A DNA stretch of 64,000 bases from Myxococcota bacterium. Lineage in GTDB: Bacteria > Myxococcota_A > UBA796 > CAJQPC01. The notes under the pieces were generated by a model. The model did no database searches and was not told where the DNA came from. It saw only the letters and a program-made list of their open reading frames with translations. The DNA lies in assembly GCA_036229005.1 (NCBI GenBank), contig JAZAMN010000052.1, forward strand, positions 96,001 to 160,000. Reading direction: 5' to 3'. Positions 1 to 64,000 of the stretch are shown here, piece by piece. Within the stretch, counting starts at the first letter, position 1, and the number at the start of each line of letters is the position of its first letter. Both the position numbers and the translations under genes were made by a program.

Positions 1-2
1 AC

Positions 3-617
3 TTCCTGGTCGCCTTCGAGTCCTTCATCGGCGTGCTCTACGTGGCTCTGGCCACGGGCCTTGTGTTCGCCCGCTTCTCCCGCCCCGTCGCCCGCGTCAC
101 CTTCACCAACAGCGCCGTCGTCAACTGCACCGACGGCAGCCCCCAGCTCAAGTTCAAGGTGCGCAACCAGCGCGCCAACCAGATCGTCGAGGCCCGGATC
201 CACGTCACCCTGCTCAAGCGCGAGCGGCTCGCGGACGGCAGCAGCTTCATGCGCTTCCACGACCTGCCCCTGGTGCGGGACAGCAGCCCCTTCTTTGTCC
301 TGAGCTGGCAGGTCATGCACCCGCTCACCCCCGACAGCCCCCTCTACGGCGTCACCCCCCAGGAGCTGGCCACCTGGGACGCGGAGCTCCTGGTCACGCT
401 GGTCGGCACCGACGGCACCATGAACCAGCAGATCCACGCCCGCCACAGCTTCCTGACCAGCGAGATCCTCTTTGGGCGGCGCATGGCCGACGTGATCGTC
501 AGGAGAGGGGCTGAGACCGTGCTCAACTGGGAGAACTTCCACCTCACCGAGCCCTTGGCCCCCGAGCTCGGGTTGCCCCCCTGGTGCGGCGAGGACACGC
601 GTAGCCTGACGGACTGA
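3..617 (+). CDS. Inward-rectifier potassium channel (KirBac family), 5'-truncated by window edge
   Basis: Open frame from the window edge: M2 helix then ATGLVFARFSRP, RNQRANQIVEA, SWQVMHPLTPDSPLYG, GTD...HARHS, all typical of the KirBac cytoplasmic domain. Confidence 0.9.
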   Translation, partial: FLVAFESFIGVLYVALATGLVFARFSRPVARVTFTNSAVVNCTDGSPQLKFKVRNQRANQIVEARIHVTLLKRERLADGSSFMRFHDLPLVRDSSPFFVLSWQVMHPLTPDSPLYGVTPQELATWDAELLVTLVGTDGTMNQQIHARHSFLTSEILFGRRMADVIVRRGAETVLNWENFHLTEPLAPELGLPPWCGEDTRSLTD

Positions 618-620
618 AGC

Positions 621-1193
621 TCAGCCTTCAGCCGGCGGCCTCCGCGGCAACAGCAGGTCCTCCAGGAACCAGGCCGCCAGCTCCGCGCGGTTCCCCAGGC
701 CCGCCTTCTTGTAGACCGCCTGCGCCTGCTGGCGCACGGTGCGGTCGCTGGTGCCCCGGACCTCGGCGATCTCCTTGGTCGCCAGCCCCTTGAGCAGCAG
801 CAGAGCGACCTCGGCCTCGGCGGGGCTCAGGTCCCAGCGCTCGAACTGCTGGTCGATCACCTCGCCCAGCGCCTGCAGCGCGTTGTGGGCCTCCCGCTTC
901 CAGCGCGAGGCCTCGGCCTCCAGCGCCTGGGAGCGGGCCTGGGCCTTCTCCAGGCCCGAGAGCGCGTGCGTGAGCGCCTCCCGCTGGCGGCGCGCCCGGC
1001 GGGCGTAGAGCACGATGGTCCCGGTCGCGCCGGCGAGCGCCGCGAGCATCGCGACGCCCTCCATCCCCAGGTGGAGCTGGTCCACCCCCTCCCGGAAATC
1101 CTGCACTTGATCGATGCCGATCAGCAGCGAGATCAAGAGGAACGCCCCCAGCGTGAGGAGGGGGGGCCATTTGACGGATTGCTCGTCAGACAC
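621..1193 (-). CDS. Membrane-anchored LuxR-family transcriptional regulator
   Basis: Two hydrophobic helices, a coiled coil and C-terminal LSPAEAEVALLLLKGLATKEIAEVRGTSDRTVRQQ HTH. GTG start at 1193 chosen because AAGGAAGG lies just upstream (ORF track starts 1235). Confidence 0.85.
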   Translation of the reverse strand: MSDEQSVKWPPLLTLGAFLLISLLIGIDQVQDFREGVDQLHLGMEGVAMLAALAGATGTIVLYARRARRQREALTHALSGLEKAQARSQALEAEASRWKREAHNALQALGEVIDQQFERWDLSPAEAEVALLLLKGLATKEIAEVRGTSDRTVRQQAQAVYKKAGLGNRAELAAWFLEDLLLPRRPPAEG

Positions 1194-1287
1194 CAGGTCC
1201 TTCCTTGCCTTTGGTGATGCAGACAGATGTCGCATGGTGGGGAGCCCGGCTGGGGTCTACCCAGGAGCCCTCAGCCGCTGGGAACCC

Positions 1288-2433
1288 ATGTACCTGATCC
1301 TCACCGCCTCGGCCCTCGCGGGCCCGTTGAACTGGGAGAGCCTCCCCGAGCAGAGCCTCGATGCCTGGGGCGCCGGCCCGGGGGGCGCCGCCAGCGTCCA
1401 GCTCGAGTGGATGGACACGGCCACCCGCAGAGCCCTGCCCGGCCCCGACAGCCTGCGGGCCGAGGTCCAAGCGGGCGACCCCGCGAACGAACAGCAGCTC
1501 CTGGCGCTGTCCATGCCGCTGAGCCTGGGGATCTACGAGCGCCAGCTCTGGGCCCACGCCGAGGCCGCCATCGCCCAGGACGCCCAGGCGGCGCGCTGGG
1601 CCTGGGTGGCGCAGGCGGAGCAGGCCTACGGGGCCTGGTGGCTGGAGGCTTCGCTGCTGGGGCACCTGCGGGAGCTGATCGCCGAGGGCAGCGCACAGCT
1701 CGACCGCCTGGAGCAGGCCGCCCAGGCCGGGCTGGTCTCCCCCGCCACCCTGGATGACATGCGGGCGGCGCTGGCCACGCGCAAGACGGAGCTGGCGCAG
1801 GTCGAGCGCGCCGAGCTCGCCGCCCGGGGGACCCTGCGGACCTACTTCCCCGACGCTGAGCTGGACCTGAGCCTGGGCAGCCTGCCCGAGGCCAACCCCT
1901 GGCCGGCCCTGCAGCCGCAGATCCCCGACTTCCCCCAGCTCCGGCAGCACCAGGCCGCCGCCAGCCAGGCCCGCGCCCAGGCGCACCTGGCCCAGAGCCA
2001 GCGCCTGCCCACCCTGAGCGTGGGCCCCATGCGCGCCGGCGACACCAGCTTCCTGTACGCCGAGCTCAGCCTGCCCCTGGACAGCGGCGCGGGCAGCGAG
2101 CGGGCGGCCGCGATGGGGGTCGCGCAGGCTGAAGAGCGCCGCAGCGACTGGACCCGCACCCAGCTCGAGGCCGAGCTGGCCCTGGAGGCCGAGCGCTACG
2201 CCGCCCTGCTCTCCCAGCGGGCCCGCTTCGAGGGCGAGGTCCTCACCCCCCTGCGCGCCCGCCAAGCGCGCCTGGAGGCCGGTCTGGAGGCCGGCCTGGT
2301 GCCCCTGGAGCGCGCGCTGCGGGGCCGCCAGGACTGGCACGAGGCCGAGCACGCCTGGCTCGCGCTCCAGGCCGAGCTCCAGAGCAGCGCCCTGAGCGCC
2401 ACCACCTTCGCCCTGCTCCTTGAGGAGTCCTGA
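1288..2433 (+). CDS. TolC/CzcC-like outer membrane efflux protein
   Basis: Signal-peptide-like start MYLILTASALA, helical Ala/Gln-rich body, RLPTLSVG and ELSLPL motifs. First gene of an MFP-RND operon, with its stop overlapping the next start. Confidence 0.7.
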   Translation: MYLILTASALAGPLNWESLPEQSLDAWGAGPGGAASVQLEWMDTATRRALPGPDSLRAEVQAGDPANEQQLLALSMPLSLGIYERQLWAHAEAAIAQDAQAARWAWVAQAEQAYGAWWLEASLLGHLRELIAEGSAQLDRLEQAAQAGLVSPATLDDMRAALATRKTELAQVERAELAARGTLRTYFPDAELDLSLGSLPEANPWPALQPQIPDFPQLRQHQAAASQARAQAHLAQSQRLPTLSVGPMRAGDTSFLYAELSLPLDSGAGSERAAAMGVAQAEERRSDWTRTQLEAELALEAERYAALLSQRARFEGEVLTPLRARQARLEAGLEAGLVPLERALRGRQDWHEAEHAWLALQAELQSSALSATTFALLLEES

Positions 2434-3467
2434 TGTCCCCTCTGTTCGCCCTCACCCTGGCCTGCGCTTCCCCAGAACCCCAGGCCACCCAGCCGCCCGC
2501 TGCGCTGGAGGACCGCATCGCCTGGGCCCAGCCAACCGCCGTCCGCGAGGTCCCCATCGCCACGCTGTTCGCGCAGGTGGTCAGCGGGCCCGACGGGGCC
2601 ATCGCCCTGAGCCCCGGGGTGAGCGGGCGCATCCTGAGCTGGCGCGTGGCCCCCGGAGCGCACATCCAGGCCGGCGACCCCCTGGCCGTGCTGGTCTCCC
2701 CCGAGCTCAGCGACCTGACCGCCCAGGTCCAGAGCCTGCAGGCCCAGCTCACCCAGAGCCGCGCCCTGCTGGCCACCCGCGAGCAGGAGCACGCCGCCGG
2801 GCTGATCAGCCTCAGCGCGCTCCGCGAGTCCCAGAGCGAGGTCCAGCGCCTGGAGGCCGAGCTCTCCGCCCAGGACCAGCGCCTCAAGGCACACCAAGAC
2901 GGCCTGGCGCGCAGCGGGCAGAGCTGGACCTGGCGCGCCCGCGTCAGCGGAACGGTGTCCTCGCTGGGCTGCCCAGTCGGCAATGTGGACAGCGCCGATC
3001 GCTGCCTGACGGTGTTGGCGGAGGGTGGAGACCCCCTGCTGGAGCTGTCCCTCCCCGAGCGCTACCTGGACCACGCCCAGGGGCCGCTGCGGGCGGAGTT
3101 CGTGGCAGAGGGCGGGCAGAGCAGCCGCTTCACCGAGCTCAGCCGCACCCCCACCCTGGACCCGCGCACCCGCGCCCAGACCCTGCGCTTCTCCCCCACC
3201 GGCGAGGCCCCCCTCCCGGGACGCAGCGGCCGCGCCACCCTCTGGTCTCCTCAGGAGGCGGTGGGTGTGCCCCCTCAGGCTCTGTCGCTCATCGACGGGG
3301 GCGACGTGGTGTTCGTGCAGGGCGCAGAGGGTCCTGAGCCCCGCGAGGTCACGCTGCTGGGGGCCTCCGAGACCCAGCGCTTCATCTCGGGGGTCTCCCC
3401 GGACGAACAGGTGGCGGTCCAGGGCGTGTTCCTGCTCAAGAGCCTGCTGCTCTCGGAGGCGCTGTGA
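2433..3467 (+). CDS. RND efflux periplasmic adaptor (CzcB-like), lipoprotein
   Basis: Lipobox LTLAC, lipoyl half-motifs (VSGRI..WRVAPGAHIQAGDPL; ARVSGTV), alpha-hairpin, LDPRTR, C-terminal VAVQGVFLLKS. Confidence 0.85.
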   Translation: MSPLFALTLACASPEPQATQPPAALEDRIAWAQPTAVREVPIATLFAQVVSGPDGAIALSPGVSGRILSWRVAPGAHIQAGDPLAVLVSPELSDLTAQVQSLQAQLTQSRALLATREQEHAAGLISLSALRESQSEVQRLEAELSAQDQRLKAHQDGLARSGQSWTWRARVSGTVSSLGCPVGNVDSADRCLTVLAEGGDPLLELSLPERYLDHAQGPLRAEFVAEGGQSSRFTELSRTPTLDPRTRAQTLRFSPTGEAPLPGRSGRATLWSPQEAVGVPPQALSLIDGGDVVFVQGAEGPEPREVTLLGASETQRFISGVSPDEQVAVQGVFLLKSLLLSEAL

Positions 3468-6400
3468 GCCTGCTGTCCGCCCTGATTGAAGCCTCGGTGC
3501 GCCACCGGGTGCTGGTCCTGGCCCTGACCCTGCTGGGGGTGCTCGGGGGCGCGCTGTCCATGCAGCGGCTCACCTTCGACGCCTTCCCGGACCTGACCAA
3601 CACCCAGGTGCAGGTGCTCACCAGCAGCGGCGGCCTGGGCTCCGAGGAGGTCGAGCTGCTGGTCACCCTGCCCGTGGAGCGCTCGCTGCAGGGCATCCCC
3701 GGGATCGCCGAGCTGCGCTCGGTCTCGCGGCCTGGGGTGTCTTCGGTGACGGTGGTGTTCGAGGAGGGCACGGACCCCAACCTGGCCCGCCAGTGGGTCA
3801 AGGAGCGGGTGGATCTGGCCCGCGAGGACATCCCCCCGGGGCTGGGCAGTCCGGAGCTGGCGCCTCCCACCACCGGCCTGGGTGAGGTCTACCAGTTCAC
3901 GGTCGCCAGCGACTCCCGCAGCCCCAGCAGCCTCTACGGCGTGTTCCGCGCCGACATCGCGCCGCGCATCCAGGCCCTGGACGGCGTGGTCGAGGTGAAC
4001 GCCTGGGGCGGCGGCGAGCCCCAGTTGGACGTGGTGATCGACCCCTGGGCCCTGGCCGCCCGGGGCCTGACCCTGCCCGACGTCGAGGCCGCCCTGCAGG
4101 CCGCCGTGGGTGTGGAGTCCGGGGGCTCACTGGAGGCCGGCAGCGAGCGCGCCAGCCTGCGCGTGATCGGGAACCCGGACACCCCCGAGGCCCTGGCGGA
4201 GCTCCCGCTGGCCCCCAGCGTGCGCCTGGGGGACGTCGCGGAGATCCGGGACTCCGGCTCGCTGACGGTGGGCCTGGGCACCGCGGACGGCGAGGGCGAG
4301 GTGGTCTTCGCGGTGGTCCAGTTGCTGGCTGGCGCGGACGCCCGCAGCGTGTCCCGGGAGGTCCAGGAGCGGGTGGCCGAGATCCAGGCCTCTCTGCCCG
4401 ACGACGTGCGCATCGAGCCCATCTACGAGCGCGAGAAGCTGGTGGGCAGCACCCTGCACACCGTGGCGAAGTCCCTGACCGAGGGCGGCCTGTTGGTCAT
4501 CCTGGTCCTGCTGCTCCTCCTGGGGGACCTGCGGGCGGGGCTGGTGGTGGCCTCGGTCATCCCCATGGCCCTGCTGGGGGCCTTCGTGGGGCTGAACACC
4601 CTGGGCTACTCGGGCAACCTGATGTCCCTGGGGGCCATCGACTTTGGGCTGGTGGTGGATGGGACCATCGTGGTCGTGGAGTCCATCGTGGCCCTGCAGC
4701 TCGCGGCCAACCAGTCCCTGCGGGAGGCCGTGGTGCAGAGCACCCGGAGCGTGGCCCGCCCGGTGCTGTTCGCCGTGGGGATCCTGCTGCTGGTCTACCT
4801 GCCGGTGCTCGCGATGGTGGGCACCGAGGGCCGCCTGTTCCGGCCCATGGCCGTCACCGTGCTGATGGCCCTGGCGACCGCGCTGCTGCTGAGCTTCACC
4901 TATGTGCCGGCCATCTCCAGCTTCCTGGTCAAGCCCAGGGGCGACCACAGCACCTGGCTGCTCGCCAAGGCCCGCGCGCTCCATGGCCCGCTGCTGGACG
5001 CCGCGATGGCGCGGCCCAAGGTGACCATCGCGGTGGGCGCGCTGGCGATCACCGGCACCCTGGCTCTGGGCACCACCCTGGGCGTGGAGTTCGTGCCGCG
5101 CCTGGAGGAGGGGGACCTGGCCATCCAGACCGCGCGGCTGCCCTCCATCTCGCCGGCCATGGCCAAGGCCGAGTCCACCCGCATCGAGCGCATCATCCAG
5201 CAGTTCCCCGAGGTCGAGCGCATCGCGTCCCGCACCGGGTCCCCCGCCCTGGCCACCGACCCCATGGGCATGGAGGAGGCCGACATCCTGGTGCGCCTGC
5301 GGCCCATGGACCAGTGGGAGACCGCCGCCGACACCGAGGGCCTCACGGCCGCCTTCGAGGCCGCCCTGCGAGCGGGCGCCCCCGGCCCCGAGTACACCTT
5401 CACCCAGCCCATCCAGATGCGCTTCAACGAGCTGCTGGAGGGCATCACCAGCGACGTGGGTGTGTCCATCTACGGCAGCGATCTGGACGCCCTGCTCCTG
5501 GCCGGCCAGCAGGTCGCGGCGGCCCTGGAGTCGGTGGACGGCGCCGCCGACGTGGTGGCCCCCAGCCTGGAAGGCCTGGCCGTCGTGGATCTGGAGCTGC
5601 AGCCCGAGCGCCTGGCCCGCCTGGACAGCGATCCGGTGGCCGCCCGCATGATGGTGGCCGCGGTGCAGCGCGGCGTGCCGGTGACCCAGGTGATCCGCGG
5701 TCAGTACCAGGACCCGGTGGTGCTCAAGATCGACGCGCCCAAGCACGTCTCGCTGCTGGACCTGCCCCTGGCGACCCCGGCGGGCGTGGTGAGCATGGGG
5801 GACGTGCTCAGCCTGTCCTCGGGCCAGCGGGCGGCTGTCGTGGAGCGCGATGCGGGCAGTCGCCGGGTGGTGGTCCAAGCCAATGTGCGGGGCCGAGATC
5901 TGGGCTCCTTCATGGAGGACGCGCAGCGCGCAGTGGACGGCGTGGCGCTCCCCGACGGCTACTGGGTGAGCTGGTCCGGCGAGTACGAGCAGCTCCGGGA
6001 GGCCAGCGACCGCCTGGCGCTCACCCTGCCCCTGACGCTGATCGCCGTGATGGTGATGCTCTACTACGCGTTCGCCTCCTGGAGGCCCGCCGCGCTGATC
6101 CTGCTGGCCGTCCCCGCGGCGGTCTCGGGCGGCATCCTGGCGCTGATGGGGCGCGGGCTGCCGCTATCGATGTCAGCGATCGTGGGCTTCATCGCCCTGT
6201 CCGGCATCGCCGTGATGAACGGCATCGTGCTGCTCTCGCGCACCCGCGAGCTGCATCGGCAGACCACCAGCCAACAGGCCGCCCTGGAGTCCGCCCGCGA
6301 GCGCTTCCGGCCGGTGCTGATGACCGCGCTGGTGGCGGGGATCGGGTTCGTCCCGATGGCCCTGGCGCAGGGGGTCGGCGCCGAGGTGCAGCGGCCCCTG

Positions 6401-6502
6401 GCGACGGTGGTGATCGGTGGGCTGCTGACGGCAACGCCCGTCACTCTGCTGGTGCTGCCGTCGATCTACGGGCTGCTGTTCAAGGGGGAGGACCCAGCCT
6501 GA
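3464..6502 (+). CDS. czcA: CzcA/CusA-family heavy-metal RND efflux transporter
   Basis: DAFPDLTNTQVQV, GLGEVYQF, TM4 NLMSLGAIDFGLVVDGTIVVVE, RFRPVLMTALVA, GAEVQRPLATVVIGG; 1012 aa. Confidence 0.92.
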   Translation: MSLLSALIEASVRHRVLVLALTLLGVLGGALSMQRLTFDAFPDLTNTQVQVLTSSGGLGSEEVELLVTLPVERSLQGIPGIAELRSVSRPGVSSVTVVFEEGTDPNLARQWVKERVDLAREDIPPGLGSPELAPPTTGLGEVYQFTVASDSRSPSSLYGVFRADIAPRIQALDGVVEVNAWGGGEPQLDVVIDPWALAARGLTLPDVEAALQAAVGVESGGSLEAGSERASLRVIGNPDTPEALAELPLAPSVRLGDVAEIRDSGSLTVGLGTADGEGEVVFAVVQLLAGADARSVSREVQERVAEIQASLPDDVRIEPIYEREKLVGSTLHTVAKSLTEGGLLVILVLLLLLGDLRAGLVVASVIPMALLGAFVGLNTLGYSGNLMSLGAIDFGLVVDGTIVVVESIVALQLAANQSLREAVVQSTRSVARPVLFAVGILLLVYLPVLAMVGTEGRLFRPMAVTVLMALATALLLSFTYVPAISSFLVKPRGDHSTWLLAKARALHGPLLDAAMARPKVTIAVGALAITGTLALGTTLGVEFVPRLEEGDLAIQTARLPSISPAMAKAESTRIERIIQQFPEVERIASRTGSPALATDPMGMEEADILVRLRPMDQWETAADTEGLTAAFEAALRAGAPGPEYTFTQPIQMRFNELLEGITSDVGVSIYGSDLDALLLAGQQVAAALESVDGAADVVAPSLEGLAVVDLELQPERLARLDSDPVAARMMVAAVQRGVPVTQVIRGQYQDPVVLKIDAPKHVSLLDLPLATPAGVVSMGDVLSLSSGQRAAVVERDAGSRRVVVQANVRGRDLGSFMEDAQRAVDGVALPDGYWVSWSGEYEQLREASDRLALTLPLTLIAVMVMLYYAFASWRPAALILLAVPAAVSGGILALMGRGLPLSMSAIVGFIALSGIAVMNGIVLLSRTRELHRQTTSQQAALESARERFRPVLMTALVAGIGFVPMALAQGVGAEVQRPLATVVIGGLLTATPVTLLVLPSIYGLLFKGEDPA

Positions 6503-7528
6503 TCACGCGGCCTGCAGAGCCAGGCGCTCCCGAGCGAGCCGGTACTCCCGCTGGAGCCGGCGCGCCCGCCCCACCCGGGGGTGGATGGCCTGGATGGGCC
6601 CAGGGTCGTTCTGCAGGGAGCACTCGTTGACCAGGGTCCAGGCGTGGTGCGCGGTCTGGAGGGCGCAGTCCAGCGCATCGACCGGGGTGGCGCCCGCCCG
6701 CAGCTCAAAGACCCGCTGGGCCATCTGACGCAGCTCGGGGTGGCCGGCGTCCTGGAGGCTGTCCAGCACCTGGGCGCGGACCCAGCGCTCGCTCAGGCTC
6801 AGCCAGCCGCGGGCCTCTCGCTCGTCCAGGGGCAGCAGCTCGCCGGTGGCCTCGAAGTAGAGCAGGTTGGCGGCGTACATGTGCCCGGGCGCGCAGAAGC
6901 CGCAGCCGTTGCCGAAGGCGGTGAGTCCCGCCAGGACCTGGGCCTGCCAGTCCCCCACCATCTCCTCCAGGCGGGTCAGGGCGCGCTGCAGGGAGCGCGA
7001 GAGCTCCCCCGTGGCCCCGGCGACGCCGTAGGTCGTGAGCATGGTCTCCAGGAAGGGCGCCTCGTAGCCGGCGGACATGCGCATCCCCCAGCCCATCCCG
7101 CGGGCCAGCCCGCGCTCGATGAAGGAGGCCTCCCGGCCGGGGGTGGTCTCCAGCTCGGGCACCCCCATGGCGGCCAGCGCGTCCCCCAGCCGGGAGCCAC
7201 CCTTGGCCAGCGTGCGGGCAGCCAGCGCCCGGTCGATCAGCACCTTGGTGTCCCGATCCTGCGCCCGGTGAAAGGCCACCACACAGAGCCCCCGGGTCGC
7301 CGGCACCCCCGCTGCGTAGGCCAGCGAGGTCCCCTGCGCGCGCAGGGTCTGGTGCACCTGGGACAGCTCAGCGGCCGCGCCGGGGCTGAGCGCGTGCTCC
7401 CCCAGATCCACGACCGCGTGGGTGCGGCCCGCCAGCAGCTCCGGCAAGGGCGCAAACACGGGCTCCCCCGGCGCCTTGAGCACCGCGGCGAAGGCCTCAT
7501 CTTCGATCAGCTCCCAGAGTGTCTGCAC
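6503..7528 (-). CDS. Hypothetical protein: possible STAS-like N-terminus plus AhpD/carboxymuconolactone decarboxylase-like CxxC-H domain
   Basis: HAVVDLG...LSQVHQTLRAQGTSLAYA resembles STAS; NGCGFCAPGH resembles the AhpD CxxCxxxH motif. Overlaps the upstream kinase stop. Confidence 0.55.
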   Translation of the reverse strand: MQTLWELIEDEAFAAVLKAPGEPVFAPLPELLAGRTHAVVDLGEHALSPGAAAELSQVHQTLRAQGTSLAYAAGVPATRGLCVVAFHRAQDRDTKVLIDRALAARTLAKGGSRLGDALAAMGVPELETTPGREASFIERGLARGMGWGMRMSAGYEAPFLETMLTTYGVAGATGELSRSLQRALTRLEEMVGDWQAQVLAGLTAFGNGCGFCAPGHMYAANLLYFEATGELLPLDEREARGWLSLSERWVRAQVLDSLQDAGHPELRQMAQRVFELRAGATPVDALDCALQTAHHAWTLVNECSLQNDPGPIQAIHPRVGRARRLQREYRLARERLALQAA

Positions 7529-9120
7529 GGTCGCGCTCCCAGGAGCGCCCGCAGGCGCTCGACGTCAAAGGGTTTGTGAAGCACGCCGTCCAGCCCCGCT
7601 GCGGCGCACTCGGCCTGCATCTGCGGACCCTCCAGCGCCGTGAGGGCCAGCACCGACGGGCCTCGTCCTCCCCAGCCCGCGCGCAGCCGCCGCGTGGCCT
7701 CCAATCCATCCATCTCCGGCATCTCAAGGTCCATCAGCACCAGCTCCACCGACCCGGGATCGGCGAGCGCCTCCACGGCCTTGACCCCGCTGGGGAAGCC
7801 CTCCGCCCGCGCCCCGGCGGACTGCAGGATCCGCATGGCCACCATCAGGTTCACCGGGTTGTCGTCCACCACAGCGACCCGCAGGTCCCGCAGGGCGTCC
7901 GAGGCGCTGCGCTCAAGCTGGCTGCGCCCGACCGACACCACCGCGCAGATCTCCGTCCCCCGCACAGGGGCGCTCTCCAGGTGCAGCGACCCATCCATCG
8001 CCGCGCACAGCGCCCTGCACAGCCCCAGCCCCAGCCCCTGACCCTGCGCCCGACCGCGCACCGACCCCGTGGCCTCCAGCGGCGCGAAGAGGTGCGCCTG
8101 CTCCGCCGGGCCCAGCACCAGCTCCGGTGCCCGGAAGGACCACGACAGCGCGTAGCCCTTCGCCGTCTCCCAGGCGTCCACCCGGAGCTTCAGCGGGCCG
8201 CCGTTGGCCAGCGCCACCATGAACTCCCCCAGCCGGAGCAGGAGCTGACGCAGTCGGGCCATGTCGCCGCGGACCCAGTCCGGGAGCCCATCCAACGAGG
8301 CCACCAGCCCCAGGTCCCCCACCACCTCCAGGAGCTGACGCAGCTCCAGATCCCGCCGCCGCAGCTCGAAGTCCCCCACGTCCAGCGCCGCGTAGTCCAG
8401 CACGTCCCCCACCAGACGCTGGAGCTGCTCGCCCGCGGTCCGCAGCCCGCTCAGCTCCTCCCGCCCCCGCACATCCAGGGCCTGCAGCTCCAGGAGCTGC
8501 GTGAAGCCCAGCACGCCATTCAGGGGCGTCCGCAGCTCGTGGCTCAGCGCCGCCATCACCCGCGACCGCATCTCCGCGGCCTCCCGCCCCGCCTGCACCG
8601 CCGCCCGCTCCGCCCGCAGCGCCCGCTCGTCCGCCGAGCGATCCACGCCGTGCAGCAGGAAGCCCTGGATCCCTCCGTGCTGGTCCAGCAGAGGCGCCGC
8701 CTTGAGCTGGAAGCTGCGCTCCTGGTGTTGGGCGTCCAGCAGCTCCAGCGACACCCCCGAGAGCAGCTCCGGCAGCGACAGCGCACGCTCCTGTACGCAG
8801 AGGTCCCGCAGCAGCGCCACCACCGACTCCCCACCCACCGGAACCCCGAAGAACGCGCGCGCGACCTGGTTCTCGGCGACGACGAGGCCACCCGCATCGA
8901 GCTGCAGCAGCAGCGTGGGCAGCTCGGTGAACATGGCCTCCATGTGGGAGGCGTGGACCATCTCCCGCCGGAGCTGCTGGACCAGCACCTCGAGCGCAGC
9001 CGCGAGCTCGCCGAGCTCGGGACTCTGGGGGGTCGGGATCTGCGTGTCCAGGTCCAGGGTGACGAGCTGATAGACAGCCGCCATCAAGGCCTGGAGATCG
9101 CGGGCGAGCTGGGAATGCAC
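7507..9120 (-). CDS. Hybrid histidine kinase/response regulator (PAS-HisKA-degenerate HATPase-REC)
   Basis: H-box LSHELRTPLNGV, G2 GQGLGLGLC, receiver VVDDNPVN...LMDLEMPEMDG...LHKPF. Start estimated at GTG 9120, since the longer ORF overlaps the sulfatase gene. Confidence 0.85.
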   Translation of the reverse strand: MHSQLARDLQALMAAVYQLVTLDLDTQIPTPQSPELGELAAALEVLVQQLRREMVHASHMEAMFTELPTLLLQLDAGGLVVAENQVARAFFGVPVGGESVVALLRDLCVQERALSLPELLSGVSLELLDAQHQERSFQLKAAPLLDQHGGIQGFLLHGVDRSADERALRAERAAVQAGREAAEMRSRVMAALSHELRTPLNGVLGFTQLLELQALDVRGREELSGLRTAGEQLQRLVGDVLDYAALDVGDFELRRRDLELRQLLEVVGDLGLVASLDGLPDWVRGDMARLRQLLLRLGEFMVALANGGPLKLRVDAWETAKGYALSWSFRAPELVLGPAEQAHLFAPLEATGSVRGRAQGQGLGLGLCRALCAAMDGSLHLESAPVRGTEICAVVSVGRSQLERSASDALRDLRVAVVDDNPVNLMVAMRILQSAGARAEGFPSGVKAVEALADPGSVELVLMDLEMPEMDGLEATRRLRAGWGGRGPSVLALTALEGPQMQAECAAAGLDGVLHKPFDVERLRALLGARPCRHSGS

Positions 9121-9181
9121 CCTCAGCCCATCGGGCGCCCCCAGAGCCGACTGAAATGCAATCCAGGTGAAAGCGGCACTC

Positions 9182-10573
9182 TCAGCCGCCGTCCAGGTAG
9201 CCCGCCGCCTGCAGAGCCGCCTCCAGCCCGGGATCCGGCCCCCCGATCTGCCGCGCCGCGCTGTTCTGGGCGGCCTGGACACGCTCCAGCATGACCTCGC
9301 TGGCGGGGACGGGTGTTCCGGAGTGCTCTTGGGGGTCCTGGTCCAGGTGGTAGGCCCGGGACTGCCCGGCCACCCAGAGCTCCTTCTCCCCCTGGGGCCC
9401 CCAGATCGCGGCGGACAGCTCGGTGCCCAGCACGCCCCCGGACTGCTCGGCCCACAGGGGGTCGGGGAAGGCCACCGCGCGCGTGGGGTGCCCGGCCAGA
9501 GGCTGCCCCAGCACGAGCTCGCGGGCCTCCAGGATGGACAAGGGACCGCTCGGCAGGGGCTCAACGCCGGCGCTGTCCCAGACCAGCAGAGGGACGCGGC
9601 TGTTCTCTTCGTACAGATAGCGGCCGTGGCGCAGGATGCCGTGCTCTCCCAGGAACTCGCCGTGGTCGGAGGTCACCACCACCCGCAGCCCGGCCTGGTC
9701 CCAGCCGTGGGCGCGCACCTGCTCCAGCACCTGCCCCAGCGTGCGGTCGGCCTGCCAGAGCGCGCGGTCGTAGCGGTCGCTGACCTCGGTGCGCAGGGCC
9801 TCGGCCTCCGTGGGGTCCATGCGGCCTTGGACGTAGCGCTGCCAGGGGCCGTCGGGGAGCACCTGGCCGGCGTCGTCGACCTCGAAGTAGGCCAAGGTCC
9901 CGGGGTGCGCGGGCACCCAGTCCAGTTCGTCGGTGGGGGGGTACCAGGGGTCGTGCGCGTCCGCGATATTCACGAACAAGAACAAGGACTTATCGGGGTC
10001 GGCCTCGCGCAGGCTGCCCTTGAGCTGCTCGATGAGCCCGGCGCCGTTCCAGGGCCCAAAGCCTGGCGCCACCCGCCAGTCGCCGAAGCCCCGCCCCAGA
10101 CCGCTCGCCTGGTTCAGCACGGGGTTCCCGCTCACCCCGCGGGTCTGGAATCCCTGGGCGCTCAGGGCCTCGGCCAGGGTCGCGTGCTCGTCGCTCAGGG
10201 GTTGGATCGCCAGGGAGCGCAGCAGGGCCTGGTCCCCCACAAAGTGGGCGCCGTGCTCGGGCACCTCCAGGCCGGTGAAGAGGGAGGCGTGGCTGGGGAA
10301 TGTCCAGGACCCGGTCGCCACACCTTCGCAGCTCAGGGAGCCCCCGGACTCCACGAGACCCCGCAGCACCGGCGAGGTCGGTCTGTGGTAGCCGCAGGCC
10401 CCCAGGTGGTCCGCCCGCACCGTGTCGAGCACGACCAGCAGCACCGTGGGCTGGGTGGGGTGGCCCTGGTGCAGGCGGGTCTTGATGGGGTCCGAGAGCC
10501 ACGCCAGCGCCGTGCAGGCCACCGCGGTGAGCAGCATGGCACCCAGGCCCAGCTCGCGCTTGGAGAGGCTCAC
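9182..10573 (-). CDS. Sulfatase-like hydrolase/transferase (alkaline phosphatase superfamily)
   Basis: VVLDTVRADHL, WTFPSHASLFTG, DAHDPW, TSDHGEFLGEHG..RHG, C-terminal ALQAAGYL; N-terminal membrane anchor. Confidence 0.88.
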   Translation of the reverse strand: MSLSKRELGLGAMLLTAVACTALAWLSDPIKTRLHQGHPTQPTVLLVVLDTVRADHLGACGYHRPTSPVLRGLVESGGSLSCEGVATGSWTFPSHASLFTGLEVPEHGAHFVGDQALLRSLAIQPLSDEHATLAEALSAQGFQTRGVSGNPVLNQASGLGRGFGDWRVAPGFGPWNGAGLIEQLKGSLREADPDKSLFLFVNIADAHDPWYPPTDELDWVPAHPGTLAYFEVDDAGQVLPDGPWQRYVQGRMDPTEAEALRTEVSDRYDRALWQADRTLGQVLEQVRAHGWDQAGLRVVVTSDHGEFLGEHGILRHGRYLYEENSRVPLLVWDSAGVEPLPSGPLSILEARELVLGQPLAGHPTRAVAFPDPLWAEQSGGVLGTELSAAIWGPQGEKELWVAGQSRAYHLDQDPQEHSGTPVPASEVMLERVQAAQNSAARQIGGPDPGLEAALQAAGYLDGG

Positions 10574-11550
10574 GCGCGCAGGTCCGCGAACTGAGGCAGG
10601 AGCTCGAAGGGGTGGACCTCCAGCGCCTCCGCGGCCATCTCGATGCGCGAGGCGTGCAGGCTGCCCCCCAGCCGCGAGGCCACCCGCAGGTAGCCGATCT
10701 GGTGGGGATCCAGGCCCATGATGCGGGCGGAGGTGGCGTCCACGGCGGGCAGGTTGTCGCCCATGACCACCAGGCCCACCTGCTTGGCGCTGCCCATGAT
10801 GGGGCCGTCGCCCTCCATGCCGGTGATGCCGTCCACGATGGCAAAGCCCGGGGCCAGCCCCTGCCAGATGTCCACGATGGACTGCTCGATCCCGGCGTAG
10901 TGCAGGGGGTTCTTGGGCCAGCCGTAGACCGCGCCGGGCACCGTCCCGAAGAGGTTCTTGAGGGACAGCGTGCAGCCCACCCAGTGGTGGGTCTTGAGCT
11001 TGGGCAGGGAGACCAGCAGGTCGGCGGTGGCGGCGGTGCGCGCCAGCTTCATGCTGCCCATGCCGGTGAAGTCCTGGGGCAGGGCGACGTCCGCGGGGGT
11101 GTCGATGTTCAGGTCCACAAAGGGCAGGCCCAGGTGGCGCAGGAAGTAGTCCAGCCCGGAGCGCTCCAGCAGCAGCTCGGTGTCCCGGTGGTGGCCGGGG
11201 CCCTCCGCGACGATGACCTCGGCGGCGCCGTGGTGCAGGAAGGCTTCGCAGCAGGCGGCGATGAAGGTGGGGTGGGTGTTGATCGGGCGGCCCTCGTGCA
11301 CCTCCACCAGGTTGGGCTTGAGCACAACCCTGCCCCCCTTGGCCCGAGCGAGGACACCGGGGTACCCGGCGAGCCCCCGCCGCAGCAGGTCCACCAGATC
11401 CTGCTCGTAGTCGGCGGCCCGCAGGATGCTGACGCGGGAGACGGGCTGGCCGAACACGGCGCGTCCCTTCTGCAGGCCCAGGGCCCCCAGCGAGCCCGCG
11501 GCGGCGGCCCCGGCCAGGGCGGTGAGCAGCTTGCGGCGTTCGGGGTCCAC
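10570..11550 (-). CDS. DUF362 domain protein with Tat-like signal peptide
   Basis: ERRKLL plus hydrophobic stretch; VLKPNLV, AEGP, LPKLKTHH, SLKNLFG, DGITGMEGDGP, AVDAT. Confidence 0.85.
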   Translation of the reverse strand: MDPERRKLLTALAGAAAAGSLGALGLQKGRAVFGQPVSRVSILRAADYEQDLVDLLRRGLAGYPGVLARAKGGRVVLKPNLVEVHEGRPINTHPTFIAACCEAFLHHGAAEVIVAEGPGHHRDTELLLERSGLDYFLRHLGLPFVDLNIDTPADVALPQDFTGMGSMKLARTAATADLLVSLPKLKTHHWVGCTLSLKNLFGTVPGAVYGWPKNPLHYAGIEQSIVDIWQGLAPGFAIVDGITGMEGDGPIMGSAKQVGLVVMGDNLPAVDATSARIMGLDPHQIGYLRVASRLGGSLHASRIEMAAEALEVHPFELLPQFADLRA

Positions 11551-12324
11551 TCAGGCCTCCAGGAGAAGGGGGCTGCGGCCGATCTCGGCGGCCTGGAGGG
11601 CCAGAACGGCCAGAGCGTTGCGGTCGACACGCCCGGAGAACGCTCCTTCAACCTGCCTCTTGCGCAGGAGCTCCAGCTCGACGCTGGGATCCCGGCCGTG
11701 CCGCAGCCGGGCCAGGATGGCGTAGCTCAGGTTCAGGGTGGAGGGGGCCTCTCGGACGCCCTCGGCGAACTCCAGGGCCCGCTCCACGGCGTCCCCCGGG
11801 GGCAGCGCCAGCGCGCAGAGCCCCGCCGCGTACAGATAGCCGGGCAGGTCGGCGCCCAGCACGTCGGGGTTGCCGGAGTTCCACCCGCCGTCGCTGCACT
11901 GGCGGTCCACCAGCAGGGCGGTTCCCTGGACGCAGCGGGGGTGCTCGGCCTGGTCCTGGGCGCGCAGGCCCAGCACGCCCCATGCGGTGGGCTCCACCCA
12001 GGAGAAGGTGCCGTCCACCCAGGCCCAGCCGGGGATGGAGGCGTCGTAGGTGCCTGCGGAGATCCCGCCGGGGTCGCCTTGCAAGGCGAGCACCGCATCG
12101 ACCAGCGCCCGAGCGCGCCCCGGGTCGCGCCGCCGCAGCAGGCTGGGGCCCATGAGCGCCGCCCAGCCGAGCTCGGCGCGGTCCAGCCACGCGGGGTCGC
12201 CGGCGTCGCTGCAGGCCAAGGCCAGCAGGGTGGGCTCCGCGCTGGAGGGCTGGCCAGGCAGGTAGCCCCAGCCGCCGTCGGGGTTGGCCTGCGCCGCGAT
12301 CCAGCTCTGGGTCTGCTGCCACAT
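11551..12324 (-). CDS. Prenyltransferase/squalene-cyclase (alpha/alpha barrel) repeat protein
   Basis: Repeated QW-like motifs: QANPDGGWGY, GWAW..GTFSWVEPT, RQCSDGGWNSG, RQVEGAF. ATG at 12324. Confidence 0.75.
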   Translation of the reverse strand: MWQQTQSWIAAQANPDGGWGYLPGQPSSAEPTLLALACSDAGDPAWLDRAELGWAALMGPSLLRRRDPGRARALVDAVLALQGDPGGISAGTYDASIPGWAWVDGTFSWVEPTAWGVLGLRAQDQAEHPRCVQGTALLVDRQCSDGGWNSGNPDVLGADLPGYLYAAGLCALALPPGDAVERALEFAEGVREAPSTLNLSYAILARLRHGRDPSVELELLRKRQVEGAFSGRVDRNALAVLALQAAEIGRSPLLLEA

Positions 12325-12368
12325 GGGGCGCAGTGTACTCCCTGGCCGCAAGCGCTACCCTTGCCGCC

Positions 12369-15300
12369 GTGGAACCCCTGAGCGCCTACCGCGACCTGCG
12401 GCCCTTCGCTGGGCAGCACCGCAGCCTGCTGATGCGGGGGCGGACCCGGGCGGACGACCGGGCGGTGGTGATCAAGCAGGCCCAGGGCCACGCCGCACCT
12501 CGCCTGCAGAGAGAAGGTGCACTGCTGACGCGCGCCCAGGGGCCAGGGGTTGTGGAGGTGGTGGACTGGCGCCCAGAGCTGGGCCTCCTGGTCCTGGAGG
12601 ATCTGGGCCCGCGCAACCTGGCGGCCCGCCTGGGCGAAGGCCCGATGGAGCTGGGGGAGACCCTGCGGCTGGTGCAGCGGCTGGCCGGGACCCTGGCGAC
12701 CCTGCACCAGGCACAGGTGCTGCACCTGGACCTGCACCCCGAGAACGTGGTGCTGCGCGCGGACCAGCCGGTGCTGGTGGACCTGTCCAGCGGTGCGCGC
12801 ATTGGCGAGACCCCGCAGCCCCGCCGCGACGGCCCCCAGTGGCACCTGGCCCCCGAGCAGCAGCCCGGCAGCGGGCGCGAGGTGGGTCCCAAGACGGACC
12901 TGCACGGGCTGGGGGTGCTGATGTGGTGCTCCCTGGTGGGCGTGGGCCCGCCCATCGACGGGATCCACGCGCCCAGCCTGCGCTCGCTGGCGCCCCACCT
13001 GCCGGATGCGGTCCACCACCTGCTGGAGGCGCTGCTGCACCCGGCCCCGGAGGGTCGCCCCGAGAGCGCCGCGGCCGTGGCCTTGCAGGTCGCCAAGCTG
13101 CGCGCCCCCGGACTGCCACCGGAGCTGGCCAGCCTGCACCACTCCGAGGCGCGGGAGACCCTGGCGCGGGCGCTCGCTGCGGCCGACATCGGCGACATGT
13201 CGGTGGTGTACCTCAAGGGCGGCCCTGGCGCGGGCAAGTACCCCCTGGTGCGGCAGCTCACCGCGATGCCGCCTGCGCGGCGAGGGGTGGTGGCGATCGG
13301 GCGCTGCTCTCCCCTGCGCGACGGAGGCCCCTACGGCCCCTGGCTCGCGGCGCTGCGCATGGGGATCCACTCCGCGATGGAGGGGAACAACGCGGCGGAG
13401 AACCTGCAGGCGGTGCGCGAGGCGATCGGCCCGGACGCCGGCCTGCTCCTGCGCATGGTCCCCGAGCTGGAGGACCTGCTGGGGCTCGATGCCCCCCGGG
13501 CCCTGGGCGAGCCCAGCGGAGAGCAGGCCCTGGCCAACCTGGTGCGGCGGGTGCTGCAGGCGCTCTGCAGGCCCGGCGCCCCCCTGGTGCTGGTCCTGGA
13601 GGAGGCCCAGTGGCTGGACCAGGCCAGCGTCCGGCTGCTGGAGAGCCTGGCCAGCCCCCCGCGCCACAGCGGGCTGCTGCTGCTGCTCACCTACCAGCGG
13701 GAAGCCGTCTTGGCGGGCGACCCCCTGGACCGGGCGCTGCAGGCCCTGGAGAGCCGGCGCCCCCAGCGCATCCGCCTGTCTCCCATGACCGAACAGCAGC
13801 TCCTGCTGCTCTGCCGACAGCACCTGGATCTGGAGGACGGAGAAGCCCGCGCCCTGGCCAGCGTGCTACTGCGGGCCAGCGGCGGGCTCCCGGGGAAGGC
13901 GCTGCGGGCGCTCCGCCAGCTCCACAGCAGCGGCGCCCTGCGGCAGGACTTGTGGCAGGGGAGCTGGACCTGGGACGTGAAACGCCTGGCGCAGATCGAC
14001 GATCGCCTGGTGCCCGAGAAGCTGGGCCTGCTGGAGCTCGCCGACCTGCCCCCCGCCGCCGCCACGCTGATCGGGCAGGCCTCGTGCATGGGCCCCGAGG
14101 GGGAGATCCAGGCGCTGGCGCGGGTGTCTGGCAGCTCAATGGCGGAGCTGCGCCCCTTCCTGGAGGCCGCCGCCGAGGCCCGCCTGATCTACCTGAACGG
14201 TAGGAGCTGGCGCATGGCCGACCAGGAGCTGCAGCAGGTCGCCCGCGAGCGCTTGCCGCAGGCGCTGCGCCTCCAGACGCACCGGCGCATCGCCCGGCTG
14301 CACCTGGAGAAGGGCGACGTGGAGCACTTCTTTGTGGGGGTGGACCACCTGAACCTGAGCGCGGGGCCCCAGGAGACGGACGCCGAGCGCCAGGAGCGTG
14401 CCCACCTGAACGTGGAGGCGGCCCGCCGGGCGCGGCACGGCTCGGCCTACGACGCGTCCTTTGCCTACACGGCCGCAGCGCTGGCCGCCGCGCCCTCCCA
14501 CTGGAGCGCCCGAAACCGCCTGGAGCTCTACAAGGAGGCCGCGGTCACCGCCCACCTGTCGGGCGACCAGGCCCGGGCCCAGCGCATGCTGGAGCAGGCC
14601 ACCGCCCACGCGCAGGGGGCGCTGGAGCGGGCGGTGCTGGCCGAGATCCGGGTCCACACCCTGCTCACCAGCGGCAAGCTGGCCGAGGCCCGCCAGGTGG
14701 GGCTGAGCGCCCTCGCCGAGTTCGAGCTGAGCCCGGAGCAGCAACCCCAGGTCCCCTCGCCGCCTCAGCTCTCGCGCCTGATCACCCAGCCCCCGGAGCT
14801 GGGGCAGCTCACCAAGGTCCGGAACGCCCTGCTGGCCCGGATGATCCAGCTCGGCTGGTACCAGGATCCCGCGCTGGTCCGCTGGGCGGCCGGGCAGCTC
14901 TGCGCGCTCGCCGTCCAGGAGGGCCCCACCGCCGAGACCGCCGTCGGCATGCTCGCCGTGGCCCTGGGACACAGCCTGAGCGGCTCGCCCAAGCTGGGGC
15001 TGCAGCTCGGAGAGGACGCCCGCTCCCTGGCCTTCGCCGTCGACCCCGACGACCCCTGGGTGCCCTACGTGCAGGCGGTCCTGGCCGCCCGGCTGGAGGC
15101 CCAGGTCCACAGCGCCCCCCAGGTGCTGGAGCGCCTGAGCGCAGCGATCTCCCGCCTGGAGACCCTGGGGCGCCACCACGACGCGCTGGTGTTCGCCGTC
15201 CCTCGCGCTCTGCTGGCCCTGCAGGCCGGACAGCCCCTGGCCGAGGTCGAGCAGCGCTGCGAGCAGGACCTGGAGCAGGCCCGCCGCCTCCAGCACCTGG

Positions 15301-17513
15301 GCGCGCTCGACCGGCTGCAGGTGCTCCGCCAGCTCTGCCGGGCCCTGGCCGGCAAGACCCGCCCGGGGCGCCTGGACGACGCCGGCTTCACCGAGTCCGA
15401 CCTGCTCGCCGCCGCCGCCACCGACATCGAGACGCGGGCGCTGCTGGAGGCCAGCGCCCTGTGGCTGGCGGTCCTGGCCGACGACCCCCTGAGCGCCCGA
15501 ATCCGCGCCGACGCAGCCACCGAGGCCTGGGGGCTGCTCGGCCCCAGCGCGATCGCCCCGCTACTGCACACCCTGCGGGGGATCGCCCGCCTGATGGGGC
15601 GCCCTGGCGCCGAGAGCATCGCCCAGGCCGAGGCCGACCAGCGCTGGCTGGACAGCGCCGGCTGGTCCCTCGCGGCCCTGCTGCTCCGCGCCGAGCTCCA
15701 GCGCGCCCAGGGGCAGCAGCTCTCGGCCCTGGGCAGCTACGATGCGAGCATCCAGGGTGCCCGGGAGCTGGGGCCCGCCTGGGTGCTGCTCGCCGCCTCC
15801 CGGGCCGCCAGCTTCCACGGCGCCTCTGGCCGCGCCCAGATCGCGGAGAGCTATCGGAGCGTGGAGCGGCGGGCGCAGGCCGCCTGGACCGAGGAGACCT
15901 CGCCGGCACCCCGTCGCGCAGAGGGGGTCGCGCCCCAAGATGCCAAGGGGGTGTTGGGCAACCTGCTGCACGCCTTCACGTTGGCCTCCCTCGCCCAAGG
16001 ATGCGCGCTGGTCCTCTGCCAGCCCGAAGGACCGGTCCTGCAGCTCCGCCACGGCCCCGAGGGCCTGACCACCCACCAGGAGCCCGTCACCGACTCCAGC
16101 CCCGTGAGCGCCGCGGCTGTTCGCGTCGTGCTGGCCACCCAGCGCCCCCTCCAGTCCGGCGCCTGCAGCTCCGACCCCCGCCTGCAGGGCGACGACTGGC
16201 TCCGCCGCTCCGGCACCCGCAGCCTGCTGGCCTGGCCCCTGCGCGCCGACGGTCGGATCCTGGGCGTCGTGCTGCTGGAGAGCCGCGTCCCCGCCTCCCT
16301 GGTGACGCCGCCGCCCCTGCTGCACCTGCTCCGAAAGCAGCTCATCGCCACCCTGCTCCAGCAGGAGAAGCTCACCGAGCTGCAGCTCAGCGCCCGCAGC
16401 CAACCCACCCACACCACCGCCCAGGAGACCACCGAGCTGCGCTTCCAGGACCTGTTCGCCGGCGCCCCCGACCCCATGCTGCTCTGCGACGACGACGGGC
16501 GGGTCGTCCTGGCCAACGCCCCCGCCGAGCGCGCCTTGGGCCTGCTGCACCTCAAGCACCGCCGCCTCGGCCAGCTCCTGCACGCCCCCGAGGCCATCGC
16601 GCGCGCCACCCCGGAGCTGATGACCCTCGGCGAGGTCCACGGCCTGGAGCTCACCCTCCCCTCCGGCCCCTACCTGGCCTCGGCCACGCGCCTGCACATG
16701 GGCGGCCGCGCGCCTCTGAGCGTGTGGGTGCTGCGCAGCGTCGCCCCCCTGGTCCAGGCCACCCGCGCCCTGGAGCAGCGCATCGCGGAGCGCACCGAAC
16801 AGCTCACCCGCTCCAACGCCGAGCTGGAGTCCTCCAACGCCGAGCTCCGCCAGTTCGCCACCCTGGCCTCCCACGACCTCAAGTCCCCCGTCCGCACCGT
16901 CTCCAGCTACCTGAGCCTGCTCCAGCGCCGCCACAGCGACCAGCTCGACGAGAAGGGCCGCAGCTACCTGGAGCGCAGCGTCGCCGGCACCTTGCGCATG
17001 CAGACCCTGATCGACGACCTGCTCAGCTTCTCCCAGGTCGGCCAGGACCGCCGCCCCTTTGTGCGCGTCGAGCTCAGCGAGGTCCTGGGCACCGCCATCG
17101 AGAACCTCCAGGGCGAGATCCTGGCCACCGGCGCCCGCGTCGAGCTCCCCAGCCTGCCCGCCGTCCCCGGCAACCCCTCCCGCCTGGGCCAGCTCTTCCA
17201 GAACCTGCTGGGCAACGCCCTCAAGTACCGGCGCGAGGGCGTCGCTCCCCACGTGCGCGTACAGGCCCACGCCCGCGGCGGCCTGCTGCACCTGCGCATC
17301 ATCGACAACGGCATCGGCATCCCCGCCGCCTCCCAGCACGTCGTGTTCAACATCTTCAAGCGCCTGCACGGCAAGGGCAGCTACTCCGGCAACGGCATCG
17401 GGCTGGCCATCTGCCGCAAGATCGTGGAGCTGCACGGCGGCCGCATCTGGGTCGAGTCCCACGACGGCCCCGGCACCACCTTCGCCCTCACGCTGCCCAC
17501 CTACGCCGAGTGA
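12369..17513 (+). CDS. Multidomain Ser/Thr kinase-like / AAA (STAND) / TPR-like / GAF / PAS / histidine kinase sensor
   Basis: VVIK and HLDLHPEN (kinase); GGPGAGK and LVLEEAQW (AAA_16); GAF (RSLLAWPL..GVVLLE); PAS; ASHDLKSP, NLLGNALKY, DNGIGI, GNGIGLAIC. Start GTG 12369 inferred from a -10 motif (ORF track 12333). Confidence 0.88.
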   Translation: MEPLSAYRDLRPFAGQHRSLLMRGRTRADDRAVVIKQAQGHAAPRLQREGALLTRAQGPGVVEVVDWRPELGLLVLEDLGPRNLAARLGEGPMELGETLRLVQRLAGTLATLHQAQVLHLDLHPENVVLRADQPVLVDLSSGARIGETPQPRRDGPQWHLAPEQQPGSGREVGPKTDLHGLGVLMWCSLVGVGPPIDGIHAPSLRSLAPHLPDAVHHLLEALLHPAPEGRPESAAAVALQVAKLRAPGLPPELASLHHSEARETLARALAAADIGDMSVVYLKGGPGAGKYPLVRQLTAMPPARRGVVAIGRCSPLRDGGPYGPWLAALRMGIHSAMEGNNAAENLQAVREAIGPDAGLLLRMVPELEDLLGLDAPRALGEPSGEQALANLVRRVLQALCRPGAPLVLVLEEAQWLDQASVRLLESLASPPRHSGLLLLLTYQREAVLAGDPLDRALQALESRRPQRIRLSPMTEQQLLLLCRQHLDLEDGEARALASVLLRASGGLPGKALRALRQLHSSGALRQDLWQGSWTWDVKRLAQIDDRLVPEKLGLLELADLPPAAATLIGQASCMGPEGEIQALARVSGSSMAELRPFLEAAAEARLIYLNGRSWRMADQELQQVARERLPQALRLQTHRRIARLHLEKGDVEHFFVGVDHLNLSAGPQETDAERQERAHLNVEAARRARHGSAYDASFAYTAAALAAAPSHWSARNRLELYKEAAVTAHLSGDQARAQRMLEQATAHAQGALERAVLAEIRVHTLLTSGKLAEARQVGLSALAEFELSPEQQPQVPSPPQLSRLITQPPELGQLTKVRNALLARMIQLGWYQDPALVRWAAGQLCALAVQEGPTAETAVGMLAVALGHSLSGSPKLGLQLGEDARSLAFAVDPDDPWVPYVQAVLAARLEAQVHSAPQVLERLSAAISRLETLGRHHDALVFAVPRALLALQAGQPLAEVEQRCEQDLEQARRLQHLGALDRLQVLRQLCRALAGKTRPGRLDDAGFTESDLLAAAATDIETRALLEASALWLAVLADDPLSARIRADAATEAWGLLGPSAIAPLLHTLRGIARLMGRPGAESIAQAEADQRWLDSAGWSLAALLLRAELQRAQGQQLSALGSYDASIQGARELGPAWVLLAASRAASFHGASGRAQIAESYRSVERRAQAAWTEETSPAPRRAEGVAPQDAKGVLGNLLHAFTLASLAQGCALVLCQPEGPVLQLRHGPEGLTTHQEPVTDSSPVSAAAVRVVLATQRPLQSGACSSDPRLQGDDWLRRSGTRSLLAWPLRADGRILGVVLLESRVPASLVTPPPLLHLLRKQLIATLLQQEKLTELQLSARSQPTHTTAQETTELRFQDLFAGAPDPMLLCDDDGRVVLANAPAERALGLLHLKHRRLGQLLHAPEAIARATPELMTLGEVHGLELTLPSGPYLASATRLHMGGRAPLSVWVLRSVAPLVQATRALEQRIAERTEQLTRSNAELESSNAELRQFATLASHDLKSPVRTVSSYLSLLQRRHSDQLDEKGRSYLERSVAGTLRMQTLIDDLLSFSQVGQDRRPFVRVELSEVLGTAIENLQGEILATGARVELPSLPAVPGNPSRLGQLFQNLLGNALKYRREGVAPHVRVQAHARGGLLHLRIIDNGIGIPAASQHVVFNIFKRLHGKGSYSGNGIGLAICRKIVELHGGRIWVESHDGPGTTFALTLPTYAE

Positions 17514-17523
17514 CCCCGCGCCC

Positions 17524-19083
17524 ATGAGCACCCCCGCCCGCGAGGCCCTCGACGCCCTCATCGAGCAGTTCTCGGAGCGCTCCGCCGCCATCCGCGAGCT
17601 CGTACAGAACAGCCTGGACGCCGGCGCCGGCAGCGTGGAGCTCCGCATCGAGCAGCAGGGCCGCAAGCTCCGGATCCACCTGGTCGACGACGGCCACGGC
17701 ATGGACCGCGCCTGCATCCAGGACAACCTGCTGACCCTCTTCCGCTCCAACAAAGAGGACGACCAGACCAAGATCGGCCGCTTCGGCGTCGGCTTCGTCT
17801 CCATCTTCGCCCTGGAGCCCGAGCTGGTCGTGGTGGACACCGGGCGCGACGGCCTGCACCACCGCGTCGTGTTCGACGCCAAGCAGCGCTTCACCCTGGC
17901 CCAGGTCGACGAGCCCTTCGAGGGCACCGCCGTCACCCTCACCCTCCGGAGCTGGGGAAAGCCCGCCGGTGAGCTCGCCCAGGAGCTGCGCGCCGCCCTC
18001 CACTACTGGTGCCGCTACGCCCGCGCCGAGATCTGGTGCGAGGCCCAGGGCGAGGGTTGGGAGGGCTGGCCCGAAGAGCGCGTCCAGGCCCCCTGGGAGG
18101 TCGACAGCCCCCTGCGGGTACAGGTGGAGGAGGACGGGCTGAGGGCCTCTCTAGGCTACCACGCCCACCGCCTGGCCCCCGTGGGCTACTACAACCGCGG
18201 ACTGACGCTCCTGGAGGCAGACGAGGACACACTGCCCGGGGTCAGCTTCCGGGTCGAGGCCGGGGCGCTGGAGCACACCATCACCCGCGACAACGTGCTG
18301 CGCGACGGCCACTGGGAGCTGGTGATCCAGCGCCTGCGCCGCGCCGAACAGGAGCAGCTCCGCCCCGCCCTGCTGGAGGCCCTGCGCGCCGCCATCCAGG
18401 CCCAGGACTGGGAGCGACACCGCGCGCTCCTGGCCGTCTGCCCCCACGTCCCCCTCCCCGACGACGAGCCTCTGCTGCGCCGCGCCGGCGGCGGTCTCGC
18501 GGCCCTGGGCGCCGTCCCCAAGCGCTTTCTGGGCCCGCGCCGCGTCCTGTGGGCCCCCGGCCCCAGCCCCCTGGTCGAGGCCCTGGAGCAGGACGGCCAC
18601 CTGGTCCTGCTGGGCCCCCCCGGCGAGCGCCCCGAGTTCGCCCTGCTGCACGCCGTCTACCCCGAGGTGCTCAGCGAAGAGGCCCCGGCCACCTACCTCT
18701 TTCCTCGCCTGGCCCCGGATCCCCCCTGGCTGGCGTCGCTGGAGTCCACGCTCAAGCGGTGGGCCGATCAGTCCCCCAGGGGCCACACAGCCCCTCCCTC
18801 CCCCGGCCGCCGGGAGCGCGTCCACGCAGCCCACTTCCAGGGCGGCGGCACCCAGCTCGAGGGCCGCCTGATCCTGCGACAGCGCGCCCCCGGCAGCCTG
18901 GAGGCCTGGGACGGCCGCCCCGACAAGGGGAGCTGGCTCATCAACCTGGATCACCCCCTGGTCGCCGAGGCCGCTGGGCTCTCCCCCGAGCGCGCCGGCG
19001 TGGGGCTCGCGGTGGCGGCCGTGCGGGCGCTGGGCTCCGGTGCGCCGCTGCCCGCCGATCTGCTGGACGGGGTGGCCCCATGA
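17524..19083 (+). CDS. Hsp90/HtpG-like GHKL ATPase (compact, 519 aa)
   Basis: All four Bergerat motifs: IRELVQNSLDA, DDGHGM, KIGRFGVGF, GTAVTL. M-domain-like LEHTITRDNVLRD; C-terminal LINLDHPLV. Confidence 0.85.
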   Translation: MSTPAREALDALIEQFSERSAAIRELVQNSLDAGAGSVELRIEQQGRKLRIHLVDDGHGMDRACIQDNLLTLFRSNKEDDQTKIGRFGVGFVSIFALEPELVVVDTGRDGLHHRVVFDAKQRFTLAQVDEPFEGTAVTLTLRSWGKPAGELAQELRAALHYWCRYARAEIWCEAQGEGWEGWPEERVQAPWEVDSPLRVQVEEDGLRASLGYHAHRLAPVGYYNRGLTLLEADEDTLPGVSFRVEAGALEHTITRDNVLRDGHWELVIQRLRRAEQEQLRPALLEALRAAIQAQDWERHRALLAVCPHVPLPDDEPLLRRAGGGLAALGAVPKRFLGPRRVLWAPGPSPLVEALEQDGHLVLLGPPGERPEFALLHAVYPEVLSEEAPATYLFPRLAPDPPWLASLESTLKRWADQSPRGHTAPPSPGRRERVHAAHFQGGGTQLEGRLILRQRAPGSLEAWDGRPDKGSWLINLDHPLVAEAAGLSPERAGVGLAVAAVRALGSGAPLPADLLDGVAP

Positions 19084-22000
19084 GCACCCGGGAGCAGGCC
19101 CTGGAGGACGCCGAGGTCCTGCTGGAGGGCGAGTTCAAGCTGGACCGCGCCCGCGCCATGGACAAGCTGGCGCGCTTCCAGCTCGAGGAGCCCCACCGCT
19201 ACGTCCTGGAGCTGCTCGCTGCCGCCATCCGCGGGGGCGCCCAGTTCGTGGAGATCCTCAACGACGCCGACGACTTCGTGATCGAGTGGGAGGGCGACAC
19301 CCCCACCCCCGCCGAGCTGGAGCAGCTCTTTGAGCACATCTTCCTGCGCGAGGGCGACGACCGCAGCCGCATGCTCCAGCACCTGGCCCAGGGCCTCCAC
19401 GCCGCCCTGGCCCTCAAGCCCCGGTGGCTGCACTTCGAGCGCCCCGGCGCCCGCTTCGAGATGGACAGCAGCGGCGCCCTCCACGGCAGCCCCCACGACC
19501 GCAGCAGCGGCACCCGCATCCACCTCCGGGAGCGCCTGAGCCTGGACATGCTCCGGGAGTGGCTGGGCACCCCGCGCGAGACCTGGCTGCTCCAGGAGTT
19601 CGCCGCCCACGCCCCCATCCCGCTGATCCTCAACGGCGAGGCCATGGAGCGCGCCCGCCCCCCCGCCGACCAGCGCCCCCGCGCGCAACAGGGCCACAGC
19701 TGCATCTGGCTGGAGGTCAGCGGCGCCAGCCCCGGGGTGGCCCTGATCCGCGACGGCCTGCGCATCGAGCACCTGCCCATCCAGCTCGGCCCCCTCCAGC
19801 TCACCGGGTGGTGGCACGCCGACGCGCTGCGCCTGAACGCCTCTCGGTCCAAGGTCGCGCGGCGTGCGGATCTACGCCCCCTGCGTACCCACCTCCTCAA
19901 GTCCATCCTGCCCGCGCTTGAGCAGCACCTGGACCACCCGCGAGGTCACTTCGAGCGCGCCCAGATCCAGCTCGCCGCCCTGGCCCTGGTAGCGGAGCTT
20001 GGCCGCAAGCACCTGGATTCACTCGGGGATCGCCCCCTCTTCCTGGACCTGACCGGCCGCAGCTTCTCCCTGGAGGCGCTGGCCAGTCACAAGAAGATCT
20101 GGCTCACCAGCCGCCCGGGGCTCGCCTCCCGGCTGGAGCGCGCGCCCCAGTTCCTGGAGGGCGAGGGCCAGGACCCCATGGACCGCAACAGCCTGCAGCT
20201 CGCGGCCCTCCAGGCGCGCTTCCCCGGCCGCCTCATCAACGCCGACGCCGCCCTGCGCGACAACCAGGAGGGCGAGGCCCGCCGCTCCGCCCTGCTGCGC
20301 GCCGACCCCGAGCTGCCCTTCACCCGCGGGCTGCCCGAGCACTTCTCCGGCCCCGGCGGCCTGATCGGCTCCGCCTCGGTGCTGGGCGGCGGCAGCGTCG
20401 CCCGGGTGGAGTTCTGGGTGGACGAGCTCCCCGTCGAGACCCTGGCCGTCAACCTGCCCGCCGGCCTGGGGCTGCGGGTGGGGGGCCCCGGGCTGCGGGC
20501 CGACCGCCGCTTCGAGAAGGTGGAGCGCGACGCCGCCTTCAAGGCCGCCCAGGAGCTGGCCCTGGAGCAGGGCCGCCAGTACCTGCTGCACCTCGCCGAG
20601 CACCACGCCGCCGACCCCGACGTGGCCGCCCTGCTGCGCGACTGGCTGGTGCGCCTGGCCCCCCGGGACGCCCTCGACGCCCTGGACCCCGCGCTGGCCC
20701 AGGCCCCCCTGTTCACCGACGGGCTGGGGCAGCGCCGCAGCGTCCGCGAGCTCGCGGCCTGGCTCAAGGCGGACGGCCGCATCGAGATCGCCGCCGGGGA
20801 GCCCGCCGGCGCCCCCTTCCCCCGGACCCTCGCCACCGACGACAGCGCCCGCCGCACCCTGCGCGCCTGCTTCGGACACCGGGCCCTGCTGGACCTCAGC
20901 CAGCGCATCGAGGACCACCGCCACGCCCAGCTCCGCCGCGCCGCCGCCCTGCCGCGCCCCATGCGCCTGGAGCGCCACCTGATCGCCCGCGTGCCGGTGG
21001 CCGCCGAGGGCCTCTACGGCGAGCTCGGCCTGTCCCCGGTGGAGGACCGCGCCTTCACCGAGGTCCAGCTCTTCCGCTCCGGCGTGGACCTGGGCACCCT
21101 GCTGGTGGACCTGGGCGTGCCCGGCACCCTGGCCATCCTGAGCTGGGAGGGCCTGGAGCCCGACGCCCGCTGGGAGGCCCCCGCCCACCCCGAGCGCGAC
21201 CGTCGCACCCTCGCGCGCCTGCTCAAGCCCTTCGTGGCCCCCCTGCTCCAGGGCGTCCTGGGCGCCCTGCCCCTGCCCAGCGAGCGCATGCCCGCCTGGG
21301 TCGGGAACGTCCTGGACAGCAGCAGCGCCGCCATCGAGCCCCTGCTCCAGGCCCCCCTCTTCCTGGACGCCAGCGGAGGCACCTGGAGCGTCGTGGAGCT
21401 GGAGGCCCGCGCCCTGGGCGCCCGCATCCCCGTCCTGGGCCCCGGCAGCCCCCGGGTGCCCGATCGCCTGCGCCACGCCCTGCTCCTGGACGGCCCCCGC
21501 TACGCCGCGCTGCGCCGGCGCATGGCCGAGAGCCTCTGGGACGCCTCCCTGTGGCTGGAGCAGTGGCACCAGGCGCGCACCGCCTTCTTCGAGCGCGCCC
21601 CCCTGCCCCCCTGGCGAGAAGACAGCGACCCCGGCCTGCGGCGCTTCAGCCACCAGGGCCTGGAGCTGCAGGTCCTCCCCGCGGACGCCCCCAGCCACAC
21701 CCAGGGCCTCAAGCTCAGCCTGCTCTTCGAGGGCCGCCCCCTCCAGACCCTGGTGCTCCCCAGCGCCATCCCGGCCAGAGCCCGCCTCAGCGGCCCCGCC
21801 CTGCTCCCCGACGACCGCTACGCCGGCACCCAGGACCCCGAGAACCTCAGCCTCCTGCGGAGCTGGTGGGCCGCCGACTGCCTGGAGCAGTGCATCCAGG
21901 ACTGGCTCCCCGACGCGCGCCTTCCCCGCGCCCAGCGCCTGCTCCTGCTGGGTCAGGTCCTGGACCTCCAGCCCGCCCCCCCAGGCCTCGCCGCCCTCAA

Positions 22001-24368
22001 GGCGGCCCCCCTGATCAACACCCCGCGCGGGGACCGGGCCTCCTTCGAGCAGCTCCTGCAGGCCAGCGCCAACAGCGCCCTCCTGCTCATCAGCCCCCGC
22101 CTCGCCGCGCTCGTCCCCGACGACGACCGCCTCTGGGTGATCCCCGAGCCCAGCCTCCGGCCCCTGCTCGCCCGCCTTCCCTCGGAGCCCCTCGACGGCG
22201 ATCTGGAGCTCTCCAGGCTGGACGAGGGCCGCCGCAACCGCGCCCGCTCCCGCATCACGCCCCTCTGGCAGCCCGGCCCCTGGGAGGCCGCCGCCCGCTT
22301 CACCGCCGGACCCGCCGCGCTCTTTGTCTGCATCGCCCCCCACCCCAGGGACACCCAGCGCATCTGGCGCGTCGAGGGCCGCAGCGTCCAGGCCGACCGC
22401 GTCCCGGAGTGGCCGCCCGAGCTCCAGGTCCACGTGGAGCACCCAGAGCTCCGCGCCAACACCGCGTTCAACGCCGTCGTGGACGCCCCCCTGCTGGCCG
22501 AGCTGCGCACCCTCAGCGACCAGGCCGTCGCCGCCCTGCTGGCCGCCCTCTGCGGCGTCGCCGACCCCCGCCTCTCCGAGCTCCAGGTCCCCCGCCCCGA
22601 GGCCATCCCCCGCACCCTGCTGCGCTACGGCGCCTCCCGCCCGCGGGTCGACGCTCTCTGGGGCGAGCACCCCCTGGTCAGCGACAGCCAGAGCCGCCCC
22701 CTCAGCGCCCGCGACCTGCGCACCCTGGGCCGCCGCGGCATCCCCGTCATCTCCTCCGGCCGCATGGGCCCCGGCCTGGACCCCGAGCGCCCGCTCATCC
22801 CCGCCACCCAGGCCCTGCGCGACCTGCTGGAGCGCTGGGGACGCCTCCAGGACGCCGAGTCCGACTGGCAGGCCGCCCGCGAGCGCGACCGCCGCATGGC
22901 CATGGCCCCCGTCCAGCGCAGCCCGGCCCAGAACGCCCCGTGGGTCCACCCGCTGAGCCCGCCTCACCAGGGCTTCGTCCAGGCCGGGGTCCCAGGGGCT
23001 GTGTTGGAGCTGCTGCACCAGGGTCGACCGCTCTGCACCCTGGACTGCGCGGGCCCCGTGCCGCTCTCCGGCGCAGTCGAGGACACCCGCATCCTGCCCA
23101 ACCTCCGCCACGACGCCCCCGAGCAGGGCCCCGCCCTCACCGCCCTCCAGCAGCACCTCACCGAGCTGAGCCGGCAGGCCCTCCAGGCCCTGCTGGTGGC
23201 CCCCGACGCCCTGCCCCTGAGCCAGTGGGTGCCCATCCTCCAGCGCGCCCTCCCCCGCAACCGGGACCGCCGCGGCAAGGGCCGCAACCCCGAGCTGGCC
23301 ACCCTGCCCCTCTTCCCCACCGGCGACGGCGAGCGCCTTAGCCTGGCCCAGCTCCACGACATGCCCGGCGAGCCCCGCTGGGTGACCGCCGACCACGCCA
23401 CCCCCAGCCTGGAGCCCGAGCACCCCTTCCTGGTCGTGCCCAGCGGCCTGATGCTCCCCCTGATCGAGTGGCTGGGCGGCCACGACGCCCAGTCGGAGGC
23501 CCGCGCGGAGGCCGCCCGCCTGCGCAGCCGCCGCGCCAAGGGCCTGGAGGGCAGCGACAAGATGCTGCACAGCCTCCAGCGCAGCCTGATCCCCGGCGAG
23601 CTCCACCTGGGCCTGCGCCGCGGCTTCGGCCAGGGCTGGGTGGACGTGCGCTGCGACGGCATCCCTGTCACCCGCCTGGACTTCCACCTGCCCGGCCTCA
23701 GCGGCGCCCTCGAGGTCGGCCGCGAGCACCTGACCCGCGGCCTGCGGGACCTGCGGGAGCCCGAGCCCTTCCGCCACCAGATCACGGGGGCCTACGCCGA
23801 GCTGATCGCCGCCGCCGCCCCCCGCCTGCGCGAGGGCGGCCTGCTGCGCTGGGAGGTCACCCGCCTGCTCTCCACCCTCAAGAAGGGCCCCGCCGCCAAG
23901 GCCTGGCGCGCCGCCCCCCTGCTGGATGGCCCCAGCGGCCCCTTGAGCCCCGAGCAGGCCGCCAAGGGCTGCGTCTGGTCCCCCCAGCCCATCGACGGCG
24001 CCGTCTGCGTCTACGACAGCCGGGCCAACCGCGGCTTCCTGGAGGCCCTGGGCATCCGCCCCCTGGAGCCCGTCGCCTGGGCCGCCCTCCAGGAGCGCCG
24101 CCGCTCCAAGGCCGCCAAGGCCGCCACCTCCGTGGACAGCGGCTGGCAGAAGCGGGTGGTCAAGCGCAGCCTGGCCCAGCTCTCCGCCGGCCTGCGCCTG
24201 GACCGCGCCCTGCGCAAGCGCGTGCTGGGCCGCAGCATCCCCACCCAGCTCGACAGCGAGCCCAAGCTCCTGCGCTTCACCTGGGAGGCCCTGGATCGCG
24301 AGCTCGCCCGCGCCGGACGCTGGCAGGACTGCGGCCTGGTCGCGGTCCGCGCCGTCGGCCTCCTATAG
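19080..24368 (+). CDS. Large protein (1762 aa): degenerate GHKL N-domain plus seven tandem ~210-aa repeats
   Basis: ATG overlaps the upstream stop (ATGA). GEFKLDRARAMDKLARFQLEEPHRYVLEL N-terminus; PL(F)xDxxGxxxS motif recurs every ~610-670 nt; GC-rich third-position codon usage throughout. Confidence 0.8.
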   Translation: MSTREQALEDAEVLLEGEFKLDRARAMDKLARFQLEEPHRYVLELLAAAIRGGAQFVEILNDADDFVIEWEGDTPTPAELEQLFEHIFLREGDDRSRMLQHLAQGLHAALALKPRWLHFERPGARFEMDSSGALHGSPHDRSSGTRIHLRERLSLDMLREWLGTPRETWLLQEFAAHAPIPLILNGEAMERARPPADQRPRAQQGHSCIWLEVSGASPGVALIRDGLRIEHLPIQLGPLQLTGWWHADALRLNASRSKVARRADLRPLRTHLLKSILPALEQHLDHPRGHFERAQIQLAALALVAELGRKHLDSLGDRPLFLDLTGRSFSLEALASHKKIWLTSRPGLASRLERAPQFLEGEGQDPMDRNSLQLAALQARFPGRLINADAALRDNQEGEARRSALLRADPELPFTRGLPEHFSGPGGLIGSASVLGGGSVARVEFWVDELPVETLAVNLPAGLGLRVGGPGLRADRRFEKVERDAAFKAAQELALEQGRQYLLHLAEHHAADPDVAALLRDWLVRLAPRDALDALDPALAQAPLFTDGLGQRRSVRELAAWLKADGRIEIAAGEPAGAPFPRTLATDDSARRTLRACFGHRALLDLSQRIEDHRHAQLRRAAALPRPMRLERHLIARVPVAAEGLYGELGLSPVEDRAFTEVQLFRSGVDLGTLLVDLGVPGTLAILSWEGLEPDARWEAPAHPERDRRTLARLLKPFVAPLLQGVLGALPLPSERMPAWVGNVLDSSSAAIEPLLQAPLFLDASGGTWSVVELEARALGARIPVLGPGSPRVPDRLRHALLLDGPRYAALRRRMAESLWDASLWLEQWHQARTAFFERAPLPPWREDSDPGLRRFSHQGLELQVLPADAPSHTQGLKLSLLFEGRPLQTLVLPSAIPARARLSGPALLPDDRYAGTQDPENLSLLRSWWAADCLEQCIQDWLPDARLPRAQRLLLLGQVLDLQPAPPGLAALKAAPLINTPRGDRASFEQLLQASANSALLLISPRLAALVPDDDRLWVIPEPSLRPLLARLPSEPLDGDLELSRLDEGRRNRARSRITPLWQPGPWEAAARFTAGPAALFVCIAPHPRDTQRIWRVEGRSVQADRVPEWPPELQVHVEHPELRANTAFNAVVDAPLLAELRTLSDQAVAALLAALCGVADPRLSELQVPRPEAIPRTLLRYGASRPRVDALWGEHPLVSDSQSRPLSARDLRTLGRRGIPVISSGRMGPGLDPERPLIPATQALRDLLERWGRLQDAESDWQAARERDRRMAMAPVQRSPAQNAPWVHPLSPPHQGFVQAGVPGAVLELLHQGRPLCTLDCAGPVPLSGAVEDTRILPNLRHDAPEQGPALTALQQHLTELSRQALQALLVAPDALPLSQWVPILQRALPRNRDRRGKGRNPELATLPLFPTGDGERLSLAQLHDMPGEPRWVTADHATPSLEPEHPFLVVPSGLMLPLIEWLGGHDAQSEARAEAARLRSRRAKGLEGSDKMLHSLQRSLIPGELHLGLRRGFGQGWVDVRCDGIPVTRLDFHLPGLSGALEVGREHLTRGLRDLREPEPFRHQITGAYAELIAAAAPRLREGGLLRWEVTRLLSTLKKGPAAKAWRAAPLLDGPSGPLSPEQAAKGCVWSPQPIDGAVCVYDSRANRGFLEALGIRPLEPVAWAALQERRRSKAAKAATSVDSGWQKRVVKRSLAQLSAGLRLDRALRKRVLGRSIPTQLDSEPKLLRFTWEALDRELARAGRWQDCGLVAVRAVGLL

Positions 24369-25025
24369 ACCGCTCCCCCGCATCAGCCGCCACAGCGCGC
24401 CGGACCCGCCCGCCTCCTCCAGCGCGATGAGCTGCGCGTTCAGGTCCACCAGCGCCAACTCCAGGTCGGTCTCCAGGTCCGGGTTGGGGGAGATCACGTG
24501 CAGCGTCTCCAGCTCCCCGGGAACGCGGGCGAGCTGGATCAGCATCAACAGCTCATCGCCATCGAGCACCTCGACCAAGGGCCAGTGCTCCATCAGCGCG
24601 TGGGCCAACTCCTCCAGGCGGTCGGCCGACAGAGCCAGCAGACCCAGGACCGGCTGCTCCCCCGGCAGTGCAGCCAGCAGCTCACACAGCTCCCGCGGCG
24701 CGCCCAGCTCCCGCAGCGCCCCCGGCGCCGGCAGCACCCGCCCCGACAGATCCACCCGCGCGTCGATCGGGACCACGCCGTCCCCGGCCACCGACGACCA
24801 GCCCTCGCCCAGCCAGGCCACCCGCACGGACGCCGCGCTCAGCCGCCAGTAGAGCCCCGTGTAGAGCGCCAGCCGGGGCGAGATCCCCGAGACCAGCCCC
24901 GCCGTCGTGAAGGCCCGGTCCGGCCCCGTCGAGCGGCCCATGCGCGCCGACGCCGTCCAGCACTGCAGGCCCGGCGTCCGCTCCACCGATGTCAGCTCCA
25001 AGGTGCGCAAGCGGCGACCTCCCAC
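24363..25025 (-). CDS. Hypothetical protein
   Basis: 220-aa ORF with plausible composition filling the gap downstream of the phosphoesterase; start uncertain. Confidence 0.55.
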   Translation of the reverse strand: MGGRRLRTLELTSVERTPGLQCWTASARMGRSTGPDRAFTTAGLVSGISPRLALYTGLYWRLSAASVRVAWLGEGWSSVAGDGVVPIDARVDLSGRVLPAPGALRELGAPRELCELLAALPGEQPVLGLLALSADRLEELAHALMEHWPLVEVLDGDELLMLIQLARVPGELETLHVISPNPDLETDLELALVDLNAQLIALEEAGGSGALWRLMRGSGL

Positions 25026-25031
25026 CCCAGC

Positions 25032-25934
25032 CTAACTGCCCATCTCCGGGGGAGGAGGGGCCGATCCGTAGCGGTGCCAGATGGGCCCACCGCTCCCGCT
25101 CTCTGGCGCCGCGGGCCCCGGAAGGATCTGCCGCACATACGAGGACACACCGACCCCCTGGTGCCAGTGGCGGGGGTAGCCCAGCGCGACCTCTTCAAAG
25201 CGCACCCCATCCCGCCAGTCCGTCGCGCGCATGTGCAGGTGCCCGCTGACCACCACCTGGGCGCGGAAGCGGCGGTGCCACTGCTCGGTCAGCCGCGTCC
25301 CGCACCAGGGCGTGAAGCGCGCCACCCGCTGGGGGAGCCGCACCAGATCCCGCCGCAGCGGCCAGTGGCCCACCAGCAAGGTGCGGGCCTCCGGGGGCAG
25401 CTCGGCCTCCATGCGCCGCTCGGTGCTCTGGACCCGCGCCGCACACCAGCTCTGCAGGTCCGGGTAGGGGTCCGGGTGCCAGAGCCGCTCGTCCGTGCTG
25501 ACGATGTGCTCCTCCCAGGCCCACTTCCTGGCCTGATCGGGGTCCATCCCCTGGGGCCCCATGCTGTAGTCGATGCCCACAAACAGCGGCACCAGCCACA
25601 GCCCCGGGTGCCCCTCGATCGGCCGGTAGGGGCACTCCGGCGTGATCACACCGCGCGCCTGGCACAGCCGCACAAGGCGGTGGTAGCGGGCGCGGCCACG
25701 CAGCTTGGACTCGCAGCTCCGGTGGGTCCACAGCTCGTGGTTCCCGGGCACCCAGACCACCGCGCCGAAGCGCTCCTGGAACACATCCAGGCAGTAGCGG
25801 AGCTGCTCCAGCGTCTCGCCGATGTCCCCCACCAGCAGCACCATGTCCTGCGGATGGGAGGGCAGCTCCAGCAGCGCCTCGCGGTTGGCCTTGTAGCCGA
25901 TGTGGAGGTCCGAGATGGCCCAGATGCGCGTCAT
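25032..25934 (-). CDS. Calcineurin-like metallophosphoesterase, PptH (Rv2795c)-like
   Basis: IWAISDLH, VGDI, VPGNHELWT, PWCGT, SGHLH, DGVRFEEVALGYPRHW. Confidence 0.88.
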   Translation of the reverse strand: MTRIWAISDLHIGYKANREALLELPSHPQDMVLLVGDIGETLEQLRYCLDVFQERFGAVVWVPGNHELWTHRSCESKLRGRARYHRLVRLCQARGVITPECPYRPIEGHPGLWLVPLFVGIDYSMGPQGMDPDQARKWAWEEHIVSTDERLWHPDPYPDLQSWCAARVQSTERRMEAELPPEARTLLVGHWPLRRDLVRLPQRVARFTPWCGTRLTEQWHRRFRAQVVVSGHLHMRATDWRDGVRFEEVALGYPRHWHQGVGVSSYVRQILPGPAAPESGSGGPIWHRYGSAPPPPEMGS

Positions 25935-25987
25935 GGCGTCCCTCTAAGCCGTCGGCCCCCTGCGGCGCCTGCCGGAGCCCTCCAGGC

Positions 25988-26245
25988 CTACTTCACCTCG
26001 TTCACCGACGCGTCCATCTCCGCGTTGAAGTCGGTCCGCAGGGTGATCAGCGGCGTGAACCCGGGGCGCTCGTACTCATCGAGCATGATCAGCTCCGGGC
26101 CGGCCAGCACACCCTCCAGCTCCAGCGCGGTGAAGTCGATGTGGGTCTCGGCCTTGTAGGTCACCTGGGGCTCATCGTCCTGGGCCAGCGCAGGGCTGGC
26201 GACGGCGGCGGCGAGGAGGGAGAGGGCGAGCAGCTTGCGGGTCAT
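25988..26245 (-). CDS. Small secreted CglF/GltF-like gliding motility protein
   Basis: Signal peptide, then YKAETHIDFTALELEGVLAGPE...FTPLITLRTDFNAEMDASV. Matches the recalled CglF pattern (IDF.D..VEGEL.KPE...F.SLI.VR.NF..E..KS). SD GGAG present. Confidence 0.75.
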   Translation of the reverse strand: MTRKLLALSLLAAAVASPALAQDDEPQVTYKAETHIDFTALELEGVLAGPELIMLDEYERPGFTPLITLRTDFNAEMDASVNEVK

Positions 26246-26269
26246 GGGTCACTCCGGTTTGCATCCACC

Positions 26270-26296
26270 TGACACCCGGGGCGCCGGGGCGGTTCC
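26270..26296 (-). promoter_or_regulatory. Candidate ECF-sigma promoter for the cglF-like gene
   Basis: Minus strand GGAACC-N16-TGTCA, ending 24 nt upstream of the start codon. Confidence 0.4.
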
Positions 26297-26351
26297 TGGA
26301 ATCTCCCATCGACGAGGTGCGAACAGCGGACCCTGGCGCTACGTCCACCCC

Positions 26352-27515
26352 ATGTCCACCCCCCGCCGCTGGTTGGCCCGCGTCGCGCTCACCGCGCTCA
26401 GCACCGCGTTGGCTCTGGGCGCCGTCGAGGTCATCGCCCGCCAGCTCGCGCCCCCAGACAGCTTCCGGCTGCAGGAGGCGGAGCAGCGCGACGCGGAGTG
26501 CCTGAGCCCCATGGACGGCCCGGGCTACGCGTGGAAGCCAGGCGCCTGCGGCGCCAACGAGCAGGGCTTCCTGGGACCCGCCGTGGAGACCTCGCCGGCG
26601 GACGGCACGCTGCGCATTGTGCTGCTGGGGGACTCCATCTCAGGAGATGGGCGCTATGGCCGGTGGACCGCAGAGCTCCTCTCCCAAGCCCTGGGCCGCC
26701 CGGTCGAGGTGCTGAACTTTGGGGTCTTTGGCTACAACCCCGACAACGAGCTCGGCATGTGGGAGGCGCTGGCCAGCCGATACAACCCCCACCTGGTGGT
26801 GCATCAGTTCTGCGTGAACGACTACCAGCACACGCCGGTGTTCTACCGCCAGGGCGGCCGGCTGATGTCCGCGGACAACAAGAACGGGCAGCTCCAAGGG
26901 GTGCCCATCGCGCTGTATCAACGCTCGGCCCTGGTGCGCTGGGCCGTGGGGGTGCGGGCGGTGCGACAGAACCGGGTGTCCGTGGCCCCCTTCGACGAGC
27001 GCGCGCAGGGGGTGACCGTGGCCATGACGGCGCTGGACACCAAACTGCGACAGGCCGGAGTCCCCTGGGTGAGCCTGCGCTTCCCCTACCTGGCCGAGCG
27101 CGACGACTGGCGGCCCGAAGACCTGCAGGCCGAGACACATTTTGGTGCACTGCTGGCGGAGCTGGGTGTCCCAGACATCGATCTGGGCCCCCGCTACGCG
27201 GCCTTCGGCCCCGACCGCCTGCTTCAGGACAGCGCGCCAGCGGAGCTTGAGGCCCTGCAGTCCCAGGGCACGCTGGAGGGCCTCAGCCCCCAGGAGGCCG
27301 CCGAGGTTCTTGTATCAGCAAAGCACTACTTCCCGCCCATCGCGCCAAACGGTCAGGTGGATCGCATCCACCCCAACGGCTTCGGCCACTACCTCGCGGC
27401 GCGGGCGCTGACGGACTGGCTGGCCCCCCGCGTGGACACCCTGGCGCCAGGGCTCGCCCCCTACGTGGCCCCCGAAAAGAGCGCGCCCAGAACCCGGACC
27501 CCCGCCTCCCGCTGA
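26352..27515 (+). CDS. SGNH/GDSL hydrolase family protein, membrane anchored
   Basis: LLGDSI (block I), NFGVFGY (II), FCVND (III), DRIHPN (V); N-terminal TM helix. Confidence 0.85.
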   Translation: MSTPRRWLARVALTALSTALALGAVEVIARQLAPPDSFRLQEAEQRDAECLSPMDGPGYAWKPGACGANEQGFLGPAVETSPADGTLRIVLLGDSISGDGRYGRWTAELLSQALGRPVEVLNFGVFGYNPDNELGMWEALASRYNPHLVVHQFCVNDYQHTPVFYRQGGRLMSADNKNGQLQGVPIALYQRSALVRWAVGVRAVRQNRVSVAPFDERAQGVTVAMTALDTKLRQAGVPWVSLRFPYLAERDDWRPEDLQAETHFGALLAELGVPDIDLGPRYAAFGPDRLLQDSAPAELEALQSQGTLEGLSPQEAAEVLVSAKHYFPPIAPNGQVDRIHPNGFGHYLAARALTDWLAPRVDTLAPGLAPYVAPEKSAPRTRTPASR

Positions 27516-27545
27516 AGCACCTTTGGGGGCTGCTTTGCGGGGTGC

Positions 27546-28409
27546 TCAGGGACTGGACTTGGGCGGACCCAGCTCCGTCAGCAGCGCCATCAGGTGGTGC
27601 GCCACCGAGTCTGGGACCTCGGCCACGGGGGTGTGTCCCCAGCCCTCCGGTCGCATCTTCACGGCCTGCGGGGGGAGGTGCTCTTGGTAGAAGGCCAGGT
27701 GTTGGTCCAACAAGATGCGCTCTTCTGTGCCCCAAGCAAAATGTATCGGCATGTGCAGCGAGGACAGGTCAGCCGGCGACAGCATGTCCCGCGGGCCCAG
27801 GCTCTCGACGAGCTGGATCACCGGCTCCACGTCGAACTGGCTGCGGGCCCCCCAGGCGTAGAGCATCCGGGCCTTGGGCGGCTGGGCAAAGCCCATCTCC
27901 ACCAGCTTGATGGCGTCGCGGTAGCCCAGCACGCGGAAGCGGTCTACAAAACCCTTTGCCTGTACCGCGGACATGGGGGCCCCGGCGGGTGAGCTCAGGA
28001 AGAGGCCCCGGACGCGCTCGGGGTGGGCGCAGGCGTAGCGGATGGCCAGGTAGCCACCCAGGGAGTTGCCGAACACCACAGCGGGCTCGGGGACGAGCTG
28101 CTCCATGGCCTGCTGCATGCAGCGGACCACGCGCTGGCCGTTCATCCCCAGGGCGGGGATCTCACTGCGACCGTGCCCGAGCATCTCGGGGAGCACGATG
28201 CGGCTGACGTGGGGCAGCACCCGCTCCACCAGCGGTCGGAAGCCCGTGGCGCTGCCAGACAGCCCATGAAAGAGCACCAGCGTGCCCAGCGCGCCGCCGC
28301 CGTCGCCCACCAGCGCGTGGACCTGGCCGTGATCGGTGGGCAGCATGCGGGACTCCAGCCCCAGCCCCCGGAGGAACTGGAGGTTGACCCAGTCGACGAC
28401 CGTCTTCAC
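27546..28409 (-). CDS. Alpha/beta fold hydrolase
   Basis: FHGLSG, LGHGRS, GNSLGG nucleophile elbow, WGHTP. Confidence 0.88.
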   Translation of the reverse strand: MKTVVDWVNLQFLRGLGLESRMLPTDHGQVHALVGDGGGALGTLVLFHGLSGSATGFRPLVERVLPHVSRIVLPEMLGHGRSEIPALGMNGQRVVRCMQQAMEQLVPEPAVVFGNSLGGYLAIRYACAHPERVRGLFLSSPAGAPMSAVQAKGFVDRFRVLGYRDAIKLVEMGFAQPPKARMLYAWGARSQFDVEPVIQLVESLGPRDMLSPADLSSLHMPIHFAWGTEERILLDQHLAFYQEHLPPQAVKMRPEGWGHTPVAEVPDSVAHHLMALLTELGPPKSSP

Positions 28410-28864
28410 CCCTCTCCCGCCTCCGCTCTACCGCCATCCCCCTGGGCATCCAGCCGCGAGCGCTGCTCCCGGACCCGGTCCAGGAAGATGACGTTTCCAT
28501 CCCGCACGGGGTCGGGTGTGACCAGGCCCATGCGGTGCAGCCCCGCGCACATCAGGCTCTTGAGGACGCGCAGGCTGCTCACCAGGACGAGCACCGCGAT
28601 CAGGGCGGGCAGCTTCCAGTCCAGGCCCTCCACGTTCAGGGTCTGGTAGCGGTAGAGCAGCGTGGCCACCGCGGCGCCCAGGCCCAGGAACACGCTGCCC
28701 CCGAACGCGATGACAAAGCTGCCCTCCATGCGGTCGTGGCGGACGCCGCAGGCCGGGCAGACCTCCTTGACCCCGACCACGCCCTGGAACAGCGCCCCCT
28801 CTCCGCACGCGGGGCAGAGTCCGCGCAGGGCGCGGCCCACGCTCTGGAGGGTCTGTACAGGCAT
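28406..28864 (-). CDS. DUF983-like membrane protein (two CPxCG motifs)
   Basis: ALRGLCPACGEGALF...CPACG followed by two TM helices. Confidence 0.75.
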   Translation of the reverse strand: MPVQTLQSVGRALRGLCPACGEGALFQGVVGVKEVCPACGVRHDRMEGSFVIAFGGSVFLGLGAAVATLLYRYQTLNVEGLDWKLPALIAVLVLVSSLRVLKSLMCAGLHRMGLVTPDPVRDGNVIFLDRVREQRSRLDAQGDGGRAEAGEG

Positions 28865-28941
28865 CGGTGCTCCGATGGGGGGTGCCGGTACATAGAGTAG
28901 GCAAACGCGCCCGGGTTTGCACGAATTGTGGGCGCGCCGCG

Positions 28942-29532
28942 TCAGTCCAGCGCCGGGGGATCCTCCGGGTCATCGGGGATCACCGGGTTCTCGGCGGCGT
29001 GGGTCTTGAAGCGCCGCGTGCGCACGGCCTTGAAGATCAGCGCGGCCGCCCCCAGCCCCGCCGTGATCGCGATGGCCGCGGCGGGATTCTCCTTGGCCAG
29101 CGCCAGCAGCCCCGCGCCGGTCCAGCAGAACACGAACGCGCCAGGCAACAGCCCCACGGCGGTGGTCGCGAAGAAGCGCCGGAAGGGCACGTGCGTCAGC
29201 CCGCAGCCCCAGTTGATGGCCGTGAAGGGGATGACCGGGATCAGCCGCATGAGCGTCAGGGGGCCGGGGCCGCGAGCCTTGTGGGAGAAGGCGTCCAGCG
29301 ACTCCATCCAGCTCTTGGGCAGGAAGCGCTCCAGGGCGTTGCGCCCCAGACGACGGGCCAGCCAATAGGAGATGCTCGCCCCCGTGAGCGCCGCCGACCA
29401 CGCCATCAGCGGCCCCTTCCACGGGCCGTAGGTCGCCCCGATCGCCGCCGCCATGGTCTCGGCGGGCAGAGGCAGCAGCGCCACCCCCACCATGCCCAGC
29501 CAGAGCAGCACCGCGCGCAGGGCAGGAGACAT
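28942..29532 (-). CDS. TVP38/TMEM64 (VTT/DedA) family membrane protein
   Basis: GASISYWLARRLG, MRLIPVIPF..INWGCG, FF..TAVGLLPG. Confidence 0.88.
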   Translation of the reverse strand: MSPALRAVLLWLGMVGVALLPLPAETMAAAIGATYGPWKGPLMAWSAALTGASISYWLARRLGRNALERFLPKSWMESLDAFSHKARGPGPLTLMRLIPVIPFTAINWGCGLTHVPFRRFFATTAVGLLPGAFVFCWTGAGLLALAKENPAAAIAITAGLGAAALIFKAVRTRRFKTHAAENPVIPDDPEDPPALD

Positions 29533-30563
29533 CAGTCGCCCGCCTCGCTGGCTCTCGGGACCCGCACCCACTGCCGGGTGTGGATCTCCAGGGTCTGGAT
29601 GTCGTCGACCACCTCGCCCTGGTGGATGCGGGCGTTGACCTCGGAGATCAGCGCCTCGCTGTAGGGCAGCCCCGAGTCGCTGAGGATGAGGAGGGAGCGC
29701 GTGGTGCGCGCGGAGGCCTGGCTCACCACCGGGAGCTCGGTCTGCCCCCGCACCGCCGCCTGGGACTGCACGGTGTCGGCGAGGGCCTGCTTGAAGCCCT
29801 CGGGGTCCTGCTCGGTGGCTATGGCGACGGCGATGCAGGGCGCTCCCCCACAGTCGCGCTCCCCCAGCACCCGGATCTTGGCGACGCTGGGCATGGGCTC
29901 AGCCCGGGTGGGCAGCACCGTCTCAAAGGCCTGGGTCTGCTCCTGGCCGACCACGTAGTCGCGCCCCAGCACCAGCCCCATGCCCCCCGCCCAGCGGTTC
30001 CGGGCGACCACCCCCTGGACGGCCAGCTCCAGCGCCGGGCCCATCGTCGCGCCCACCTGCTGCGCCAGCTCGGGCCCCTGCTGCGCCTGCAGCTCCTGGA
30101 GCACCACCTGGGCCGCCACCTCGAGCTGCGCCCGCGCGGACTCCGGCTCGTAGGTCCCCAGGTAGTTCCCTCCGCCATCCACCACCCAGGACACCGGGTT
30201 GGCCAGCAGCACGGCGCCCAGACCGAAGCGGTCACCGCGGGCCTCGATGACCTCGCCGGGGGTCGGATCCAGCAGGGTGCGATCGCCCTCCAGGGCCGAG
30301 AGTTGCACCGTGTAGCTGGCGGCCAGGCTCAGCTCCTGCGCATCCTGTCCTCCCGAGCGGTGGCTGCGCTCCAGGCGCTCTTCGATCACAAAGGTCCCCT
30401 GCTGGGGCCAGGAGAAGGGGATGTGGATCGGCTCCCCCTCACCGACCAGCTCACCCATCGGGGCTTGCAGGGGCGGCAACACGGGCAGAGGCTGGAGCCC
30501 CGCCGGCGAGGTCATCTCAGCGGCAGGCTCCTTGGCGGCGCAGGCGAGCAGGAGGGTCAGCAT
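29532..30563 (-). CDS. Hypothetical lipoprotein
   Basis: Short signal MLTLLLAC (lipobox); stop overlaps the VTT gene start. Confidence 0.65.
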   Translation of the reverse strand: MLTLLLACAAKEPAAEMTSPAGLQPLPVLPPLQAPMGELVGEGEPIHIPFSWPQQGTFVIEERLERSHRSGGQDAQELSLAASYTVQLSALEGDRTLLDPTPGEVIEARGDRFGLGAVLLANPVSWVVDGGGNYLGTYEPESARAQLEVAAQVVLQELQAQQGPELAQQVGATMGPALELAVQGVVARNRWAGGMGLVLGRDYVVGQEQTQAFETVLPTRAEPMPSVAKIRVLGERDCGGAPCIAVAIATEQDPEGFKQALADTVQSQAAVRGQTELPVVSQASARTTRSLLILSDSGLPYSEALISEVNARIHQGEVVDDIQTLEIHTRQWVRVPRASEAGD

Positions 30564-30691
30564 GGGCCCCTGGTATCGGATGAAAGGCTGGCGCAACAGG
30601 ATCCACACAGAGTCGCCTCGATCCTTGTGTGAGCATGTACTTGGGCGCGGCGGCCCTTCATCCGATCCCTGGCGCAGGAGTTGCACACACC

Positions 30692-31306
30692 ATGATCTGG
30701 CTCTTGCTCGGTATCCAAGGCTCGGACGTCAAGAACGCGGCCACCGCGTGGGTCACGCACCACAACGCCGCCATCGGACACCTGGAACAGGGGGAGCCCC
30801 AAGCTGCCCTCCAGGAGGCCCGCACCGCCGTGGCGATGGCCCCCGACACCCGCCAGAAGTCCGCGCTGGAGATCTGGGCCATCTCGGCCTCCGCCGCCGG
30901 CGCGATCGAAGACGAGTGCAACGCTCTGGACCGGCTCTCCACCTACGACAAGGTCAAGTGGGAGCTGTACTGGAACGGCGCGCTGGACGCGCAGGCCAAC
31001 CAGATGTGGGCCAGCGCCTACCGCTTCGCCGTGATCGCCTGGGAGCGCAGCGAAGACAAGGAGGCCACCGCGCCGCTGGCCTTCTCCACCGCCATGCAGG
31101 TGGGCCAGTGGGACATGGCGCTCGCCACGATCCAGGACTTCGAGAACCCCCTGGCCGAGAAGGACCTGACCCTGGCGCTGGCGGACGCCGGCCAGTGTGA
31201 GGCCGCCTGGGCGAGACAGGCCGACATCGCCTGCACCCCCGCCCCTCCGCCGCTGCCCCCCGTGGTGTACGTGGAGCCGGAGCAGGGCAAGCGCCGCCGC
31301 CGCTGA
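30692..31306 (+). CDS. Hypothetical TPR-like helical protein
   Basis: AGGAG SD before ATG 30692; HNAAIGHLEQGEPQAALQEARTAVAMAP is TPR-like. Confidence 0.55.
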   Translation: MIWLLLGIQGSDVKNAATAWVTHHNAAIGHLEQGEPQAALQEARTAVAMAPDTRQKSALEIWAISASAAGAIEDECNALDRLSTYDKVKWELYWNGALDAQANQMWASAYRFAVIAWERSEDKEATAPLAFSTAMQVGQWDMALATIQDFENPLAEKDLTLALADAGQCEAAWARQADIACTPAPPPLPPVVYVEPEQGKRRRR

Positions 31307-31360
31307 GGCCTCCGCCGGCAAGAAGGCAAGGCCCCGGGTTGCCGGGCGCTTCGCCGGAAG

Positions 31361-31385
31361 GTAAGTGAAAGTGACTATCACTTAC
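31361..31385. promoter_or_regulatory. Palindromic operator-like site
   Basis: GTAAGTGAaagtgactaTCACTTAC: 22 of 25 positions self-complementary, AT-rich, upstream of the methyltransferase. Confidence 0.6.
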
Positions 31386-31453
31386 AAGATAAGCGCTCAT
31401 GCAGCTCCGCCTCTCTGGGCGGCAGCGAAAGCAGAGGCGCCGGGAGGTGAGAG

Positions 31454-32299
31454 ATGTCCAAGGTCCAAGTCGCGCTCGGTCCCGTCCAGGAGACCCTGAT
31501 GATTCCCCTGCTGGGTCGGGCCGAAGAGAGCCTCAAGCCCGGCGGGCTCATCCAGGACGACAAGGCCGTGGAGATGGTCGCCAAGCTGGACTACGACTTC
31601 TCCAAGTGGCGGGGGATCCGCTCGCTGGCCGGCGCCTGTGTGCGCGCGCGCATGGTGGACGAAGAGGTCCTGGCCTTCCTGGAGCGCCACCCCGCCGGCA
31701 GCGTGGTGGAGATCGGCGCGGGCCTGAACACCCGCTTTGAGCGCCTGGACAACGGCACGGCCCGCTGGCTGGAGATCGACCTTCCCGACACCATGGCCCT
31801 GCGGCGACGCTTCTTCCAGGACACCGAGCGACGCACCCTGCTCGCGGCCAGCGCCGTGGAGACCGACTGGCTGGAGCAGGTCGACGCGCTCCCCAAGCCG
31901 GTATGCTTTGTCTCCGAGGCGGTCATCATCTACATCGACGGCCCCAAGGTCGAAGCGCTGCTGGAGCGCCTGGCCGCCCGCTACCCCGGCGGCTGGCTGA
32001 TCACCGACACCTGCGACACCCCCATGCGGGACAACCAGGACAAGCACGACGCCATGCAGAAGCTGTCGCCGGACGCGTGGTTCCGCTGGGCCTGCGACCG
32101 CCCCGCCGACCTGGAGCGCCTGGGCATGCGCCTGGACCGCAGCCGCAGCTTCATGGACGCCCCCGCCGAGTTCGTCTCAGGCATGCCCCCCCTCTACAAG
32201 TGGGTGTTCCGCCTGGCCCCCTGGCTGATCCGCAGCAAGGTCGAGGGCTACCGGATCAACCGCTTTTGCCTGCTGGGGTCACCGGCGAGCGCCGCATGA
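31454..32299 (+). CDS. Class I SAM-dependent methyltransferase (TcmP/LCM-like)
   Basis: VQETLMIPLLGRA, VVEIGAGLNTRFERL, EIDLPD, SEAVIIY. Confidence 0.88.
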   Translation: MSKVQVALGPVQETLMIPLLGRAEESLKPGGLIQDDKAVEMVAKLDYDFSKWRGIRSLAGACVRARMVDEEVLAFLERHPAGSVVEIGAGLNTRFERLDNGTARWLEIDLPDTMALRRRFFQDTERRTLLAASAVETDWLEQVDALPKPVCFVSEAVIIYIDGPKVEALLERLAARYPGGWLITDTCDTPMRDNQDKHDAMQKLSPDAWFRWACDRPADLERLGMRLDRSRSFMDAPAEFVSGMPPLYKWVFRLAPWLIRSKVEGYRINRFCLLGSPASAA

Positions 32300-32338
32300 G
32301 CCACACCGGTGGCGCTGCGCTCCGGGCTGGCCCATCCG

Positions 32339-32953
32339 CTACTCCACATCCCAGTCCATCGACAAGCTCACGCTGCCATCACAGTCCTCGACCGCGCTGG
32401 AGCAGCCCTCGCGCCACTCAAAGGGCACCTCGGGCAGGGACAGGCTGCCGCTGCCGGGGCCGGTGATCTCGACGGTGGAGTCGGCCAGCAGCTCCTCCAG
32501 GCCGGCGGTGGGCAGGGCCACGCGACCGCCCCAGCGGGTCTCGTCCAGGTCGGCGTCGTCGTACTGGAGCTCCCAGGCCAGCTCGGCGCCGGCCTCGGTG
32601 AAGGTCCAGACCTCGCCCTCGGGGGGCGGCGCGGACAGGCGCAGGTAGACGTCCAGCTCGGCCTCGGCCATGGGGGCGTCGTCCAGGGTGACGGGGGCGC
32701 AGAAGCGCAGGGTGTAGGCGGGCCAGGCGTCCGCGCGCAGGTCCTGAACCCAGCCGGCGCTCTGGCCGGCGGCGCCGTCGCACAGCGTGCCGGTGTCCTC
32801 GAACGCGGTGGCCTCGCTGAGGTCCTCGCTCCCGTCCAGGGTCCAGGTCCCCGCAGGGGCTGGGTCGTCCCCAGCGGTCAGAGCGGTGGAGAGCGATCCC
32901 TGGGAGTACAGGTCTCCTCCTCCACAGGCGATCAGGCTGAGCAGCAGCGACAT
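32339..32953 (-). CDS. Hypothetical acidic lipoprotein
   Basis: MSLLLSLIAC lipobox; GAGG SD upstream. Confidence 0.6.
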   Translation of the reverse strand: MSLLLSLIACGGGDLYSQGSLSTALTAGDDPAPAGTWTLDGSEDLSEATAFEDTGTLCDGAAGQSAGWVQDLRADAWPAYTLRFCAPVTLDDAPMAEAELDVYLRLSAPPPEGEVWTFTEAGAELAWELQYDDADLDETRWGGRVALPTAGLEELLADSTVEITGPGSGSLSLPEVPFEWREGCSSAVEDCDGSVSLSMDWDVE

Positions 32954-33012
32954 GGGGCCTCCTCGGAGCAGCACTCTATCCGGCTGCCTGGCACTGGGCG
33001 TACACTCCGGCG

Positions 33013-34830
33013 ATGTCCAAGCTCGATCCTGGCCTCGGTCGCCTCGGCAACTTCCTCTACTACGGCGGGCTGCTGCTCTTCCCGGCGGCCCTGGGCTCCG
33101 TGGTGGGCTTCTACGCGGCCGACCAGGGCGTGCACTGGCTGCCCAACTTCATCGGCGGCGTGCTCGCGCTCTCGGTGCTGTCCATGGTCATGGTCATGCT
33201 GGGCCGCTGGCTGCGCGGACGGCTCTTCTCCCTGAGCGAGAACGGGCAGGTGCTCTCCCGGCGCTTCCTGCTGGCCATGGTGCTGGCGATCCTGGGGCTG
33301 GGCATGCGCCTGTGGGTGCACCAGAGCCAGGACACGAGCCCGCTGACCGACCTGGAGAGCGCAGCCTTCGAGGAGGCCTGGCGCACCGACCTGGGCCGCT
33401 ACGAGGAGTACGAGCGCGGGATGGAGCTCACCCTGCTGGAGCTGGAAGCCCACCCCATGTTCCGAGAGGGCGACCGGGTCCTCAGCGCCGACGAAGAGGC
33501 CCTGCTGCTCCAGGCCTGGCGGCAGCTCTACGACTACAGCTTCGGCCTGGACCAGGTGCGGCAGTTCTACGAGGACTGGTACCGCTTCGACCCCAGCCGG
33601 GCCCAGCGCAGCTACCACCTGCGCAGCTTCCTGCTGATGTACCTCAGCGAGCTCGCGCTCTACGAGAAGAGCACCCGCTTTGCCCGCTTGATCCTGCAGA
33701 ACCGCGACGCCCAGCGCTACCTGGACAGCGCCCACCCCGAGCTGGGCATGGGTGAGGACAGCTTCGCCAGCTACCGCGCCCAGCTCCACGGGACCGAGCC
33801 CACCTCGCGCATCCTGGCCCTCAAGCGCTACCGCGACTTCCTGCTGGGGCCGCTGCACGCCCGCCGGGACACGGACGCAGTGGGGCTGAGCTGGACCTGG
33901 GAGCGCATCGAGGCCCACCGCGCGACCATCAACTCCGTCGCCCCTCTGCAGCGCGGCGAGCTGTCCCTGCGAGGAGACGTGCGCCTGGTCCAGCGCAAGC
34001 TGCGACACACCTGGTACCCGGCCCAGTCCGGGGTGGCCGAGTGGTTCGGGGACACCCGCCGCCGCCGCATCGGCTGGTACCTCATCACCCCCGAGCAGGT
34101 CGCCGAGATCGACCCCGAGCTCAACCCCGGCGACGTTCTGGTCAGCCGCAAGAACTGGTACCTGTCCAACGTCGGCCTGCCCGGCTTCTGGCCCCACGCG
34201 CTGATCTACCTGGGGGAGCCCGACAAGCTGGTCGCCTTCTTCGACGACCCCGAGGTCGACGCCTGGGTGCTGGAGCAGACGGGCCAGGACATCGGCTTTG
34301 ACGCCTACATGGCCCAGGCCCACCCCCAGGCCTGGCGCGCCTACGTGCTGGGCGACGGCAGCGTGCACCCCTACCGGGTGATCGAGGCCACCAGCGAGGG
34401 CATCGGCTTCTCCACCCTGGAGCACGCCGCCGGGGACTACCTGGGGGCCATGCGGCCGCGCCTGGACAAGGTCGCCCTGGCGCAGTCCGTGGACGCCGCC
34501 TTCTCCCACTACGCCAAGCCCTACGACTACGACTTCGACTTCGCCACCGACCACACCCTGGTGTGCACCGAGCTGGTCTGGCGGGCCCTGCGTCCGGGCG
34601 AGGGCAAGGACGGCGTGGACTGGGAGATGGTGCAGGTCGCCGGCCGCCGCACCCTCCCCGCGAACGACCTGGTGGCGCAGGCCGCGCAGGCCGTTGGAAC
34701 CCCCGAGCAGCAGCTCGACTTTGTGCTCTTCCTGGACGCCCGCGAGCGCCAGGACGTGGCGGTCCGCTCCACCGAGGCGGCCTTCTGGGAGAGCTGGCAG
34801 AGGGTGAAGTGGGACATGGCGCAGGAATGA
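33013..34830 (+). CDS. Membrane-anchored permuted NlpC/P60 (YiiX/YebB-like) cysteine hydrolase
   Basis: Three N-terminal TM helices; LNPGDVLV, FWPHALIY (His), VIEA, KPYDYDFDF...LVCTELV (Cys after His, i.e. permuted order). Confidence 0.82.
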   Translation: MSKLDPGLGRLGNFLYYGGLLLFPAALGSVVGFYAADQGVHWLPNFIGGVLALSVLSMVMVMLGRWLRGRLFSLSENGQVLSRRFLLAMVLAILGLGMRLWVHQSQDTSPLTDLESAAFEEAWRTDLGRYEEYERGMELTLLELEAHPMFREGDRVLSADEEALLLQAWRQLYDYSFGLDQVRQFYEDWYRFDPSRAQRSYHLRSFLLMYLSELALYEKSTRFARLILQNRDAQRYLDSAHPELGMGEDSFASYRAQLHGTEPTSRILALKRYRDFLLGPLHARRDTDAVGLSWTWERIEAHRATINSVAPLQRGELSLRGDVRLVQRKLRHTWYPAQSGVAEWFGDTRRRRIGWYLITPEQVAEIDPELNPGDVLVSRKNWYLSNVGLPGFWPHALIYLGEPDKLVAFFDDPEVDAWVLEQTGQDIGFDAYMAQAHPQAWRAYVLGDGSVHPYRVIEATSEGIGFSTLEHAAGDYLGAMRPRLDKVALAQSVDAAFSHYAKPYDYDFDFATDHTLVCTELVWRALRPGEGKDGVDWEMVQVAGRRTLPANDLVAQAAQAVGTPEQQLDFVLFLDARERQDVAVRSTEAAFWESWQRVKWDMAQE

Positions 34831-34981
34831 TCCCGGCCCCACCACGATACACCCATCCACCCGAAACCATTAACAAAACCAGAACCCAAACGAGGTCACG
34901 CGGGTTCAGAGAATCGTGAGGTGCTCGCCCGTACCTTGTTCATGCACCCCGCGGTGGGGTGCGGTCCATCAGGAGTCCGAC

Positions 34982-35254
34982 ATGAACAAGCGCATCCCCC
35001 TCTTTGCCCTGATCCTGGGAGCCGCCGGCGCGGCCTCCGTCGCCATGGCCCAGGACGCGCCCCCCGAGCGCCGCGGCCCGCCCCCGGAGGCCCTGGAGGC
35101 CTGCGCGGAGCTCAGCGCGGGCGACGCCTGCACGGTCGACGGCCCCCGCGGCACCGCCGAGGGCACCTGCGAGGCGCCCCCCGACCGCAGCGACGCCGAG
35201 CTGGCCTGCCGCCCCGACGACATGGGTCCTCCCCCCGAACATCCCGAGGAGTAG
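34982..35254 (+). CDS. Small secreted four-cysteine protein
   Basis: AGGAG SD, signal peptide, GPPPEALEAC...GDAC...EGTC...LAC. Confidence 0.75.
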   Translation: MNKRIPLFALILGAAGAASVAMAQDAPPERRGPPPEALEACAELSAGDACTVDGPRGTAEGTCEAPPDRSDAELACRPDDMGPPPEHPEE

Positions 35255-35297
35255 CGGCCCGCATCCATGGCGTATCCTCTGCCTCTGGAGGACGGAT

Positions 35298-37184
35298 ATG
35301 GGCGATCGACAGACGTGGCAGCAGGATCCCGAGGCCTTCTGGGCCGCACAGGCCGAGAAGGTCCCCTGGATCCGCAAGCCGGAGCACACTCTGGAGACCC
35401 GCGAGGACGGGTCCTGGACCTGGTTCCCCGGCGGCGAGCTGAACACCTGCGCCCTGGCCCTGGACCGCTGGGTCGCGGAGGGCCGCGGGGAGCAGCTCGC
35501 GCTGATCTACGACTCCCCCGTGACCGGCCGCAAGCAGAGCTGGACCTACAGCCAGCTCACCGCCGAGGTCGCCCGCCTGGCCGGAGCGCTCAAGAGCCTG
35601 GGCGTCGTCAAGGGCGACCGGGTGGTGCTCTACATGCCGATGGTGCCCCAGGCCGCGATGGCGATGCTGGCCTGCGCGCGCCTGGGCGCCATCCACAGCG
35701 TGGTGTTCGGCGGCTTCGCGCCCCCGGAGCTGGCCGCGCGCATCGACGACGCCCAGCCCAAGCTGCTGCTCACCGCGAGCTGCGGCATCGAGGGCGCGCG
35801 GGTGATCCCCTACATGCCCCTGGTCCGCCAGGCGCTGACCCTGAGCCAGCACAGCCCTGAGCGGGTCGTGGTGCTGGAGCGGGAGCAGGCGCCCGTGGGC
35901 CTGGAGGAGCACGAGCTGGACTGGAACACCCTGGTCGAGGTCGCCCAGCCCGCAGACCCGGTCCCCGTGCGCAGCGAGGACCCGCTCTACATCCTCTACA
36001 CCTCCGGCACGACCGGGCGCCCCAAGGGCGTGGTGCGCGACAACGGCGGCCACGCGGTGGCCCTGCGCTACAGCATGGAGGCCGTCTACGACATCCAGCC
36101 CGGCGAGGTCTTCTGGGCGGCCTCGGACGTGGGCTGGGTGGTGGGCCACTCCTACATCGTCTACGCGTCCCTGCTGATGGGCTGCACCACCGTGTTCTAC
36201 GAAGGAAAGCCGGTGCGCACCCCCGACGCGGGCGCCTTCTGGCGCGTGCTGGAGGAGCACCAGGTCTCGGTGTTCTTCACCGCCCCCACGGCCTTCCGCG
36301 CCATCCGCAAGGAGGACCCCGAGGGCGCCGGCCTGCAGGGCCGCGACCTGTCCAAGCTGCGGTCCATCTTTGTGGCCGGGGAGCGCCTGGATCCGCCCAC
36401 CCTGGCCTGGCTCAAGGGGCTCACCGGCAAGCCCGTGCTGGACCACTGGTGGCAGACCGAGACCGGCTGGCCCATGGTCGCCAACGACCGCGGCCTGGAC
36501 GCGCTGCCGGTCAAGTCGGGCTCCGCGGGGCTCCCGGTCCCCGGCTACGAGGTCCTGGCCCTGGGCGAGGACAGCCAGCCCGTCCCCGCCGGCGAGGTCG
36601 GCGACATCGTGGTGCGTACCCCGCTGCCCCCCGGCTGCTTCAACACCCTCTGGCGGGACCACGAGCGCTTTCTGGACAGCTACCTGCGGCCGCAGCCGGG
36701 CTTCTACCAGACCAGCGACGGCGGCTACATCGACGCCGATGGCTACGTGTTCGTCCTGGGCCGCACCGACGACGTGATCAACGTGGCCGGCCACCGCCTG
36801 TCCACCGGCGAGATGGAGGCCGTGGTGGCCAAGCACCCCGCCGTGGCCGAGTGCGCGGTGGTGGGCATCCACGACGAGCTGCGCGGCCAGGTGCCCATCG
36901 GCTTTTTGGTGCTGGGCGACGGCGTGCGCGTGGACCCCGCCGCCCTGGAGAAGGAGCTGGTGGCCTCGGTGCGCGCGGACATCGGCCCCATCGCGGTGTT
37001 CAAGAAGACCATCGTGGTGGGCCGCCTGCCCAAGACCCGCTCGGGCAAGATCCTGCGCCGCACCCTGCGCAAGCTGGCCACGGAGAGCGACGTGGCTGTG
37101 CCCGCGACCATCGACGACCCCAACATCCTGCTGGAGGTCACCGCCGCCCTGCGCGCCCGCGGTGTGGGCCGCTTCGGCCCCTGA
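35298..37184 (+). CDS. Propionate/acetate-CoA ligase (PrpE/Acs family)
   Basis: YILYTSGTTGRPKG, SDVGWVVGHSY, DHWWQTETG, GRTDDVINVAGHRLST, LPKTRSGK. Confidence 0.92.
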   Translation: MGDRQTWQQDPEAFWAAQAEKVPWIRKPEHTLETREDGSWTWFPGGELNTCALALDRWVAEGRGEQLALIYDSPVTGRKQSWTYSQLTAEVARLAGALKSLGVVKGDRVVLYMPMVPQAAMAMLACARLGAIHSVVFGGFAPPELAARIDDAQPKLLLTASCGIEGARVIPYMPLVRQALTLSQHSPERVVVLEREQAPVGLEEHELDWNTLVEVAQPADPVPVRSEDPLYILYTSGTTGRPKGVVRDNGGHAVALRYSMEAVYDIQPGEVFWAASDVGWVVGHSYIVYASLLMGCTTVFYEGKPVRTPDAGAFWRVLEEHQVSVFFTAPTAFRAIRKEDPEGAGLQGRDLSKLRSIFVAGERLDPPTLAWLKGLTGKPVLDHWWQTETGWPMVANDRGLDALPVKSGSAGLPVPGYEVLALGEDSQPVPAGEVGDIVVRTPLPPGCFNTLWRDHERFLDSYLRPQPGFYQTSDGGYIDADGYVFVLGRTDDVINVAGHRLSTGEMEAVVAKHPAVAECAVVGIHDELRGQVPIGFLVLGDGVRVDPAALEKELVASVRADIGPIAVFKKTIVVGRLPKTRSGKILRRTLRKLATESDVAVPATIDDPNILLEVTAALRARGVGRFGP

Positions 37185-37301
37185 GGCGCCGCGTCGCGGT
37201 TTGACGCAGCCTGTCCTCGCTGGTGGGCAAGGTGTTGAGATCCTTGGAGGGCCAAGTTGGCACGGAGGTTGAACCCTGGTCTGCAGAGACCGGAGTTCCC
37301 C

Positions 37302-37976
37302 TTGCTTCTTCCCCTGCTGACTGCCGCTGCGCTGAGCACCCCGGCCCAGGCCTCCGAGGCCCCCACAGAGCAGCAGGCGCCGCCTCCCAGCGCGAGCGCC
37401 CCAGACCGCGAGCTGCTGGCCCCCCGCGAAGACGCGCTCCGCCCCGACTGGGTGCGGGACGAGATGCTCCACGTCGGGGAGAGCCTGGATGGCGATCTGG
37501 TCATCTACCGCACAGGCCAGCCTCTGACGCCGGTGGAGGTCGCGTGGATCCTGGGTGACTACGGCGCGGTCGCGGCCTACGGGCTGGGCACGGGCTTGAG
37601 CCTTGGGGTGGGTGCGGTCGGCGCGGTCGGCGCTCTCGGCGGCTTCGCGTTCGGCACCCTGGGTGCGTTCAGCCTGGCGCTGGAGCTGACCTTTGGCACC
37701 TCGCAGGTCCTCAATCCGGGGGGGCCGGACATCTGGCCCGCGGTCAAGCTCATGGCCGCCAGCGGCGGGGTGATGCTCGCCGGCTCCGCGCTCTTCGTCG
37801 GGGCCATCGGCGGCTTCCAGCTCTACACCTCCAAGCAGAAGAAATGGATGAACGCCGAGGACGCCCAGGACCGGGTGGACCTCTACAACCAGGACCTCTG
37901 GCTGGAGCGGGCGCCCGCTCTGGAGGTCTCCGTCGCCCTCAACCCCGGCGGGCTCAGCCTCGTCGGGCGCTTCTGA
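37302..37976 (+). CDS. Hypothetical secreted/membrane protein (paralog A)
   Basis: TTG start after GGAG; signal LSTPAQA; Gly-rich hydrophobic helices; ends GGLSLVGRF. Confidence 0.65.
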   Translation: MLLPLLTAAALSTPAQASEAPTEQQAPPPSASAPDRELLAPREDALRPDWVRDEMLHVGESLDGDLVIYRTGQPLTPVEVAWILGDYGAVAAYGLGTGLSLGVGAVGAVGALGGFAFGTLGAFSLALELTFGTSQVLNPGGPDIWPAVKLMAASGGVMLAGSALFVGAIGGFQLYTSKQKKWMNAEDAQDRVDLYNQDLWLERAPALEVSVALNPGGLSLVGRF

Positions 37977-37986
37977 GGAGGACCGG

Positions 37987-38976
37987 ATGCTGCTCTCCCT
38001 GTTGACCGCCCTGAGCACCCCGGCCCAGGCCTCCGAGGCCCCCGCGCCGTCAGCTCCCACCGTCACCGCGCCTGCGCATACCGAGGCCCAGCCCTGGACC
38101 CTGGAGTGGACGCCCCAGCGCTACATGCCCATCGAGATCGGCCCCAACACGAACTCGCACGCGAGCTTGCTGCTGGAGCAGGCCTGGTGGTGGACGGGGC
38201 TCACCTTGGGCATGAGCCTGGCGACGCCGGTGATCCTGAGCGGGCGCAGCGGCATCAACGGCCAACCCCTGGACGGCGCCGCGGAGCTGCTCTCGGGCGG
38301 CGCGATGCTGGCCACCGTCCCCGCATCGGCGGTCGGGAGCTTCCTGTGCCTCTACGCTGCCCAGAAGGCCCCCGGACGACGCCAACCCTACCTGGGGGCC
38401 GCCTCTCTGGGCATGTGGGCCGCGGGCATGTCGGTGCTCTGGGGGGGCGAGCTGGACTCCCTGCTGGGCTGGTCCCTGATCGCCGCTTCCCCGGCGCTGG
38501 CGTTCGCCGAGGCCAACCTCTCCCTGGTCCGCACCCACGAGCGGGGAAGCGGGGCTGGAGCGGCCCTGACGCTGCGCTTGGCTCAGGGGCTCACCGTCCT
38601 GGCGGCTGGGAGCACGGCCCTGTTGTGGGCAGGCTATGGCGCCAGCGAGGTGAACGTTCTGCTGGGCGGAGTGGCCGCCTCCTTCGCGCTGCCCGTGCTG
38701 GCGAGCTCGGCGTTCACCGCGAACCTGCTGCTGCTCGGCCACAGCAGCGCGGCCGGAGAGCCCCTGCTGCTGGGCGTGATGGGCATGGCGCTGGCGGTCG
38801 TGGGCACCGCCCAGATGTACGGCAGCGAGGGCAGCGACTGGCTGACCGGCGCCGGCATGCTGACCCTGGCGCCGGTGCTCGCGGGCGCACAGTGGGCGCG
38901 GATCGGTCAGGACACCCAGCTTGCCTTCGGGCCGGCTGAGGGGGGCGGGGTGGTGGGGGTGAGCGGGCGATTCTGA
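37987..38976 (+). CDS. Hypothetical secreted/membrane protein (paralog B)
   Basis: GAGGAGG SD; same LSTPAQASEAP leader; multiple hydrophobic helices; ends GGVVGVSGRF. Confidence 0.7.
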   Translation: MLLSLLTALSTPAQASEAPAPSAPTVTAPAHTEAQPWTLEWTPQRYMPIEIGPNTNSHASLLLEQAWWWTGLTLGMSLATPVILSGRSGINGQPLDGAAELLSGGAMLATVPASAVGSFLCLYAAQKAPGRRQPYLGAASLGMWAAGMSVLWGGELDSLLGWSLIAASPALAFAEANLSLVRTHERGSGAGAALTLRLAQGLTVLAAGSTALLWAGYGASEVNVLLGGVAASFALPVLASSAFTANLLLLGHSSAAGEPLLLGVMGMALAVVGTAQMYGSEGSDWLTGAGMLTLAPVLAGAQWARIGQDTQLAFGPAEGGGVVGVSGRF

Positions 38977-39069
38977 GGGGTGGATCAACGCGCGCGGGTG
39001 CCCACGTTCGACTTCCGGCGCGATCTGGCCTCTCCTGAGCTACCTTGACCGGGTGCCGGGAGCCACGAC

Positions 39070-40902
<1,833 letters not shown>

Positions 40903-40932
40903 GCGCCGCAGCAGCGCTGAAGGGCCGCCGGG

Positions 40933-42652
<1,720 letters not shown>

Positions 42653-42688
42653 CCCGAAGGGTAACGACGCAAGCGGCGGATGTCCCCC

Positions 42689-44284
42689 TCAGGGGCTCTG
42701 GGGCCCCCAAAGCGCAGAGGGGGTGATTCGCCAGATCACCTGTCCATCCACGATGGGGAGCGTGGCGGTCACAGGCGGCGACCAGGCGTCCCGGGCCAGC
42801 TCCAGCTCCAGGCTCTGGACCCCCGCCTGGAGGGCCGGAAGGACGGCATAGTGGGCCTCGTCCAGCACTGCGACGCCGGCTTGAGGGGAGCGAACCACAG
42901 CGCCGGCCAAGTCGGCGGGGCCCTCCACCCAGACCTCCACGCTGCGAGACTCCGGGTGCAGATCGCCGAGCTCCAGGCGCTCCCCAGGCTGCAGCTCCAA
43001 GGCCAGGTTCAAGGTCTGTCGCTCGCCAGCAGCGGAGATCACCACGCTGACCTGCTCGGCGTGGGCCTCGACGTGGACCTGCCCGTCCTGGCTGCACCAA
43101 GCCCGGCCCAATGTCCCCCCGGTGTAGAGGTAGGCGGTGCAGGGGACCTCCCCTTTCCACTGACCCACCGCGCTGGCTGCTCGCGGGTCGATCAGCAGGG
43201 TGTCCTGGCCGGGGGAGAGGGGCCAAGCTCTGGAAGCGGCATCCAGCAGCCCGCTGATCTGCGTCGCGCCAGCCGGACACCGGCACGCATAGGTCTCGGG
43301 GCCCCCCGTGCAAGGGGTCTGGGCGCAGCTGAGCTGCTCCAGAGAGGCATCTTGCAGCAGCACCACCTGGACAGGCCGGCCGGGGTCCGCGAGCAGCTCG
43401 GTGACGCCACCCGCGATGCGCACCCGCCTGGAGTAGCGGAGCCCCTGGTAGGCGACATCCACGCGGGTCCAGCTTCGGCGCGAGGACAGGCGCACCCGCC
43501 CCGGCCCCAGCACCTGGGTTTCCAGACAGCGGTGGGCGCAGTCGATGCTGCCGGCGACGGGGTCTCCTTTGGAGTCCACGAGCTGCAGGATCTCTGTGGC
43601 CGGCTCGGGGACCACCACACGCAGGTCCTGGTCGTCGTGGACATAGAAGACACCCAGGGGGGCGCCCCCCTCCCCGGCGCTCAGCCGCACCTCGCCGCAG
43701 GGTCGATCGGCCAAGAAGCCGTCGGCATCAGGGTGCTGGGAGATGTGCCCACCCGTGATGGAGCGCAGCATGAACGGCAGCTCCACCTCCTGTCCGTGGG
43801 TGTCGACCAGGACGACCCTCCCCGGGCAGGCGCGCTCGACCACCAACTGCGCCCGTGTGCGCCCCAACCCCACCTCCACCTGACTGCCGGAGGCCGCGAT
43901 GAAGGGCGGCTCCGGCTCCACGAACACCAGGCCCGGGCCGCTCGTGAAGCGCCACCGCCCCTGCTCGTCTGTGGCCCCCTCCGCGGGGGTCGGCCGCGCG
44001 CGCTCGTCCTCCCAGTAGGGGCGTACGCGGAGGGAGACGCCGGGCTGGGGCGCGCCGGTGGAGTCGACGACCTGGACGGTGACGGCGCCACGCCAGGAGG
44101 CGAGCCTGGCCAGCGCCGCGACGGGCTCGAAGCTCCGGGGCGCGCCGGGCAAGGGCGCCAGGGTGTCCTCGCTGGTGGGAGCAGTTGGCGGGCCGTCACG
44201 TCCCGAGACCCAAGCCAAGAGGGTGAGCCCCAGCAGCAGCAGGGCCCCGATCCACCTCGCCCAAGCTCTTTGCTGCGTACCCAT
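42689..44284 (-). CDS. Hypothetical membrane-anchored protein with carboxypeptidase-regulatory-like beta-sandwich domain(s)
   Basis: N-terminal TM; VTVQVVDSTGAPQPGV...ATDEQGRWRF; several Cys pairs. Confidence 0.6.
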   Translation of the reverse strand: MGTQQRAWARWIGALLLLGLTLLAWVSGRDGPPTAPTSEDTLAPLPGAPRSFEPVAALARLASWRGAVTVQVVDSTGAPQPGVSLRVRPYWEDERARPTPAEGATDEQGRWRFTSGPGLVFVEPEPPFIAASGSQVEVGLGRTRAQLVVERACPGRVVLVDTHGQEVELPFMLRSITGGHISQHPDADGFLADRPCGEVRLSAGEGGAPLGVFYVHDDQDLRVVVPEPATEILQLVDSKGDPVAGSIDCAHRCLETQVLGPGRVRLSSRRSWTRVDVAYQGLRYSRRVRIAGGVTELLADPGRPVQVVLLQDASLEQLSCAQTPCTGGPETYACRCPAGATQISGLLDAASRAWPLSPGQDTLLIDPRAASAVGQWKGEVPCTAYLYTGGTLGRAWCSQDGQVHVEAHAEQVSVVISAAGERQTLNLALELQPGERLELGDLHPESRSVEVWVEGPADLAGAVVRSPQAGVAVLDEAHYAVLPALQAGVQSLELELARDAWSPPVTATLPIVDGQVIWRITPSALWGPQSP

Positions 44285-44320
44285 GGTCGATCCCGGCAGG
44301 GTCGGCAGGAGGCTACCAGC

Positions 44321-44845
44321 TCAGATGGCCGCCCCCGCCCGCAGCCCCACCCGCAGGCTCCCGGACAGACTGTGTGGCCAAGGCCACGCGGACACCAGCG
44401 ACTCCACGCAGCGGGCGCGCTCGGGATCGGGGTGCACCACCGAGGCCTCCCCCTGCGCCAGGTCCACCTGCAGCCAGTCCACCGCCCCCTGGTCCGCGCT
44501 GTCGTAGCAGGCGGAGAGCCGGTGGGCGTAGCGCTCGACCATATAGGTGGCCACGGCCATGTCCCCCAGCCCCAGGTACTCCAGGTCCTGGACGTGCACG
44601 CGCGTAGGCGGCGGCTGCCAGTCCCCGGTGTCGATGGCCTCCGGGTCCAGGGCCTGCGCGTCCACCCCGAAGGCCAGGCGGGTGACGTGGTCGGGGAGCT
44701 GCTGGATCGCGATCTCCTCGGTGGGCGCGCGCATCCATGCGGCCAGCCCCAACGCCAGGCCCATGGCCGCACAGAAGGCCAGGAAGGCGAAGAAGACCTG
44801 GGACTGCTGCTGCTCCAATGCGCACCTCTGCACCTCTGCAGACAC
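44321..44845 (-). CDS. Membrane protein with AgmX/GltJ C-terminal (TonB-C-like) domain
   Basis: TM helix, then RLSACYD...ARCVESLVSAWPWP, resembling the CY..CV..W.FP pattern of this domain; start uncertain. Confidence 0.5.
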   Translation of the reverse strand: MSAEVQRCALEQQQSQVFFAFLAFCAAMGLALGLAAWMRAPTEEIAIQQLPDHVTRLAFGVDAQALDPEAIDTGDWQPPPTRVHVQDLEYLGLGDMAVATYMVERYAHRLSACYDSADQGAVDWLQVDLAQGEASVVHPDPERARCVESLVSAWPWPHSLSGSLRVGLRAGAAI

Positions 44846-44890
44846 CGCGCCCTTCAGGGGGTTCCCGCTTTCGACGAGGACAGGCTGGGC

Positions 44891-46054
44891 TCAACCGTCA
44901 GCGGGCGTCCGAGCTGGCCCCGGGCGGTCCCGTCCCCGCGGCTGGTGAACCGGCGTCTCGGAGCCCCCAGCGGCCCCCAGCTCCAGGTGATTCCACGCCC
45001 CGGCCCCGGCCACCAGCGACAGCAGCGCCCAAGACGCCCGGCCCCGCAGCGCGCCCATCCCGACCCCCAGCAGCACGGCGACGGGGCCCATGTAGTACTC
45101 GAAGTTGAAGGCCTCGAAGGCCACCGCCGCCGGTAGCCCCAGCGAAGGCCAGAGCAGCACCGCCAGCGCGCGCCGCTCTCCCCGACGCCAGAGCTGGACC
45201 GCCCCGGCCCCCGCGAGTCCCAGAATCACCAGGCACAGCGCCAGGCTGGTCGGGCCGCGCTGCTGGGGCTGAACCCGCAGCAGCACCGTGGGCAGGGTGT
45301 CCCGGGCGCTGCGCAGAGGCGCCTCCACCACCGGGCGGGCCTGCTCGCTGCGCAGCTCTCCCAGCACCAGCTCAATGGCCACATTCTGGGCAGCCTGTCC
45401 TCGCTGGAGCCGCTGAGCCCCTACGGCGCCGTAGGCCAGCATCCCCAGCAGAGCGGTGAGCCCCAGCATCCCGAGCAGACGGCGGCCCCACCTCTCCTGC
45501 CCCCACAAGCTGAGCATGAAGGCGGCGGGGAGGGCGAGGATCATGGTCTTGTGCAGCAGGATCCCCACCGTCATCGCGATGGCGCTGCCCCAGGGTCGCC
45601 CGCGGGGGCCCAGCGCGAGCCCGCAAGCGAGGAACACCGTGCCCACGGCGGCCACGTGGACCTCCCAGGCGGTGGACTGGGCCATCCAGCCGCTGCCCAG
45701 CCCCAGGATCAGGGCGCCCGTGACCACGCCCCCCAGGGGGATCCGCAGGCGCTGGAGCAGGAAGCTGAAGCTGCCCACTGCGTAGGCGCCAAAGACCGCG
45801 GCCAGGGTCCCGGCGACCTGCACCGGGTTCTGCTGAGGGAAGAGCTTGAGGGCCGCCAGCAGAGGCAGCCCGTAGATCAGGTGCTGCGCGTGGAAGGGAT
45901 CCCCTGCGCGGACGAGATCCAGGTAGGCCTGGCCATCCGGCGTGGGATCCGGCGCGAGGTTGAGCAGGTAGATCGCCAGGAAAAGCACAGTGACGGCGAC
46001 CGGTAGCGCCCGCTGGAGGGCGGCCTGGGGCCCATTTGTGGATCGCGGATGCAC
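44891..46054 (-). CDS. Polytopic membrane protein, possible GT-C fold glycosyltransferase
   Basis: About 9-10 hydrophobic helices; acidic PDG..Y motif after TM1; ST.WEVH. Confidence 0.55.
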   Translation of the reverse strand: MHPRSTNGPQAALQRALPVAVTVLFLAIYLLNLAPDPTPDGQAYLDLVRAGDPFHAQHLIYGLPLLAALKLFPQQNPVQVAGTLAAVFGAYAVGSFSFLLQRLRIPLGGVVTGALILGLGSGWMAQSTAWEVHVAAVGTVFLACGLALGPRGRPWGSAIAMTVGILLHKTMILALPAAFMLSLWGQERWGRRLLGMLGLTALLGMLAYGAVGAQRLQRGQAAQNVAIELVLGELRSEQARPVVEAPLRSARDTLPTVLLRVQPQQRGPTSLALCLVILGLAGAGAVQLWRRGERRALAVLLWPSLGLPAAVAFEAFNFEYYMGPVAVLLGVGMGALRGRASWALLSLVAGAGAWNHLELGAAGGSETPVHQPRGRDRPGPARTPADG

Positions 46055-46062
46055 AAAATCCT

Positions 46063-46091
46063 TTGACGCGGTTTTCGGGGGCGACTATATG
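46063..46091 (+). promoter_or_regulatory. Candidate sigma70 promoter of the tRNA gene
   Basis: TTGACG-N17-TATATG upstream of the tRNA. Confidence 0.45.
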
Positions 46092-46116
46092 CCGGGGGCT
46101 CAACGAAGCAACGTCT

Positions 46117-46202
46117 GCGGAAGTGGTGGAATGGCAGACACGCTAGCCTCAGGAGCTAGTGGGGTAACTCCCGTGGGGGTTCGACTCCCCCCTTCCGCAC
46201 CA
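46117..46202 (+). tRNA. tRNA-Leu (anticodon CAG)
   Basis: Acceptor GCGGAAG/CTTCCGC, D-loop GGAATGGCAGAC, anticodon arm CTAGC-CTCAGGA-GCTAG, long variable arm, GGTTCGACTCC, encoded CCA. Confidence 0.97.
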
Positions 46203-46204
46203 TC

Positions 46205-46236
46205 AAACCCCTGGGCTCCGGCCCGGGGGTTTTTTG
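46205..46236 (+). terminator. Rho-independent terminator after tRNA-Leu
   Basis: AAACCCCTGGGC-TCCG-GCCCGGGGGTTTTTT hairpin plus U-tract. Confidence 0.85.
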
Positions 46237-46259
46237 CTCTGTGAGCTGTGCTGTGGGCC

Positions 46260-46967
46260 TCAGTCGAAGCAGCGCCAGAACAGCCGCAGGCCGACTTGGA
46301 TCTCCAGCCCCGTGTGCTGGTCCAGCAGCACTGGGGCGTGGTCGCGGAACTCGTTGTGGACCACAGCCTCCAGCTCCTCGCGACGCTGAAAGCGCCAGCA
46401 GGTGGCGACAGTGCGGGCCTGGAAGCCCTTGCTCCGCCAGAAGGACTCCACGGCGCCTCGGTCCCGGGGATACGCGCGCTGGAGCCACTGTGCGAAGGTC
46501 CCCTGCTGCAGGTCGTTGTCGACTACGATCAGCGCACCGCCGGGCCTGAGGATGCGGTCGACCTCCTGAAGCCCCTGCTCACAGCCCGGCCCCCAGAAGT
46601 AGGCAAAGCGGGCCACCACCAGGTCCATGCTGTCGGACTGGAGGCCCGTGTGCTCCGCGCTCCCGATCAGCACCGAGGCGTTGGTGAGCCCCAGCCGGAG
46701 CAGGCGCTCCATGGCCAGCAGGCGCGAGGGACCGTGGGGCTCGACGGCGTAGACATGCCGGGCGCGCTGGGCGAAGCGAGGGACGTGGAAGCCGGAGCCC
46801 GCGCCCAGGTCCACGACCAACTGGTCCTCCCAGGGGTGGATCTCGTCCAGCGCCTCCCAAATGAGGCCCTCGGGGTCGGCGGCGCGGTTCTCGAGCTCAT
46901 AGGTCTCGGGCGCGTCCTGGAGGTTGGGGGTGGCGTGGACGCCAGGCAGCCAGGGGGTGCGGGACAC
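46260..46967 (-). CDS. Class I SAM-dependent methyltransferase
   Basis: VVDLGAGSGFH, YAVEP, RILRPGG; AAGGAG SD. Confidence 0.88.
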   Translation of the reverse strand: MSRTPWLPGVHATPNLQDAPETYELENRAADPEGLIWEALDEIHPWEDQLVVDLGAGSGFHVPRFAQRARHVYAVEPHGPSRLLAMERLLRLGLTNASVLIGSAEHTGLQSDSMDLVVARFAYFWGPGCEQGLQEVDRILRPGGALIVVDNDLQQGTFAQWLQRAYPRDRGAVESFWRSKGFQARTVATCWRFQRREELEAVVHNEFRDHAPVLLDQHTGLEIQVGLRLFWRCFD

Positions 46968-47053
46968 GGGGCGCTCCTTGATCTGGCAGCCCTATGCACC
47001 TGGCTGCGTGTTTCAAGTGTTTCACCCCGCCGCGAGCGCGTTAGACGGCGGCA

Positions 47054-47599
47054 ATGAGCGAGCGCATCCCCGTCTACCAAGGCCAGGTCGTCGACCTGGG
47101 CATCGAGACCGTCACCCTGCCCAACGGCAAGGAGGTCGAGCTCGAGGTCATCCGCCACCCCGGCGCGTCCGCCGTGCTGCCTCTGCACGACGACGGCACC
47201 GTCACGCTGGTCTACCAGTTCCGCCACGCCGGCGGCGGCATGCACTACGAGGTGCCCGCCGGCAAGCTGGACGGCCCCGAGCTCCCCGAGAAGTGCGCCC
47301 GCCGCGAGCTGGTCGAAGAGACCGGCCTTTCCTGCGAGAAGCTGGCCCGCCTGGGCTTCGTGCACACCACGCCGGGGTTCACCGACGAGCTGATCTTCCT
47401 CTTCCTGGCCACCGGCCTGAGCGAGGGCGAGCAGGCGCTGGAGGACGACGAGTTCCTGCGCCCGGTGCGCATGCCCTTCTCCCAGGCCCTGGAGATGGTG
47501 CACGAGGGCGACATCACCGACGCCAAGACCATGCTGGCGCTGATGCTGGCGGAGAAGCACGTGTCGGTGGAGCACGGCGGGCGCAAGGCCCAGGACTGA
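47054..47599 (+). CDS. NUDIX hydrolase (ADP-ribose pyrophosphatase-like)
   Basis: HPGASAVLP, QFR, Nudix box PAGKLD...ARRELVEETG, TPGFTDE, ITDAKT. Confidence 0.92.
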   Translation: MSERIPVYQGQVVDLGIETVTLPNGKEVELEVIRHPGASAVLPLHDDGTVTLVYQFRHAGGGMHYEVPAGKLDGPELPEKCARRELVEETGLSCEKLARLGFVHTTPGFTDELIFLFLATGLSEGEQALEDDEFLRPVRMPFSQALEMVHEGDITDAKTMLALMLAEKHVSVEHGGRKAQD

Positions 47600-47632
47600 C
47601 CTGCCGCACGGGCTGCCGCCAAAGCGCGCGGG

Positions 47633-47659
47633 TGTCACAGCCACCCCGGCCACCGCGTA
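47633..47659 (+). promoter_or_regulatory. Candidate ECF-sigma (ECF41-like) promoter
   Basis: TGTCACA-N16-CGTA upstream of the first propeller gene. Confidence 0.35.
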
Positions 47660-47684
47660 GTTAGCTTTGGACCTGGAGGCTCCC

Positions 47685-49211
47685 GTGACGCCCATTCTCC
47701 TGACCCTCGCCTGCGCGGACTTCGAGCTCTCGCCGTCCTACGGCCCCGCGGACGACAACGCCGGCTGGGACGCCGACAGCGGCTCGGAGTACGAGCCCGG
47801 CGATGACACCGGCGACTTTGGCTCGGAGACCGAGAGCGACTTCCTCAAGCTCTCCCCCACCGCGACCCAGGCCTACGTGTTCGTGGTCAACAGCAGCCGC
47901 AACACCGTCAGCCGGATCTCCGTGCCCGAGCTGGACGTGCTCACCACCGAGGTCGGCGTGAACCCAAAGGTCGCGACCACCTCGTCCGACTACGCCAAGG
48001 CCGTGGTGTTCAACGCGGGCTCGGACTCCCTGAGCGTCATCGACGCCGAGACCATGGAGAGCGTCGAGGTCCAAATCCGCAGCAACTTCAACAACATGCT
48101 GCTCTCGCCCGATGGCGTATGGGCCCTGGTCTACAACGACGCGGACCTTCCCACGGAGGGCAGCACCGGGTACCTGCAGTCCTTCAACGAGATCTCCCTG
48201 GTGAACACCGAGACCGGGGAGCACAGCGCCATGGCGGTGGGCTTCCACCCGCGCCAGGCCCGCTTCACGCCGGACTCCGGGCAGCTCGTGCTGGTCGCCG
48301 AGCAGTGGATGGCGGTGCTCGATCTGCGGGTGACCTCGCTGACACCACAGCTCATCGAGCTGTCCGAAGATGAGCTGGATCCCCCGGCGGCAGAGGAGGT
48401 TTTGATCGAGCCCACCGGCCGCTTCGCCTTTGTCCGTCAGTACGGTGAGACGCGCCTGGCCGTGGTCGACCTGGACGAGGGGACCCTGGAGCGCGTGGAC
48501 ATCGGGCTCAACCCCACCGACATGGACCTGAGCGCGGACGGCTCGCAGGCCATCGTGGTCAGTCGAGGGAGCGGTGAGCTGCACCTGATCGACACCCAGG
48601 ACCCCACCGGACCCCAGCGCATCGTGGCCCTGCCGCCCAGCGAGATCCTGGGCAGCCTGCTGCTCAGCCCGGACGGCACCCAGGGCGTGCTCTACACGAC
48701 GGCCGCGCCGGTGGCCCGCTACACGACCTGGAACCTGGCGGACGACACCCTGACCGTGCGGCGCCTGGAGAAGCCGGTCGCCAGCGCGAGCGTGTCCCCC
48801 ACCGGCGGCACGCTGCTGTTCTTCCACGACGAGACCAACGACCCGGACGCGGCCACCACCAGCCCCTTCCACGACAAGCCCGCCATCACGATGGTGGACC
48901 TGGACAGCCACCTGCAGAACGCCTTGGTGCTGCCCACCATGCCCAGCGCGGCGGCCAACAGCCACGACGGGCACTTTGGGTTCTTCATCATGGACGGCGT
49001 GAGCTCGCTGGCGGTGCTGCGCTATGACCACCTGCTCTTTGACGAGATCGCTCTGCGCAGCGAGCCCGTGCACGTGGGGGTGCTCCCGGAGTCGACCTAC
49101 GCCTACGTGAACCAGGAGCACGCCCTGGGGCGCCTGAGCTTCTACGACCCCGACACCGAGAGCCTGCAGACCATCACCGGCTTCGAGCTGAACGCGGGCA
49201 TCGAACACTGA
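47685..49211 (+). CDS. YVTN/YncE-like beta-propeller lipoprotein (paralog 1)
   Basis: GGAGG SD plus GTG; lipobox LTLAC; repeats VFVVN..NTVSRI, LSPDG, FTPDSG, VG..P. Confidence 0.85.
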   Translation: MTPILLTLACADFELSPSYGPADDNAGWDADSGSEYEPGDDTGDFGSETESDFLKLSPTATQAYVFVVNSSRNTVSRISVPELDVLTTEVGVNPKVATTSSDYAKAVVFNAGSDSLSVIDAETMESVEVQIRSNFNNMLLSPDGVWALVYNDADLPTEGSTGYLQSFNEISLVNTETGEHSAMAVGFHPRQARFTPDSGQLVLVAEQWMAVLDLRVTSLTPQLIELSEDELDPPAAEEVLIEPTGRFAFVRQYGETRLAVVDLDEGTLERVDIGLNPTDMDLSADGSQAIVVSRGSGELHLIDTQDPTGPQRIVALPPSEILGSLLLSPDGTQGVLYTTAAPVARYTTWNLADDTLTVRRLEKPVASASVSPTGGTLLFFHDETNDPDAATTSPFHDKPAITMVDLDSHLQNALVLPTMPSAAANSHDGHFGFFIMDGVSSLAVLRYDHLLFDEIALRSEPVHVGVLPESTYAYVNQEHALGRLSFYDPDTESLQTITGFELNAGIEH

Positions 49212-49276
49212 CATCCCTGTCGCGATCCCGGGGGGGTTCCCCCGGGGGCGGCCGCAGCATCAGCGGGTCCTGGCGA

Positions 49277-49292
49277 TGGCACGGATGCTGCA
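49277..49292 (+). promoter_or_regulatory. Candidate sigma54 promoter
   Basis: TGGCACGGATGCTGCA: GG and GC at canonical -24/-12 spacing, 27 nt before the ATG of paralog 2. Confidence 0.6.
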
Positions 49293-49319
49293 GACCCTCT
49301 CCGAGAGACCGGAGGACCC

Positions 49320-50873
49320 ATGAGAGCGACCCCCATCCTGGCGCTGCTCGCCCTGAGCGCCTGCTCTTCCTACGAAAACAGCATGTACGCCGACGCCGCC
49401 GACTCCGGCTGGGCCGGCGCGTGGGACGACACGAGCAGCAGCGAGTACGACCCCAACGACGACGGCGACGGCACCGACCTGGGCTCGGAGACGGAGGACG
49501 ACTTCCTCAAGCTCTCGCCCACCGCCACCCAGGCCTACGTGTTCGTGGTCAACTCCAGCCGCAACACGGTGAGCCGCATCTCCGTGCCCAGCCTGGACGT
49601 GCTCACCACCGAGGTCGGCGTGGACCCCCAGGTCGCCACCACCACCAGCGACTACAGCCGGGCCGTGGTGTTCAACGCTGGCTCGGACTCCATCAGCGTC
49701 ATCGACGCCGAGACGATGGAGAGCACCGAGGTGGAGATCCGCAGCAACTTCAACAACATGCTGCTCTCACCGGACGGCCGCTGGGCGCTCGTCTACAACG
49801 ACGCGGACCTGCCCACCGAGGGCTCCACGGGCGCCCTGCAGTCCTTCAACGAGATCTCCCTGGTCAACGTGGAGACCCTGGAGCACCTCTCGATGGCCGT
49901 GGGCTTCCACCCGCGCGAGGCCACCTTCACGCCCGACTCCAGCGAGCTGCTGATCGTCGCCAACGAGTGGATGGCCAGCCTGGACCTGGAGGCCGAGGAC
50001 ATCCGCCCGCAGCTCGTCGAGCTGGCCGAGGACCCCCTGAACGCCCCCGTGGCCGAGGAGGTCCTGGTCGAGCCCACCGGCGCGTTCGCGTTCGTGCGCC
50101 AGTTCGGAGAGGACCGGCTGGTCGTGGTGGACCTGGCCGAGCACACCCTGCAGCGCGTGGACATCGGCTACAACCCCACCGACCTGGACCTGAGCCCGGA
50201 CGGGACGAAGGCGGTCGTGGTGAGTCGTGGGAGCCAGGAGCTTCACGTCCTCAACGCCCAGGATCCCCTCGCCGAACAGGAGGTGATCGCTCTGCCCGCA
50301 GACGAGGTCATCGGGAGCCTGCACTTCTCCCCCGACGGGTCCAAGGCGGTGCTCTACACCACGGCCCAGCGCGAGGCCCGCTACACCACCTGGGACGTGG
50401 ACTCCGGCGAGCTCAAGGTGCGCTCCCTGGTCAAGCCCGTGAAGTCCGTCTCCGTGTCCCCCACCGGCGGCACTCTGCTGGTCTTCCACACCCTGGAGGA
50501 CGACGCGGACACCCCCAGCACGAGCCCCTACTTTGGGGAGCACGCGCTCACGATGATCGACCTGGACAGCTTCCTGGCCAACCCCCTGCTGATCCCCGAT
50601 GAGCCCAGCGCGTTCGCCAACAGCAGCGACGGCGAGTTCGGCTACTTCATCATGGAGGGGATCCCGGCCCTGGCGGTGCTGCAGTACGACAACCTGCTCT
50701 TCGAGGAGGTCACCCTGCGCAGCGACCCCGTGCACGTGGGCGTGCTGCCCGAGTCCACCTACGCCTACGTCAACCAGGAGCACGAGCTCGGGCGCCTGAG
50801 CTTCTACGAGCCCGAGACCCAGGCCCTGCAGACCATCACCGGCTTTGAGCTGAACAGCGGCATCAAGCACTGA
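49320..50873 (+). CDS. YVTN/YncE-like beta-propeller lipoprotein (paralog 2)
   Basis: Lipobox LSAC; colinear and highly similar to 47685-49211. Confidence 0.87.
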   Translation: MRATPILALLALSACSSYENSMYADAADSGWAGAWDDTSSSEYDPNDDGDGTDLGSETEDDFLKLSPTATQAYVFVVNSSRNTVSRISVPSLDVLTTEVGVDPQVATTTSDYSRAVVFNAGSDSISVIDAETMESTEVEIRSNFNNMLLSPDGRWALVYNDADLPTEGSTGALQSFNEISLVNVETLEHLSMAVGFHPREATFTPDSSELLIVANEWMASLDLEAEDIRPQLVELAEDPLNAPVAEEVLVEPTGAFAFVRQFGEDRLVVVDLAEHTLQRVDIGYNPTDLDLSPDGTKAVVVSRGSQELHVLNAQDPLAEQEVIALPADEVIGSLHFSPDGSKAVLYTTAQREARYTTWDVDSGELKVRSLVKPVKSVSVSPTGGTLLVFHTLEDDADTPSTSPYFGEHALTMIDLDSFLANPLLIPDEPSAFANSSDGEFGYFIMEGIPALAVLQYDNLLFEEVTLRSDPVHVGVLPESTYAYVNQEHELGRLSFYEPETQALQTITGFELNSGIKH

Positions 50874-50881
50874 GGCCCCCA

Positions 50882-52408
50882 ATGACTTTTCTCTTGATGA
50901 TGGCCGGCTGCTGGTCCGGCAACTTCTACGAAGACGGCGGGCTCTGGGATCCCGAGCCCATCGCGGCCTCCGACGGCCTGTACTTCACCCTCCCCAGCGC
51001 CGGCGCCCTGGTGCAGGTCAAGCCCGACGGCACGACCACCCAGGTGGAGCTGGACGGCGCCCGGGCGCTGCACGGCGAGCTGGCCCCCGACGGCGAGACC
51101 GTGGTGCTCTTCGCCCAGACCACGGCCTGCGAGGACGGGCCGGAGGCGCCCAGAGATCCCCAGCAGTGCCTCGACGATGGGGGGGAGCTGGTGACCCAGC
51201 AGGAGCTGCAGGTGATCCGGGGCGGTGTGGTCCAGGGCGCGCCCATCCAGATCCCCAACCACTTCAACCGCTTGAGCTTCACCAGCGACGGTCGGCAGGC
51301 GGTGGCCTGGCTGGAATACACGGCGGGGACCGAGCTGGACATCTCCGCGGTGGACAACGTGACCGAGGTGATGTTCGTGGACCTGGAGTCCGTGACCGCG
51401 ACCCCGGTGGCGATTGGCGACGTGGCGGACCGCATCCTCTTTGACCAGGACGACGCGCGGGCGCTGGTGCTCAGCCGCTCCAAGGTCACGGTCGTGGAGC
51501 TGCTCTCGGGCGACTACGAGCGCGAGGTGAGCTTCCCGCTGGCGCTGGACGTGGACGACAAGGTGCAGCCCACCGATCTCGTGCTCACCGCCGACGGCCA
51601 CTACGCGATGCTGACCATCGAGGGCAGCGGCGATCTGTACGTGCTGGACCTGGTGGCCGAGTCCATCAACATCGTCTCGCTGGAGGCGGTGCCCTCGGAC
51701 CTGGTGGTGGAGTCCGCGATGGACACCTCCATGCTGGTCTACGCCGGGCGCGCCAAGGCCGACATCCTGGACCACGCGTACTTCGAGCTGGACCCCGTGG
51801 ACCTGGAGGAGCCGGTCTCCGAGATCCACATGCTGGAGGGCGAGGCCTTCCTGGTGAACACCACGTCCACGGTCTACAAGGACGCCTACCGGGTGGATCT
51901 GGAGACGGGCGAGGTGATCGAGTACCGCCTGGAGAATCCGGCCTACCGCGCCGAGCTCTCCCCGGACGGCAACTACGCGGTGGCCTTCACCCTGCCCGAG
52001 GGCGGCTACGGCGACGGAGTCGAGGCGCTGTTCGACCAGAACTACGGCGTGGAGCTGATCTCCATGGCCGACGACCAGAGCGTGCCCCTGATCGCGACCT
52101 CCGAGCCGGTGGGCCTGGCCTTCCGGGGCAGCGGCGCCGAGTCCGAGGCCCTGGTGCTGGTGGAGGGCCACGACGAGCTGATGTTCATCGACCTGGCGCG
52201 CGCCACCAAGACCCCCCTCAAGCTCGACGACGTGGGCCTGGACATCGGGACCGTCGGCGAGACCTTCTACATCACCCTGGACAGCCCGCTGGGCATGGTC
52301 AGCTTCATGGACGCCGACGGGGAGATCACCACCGTGTCGGGCTTCGCGAAGCTGGACTTCTTCCCCCCGGAGACCGTGCTGGTCGACCGCAGCAGCGAGG
52401 AGGGCTGA
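50882..52408 (+). CDS. Beta-propeller lipoprotein (divergent third member)
   Basis: Lipobox-like MAGC; repeated LAPDG, FTSDG, LTADG, LSPDG blade motifs. Confidence 0.78.
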   Translation: MTFLLMMAGCWSGNFYEDGGLWDPEPIAASDGLYFTLPSAGALVQVKPDGTTTQVELDGARALHGELAPDGETVVLFAQTTACEDGPEAPRDPQQCLDDGGELVTQQELQVIRGGVVQGAPIQIPNHFNRLSFTSDGRQAVAWLEYTAGTELDISAVDNVTEVMFVDLESVTATPVAIGDVADRILFDQDDARALVLSRSKVTVVELLSGDYEREVSFPLALDVDDKVQPTDLVLTADGHYAMLTIEGSGDLYVLDLVAESINIVSLEAVPSDLVVESAMDTSMLVYAGRAKADILDHAYFELDPVDLEEPVSEIHMLEGEAFLVNTTSTVYKDAYRVDLETGEVIEYRLENPAYRAELSPDGNYAVAFTLPEGGYGDGVEALFDQNYGVELISMADDQSVPLIATSEPVGLAFRGSGAESEALVLVEGHDELMFIDLARATKTPLKLDDVGLDIGTVGETFYITLDSPLGMVSFMDADGEITTVSGFAKLDFFPPETVLVDRSSEEG

Positions 52409-52409
52409 G

Positions 52410-53009
52410 ATGCTTGCTCTGATTTCCATGTTCGCGTCCACCGCTCTGGCCGGCGAGATGCGCGTCCACATCGAAGGGGGCACCCTCCCCACCGGCGAGG
52501 CACTGGACAGCTACTCCGTGAGCGGGAACAACCTGCGCCACGGCGGCCTGCGCGGCGGCTACAGCCTGACGGACAAGCTGGAGCTGACGGCCTCCTTCTC
52601 CGCCGGCACCAGCGCCAGCCGCGTCGACTACGTGGAGTACCCCGAGGAGGACCTGGCCCTGCGCCTGAACACCTGGACCTACGGTCTGGGGGCCCGCTAC
52701 ATCGTCGGCAACGGCGGCCTGCACCCCTACGCTCTGGCCCAGGCCCGGCTCTTCCAGGGCGGCCTGCGCATGGACGGCTCCCCCTCCCGCGACGACAACC
52801 TGGACCAGTTCGTGGAGCGGGCCTTCTCGCCTGGCGCCTACGGCGCGCTGGGTCTGGAGCTGGTGGTGCTGGACGAGAAGCCCCTGGCGCCTTCCTTGTT
52901 CGTGGAGGCCGGCTACTCCTGGCTGATGGACGCGCGCTTTGGCGACGCCGGCAGCGTGTCGGACATGCGCGGTGTCGCGGGCCGGGCGGGCATCGGGGTG
53001 GTGTTCTGA
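52410..53009 (+). CDS. Small outer-membrane beta-barrel protein
   Basis: Signal peptide, alternating amphipathic strands (GLGARY, LHPYA, FVEAGYSW), C-terminal AGIGVVF. Confidence 0.75.
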   Translation: MLALISMFASTALAGEMRVHIEGGTLPTGEALDSYSVSGNNLRHGGLRGGYSLTDKLELTASFSAGTSASRVDYVEYPEEDLALRLNTWTYGLGARYIVGNGGLHPYALAQARLFQGGLRMDGSPSRDDNLDQFVERAFSPGAYGALGLELVVLDEKPLAPSLFVEAGYSWLMDARFGDAGSVSDMRGVAGRAGIGVVF

Positions 53010-53148
53010 GGGACCCTGTCGGGGGCCCTGTGACGGGGCTCTGACTTTGGTGGAACCCTGGCTTGTCGGCGGTGGTGGACCTCGCTACCACTTGGGTGAA
53101 CACAATGGCGAATCCACCGGGATTCTGCTCGCATGACGGAGGTCCACC

Positions 53149-53556
53149 ATGGGCTACAAGATCGAAGAGGTCGAGGGCATCGGCCCCGCCTACGCTGAGA
53201 AGCTGGCCGCTGCTGGCGTCACCAACACGGACGAGCTGCTCGAGAAGGGCGCCACCCCCGCCGGCCGCAAGGGCCTGGCCGAGGCCAGCGACATCTCCGG
53301 CAAGCTGATCCTGACCTGGTGCAACCAGGCCGACCTGATGCGCATCAGCGGCGTGGGTCCCCAGTGGGCCGAGCTGCTGCAGGCCTCCGGCGTGGACACC
53401 GTCAAGGAGCTCCGCAACCGCAACGCCGCGAACCTCGCCAAGAAGATGGACGAGGTGAACGAGGAGAAGAACCTGACCAACGGTGCGGTCTCCGAGAAGA
53501 AGGTCGCGGGTTGGGTTGAGCAGGCGAAGGAGATGGAGCCGGTTCTCACGTATTGA
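53149..53556 (+). CDS. DUF4332 domain protein (helix-hairpin-helix)
   Basis: IEEVEGIGPAYAEKL, W.NQADLMRISGVGPQWAELL..SGVDTV.EL; GGAGG SD. Confidence 0.9.
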   Translation: MGYKIEEVEGIGPAYAEKLAAAGVTNTDELLEKGATPAGRKGLAEASDISGKLILTWCNQADLMRISGVGPQWAELLQASGVDTVKELRNRNAANLAKKMDEVNEEKNLTNGAVSEKKVAGWVEQAKEMEPVLTY

Positions 53557-53574
53557 GATCGGTCTGCTTTGTGG

Positions 53575-53604
53575 AAGGGTCAGCCCTGGTGGGCTGGCCC
53601 TTTT
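53575..53604 (+). terminator. Rho-independent terminator
   Basis: AAGGGTCAGCCC-TGGT-GGGCTGGCCCTTTT. Confidence 0.8.
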
Positions 53605-53621
53605 GCGTTGGGGGGGGCGGG

Positions 53622-53740
53622 TCGGAGGTCAGATTCAGGGACTTCGTCCCGTGAATCGACCCTGGAAGCGGAATCCGAATCGGAGGTCAGATTCAGGGAC
53701 TGCGTCCCGTGAATCGACCCTGGAATCGGAGGTCAGACTC
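53622..53740. repeat. Tandem palindromic 46-bp repeat (2 full copies plus 1 partial)
   Basis: TCGGAGGTCAGATTCAGGGACT(T/G)CGTCCCGTGAATCGACCCTGGAA at 53622-53667 and 53680-53725; partial copy at 53726-53740. Confidence 0.9.
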
Positions 53741-53834
53741 CGGTGCCTGCGGCCGCCGGGGCTCAGGAGTGTCGGCCCCGCTTCGCTTTGAGGGGCCGCC
53801 ACTCCTGAACCCCGGCGGCCTCGGAGACTCCGAC

Positions 53835-54149
53835 ATGCCGCTCTCGATCGAAAACCTGGATGCCTACCGGCTGGCCATCTCCCTCAATCGCTCCATCGCC
53901 GCGCTGGACTTCCCCAAGAACCGTGCACACCTCCGCGACCAGGGCGTCCGCGCCGCAGACTCCGTGGTGCTCAACATCGCCGAAGGCATGGGCCGCGGTC
54001 GCCTCACCAACGCCGGGAAAAACCACATGCGCATCGCCAAGGGGTCCCTGCTCGAGGTCTACGCCGTGCTGGACCTGCTCAACAAGGCCGACCAGCACCG
54101 CGTGGACATCGAGCGCCTGGACCGTCTGCTCTACGGCCTCCAGCGGTGA
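53835..54149 (+). CDS. Four-helix-bundle protein (23S rRNA IVP / Avd-like family)
   Basis: ENLDAYRLA, LRDQGVRAADSVVLNIAEG.GR, IAKGSLLEV; GGAG SD. Confidence 0.88.
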   Translation: MPLSIENLDAYRLAISLNRSIAALDFPKNRAHLRDQGVRAADSVVLNIAEGMGRGRLTNAGKNHMRIAKGSLLEVYAVLDLLNKADQHRVDIERLDRLLYGLQR

Positions 54150-54159
54150 AGCCCCGCCC

Positions 54160-55533
54160 CTACTCCGACCGATTGAACGCCGCCCGCAGGTGGCTCACCG
54201 AGTCCGAGCGGACCAGGTAGATCAGCGGCAGCAGCTCCGGCCGGGCGATGTAGGTGTAGGGGGTGCCGTTGATGTCGATCTGCTTGCCGATCCACAGCTC
54301 GGTGCCGCCGCCGTTGAAGAAGCGCACCTTGAGCACCGCGACGGGCTCCTCCAGGCCGGCGTCGGCCTGGGAGATCTCGGGGTCGATGGCGTCGGCCCGC
54401 AGCTCGCCCAGGGTGTTGATGGACTGGGTGACCGCGAGCACGTCGGTGTCCATGTTGGCCGGCTGGGTGAAGGCCCACATGTTGGTGTTGGGGTCCTGGG
54501 CGAGCACGGCGGTGCCCAGGGAGTCGACCAGGGTGTAGGTCGCCACGTCCACGCGCAGGAAGCTGAACATCACCCGGTTGCGGTAGGCGATGGCCGGCCG
54601 CAGCAGGCGCTCCCGGACCGCGCTGGAGACCAGGTAGACCGCGTCCCGGTCCGTGCGCCGCACGTAGGCCGCGCCCGATTCGGTGAGGCGGCTGCCGAAC
54701 TCGAAGGTGAGCTGCTCGCCGTCCACCATCAGCAGGCTGGCGGTGAGCGCGGGGGGCGCGAAGCCGCCGTCGGTGTCCCCCGAGAAGATGCGGCCAGCCC
54801 GCAGCTCCGCCAGGGACTTGACCGCCGCGTCCACAGACTTCTGGTCCAGGGCGTAGTCCTGGTGGTCCGAGGTCCACGCGCCAAAGTGGGAGCTCTCGTC
54901 GGTGCCCATGTCGCCTTCGGGCAGGCGGTAGAACACCAGCTCCGGGCCATCCAGGGGCTGCAGGCGGATCTCCTGCACCAGCCCGGCGGGCACCTGGGCG
55001 ACCATCTTGTCGCGCCAGTCCAGAGGGTCCCGAGCGTAGCGGGCGCGGGTGCCCACCTTGCCGCGGTAGACCGTGTCGGAGCCCGGCAGGCGCACGAAGC
55101 TCGCGCCGCCCGGCCGGTCCTTGCCCACGATGAAGGCCACCGCCGGGGTGTCCGGGTCGTCGGCGAACAGCTCCACCAGCACGCCCTGGGCGTCGTCCAG
55201 GCCGTACTGCTCCAGGTTGCCCTCGTCGACGGCCAGATCCATGCGGGTCTTCTCGCGCTCGAAGATGGACAGCAGCGGCCGCAGGGCGATGGTGTCGGCC
55301 GGTGCACTGTAGGGCGCGACCACCTGGAAGCCCTCCTCCAGGTTCCCCTCCATGACGACCGTCTCCCCCTGACCGACGGTGATCTCGATGCGCTGCACGT
55401 CCGCGCGCTCGACCTTGGCCAGGGCCGGCAGGTCGGACTGCGGATCCAGACTCTGGGCGGGGATCAGGGTGAGCCCCCCCATCAGCAGAGCGGCGCCGAG
55501 CAGCAGCTTGGACTTGGTGGTGAGCCAGCTCAT
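54160..55533 (-). CDS. DUF4340 domain protein
   Basis: Repeated units (YGLD, YVR...VY.V, RDK/RNR) typical of DUF4340; third gene of the GldF/GldG-like operon. Confidence 0.8.
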   Translation of the reverse strand: MSWLTTKSKLLLGAALLMGGLTLIPAQSLDPQSDLPALAKVERADVQRIEITVGQGETVVMEGNLEEGFQVVAPYSAPADTIALRPLLSIFEREKTRMDLAVDEGNLEQYGLDDAQGVLVELFADDPDTPAVAFIVGKDRPGGASFVRLPGSDTVYRGKVGTRARYARDPLDWRDKMVAQVPAGLVQEIRLQPLDGPELVFYRLPEGDMGTDESSHFGAWTSDHQDYALDQKSVDAAVKSLAELRAGRIFSGDTDGGFAPPALTASLLMVDGEQLTFEFGSRLTESGAAYVRRTDRDAVYLVSSAVRERLLRPAIAYRNRVMFSFLRVDVATYTLVDSLGTAVLAQDPNTNMWAFTQPANMDTDVLAVTQSINTLGELRADAIDPEISQADAGLEEPVAVLKVRFFNGGGTELWIGKQIDINGTPYTYIARPELLPLIYLVRSDSVSHLRAAFNRSE

Positions 55534-57128
55534 GCGGCCTCCCCGTCTGCGGCCTTGCGCTGCGGACCGCCTCCGGCCCCCCGACGCAGGCGCTTGACCC
55601 CGCCGAACACCAGCAGCAGCAGCGCCGGGCCCAGCAGGTTGATGAGCTTGAGGCGGGTGCGCTGGGCCTTGGTGGTGGCCTCCAGCACGGGGACCTGGAC
55701 GTTCTTGGAGCGGATGGCGATCAGCCCCTCATCCTCCAGCATCCAGTCCGCCAGGTTGGACATGAAGGCGATGTTGTTGGCGATGAAGTCCGCGCTGCCG
55801 CCCACCACGATGCGGGCGCGCTCCGCCTCGGGGATCTGCACCACCAGCCCATCGGGGAGCTCCTGGCCGGCGAACGCCGAGCGCAGCGGACCGCTGACGG
55901 ACACCATCAGGGGCCAGGCCCCGGTCTCCTCGCTGGGGTCCAGCCGCTGGTAGACCTGGGGGGCAAAGAGCTTGGGGGCCTTGATGCGACCGCTGCCGGG
56001 CTCAGACCGCGCCATCACCTCGATCTCCACCCCCGCCGGCAGCTCCGCGGGCACGTCGATGCTGCTCACGAAGGGGAAGGTCATGGTGTCCAGGTCCTTG
56101 ACCACGATGGAGTCCTGGGCCAGGTCGGTCGTGGTCGGGATGAAGGGCACGTTCAGCGGGACGGTGCCGCGGAAGCTGCCCTGCTGCACCGGGAACTGCA
56201 TCTTGCCGTTGTTCTGGCGGTCCACCACCACGTCGCGGTTGAGCTCGACGTTCCAGGTCGCCAGCAGCGGCTCCAGGCCGTGCTTGACCGGGATGGCGTT
56301 GTGGCGCGGGGGCCGCGGGTCAAAGCGGAAGTTCTGCAGGAAGAAGGCCGCCGGCCGGCCGCTCATCACGAACTGGTCCAGGGCGAGCTGCTCCTCCAGG
56401 GGCAGGGCCTCCTTGGGGCCCACCATCACCAGGGCGTCGATGTGCTCGCCGATGCCCTCGGGGTTGGACAGGTCCACGTTCTCCACCGCGTAGTTGGCCT
56501 GCAGAGCCCCGCGAAGCTGCGCCACCGGCCCCTTGCCCGCCAGCACGTCCGGCTCGCCGTGGCCCACCACGAAGCCCATGGTGCGGGTCTGCCCAAAGTC
56601 CAGCAGCGCCTTGATGGTCCGCGCGATGTCGTACTCGATGGTCGCCACGGACGTGATGGCCGGCAGCACCGTCTGGCGGTCGCCATACAGGAACGCGGCC
56701 CCCATGTAGACCTGCTTGAGCTCCGTGCGGGACTCGCTGCGGAAGGTGTAGGGGATCGGCTCGATGCCCAGGCGCGCGGCCTCGGCCATCAGCTCCTCGT
56801 CGCCGGTGGGGTCGACCACCACCAGCTCCATGCGGCCCCGGGACCAGGCGCGGAACTCCTCGAGCTTGTCCACCAGGGTCTGCTCGTGGTTGTTGTAGGG
56901 CGCCTCCAGCCCCTGGGTGAAGTAGACCCGCACGATCAGCGGCTGCTCCAGCCGCGACATCAGCACCTTGCCCTCGTGGGAGAGGGTGTAGACCTGATCC
57001 GAGGTCATGTCGAAGCGCGAGAACCAGCGGCTCCCCAGCACGTTCGCGAACACCACGATGGCCAACACGGCGACCATCTGCAGCACCGAGTTCCCCCGCA
57101 GGATGGGGCGGCGAGAGCGCGCGTTCAC
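55530..57128 (-). CDS. GldG-family ABC-type auxiliary component
   Basis: RFDMTSDQVYTLS, VVDP, EYDIARTI, GHGEP, LDQFVMSG, N..F..NLADW...LIAIRSK. Confidence 0.88.
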   Translation of the reverse strand: MNARSRRPILRGNSVLQMVAVLAIVVFANVLGSRWFSRFDMTSDQVYTLSHEGKVLMSRLEQPLIVRVYFTQGLEAPYNNHEQTLVDKLEEFRAWSRGRMELVVVDPTGDEELMAEAARLGIEPIPYTFRSESRTELKQVYMGAAFLYGDRQTVLPAITSVATIEYDIARTIKALLDFGQTRTMGFVVGHGEPDVLAGKGPVAQLRGALQANYAVENVDLSNPEGIGEHIDALVMVGPKEALPLEEQLALDQFVMSGRPAAFFLQNFRFDPRPPRHNAIPVKHGLEPLLATWNVELNRDVVVDRQNNGKMQFPVQQGSFRGTVPLNVPFIPTTTDLAQDSIVVKDLDTMTFPFVSSIDVPAELPAGVEIEVMARSEPGSGRIKAPKLFAPQVYQRLDPSEETGAWPLMVSVSGPLRSAFAGQELPDGLVVQIPEAERARIVVGGSADFIANNIAFMSNLADWMLEDEGLIAIRSKNVQVPVLEATTKAQRTRLKLINLLGPALLLLVFGGVKRLRRGAGGGPQRKAADGEAA

Positions 57129-57841
57129 GAGAGCCTCCGCTGCTCGAGGGCGAAGGTCGCCACGTGCAGGAACAGGGCCACCACCGAGCCGTAGAACACC
57201 AGGTTGCGCGTGTCGATCACGCCGCGGGAGAGCCCGCCAAAGTGGTAGTCAAAGCTCAGGTATTGCACCAAGGGGAGGATGGAGGCCGGGATGCTGCTCA
57301 GGAAGAAGCCCACCACGTAGGGCACAAGGCACAGCAGCATCGCCACCAGAAAGGCCACGATCTGGTTCGAGGTCAGCGAGCTGGCCGCCGTCCCGATCGC
57401 CGTGTAGGCCGCCGCCATCAGCGAGAGCCCCAGGTAGCCGCCCAGCACCGGCCCCCAGTCCAGCTCCCCCAGGGTCGCCAGGGTCAGCGGGTAGGAGAAG
57501 GTCAGCGCGACCGCCACCAGGATCAGCGTCAGCGCCGCCAGGTACTTGCCCAGCACGAGCTGCCCTTCGTTCACCGGCAGGGTCACCAGCAGCTCCAGGG
57601 AGCCCGTGCGCTTCTCTTCGGCGAACAGGCGCATCGTGACCGCCGGGATCAGCAGCAGGAAGAACATCGCCGACCAGAAGAACACGGTCCGCAGCGTCGC
57701 CAGCCCCGTCACGAACAGGTCGTTGAAGTACAGCGAGAACAGCCCCACCAGCAGCAGGAAGATGGGCACGATGATGTAGGCCAGCGCGGAGTTGAAGTAG
57801 CTGGACAGCTCGCGGCGGTAGATGGCCAGGACCGTTGTCAT
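57125..57841 (-). CDS. GldF-like ABC-2 transporter permease
   Basis: RELSSYFNS.LAY, TMRLFAEEKRTGSLELLVTLP, GKYLA, SSLTSNQIVAF, RGVID. Confidence 0.9.
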   Translation of the reverse strand: MTTVLAIYRRELSSYFNSALAYIIVPIFLLLVGLFSLYFNDLFVTGLATLRTVFFWSAMFFLLLIPAVTMRLFAEEKRTGSLELLVTLPVNEGQLVLGKYLAALTLILVAVALTFSYPLTLATLGELDWGPVLGGYLGLSLMAAAYTAIGTAASSLTSNQIVAFLVAMLLCLVPYVVGFFLSSIPASILPLVQYLSFDYHFGGLSRGVIDTRNLVFYGSVVALFLHVATFALEQRRLS

Positions 57842-57940
57842 CGCGCTCCCATGTGCTCGGACCGAGGGAGCCTAACTTGGCGTGGCCTCGCCTGCGCCCA
57901 CCAGCCCCCCACCCTGCGCGGGCGGGGTTATCTCCGGGCG

Positions 57941-58813
57941 GTGCGCACCTTCTTCCTGGCCATGTTCGCGACCTGCTCCATGGCCCTGCTCTACTACCTG
58001 GTCCGGCTCTTCCAGCACCGGAAGACCCACGCCCCGGACAGCGCGACGCACCAGGCCTTCCTGGACGAGATGGAGCGCTCCGTCTGGCGCAAGCTCGCCA
58101 AGCAGCACGGGTTCGGGGTCGAGGTGCGGGAGCCTGAAGTCCTGCTCTGTCAGCACACCCTCCGGGGACCTTGGCGCGAGCGGGATCTGCGAATCCAGGT
58201 GTTCGACCGAGGTCACGCTGGGCGCAACGGACAGCCCTCCGCCCTGCGCATCGCGGCGCGCCAGAAGGCCCCGGAGCTGGGCCTGGAGCTGAGCGAGGGC
58301 CTGGGCACCGCGGTGGTCCACGGGGCCCACTGCGTGACCTACACCGGCGACCGCCTGCTGGGGATGGGCCCCTGGCTGGGCGAGAAGGCCGTGCGCCTGC
58401 GCCACGAGGACGACTGGCTGGAGATCGAGGCCCGGGCCACCCCCGAGCAGCTCCCCGAGCGCCTGGACCAGGTGCTGGCGCTGTTCTCCGAGCTGGAGCG
58501 CGCGAGCCACCCCCAGTGGGTGGAGGCTGCGAAGGATCACGGGCTGGAGCTGGCCTGGGAGGGGCTCCGGCGACACCCGCGGCTGATCGGTGTCCTCGCT
58601 GGCGGGGGGATCCGGGTCTCCGTGCTGGAAGGCCAGGGGGTCCAGGTGGTGTGGGTCGGTGAGGCTGAGCTGGATCGCGCTCTGGCCACTCTCCCCGACG
58701 CTGAGCTCAAGGGAGACACCCTGCGGTGGCTGCTCCCCCAGGCCTCCCCCGTGCCCCTGAGCCAGGCGCTGGGTGCGCTGGAATCCGCCGTAATGCCAGC
58801 ACAGAGGCCCTAA
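57941..58813 (+). CDS. Hypothetical membrane-anchored protein
   Basis: GTG start, N-terminal TM helix, twice-occurring W..(A)AK.HG motif. Confidence 0.55.
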   Translation: MRTFFLAMFATCSMALLYYLVRLFQHRKTHAPDSATHQAFLDEMERSVWRKLAKQHGFGVEVREPEVLLCQHTLRGPWRERDLRIQVFDRGHAGRNGQPSALRIAARQKAPELGLELSEGLGTAVVHGAHCVTYTGDRLLGMGPWLGEKAVRLRHEDDWLEIEARATPEQLPERLDQVLALFSELERASHPQWVEAAKDHGLELAWEGLRRHPRLIGVLAGGGIRVSVLEGQGVQVVWVGEAELDRALATLPDAELKGDTLRWLLPQASPVPLSQALGALESAVMPAQRP

Positions 58814-58872
58814 AGCCGTCGGCCGGGGTTCCGTTCGGAGGGTGGTCCCTTCATCCGAACCCGGAGTCCCCC

Positions 58873-59991
58873 ATGCAGACCTTCCAGGGCCGCTCGGCCC
58901 AGACGGACGCGCGCGCTGCCGTCCAGGAGGCCGCGGCCGAGTTGCCCGCCGACCTGGACCTGATCTTCGTCTTTTCGTCCACCGAACAGGACCCCGAGCA
59001 GGTCGCCCAGGCGCTGACCGAGCGCTTCCCCGGCGTCCCCCTGGCAGGCTGCACCACCTCGGGCGAGCACCTGAGCGACGGACACAGCCGCGGCAACCTG
59101 GTGGTCACCGGCATCCAGGCCCCCGAGTACCGCTGGACCACCGCCTCCGTCGACCTGGAGGGCTTCGACAAGGGCAAGGCCGAGGCAGCCGCCAAGGAGC
59201 TCTTCGAGGCGGTCGGCGTGGACCCCGAGGAGATGGACCCCGAGAAGCTGGTCAGCCTGCTGTTCATCGACGGCTTGAGCGGCGTCGAGGAGGACTTCAC
59301 CGCGACCCTGGCCGACGCACTCCAGGGCGTCCCCTTGGCGGGCGGCAGCGCCGGTGACGACCTCAAGTTCGAGAAGACCTGGGTCTACGGCCCCCACGGA
59401 GCCCGCAGCGGCGCCGCCACCCTGGTGATGGCCTACAGCCCCGACGGCGCCCCCATCCAGATCGTCAAGCACCAGCACTTCACCACCACCCCCCGCAGCG
59501 TGGTGGTCACCCGGGTCGAGGGCCGCCGCGTCTACGAGTTCGACGGCTACCCCGCCCTGGAGGGCTACGCCCGCGCCCTGGGCATGGAGCCCGAGCAGGT
59601 CAGCGGCGACGTCACCTTCCTCAACCCCGTGACCTTCGCCTGCAACGGCGAGCTCTACGTGCGCAGCATCCAGGCCATCCACGACGACGGCTCCATCAGC
59701 TTCTACTGCGCCGTCGAGGAGGGCATGGTCCTGGACATCAGCGACCACCACGAGATGAGCGCGTCCCTGGAGCAGGGCCTGCAGTTCACCCGGCCCCCCG
59801 AGTTCGTCGTGGGCTTCAACTGCATCCTGCGCGCCCTGGAGGCCACCGGCTCCGAGCTGCACGCCGAGCAGTCCGAGATCCTCCAGAAGGCCTGCAACAC
59901 GCTGATCGGCTTCGACACCTACGGCGAGCAGCTCAACGGCCTGCACATCAACCAGACCCTGGTCGCGGTCGGCTTCGGCCACGCCGCCTGA
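58873..59991 (+). CDS. FIST domain (NosP-like) sensory protein
   Basis: GCTTSGE, IDGLS..EE, GGSAGDDLKF, YEFDGYPA, FYCAVEEG, FNCILR, GFDTYGEQ..HINQT. Confidence 0.92.
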   Translation: MQTFQGRSAQTDARAAVQEAAAELPADLDLIFVFSSTEQDPEQVAQALTERFPGVPLAGCTTSGEHLSDGHSRGNLVVTGIQAPEYRWTTASVDLEGFDKGKAEAAAKELFEAVGVDPEEMDPEKLVSLLFIDGLSGVEEDFTATLADALQGVPLAGGSAGDDLKFEKTWVYGPHGARSGAATLVMAYSPDGAPIQIVKHQHFTTTPRSVVVTRVEGRRVYEFDGYPALEGYARALGMEPEQVSGDVTFLNPVTFACNGELYVRSIQAIHDDGSISFYCAVEEGMVLDISDHHEMSASLEQGLQFTRPPEFVVGFNCILRALEATGSELHAEQSEILQKACNTLIGFDTYGEQLNGLHINQTLVAVGFGHAA

Positions 59992-60003
59992 GGAGACAGA
60001 CAC

Positions 60004-61593
60004 ATGGACAGCAAAATTCCTTGGGAGCGCCGCGCCGTCGCCGCGGAGAAGACCGTCGACGTCCTCAAGCAGCGGGTGCGCTCGCTCTACAACGAGGGCG
60101 CCCAGACCGCCATCCACCAGCAGCTCGACCGCGCCCGCAAGCGCCAGGAGGAGGCCACCCGCCGCCGCGCCCTGGCCGAGGCCCGCAACCAGGCCCTGCA
60201 GAAGCACTCCGAGATGCTGGAGAGCCAGGTCCAGGAGCGCACCCGCCACATCCGCACCATCCTGGACAACGTGCTCTTTGGCTTCGCCATGGTCGACCAG
60301 GAGGGGCAGATCCTGGAGTGCACCCGCTCCTGCGCCGAGCTCACCGGGCGCGAGGTGACCGTAGGCGACAACCTGCTCGATGTGCTGGGCGTGGCCAATG
60401 ACAGCCGCGGCGTGGAGCTCATCCTGGGCCTGGACCAGGTCTTCGAGGACTTCATGCCCGAGGAGCTCACCCTGGGCCAGATCCCCCAGCGCTTCGAGCT
60501 GGCCGGCAGCACCCTCAAGGTCGAGGGCCGCGTGATCCGGGACCCCGAAGGCGCCGTGCAGTCCGTGCTGTTCACCATGTCCGACATCAGCGATCTGGAG
60601 GCCGCCCGAAAGGAGGCCCACACCAACGCCGTGCTGGTCGGCATCCTGCGCCAGAAGGCCGCGTTCGCCAGCTTCGTGGACGACGCCCGGGGCCGCATCC
60701 AGGCCGCCCGGGAGGCCCTCTCCGACGCCACCTTCGTGCGCCGCGCCGTGCACACGGTCAAGGGCAATGCCGCCTCCTACGGCTTGGAGCAGGTGGCCAA
60801 GACGGCGCATGAGGTGGAGGCCAAAGAGGGGATCACCGCCCAGGACCTCGACCGCGTCCGCGCATCCCTGGAGGACTTCCTGAGCGCAAACGAGGCCATC
60901 CTGCAGCTCTCCGGCGGCGGCACCGTCGAGGTCCCCGTCTCCGTGATGGAGAACCTGCGCGCCCTGCTCAACCCCCTCAACGCCCAGGGCCTGGCCCAGT
61001 GGGGCGCCGAGATCGTGCAGCGGCCCGTCCGCGACATCGTCGGCCCCCTGGAGGTGTTCGTCGATAGGTTGGCCGAGCGCCTGGGCCGGAGGGTAGACTT
61101 CACCCTGGAGGGCGCAGACGTGCTGGTGGATCCCCAGGCCACATCCGAGGTGCTCAACAACCTCTCCCACCTGATCCGCAACGCCGTCGATCACGGCCTG
61201 GAGCCGCCCGACCAGCGCGGTGACAAGCCCGAGGTCGGCAGACTGAGCCTGCGCGTGGTCCGCTCCACCCAGAGCTGGGTGATCCAGGTCGAAGACGACG
61301 GCCGCGGCGTGGACGTCGACACCATGGTCAGCAAGGCCATCGCCAAGGGCACCATCACCGCCCAGGAGGTCGCCGCCATGGACCACGAAGCCAAGCTCGA
61401 GCTGATCTTCATCGACGGCCTGTCCTCCCGCGAGGAGGCCTCCGAGATCTCCGGGCGCGGCGTCGGCATGTCGGCGGTCCGCGAGGCGGTCACCCGCAGC
61501 GGCGGCCACATGGACATCTGGACCAAGGCCGGCCACGGCACCCGCTTCACCCTGCACATCCCCGTCCCCGAAGCTGGAGCCATGGCCGCCTGA
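60004..61593 (+). CDS. CheA-like histidine kinase (coiled coil-PAS-Hpt-HATPase, no CheW domain)
   Basis: VHTVKGNA (Hpt His), HLIRNAVDHGLE, EDDGRGVD, SGRGVGM, GTRFTL; ends right after the HATPase domain. Confidence 0.88.
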   Translation: MDSKIPWERRAVAAEKTVDVLKQRVRSLYNEGAQTAIHQQLDRARKRQEEATRRRALAEARNQALQKHSEMLESQVQERTRHIRTILDNVLFGFAMVDQEGQILECTRSCAELTGREVTVGDNLLDVLGVANDSRGVELILGLDQVFEDFMPEELTLGQIPQRFELAGSTLKVEGRVIRDPEGAVQSVLFTMSDISDLEAARKEAHTNAVLVGILRQKAAFASFVDDARGRIQAAREALSDATFVRRAVHTVKGNAASYGLEQVAKTAHEVEAKEGITAQDLDRVRASLEDFLSANEAILQLSGGGTVEVPVSVMENLRALLNPLNAQGLAQWGAEIVQRPVRDIVGPLEVFVDRLAERLGRRVDFTLEGADVLVDPQATSEVLNNLSHLIRNAVDHGLEPPDQRGDKPEVGRLSLRVVRSTQSWVIQVEDDGRGVDVDTMVSKAIAKGTITAQEVAAMDHEAKLELIFIDGLSSREEASEISGRGVGMSAVREAVTRSGGHMDIWTKAGHGTRFTLHIPVPEAGAMAA

Positions 61594-61603
61594 GGCCGCC
61601 CCC

Positions 61604-63277
<1,674 letters not shown>

Positions 63278-63311
63278 GCCCCCCCAAACTCAGAGAGTCA
63301 CAGAGTCGGGG

Positions 63312-63998
63312 TCAGGGGGTCAGCGTCAGGGTGCTGTCCGCGGCGCGCTCCACGTCCTCGTCGTGGAAGTACAGGGGCAGGGTGCCGCCGGTCTTCCAGG
63401 AGTGGAGCTGGTCCTGGTAGTGGCGCGAGGCCGGGTGCCCCGACTGCCCCGGGGGCAACACCACCACCGCCTGACCCACGTCATTGAGCGGGGTGACCAC
63501 GCGCAGGCTCGCGATCCACTTGGTCTCGTAGCCCTGCGCCCAGTTGAACGACGACACGTTCACCGTGTTGGAGGAGCCGCCGTACTCGGTGCTGCCGGCG
63601 TTGAGCACCTTGACCCCGAAGGGGTGCGCGAAGGTCACGGCGTGGGCATCGCCCCAGGACCAGGCGCTGGTGTCCTCGCCATACTGGGCGACCAGGGCGT
63701 CGTAGGCGCGGAGCATCGCGGCGCGGGTGGACTTGTCGGCGTCGGCGAAGAAGTGGTCCATGCCGGTGTCGGTGTCCAGCAGGCTGCGGCCGGGGGAGCT
63801 CGTGCGCAGGACCAGGTCGATCTCATGGCCGGACAGGCCCTTCTCCTCCAGCGCCATGAGCACCATCTGCTTCTGCAGCTCGGCCCACACCAGGGACTCC
63901 ACGCTGCGCGGGTCGGTGCTGTAGTCCCAGCCGGCCAGCACATCGCGCACCCACTGGCCGCCCTCGGACTGGGGCTCCAGGTGCACCACCCACTCGGG
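63312..63998 (-). CDS. Penicillin acylase family (Ntn hydrolase) protein, C-terminal part, truncated by window edge
   Basis: LAGWD, WSWGDAH..F.HP, SLRVV, PPGQSGHPASRHY.DQ...W. Confidence 0.88.
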   Translation of the reverse strand, partial: PEWVVHLEPQSEGGQWVRDVLAGWDYSTDPRSVESLVWAELQKQMVLMALEEKGLSGHEIDLVLRTSSPGRSLLDTDTGMDHFFADADKSTRAAMLRAYDALVAQYGEDTSAWSWGDAHAVTFAHPFGVKVLNAGSTEYGGSSNTVNVSSFNWAQGYETKWIASLRVVTPLNDVGQAVVVLPPGQSGHPASRHYQDQLHSWKTGGTLPLYFHDEDVERAADSTLTLTP

Positions 63999-64000
63999 CA

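Follow-up and report, generated by a model that had tools for sequence, protein, structure and literature searches.

A giant Myxococcota protein with seven Hsp90 middle-domain-like units behind a degenerate GHKL head, and the GHKL ATPase encoded upstream of it

The window analysed here (the whole stretch of 64,000 nucleotides from a Myxococcota bacterium) carries a gene for a giant protein, which the initial annotation described as seven tandem modules resembling the Hsp90 middle (M) domain behind a GHKL domain that had lost its ATP motifs. The question raised by this locus is what such a protein does, and whether it does so alone.

The giant protein and its parts

The features of the locus were as follows.

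12333..17513, + strand: sensor gene with Ser/Thr-kinase, AAA_16, GAF, PAS, HisKA and HATPase domains; it ends 10 nt before the partner gene
17524..19083, + strand: partner gene, 519 aa, a GHKL ATPase of the sacsin/Hsp90-like kind whose motifs are intact; one M-like unit follows
19080..24368, + strand: giant gene, 1,762 codons, pseudo-GHKL head then seven M-like units (ATG at 19080, stop at 24366-24368)
19080..19676, + strand: residues 1-199, GHKL domain (Bergerat fold) at the N-terminus, degenerate, supported by hhalign, models and motif mapping
19677..20360, + strand: unit R1, residues 200-427, carrying LNASRSK
20361..20996, + strand: unit R2, residues 428-639, the unit chosen for modelling (AF2, Foldseek, VIA)
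20997..21656, + strand: unit R3, residues 640-859, hhalign 96.6-97.6% to R2, R4, R5 and R6
21657..22274, + strand: unit R4, residues 860-1065, hhalign 97.1-98.3% to R2, R3, R5 and R6
22275..22955, + strand: unit R5, residues 1066-1292, hhalign 98.3% to R2, R4 and R6
22956..23588, + strand: unit R6, residues 1293-1503, hhalign 96.6-98.3% to R1-R5
23589..24176, + strand: unit R7, residues 1504-1699, diverging most from the others (unit HMM i-E 4.6e-26)
24177..24365, + strand: residues 1700-1762, a C-terminal tail that is conserved in the orthologues

The ATG of the giant gene and the stop codon (TGA) of the gene before it share the letters ATGA, and the orthologues of the giant start at the same Met. 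A longer open frame reaching back to 18009 was ruled out as the start of the gene, its translation being off-frame and rich in Pro, Arg and Gly. Scans of the giant against Pfam (E<=0.1), NCBIfam (E<=0.1) and PADLOC (E<=0.01) gave no match, and nothing was obtained at E<=0.1 with Pfam HSP90 or with the NCBIfam HtpG models NF003555 and NF010683.

Two motifs, A and B, had been reported to recur seven times each in register, with a period of about 203-224 aa. All fourteen positions were in frame and carried the letters given, and the spacing was 213-222 aa for motif A, 203-224 aa for motif B and 62-74 aa from A to B. The repeats were indeed invisible in the DNA, where no long-period repeat and only short matches of ~70% identity were found. 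At the protein level, profiles built from six orthologues for each unit were compared pairwise by local hhalign, together with 21 column-shuffled controls. The comparison supported seven units of ~215 residues: the probability exceeded 70% in 18 of the 21 pairs and 93% in 15 of them (E down to 1.4e-14), and the alignments covered 140-198 columns in register, whereas the controls reached at most 0.4%. Matches between units by BLASTP were weak (best E 0.001-0.01), yet also in register. The last unit, R7, matched R2 at 96.7% and both R4 and R5 at 83.3%; with R1, R3 and R6 it gave only 7.7-31.5%, so that three of its six pairs stayed below 32%. A reading of each unit as a complete degenerate GHKL head was discarded because the head profile was unrelated to the units (<1% probability for all seven). 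Judged from these profiles, the repeated module of the giant is the middle domain alone.

The Ser-Arg loop had been assigned to the first repeat only, and within the giant LNASRSK was found in unit 1 alone. This motif (L-x-L-N-x-S-R) resembles LQLNVSRE of HtpG, and it was aligned by hhalign with the invariant HTxTRDNV of the partner. Its putative equivalence to the catalytic-loop Arg of Hsp90 (LNxSRE) is based on position and spacing: the 69 aa from motif A to the L-x-F...S-L segment of motif B equal the distance from LNVSRE to LVRFNS in the organism's own HtpG, in agreement with the proposed link to the HtpG motif order. Across the family, the unit-1 Arg was present in only 59 of 183 members and is not conserved.

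The Hsp90-like nature proposed for each repeat was checked on an AF2 model of unit 2 (pLDDT 89.8, pTM 0.80), and a second model covered the head plus unit 1 (residues 1-427, pLDDT 84.5). With the unit-2 model, all 15 Foldseek matches at E<=1e-3 belonged to the Hsp90 family, and entries consisting only of the middle domain (2gq0, 1hk7, 1usu) stood lower in the list. In the all-PDB VIA search, ranks 1-11 were GHKL transducer or middle domains, and Z dropped from 4.5 to 3.0 at rank 12. MORC3 gave Z 7.6 over 77 aa (rmsd 2.1), GRP94 Z 6.8 over 172 aa and the HtpG M domain Z 5.9 over 173 aa; the MORC2 transducer matched the first half of the unit with Z 6.4. The fold scores at the level of the unit were moderate (VIA Z 5-8, Foldseek TM 0.38-0.50, rmsd 6-9 A). 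The larger model gave Z 18.2 to HSP90-beta over 369 residues, with model residues 13-403 matched to chain residues 11-590, and a Foldseek E of 1e-15 to TRAP1; by both methods a Bergerat fold followed by an Hsp90-type middle domain was present in this model. PDB sequence searches yielded only two chance-level rows with the unit profile (E 0.1 and 1.1) and no chain at E<=1 with the head-plus-unit profile. The latter gave 0.5% in direct hhalign with the genome's own HtpG. By sequence, the giant is linked to Hsp90 only transitively, by way of the partner.

The head had been regarded as a degenerate GHKL domain that lost the N-box Asn, DxGxG and GxxGxG and kept GT, and the hhalign comparison with the intact partner family agreed with this (96.9%, E 1.4e-10). 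In the mapping, Ala48 occupied the position of the N-box Asn, E71-G72-D-T74 that of DxGxG and Q100..A103..G105 that of GxxGxG, while Glu44 and G144-T145 were retained. Among 183 family members, the position of the Mg-binding N-box Asn was Ala in 160 and Asn in none, and the first and second Gly positions of the G2 box were R/Q and Ala. The loss of the ATP-binding motifs, as read from the aligned sequences, spans the whole family. The catalytic Glu position was kept in 150/183 and the G1 Asp position in 114/183, so some nucleotide contact may be possible in some members. The head was the most conserved part of the giant, with a mean pairwise identity of 50% among orthologues vs 26-33% for the units, and it includes a conserved N-terminal helix (F19, R23, A26, K29).

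The upstream ATPase and the distribution of the pair

The partner passed the sacsin-type head models SACS (1.3e-8; 35.4 vs the cut-off of 32.8) and NCBIfam NF047352 (53.4 bits, cut-off 50), and it matched Pfam HATPase_c_3 at 1.9e-14. The residues E25, N29, D32, D55, G57, G59, G85, G88 and G90 and the motif LEHTxTRDNV were invariant in ten of ten partners. The HMM of the repeated unit matched residues 205-369 of the partner, and all ten partners were hit at i-E 1e-5 to 1e-10. The head of the partner was also detectably homologous to the genome's HtpG (hhalign of the partner 97.6%, E 2.6e-12). The C-terminal tails of giant and partner showed no relation to each other. The initial annotation had left the intact ATPase gene unnoticed.

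Of the 75 loci with enough upstream DNA, 73 carried the partner gene immediately before the giant gene and in the same orientation; the other two (L050 and L069) had 6 kb of upstream DNA, in which no partner was found with the query used. The stop of the partner overlapped the start of the giant by 4 nt in 35/73 loci, and the two genes lay within 60 nt of each other in 63/73. At three loci (L086, L089 and L094), partner and giant were joined in one stop-free ORF of 1,834-2,020 codons, whose N-terminal part matched SACS/HATPase_c_3; these loci are closely related, and the fusions may represent a single event. The genome of the window contained two copies of the pair, each giant with its own partner. 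The pairing of the two genes is near-obligate and translationally coupled. Because an intact ATPase gene lies directly upstream, a stand-alone dead scaffold is less likely than a two-subunit machine.

The family of the giant comprised 1,027 clusters at 50% identity, mostly from Myxococcota. It is widespread but bears no database name, and its named members are all labelled "hypothetical protein". The survey of homologues proposed along with the repeats showed that, among the best 150 of the 1,027 clusters, the number of units varied from 1 to ~14, and that it was fixed within subfamilies: 7 at ~1,800 aa, 8 at ~2,250 aa and 12-14 at ~3,000 aa. The positions of the units were orthologous between proteins (FastTree). 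In a paralogue class of ~1,100 aa, one unit was recognised by hhalign (94%). When 301 Myxococcota genomes were sampled, 67 had family members. Cultured Nannocystis, Enhygromyxa and Plesiocystis carry members, and a canonical HtpG was encoded elsewhere in the genome of the window.

A two-subunit clamp and other readings

Hsp90-type machines are seen as symmetric homodimers with one client-holding middle domain per subunit. The giant shares with this family (HtpG, TRAP1, Hsp82/Hsc82, GRP94) the order of folds, that is a Bergerat N domain and then an M domain with a large (S5-like) and a small alpha/beta subdomain. It differs in that its head lacks the N-box Asn and has for the most part lost the G1 and G2 boxes, in that the M domain stands seven times in tandem, and in that no Hsp90 C-terminal domain was detected in the sequence. 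The family thus departs from the norm in three respects: a live head is separated from a permanently dead head over two proteins, the client-holding domain is multiplied up to ~fourteen times (among the best 150 of the 1,027 clusters), and the two genes are translationally coupled or fused. The sacsin repeating regions (SACS PF25794, NF047352; heads in PDB 5V44-5V46) also form a giant of repeated Hsp90-derived modules. However, PMC3629688 and the Tiamat preprint (10.64898/2026.09.30.754977) describe a separate ATPase head in each sacsin repeat, whereas the giant repeats the middle domain only, behind one dead head, and itself matches neither sacsin model. In the openly accessible full-text literature, no Hsp90-like protein with a dead head and tandem middle domains was found.

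Here, the best explanation proposed, which we hold to be about evenly balanced, is that the giant acts as the subunit without catalysis in an asymmetric clamp of two proteins, in which the upstream 519-aa GHKL ATPase would hold the only working ATP site. By analogy with Hsp90, MutL and GyrB, ATP binding would bring the live head into a dimer with the dead one. This pairing would move a long arm of seven middle domains (~1,500 residues), and the arm would give putative clients a long multivalent surface for binding or spacing. A parallel in working principle is a GHL clamp with unequal subunits, such as eukaryotic MutL-alpha (MLH1-PMS2), whose two GHKL heads close upon ATP binding. Both heads of MutL-alpha bind ATP; here, in contrast, one head is without the Mg-binding Asn in the whole family (0/183), and the dead subunit is three times as long as the live one. 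The general architecture of GHL clamps is described in the Tiamat preprint (10.64898/2026.09.30.754977).

Complex prediction with the partner (519 aa) and residues 1-427 of the giant gave scores of 0.45, 0.45 and 0.44, while the best control reached 0.06. In these runs the pLDDT of the partner was at least 77, and the contacts agreed by at least 75% between runs. In the calibration of the score, the mark was passed by 116/157 solved complexes and by 2/215 mismatched pairs; scores past the mark up to 0.60 included only 18/157 solved complexes and both mismatched pairs that passed. A score in this weak band, without an interface being assigned, weakly suggests that the partner binds residues 1-427, and the pass may reflect a likeness to solved Hsp90 dimers. 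It also counts against an asymmetric clamp that Hsp90-type ATPases are homodimers as a rule; the partner has by itself a head, a middle unit and a C-terminal region and might make up a whole machine as a homodimer.

The idea behind the initial annotation was a scaffold. Put in full, the giant would be a stand-alone, ATP-independent scaffold or holdase for several clients at once, and the neighbouring ATPase a separate homodimeric chaperone without head-to-head pairing, much as Hsp70 cooperates with Hsp90. This we consider unlikely. The lost ATP motifs of the head and the partner's own head, middle unit and C-terminal region fit it, as do the weak band of the complex score and the fact that the Hsp90 M domain is the main surface for clients and co-chaperones. 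However, a head that is the most conserved part of the protein would be odd in a vestige, the 4-nt overlaps and the three single-ORF fusions speak against it, and the distance between 0.45 and controls at or below 0.06 points to a predicted direct contact. It is still less probable, in our estimate, that the giant has a structural task, for instance as a ruler, a tether or part of a filament, and is loaded, remodelled or disassembled by the partner as a dedicated client rather than a co-subunit; we rate this reading lowest. A number of units fixed within subfamilies and different between them would suit a length-determining role, and the orthologous unit positions and the faster evolution of the units relative to the head are consistent with it, but no coiled coil, membrane anchor or sign of self-association was found in the giant, and the homology of its head to that of the partner favours a pairing of like domains.

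A GHKL-based conflict or defence module, comparable to MORC, paraMORC, Tiamat or Hsp90-like antiphage proteins, would use the arm to detect or capture nucleic acid or protein of an invader, with the live ATPase as its switch. The head of the partner matched the PADLOC profile of Tiamat (TmtA; best 9.9e-12), although only over residues 9-103, with profiles 1,300-1,650 positions long, and its matches to NCBIfam MzaB and BbrUII were far below cut-off. The first, S5-like half of the unit superposed best on the MORC3 transducer, but the whole unit matched the Hsp90 M domain over twice that length, and no MORC sequence model was matched in Pfam, NCBIfam or PADLOC. Up to 5 copies occurred in some genomes, some of them as tandem arrays, which would suit such a module. 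Against it stand the failure of the giant to match any PADLOC model and a net charge near zero in each unit. In addition, neither the window locus nor the other annotated loci contained an effector such as a nuclease, helicase or methylase, and the chromosomal neighbours were ordinary (AcrB, metallophosphoesterase, GDSL, glycogen phosphorylase). The occurrence of the family was not patchy and instead tracked taxonomic families (21/26 in f18 and 0/23 in f20). A defence function thus appears improbable, and a housekeeping role in proteostasis or assembly is favoured over it, given that the genes lie in an ordinary chromosomal setting and have spread vertically in Myxococcota.

Returning to the asymmetric clamp, we tentatively put forward a broader reading, though with less than even confidence: Myxococcota and a few other phyla may possess, in addition to the canonical HtpG, another machine of the Hsp90 type that is obligately asymmetric and in which one live subunit is combined with a dead subunit whose 1 to ~14 middle domains form a multivalent, length-coded client platform, and a single ATP site swings the arm. 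If so, the pair would represent a chaperone or assembly machine of a new class, and its dead subunit would be the first natural protein made of arrays of Hsp90 middle domains. A clamp of this kind, if it forms, would provide a natural experiment on whether one ATP site suffices for an Hsp90-like cycle and on what arrayed middle domains do. The cultured carriers make the biology of the family testable, and Pfam-type models of the unit and the dead head would name thousands of "hypothetical proteins".

Genes beside the pair

The kinase/sensor gene at 12333..17513 was rejected as a part of the system. It was found upstream of the pair only in the window and in two other loci (L037 and L038) among 80, and it is a lineage-specific neighbour outside the conserved core. 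The two ORFs that precede the paralogous pair on contig C16 were rejected as well: neither is present at the window locus, and each was found at 4 loci, 5 in all, of 81 sequences including the window, with three of these loci being near-identical relatives.

The target gene and its seven units

The genes at the target locus were as follows (window coordinates):

12333-17513, + strand: gene for a 1,726-aa protein with Ser/Thr kinase, AAA_16, GAF, PAS, HisKA and HATPase domains, ending 10 nt before the partner gene
17524-19083, + strand: partner gene, a 519-aa GHKL ATPase passing HATPase_c_3, Pfam SACS and NCBIfam NF047352
19080-24368, + strand: target gene, a single open frame of 1,762 codons encoding the giant protein
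24363-25031, minus strand: convergent downstream gene, from codon-position G+C
25032-25943, minus strand: convergent downstream gene for a metallophosphoesterase, from codon-position G+C

The target ATG overlapped the TGA stop of the partner gene (ATGA), and the same Met was the start in the orthologues. Extended back to 18009, the open frame translated to off-frame text rich in Pro, Arg and Gly. The target DNA had 72–77% G+C, and its third-position G+C (0.89) was like that of the real genes next to it. The downstream genes are convergent, and thus the transcription unit ends with the target gene. A long ORF at 24498–26159 (+) is probably spurious, as codon-position G+C puts the real genes there on the minus strand. 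The kinase/sensor gene was not counted as part of the core of the system because it was a neighbor in just 3 of 81 loci, namely the window and two related genomes.

The initial annotation had described seven tandem repeats with a period of about 203–224 aa that was invisible in the DNA. The codons of motif A and motif B, seven of each, were in frame and read as given there. The period was 213–222 residues for motif A and 203–224 for motif B, and nothing of it was seen at the DNA level of the target gene. Single-sequence BLASTP between units was weak, yet in register. Orthologues were gathered from related genomes, each was cut into units, and the unit profiles were compared by local hhalign. 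The probability exceeded 70% for 18 of the 21 unit pairs and 93% for 15, over 140–198 aligned columns, whereas all 21 column-shuffled controls stayed at or below 0.4%, which bore out the repeats. Unit 7 was the most divergent, and the head (residues 1–199) showed no relationship to the seven units in hhalign.

Every complete orthologue of the target had seven units. A tree built from 49 units grouped the copies by position in the array and not by genome: units 1, 2, 4 and 6 were monophyletic, as were units 3, 5 and 7 apart from one divergent genome. This indicated that the seven-fold array is older than the divergence of these species.

Predicted folds of the units and the head

Unit 2 was modeled confidently with AlphaFold2 from 58 aligned units (pLDDT 89.8, pTM 0.80), and the model shows a beta-meander, two long helices and then a small alpha/beta subdomain. 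Foldseek against the PDB returned 15 matches at E ≤ 1e-3, every one an Hsp90-family chain, and middle-domain-only entries of HtpG and yeast Hsp90 stood lower down the list; TM was 0.38–0.50. In VIA, an independent all-against-representatives search, ranks 1–11 were GHKL transducer or middle domains, including MORC3 (Z 7.6, 77 aa, rmsd 2.1), GRP94 (Z 6.8, 172 aa), the HtpG middle domain (Z 5.9, 173 aa, chain 277–485) and, over model residues 112–180, the Hsp90 small middle subdomain (Z 4.5); the first chain after them had Z 3.0. The VIA Z-scores were moderate, but three lines agreed: the list was specific, the unit was covered in full, and there was a sequence link via the partner family. The units are thus predicted to resemble the Hsp90 middle domain, as had been proposed. 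In the organism's own HtpG, LQLNVSRE and LVRFNS...VSL lie 69 residues apart, which equals the distance from motif A to motif B of unit 1; the spacing in the remaining units was 62 to 74 residues.

The head sequence had no match in Pfam, NCBIfam or PDB. It aligned to the partner family by hhalign (96.9%, E 1.4e-10, 259 columns), and a model of the head plus unit 1, from 19 sequences (pLDDT 84.5), matched TRAP1 in Foldseek (E 1e-15) and HSP90-beta in VIA (Z 18.2, 369 residues, model 13–403 to chain 11–590), a span comprising the N domain and the complete M domain. According to the alignment with the partner family, the head retains its catalytic Glu (E44) as well as GT in the last motif. Ala48 takes the place of the Mg-binding Asn, DxGxG corresponds to E71-G72-D-T74, and GxxGxG to Q100, A103 and G105, in line with the earlier view, likewise read from sequence, of a GHKL head that has lost these motifs. 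Among 183 family members, the Asn position held Ala in 160 and never Asn (0/183); the motifs therefore suggest a pseudo-ATPase family-wide. Conservation within the giant was highest in the dead head (50% versus 26–33% for the units). The Ser-Arg of unit 1 (LNASRSK) aligned to the invariant HTxTRDNV of the partner, and its Arg was present in only 59 of 183 members.

The partner gene and a possible clamp

The partner, a gene that the initial annotation had overlooked, was homologous to HtpG, and its ATP motifs were all invariant in ten homologues. It bore a single middle unit, of the type seen seven times in the target (the unit HMM matched 10/10 partners). Of 80 related loci from public genomes, 75 had enough upstream DNA, and 73 of these had a partner immediately upstream in the same orientation. 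The partner stop and target start overlapped by 4 nt in 35 of the 73 loci and were at most 60 nt apart in 63. At L050 and L069 (6 kb of upstream DNA each), no GHKL partner was detected with the window's partner as query; the family member at L050 has seven units. Partner and target were joined in one stop-free ORF at three loci:

L086:3685-9744, + strand: natural fusion
L089:4237-9741, + strand: natural fusion
L094:3534-9056, + strand: natural fusion

These fusions (1,834–2,020 codons), in which the GHKL ATPase is intact, came from three MAGs in three different assemblies, and their junctions were similar but not identical in sequence. In a Nannocystis pusilla record (L101:5950-6663, +), the dead-head ORF ended after 238 codons, with the upstream partner intact; it is possibly a pseudogene.

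According to a preprint (10.64898/2026.09.30.754977), the general architecture of GHL ATPases is that ATP binding closes two heads, and the movement passes via the middle domains. The giant might be a stand-alone scaffold or a structural client of the partner, or the pair might be a defence module. The best-supported reading is that the live partner and the dead-headed giant form an asymmetric clamp, because the live and dead heads are homologous, the coupling is near-obligate, fusions occur and the dead head is conserved. In such a clamp, the live head of the partner would pair with the dead head of the giant, and a single ATP site would drive the arm, seven middle domains and 1,500 residues long. 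By analogy with Hsp90 biology, we would guess that the arm serves multivalent client binding, spacing or tethering.

Complex prediction for the partner and target residues 1–427 weakly supported the pairing (scores 0.45, 0.45 and 0.44 versus 0.06 for the best control). Among 157 solved complexes, 116 attained the mark for this score, compared with 2 among 215 mismatches; scores of 0.60 or under accounted for just 18 of the solved complexes that passed, and for both of the mismatches. The runs concurred in 75% or more of contacts, with a partner pLDDT of 77 or higher. The pass may reflect resemblance to solved Hsp90 dimers.

The separate dead-head subunit, the middle-domain arrays and the conserved two-gene or fused arrangement were not found in Pfam, NCBIfam, PADLOC, PDB or full-text literature searches outside subscription journals. 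The folds are already known, as is the clamp principle; what is new is the placing of a permanently dead head, as judged from its motifs, on a separate subunit, the middle domain in tandem arrays and the conserved two-gene (or fused) arrangement.

Related copies and distribution of the family

Three further genes were located in the window's own genome:

L017:3444-6680 (contig C16), minus strand: second, shorter dead-head protein of ~1,066 aa with one detectable unit only
L017:6641-8458 (contig C16), minus strand: GHKL partner of this second pair, upstream of the ~1,066-aa protein
L117:1501-3294 (contig C8), minus strand: canonical HtpG (NF003555, 701 bits)

The partner/target pair is therefore additional to a normal Hsp90. 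In the ~1,066-aa class, the motif A equivalent was LRKTADQ.D, with Gln in place of Arg.

A unit profile search of 1.84 billion cluster representatives gave 1,027 matches at E ≤ 1e-3, 693 at 1e-10 and 290 at 1e-30. A recount found seven units in 81 of 193 proteins, and unit number varied with size: in the best 150 of 1,027, typical proteins had 7 matched stretches at ~1,800 aa, 8 at ~2,250 aa and 12–14 at ~3,000 aa. The dead head was N-terminal in 183 of the 193, and the remaining ten look N-terminally truncated. Named members were always "hypothetical protein", and no family member carried a precomputed Pfam domain. Record titles were Myxococcota almost throughout, including cultured Nannocystis, Enhygromyxa and Plesiocystis, with a few from Eremiobacterota, Vulcanimicrobiota or Xenobia. 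Of 301 Myxococcota genomes sampled evenly across the phylum, 67 had a member (E ≤ 1e-10), strongly by family (21/26 in one, 0/23 in another). Four studies had seawater and marine metagenome runs that contained the window DNA.

At L014, from a related genome, the orthologue was split between units 3 and 4 into two overlapping frames (2420-5642 and 5448-8573, +), owing to either a frameshift or faulty assembly; short "full" ORFs with 3 units were likewise present at L039 and L044. Dead-head genes stood in tandem arrays of three, ~4 kb apart, in two genomes (G086:C11:87694-95946 and G191:C21:91948-102007), whose Myxococcota family had up to five dead-head copies per genome.

Follow-up and report, generated by a model that had tools for sequence, protein, structure and literature searches.

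Can the working parts of an Hsp90-type clamp be divided between two genes, one keeping the ATP site and the other not? This question is raised by two adjacent genes, here called A and B, in a 64,000-nt stretch of a contig from a Myxococcota bacterium (GenBank assembly GCA_036229005.1, contig JAZAMN010000052.1, positions 96,001 to 160,000 of the forward strand), which we refer to as the window. A first-pass annotation made from the sequence had read the pair as an active and an inactive Hsp90-like paralogue that together form a dedicated chaperone or defence module. The two halves of the Hsp90 homodimer act asymmetrically, which has been studied with engineered heterodimers. To our knowledge, known Hsp90s are homodimers, and we know of few co-factors or clients of bacterial Hsp90s.

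Anatomy of genes A and B

To give an overview, the features of the locus and of associated loci are collected in Table 1. The motifs that the first-pass annotation had listed for A were all recovered in the translated reading frame, namely RELVQN (E25, N29), DDGHG (D55, G57, G59), GRFGVG and GT (134-135) of the GHKL head, the Arg loop LEHTITRDNV (R255), PLLRRAGGGLAAL and the C-terminal LINLDHPLV. GHKL motifs I-IV, including the catalytic Glu and the Mg-binding Asn, are present in all 114 A homologues taken from the loci, and Q15, F16, R24, E25, N29, D32, D55, G57, G59, G85, G88, G90, G134, T135, T252 and R255 are invariant among them. An AlphaFold2 model of A (built from 87 sequences; pLDDT 92.6) matched Hsp90, HtpG and TRAP1 along its full length in Foldseek (E about 1e-20 to 3e-20) and gave VIA Z scores of 19-21 against Hsp90s, with MORC2 at 17. 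Model, fold matches and the invariant R255 together indicate an N-M-C architecture with the middle-domain Arg.

Table 1. Coordinates of the features discussed. Positions are those of the window unless a genome, contig or locus is named.
Feature	Position	Strand	Description
Hybrid kinase	12333-17513	+	~1715-1726 aa; Ser/Thr kinase, AAA_16, GAF, PAS, HisKA, HATPase
Gene A	17524..19083	+	519 aa; Hsp90-fold, intact ATPase motifs, no N-terminal strap; N ~1-185, M 186-395, C 396-519
ATGA start/stop overlap A/B	19080..19083	+	
Gene B	19080..24368	+	1762 aa; pseudo-ATPase paralogue of A
B pseudo-N domain	19080..19652	+	aa 1-191
Seven tandem Hsp90 middle-domain-like units	19641..24185	+	found by profile comparison
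B tail	24186..24368	+	~60 aa; no detectable match to an Hsp90-type C domain in the window's clade
Calcineurin-like phosphoesterase	25032-25934	-	downstream of B; ordinary
GDSL-like lipase	26235-27515	+	downstream of B; ordinary
CC-X of the window's A-B system	G000:C52:85087-86881 (L134:8588-10382)	-	outside the window
Second CC-X + A-B system	G000:C16:90861-100457 (L049)		complete; another subfamily; B of 1066 aa
AAA+ gene, examples	L066:6229-7932, L105:3263-4882, L128:4991-6628 and others		

A thus resembles the Hsp90 family (HtpG, Hsp82/Hsc82, TRAP1, GRP94) in its fold, its full set of catalytic residues and its middle-domain Arg, and it also carries the Hsp90 C-domain motif LN..HP. It differs from the family in its shorter chain, in a shorter lid (30 versus 38 residues from DxGxG to GxFGxG), in the absence of the strap, and in a presumed partner whose gene is separate and whose product is ATP-dead and repeats the middle domain. 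We take the elements called strap and lid to be those that contribute to N-terminal dimerisation of Hsp90, in which the strap is swapped from one subunit to the other; a literature search for the interface residues of that dimerisation retrieved no paper. In the model, residue 2 of A is aligned to residue 9 of Hsc82 (Z about 20), and the strap position is aromatic in just 4 of the 114 homologues, whose N-termini, with script-called start codons, are often longer (median of 19 residues ahead of QF). As the first-pass annotation had held, A is, judging by profile scores, not the housekeeping HtpG: it scores 35.2 bits against HtpG (NF003555; cut-off 371) and 36.1 against the HSP90 family protein model (NF010683; cut-off 455), and a canonical HtpG, 25.5% identical to A over 196 residues, is encoded on another contig (C8) of the same genome.

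Profile comparison of B with A by hhalign revealed similarity across the N domain and the first middle domain (probability 97.5, E 6e-12, 318 columns; 96.5 when the two N domains are compared alone), and by this measure B is a paralogue of A that is predicted to have lost its ATP site. The motif-I Asn, DxGxG and GxFGxG are kept in none of 116 B proteins; 83 retain the catalytic Glu and 20 the middle-domain Arg. Best kept are F19 (112 of 116), A26 (116 of 116) and K29 (110 of 116), such that the pseudo-N domain conserves a strap, G17-x-F19, and helix 1 with A26 and K29; counting back from the catalytic Glu, F19 coincides without gaps with F9 of the HtpG encoded by the same genome. The earlier reading of the pair as an active protein and its inactive paralogue is therefore borne out by the loss of these motifs in B and their retention in A. 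GC3 values of 0.94 (A) and 0.97 (B) mark both as real genes.

The repeats that had been seen in B correspond to seven units of ~220 aa (residues 188-417, 411-634, 627-855, 851-1073, 1064-1297, 1283-1494 and 1492-1702), with pairwise hhalign probabilities of 96.6-99.7 and of 78-96 against the middle domain of A. They are not visible in a self-BLAST of B, a direct comparison of B with the PDB reached no better than E 0.39 (to HtpG fragments), and Pfam and NCBIfam recognise the ATPase head alone in A and nothing in B. In other B proteins, a unit profile of the window's clade, which misses divergent middle units, counts 0-7 units. B proteins of other clades end in a segment resembling the C domain of A (probability 86; motif in 38 of 72), and in the window's clade the motif occurs in 1 of 34 and the profile finds no match, 32 of the 116 B rows having been dropped before these motif counts (contig-end cuts, frameshifted, short or duplicate). 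With no Hsp90-type C (dimerisation) domain detectable in the B proteins of the window's clade, it is doubtful that they use the customary C-terminal hinge.

Two families of GHL ATPases, sacsin and Tiamat/NO VEIN, invite comparison. Like A, they combine an Hsp90-like head with a transducer, and the head of A passes the cut-offs of the sacsin N-terminal domain (PF25794, 36.4 over 32.8; NF047352, 54 over 50). Sacsin also has a repeated Hsp90-like module; according to the accessible portion of PMC9880540, its repeats include the ATPase head, whereas those of B comprise the middle domain only. Tiamat, as far as the available text describes it, has TPR-like folds and, at the C-terminal end of the same chain, a nuclease (10.64898/2026.09.30.754977), and neither such folds nor a nuclease were detected in A or B. 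In place of the DUF3684 region and C-terminal nuclease or effector that characterise the Tiamat/sacsin type, A ends in an Hsp90-type C domain.

Linkage, spread and co-variation of the pair

The overlap of the A stop with the B start in an ATGA at 19080 was confirmed, and the same -4 overlap is found in 25 of 32 relatives' loci in which both genes were called; translational coupling of A and B through it is likely. The MST start shared by the two proteins, to which the first-pass annotation had also pointed, is chance: it is not conserved in homologues, and the second codon of B begins with adenine because the overlap forces it. No sigma-70 promoter or useful terminator was found in our search. 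Conservation of the gene neighbourhood, which had been suggested as a check, is pronounced: B occurs in 29 of 61 related genomes at 37 places, 36 of them right behind an A and the 37th abutting a contig end. The genomes compared here and below are kin rather than independent observations, and many are incomplete.

A genome scan with a single-protein query returned no match; a profile scan for A over 185,579 species confirmed at least 380 stretches, the best 80 of which were analysed. Among these 80, carriers comprise myxobacteria (Nannocystis, Plesiocystis, Enhygromyxa, Polyangium, Archangium), Vulcanimicrobiota/Eremiobacterota, Elusimicrobia and Bradymonadales; three loci repeat those of the relatives' set, and five end inside A, leaving 75 informative. 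B lies directly downstream of A in 67 of these 75 (again from the best 80 of at least 380), one locus has three B upstream, and seven have no adjacent B. When five of the seven (L075, L080, L082, L087, L114; four genomes) were searched genome-wide, B was found elsewhere in all five cases. B can also be arrayed, with five copies around one A in L115 and three each in L096 and L119. Tandem A-B-A-B arrangements were seen in L084 and L128, one B of L084 being split into two frames. A second, divergent A-B pair lies on contig C16 of the window's own genome.

Distance matrices of A and B are correlated (r = 0.84 over 95 pairs). An inter-protein covariation analysis of the same 95 pairs (effective number 75) yielded no coherent interface: the top APC pairs were mostly explained by clade, and against within-clade shuffles the best z was 4.8 with shuffle maxima of 2.8-4.1 (shuffles left in). 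One pattern, in which 90 of 95 pairs place a basic residue at A71 in the lid or else at B20 in the strap, with three switches between the two on the tree, was picked post hoc from 90,000 pairs, has p = 0.17 at the finest clade split and is to be taken as a lead only.

In some genomes B-type heads have multiplied at dispersed sites. G126 contains 37 B-type matches beside 5 A and one X (see below), G121 has 27 beside 4 full A and one X, G129 has 12 (plus one cross-match to A) beside 8 A and one X, and G227 has 9. Of 35 B-like frames of G126 aligned from 31 regions (L169-L199), some of them short or split, 34 have G17 and 32 have F19, and most have replaced the catalytic Glu. Domain scans of 29 orphan B-type proteins identified TPR ends in two, a zinc ribbon in one and a weak propeller in one; C-terminal hydrophobic segments were picked up in five by a crude hydropathy scan (background, 8 of 116 operonic B).

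What is missing in A is what is kept in B, and the reverse. Read most simply, this is a 1:1 clamp whose ATP turnover would fall to A alone; a heterocomplex of A and B is, in our estimate, probable. A different arrangement, in which A works as a homodimer and B regulates it, either as a loosely bound scaffold or by poisoning or parking A in the manner of a decoy or inhibitor, would suit the presence of all three domains, N, M and C, in A itself, the lack of a recognisable C domain in window-type B, and the large excess of B-type copies over A in some genomes. With its own C domain, the modelled A might indeed form a homodimer with ATP-driven chaperone activity. However, the strap is absent from A and conserved by B alone, and the recurrent -4 overlap suits a 1:1 complex, which leaves a purely regulatory B improbable.

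The hybrid kinase upstream suggests another role, that of a chaperone for this Ser/Thr kinase-AAA-GAF-PAS-histidine kinase, for which eukaryotic Hsp90-kinase pairs provide a parallel. Its gene has the orientation of A, with 10 bases between its end and A, and occupies the same place in two relatives (L021 and L022), but these are the nearest tree neighbours of A and the link is missing at the other loci. We consequently rejected the kinase as client, with a very slight residual chance, because the synteny is local only.

Partner genes CC, X and an AAA+ ATPase

Clustering of script-called genes around A-B loci revealed two neighbour families, CC (helical/coiled-coil, 320-380 aa) and X (alpha/beta, 280-360 aa; 343 clusters at 50% identity), neither of which has a Pfam or PDB sequence match. 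CC-X often stands directly ahead of A, and in 8 loci of the best 80 of at least 380 an AAA+ gene follows X. The order CC-X-(AAA+)-A-B was seen in loci from several phyla, and CC-X-AAA+ in four of five Eremiobacterota-type genomes. In the window's genome, the CC-X of the second pair is 3.5 kb from that A-B.

The association holds at the level of whole genomes. Among the 61 relatives, X was found in 30, namely the 29 with B and one partial match. In a class-level set of 110 genomes, A is present in 57 and X in 59, and all 57 A-bearing genomes carry X; in a second family (71 genomes), A and X occur in the same 14; and X is present in 18 of 19 further, hand-picked A-bearing genomes. As exceptions, 2 of 59 genomes carry X but no A, and 1 of 5 has A but no X. 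The CC profile, searched against the same 61 relatives, matched 24 of the 29 that bear B, the misses falling in the window's divergent clade, and divergent CC copies score weakly (E 3e-6 in the window's own genome); by these profile searches the universality of CC appears less firm than that of X. A search of the 61 relatives for the AAA+ gene, which included no positive genome, found none. Judged by co-inheritance, CC and X belong to the A-B system, which would then have four genes, or five with the AAA+ gene in other lineages. The two-gene module of the first-pass annotation accordingly stands as a linked pair and falls short as a complete system. One protein of 508 aa (P0353) joins part of CC to X, as a natural fusion or a frameshift artefact.

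The strictness with which X is co-inherited suggests a dedicated role and argues against a general stress function as a backup of HtpG, with the arm of B as an extra holdase surface. Such a function would make use of the full Hsp90 fold of A, and Hsp90 middle domains do bind clients, but a canonical HtpG is already present and no heat-shock gene recurs among the neighbours; we regard it as highly improbable.

For X, a confident model (pLDDT 95.4) gave no Foldseek match at E <= 0.001, a best VIA Z of 4.7 to T-fold-like sheets and no Atlas match; the absence of structural matches to this model does not show that its fold is new. Most CC members have, by eye, a basic amphipathic stretch at residues ~75-95. 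Kinship of CC with TelA (PF05816) is a weak lead: TelA appeared at rank 15 in the Atlas (score 0.88; family on 10% of members), and hhalign gave probabilities of 2-4 against 1 and 5 TelA sequences, with a reversed control at 0.14. CC showed no PspA or Snf7 match in Pfam or in the PDB sequence search. The optional fifth gene exceeds the PF00004 cut-off in 4 of 4 tested proteins, keeps the Walker A G-x-PGCGKT, has YWPDID as Walker B, and finds its best PDB matches in NVL, p97 and Rix7 (E 4e-6; classical clade). Its family (~540 aa) has a long helical N-terminal part and was here seen only right after X.

A possible asymmetric clamp and its alternatives

We propose that A and B form an asymmetric Hsp90-type clamp dedicated to remodelling one client, for which CC and its partner X are the likeliest candidates, and assign this reading a probability of about 0.48; given the heterocomplex, CC/X would be a reasonably plausible client. 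The strap and helix 1 of B would close the N domain of A, which would hydrolyse ATP well only with B. The lending of a strap by B has a precedent in engineered Hsp82 heterodimers, in which, as the accessible portion of the study reports, an ATP-dead lidless subunit stimulates its wild-type partner (PMC5018835). Counting against the proposal, heterodimers with an ATP-binding-dead subunit fail to support yeast growth in the same study. The engineered heterodimers, in which wild type is paired with a lidless, D79N or E33A subunit (PMC5018835), are like the proposed A-B complex in joining one active and one ATP-dead subunit. They are laboratory constructs, however, whereas the asymmetry of A-B would be natural and its dead subunit bears an arm. 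This arm (~1-7 middle units; TPR, zinc-ribbon or hydrophobic tails in orphans) may set the target or place of the clamp, of which the inactive half B would be the exchangeable part. CC might be a membrane-associated scaffold that is assembled or dismantled by the clamp, helped by the AAA+ ATPase where present.

Two observations shape this view of the client. X and CC come and go with A-B even when unlinked, which makes them a likely client or co-factor, and an optional classical AAA+ gene beside a coiled-coil gene suggests assembly or disassembly of a polymer. Co-inheritance as such gives no client identity, and the lack of a C domain in window-clade B and the position of CC-X in the window's own genome (~27 kb from A and in the opposite orientation) count against a clamp with CC/X as client.

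Operons of Snf7/PspA with classical AAA+ genes (ESCRT-III/Vps4-like) likewise combine a coiled-coil gene with an adjacent AAA+ gene of the classical clade and, in the available text of their description, have been proposed to act in membrane remodelling (10.1101/2020.09.24.301986). They differ from the present system in that the sequence searches gave no PspA or Snf7 match for CC and the AAA+ gene is optional here. The MoxR-vWA ternary conflict systems, as set out in the accessible part of PMC7159879, are similar in their chaperone-type NTPase core and their inactive and variable components, and dissimilar in that the A-B system has no MoxR, vWA or STAND core component. Within the main-text portions available, HSP90 is never mentioned in 10.1101/2020.09.24.301986 and has a count of 0 in PMC7159879. 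PADLOC 2023, which had been suggested as a check of whether the pair is already catalogued, held no full-length model match for the system components and recognised a generic ATPase head only. No description of the pair or system was found in the literature searched, supplements being outside that search. The A-B pair and its four- to five-gene system are real and conserved, and apparently undescribed.

A bolder and doubtful extension is a new class of machine, in which a strapless catalytic subunit of a natural heterodimeric Hsp90 would be licensed by a repertoire of pseudo-ATPases (up to ~37 per genome) and, together with an AAA+ ATPase and a new-fold protein, would build and dismantle a coiled-coil polymer bound to the membrane, in the service of predation or immunity. 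Here, the arms would comprise middle domains, numbering from one to seven or more, or tails of the TPR, zinc-ribbon or membrane type, and the class would cover myxobacteria, Bradymonadales, Eremiobacterota and Elusimicrobiota. Myxobacteria and Bradymonadales are predators. Moreover, one marine Eremiobacterota family has been suggested to be predatory in the accessible text of PMC9259500. The predatory lifestyle of many carriers is a hint only as to the role of the system. If the proposed clamp is correct, strap and ATP site are split between two genes, and Hsp90 asymmetry would become directly testable in a natural pair, with Nannocystis, Plesiocystis and Enhygromyxa as cultivated carriers. 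Co-inheritance names CC, X and the AAA+ ATPase as candidate co-factors or clients for a bacterial Hsp90, and a repertoire of adaptors is suggested by the way in which the inactive half has expanded.

The main rival, which we do not favour and consider unlikely, is a conflict or anti-phage system, in which B proteins would serve as sensors, the A-B clamp as a threshold switch, and CC (with X) as a membrane-acting effector released or polymerised upon infection. This would account for the patchy presence of the system (57 of 110 and 14 of 71 genomes) and for a constant core with a variable, expanded and inactive component, as the accessible text of PMC7159879 describes for NTP-dependent conflict systems. 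GHKL ATPases also serve in Tiamat, according to the available part of 10.64898/2026.09.30.754977, and its TmtA models match the head of A weakly (E 1e-11, aa 9-103 only). On the other hand, nuclease, TIR, sirtuin and other effector domains are absent from 43 operonic and 29 orphan B-type proteins, and searches of 72,556 plasmid records and 50,697 phage records found no copy. PADLOC matched 10 of 149 flanking genes, mostly by generic domains and with about three defence-like, in a scan of those of 168 candidates that had not been scanned earlier, cut to 520 aa. The GC3 of A and B is host-like, their trees follow large taxa, and neighbouring genes are kept within genera. Of the dedicated chaperone or defence module first put forward, the dedicated role is suggested by the co-inheritance of X, and defence finds little support in gene context.

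As a further observation, a strapless B-like pseudo-ATPase with a TPR end was seen facing the A-B pair at three loci (L085:14624-16300, L099:8194-9873 and L104:14723-16402 (-)).
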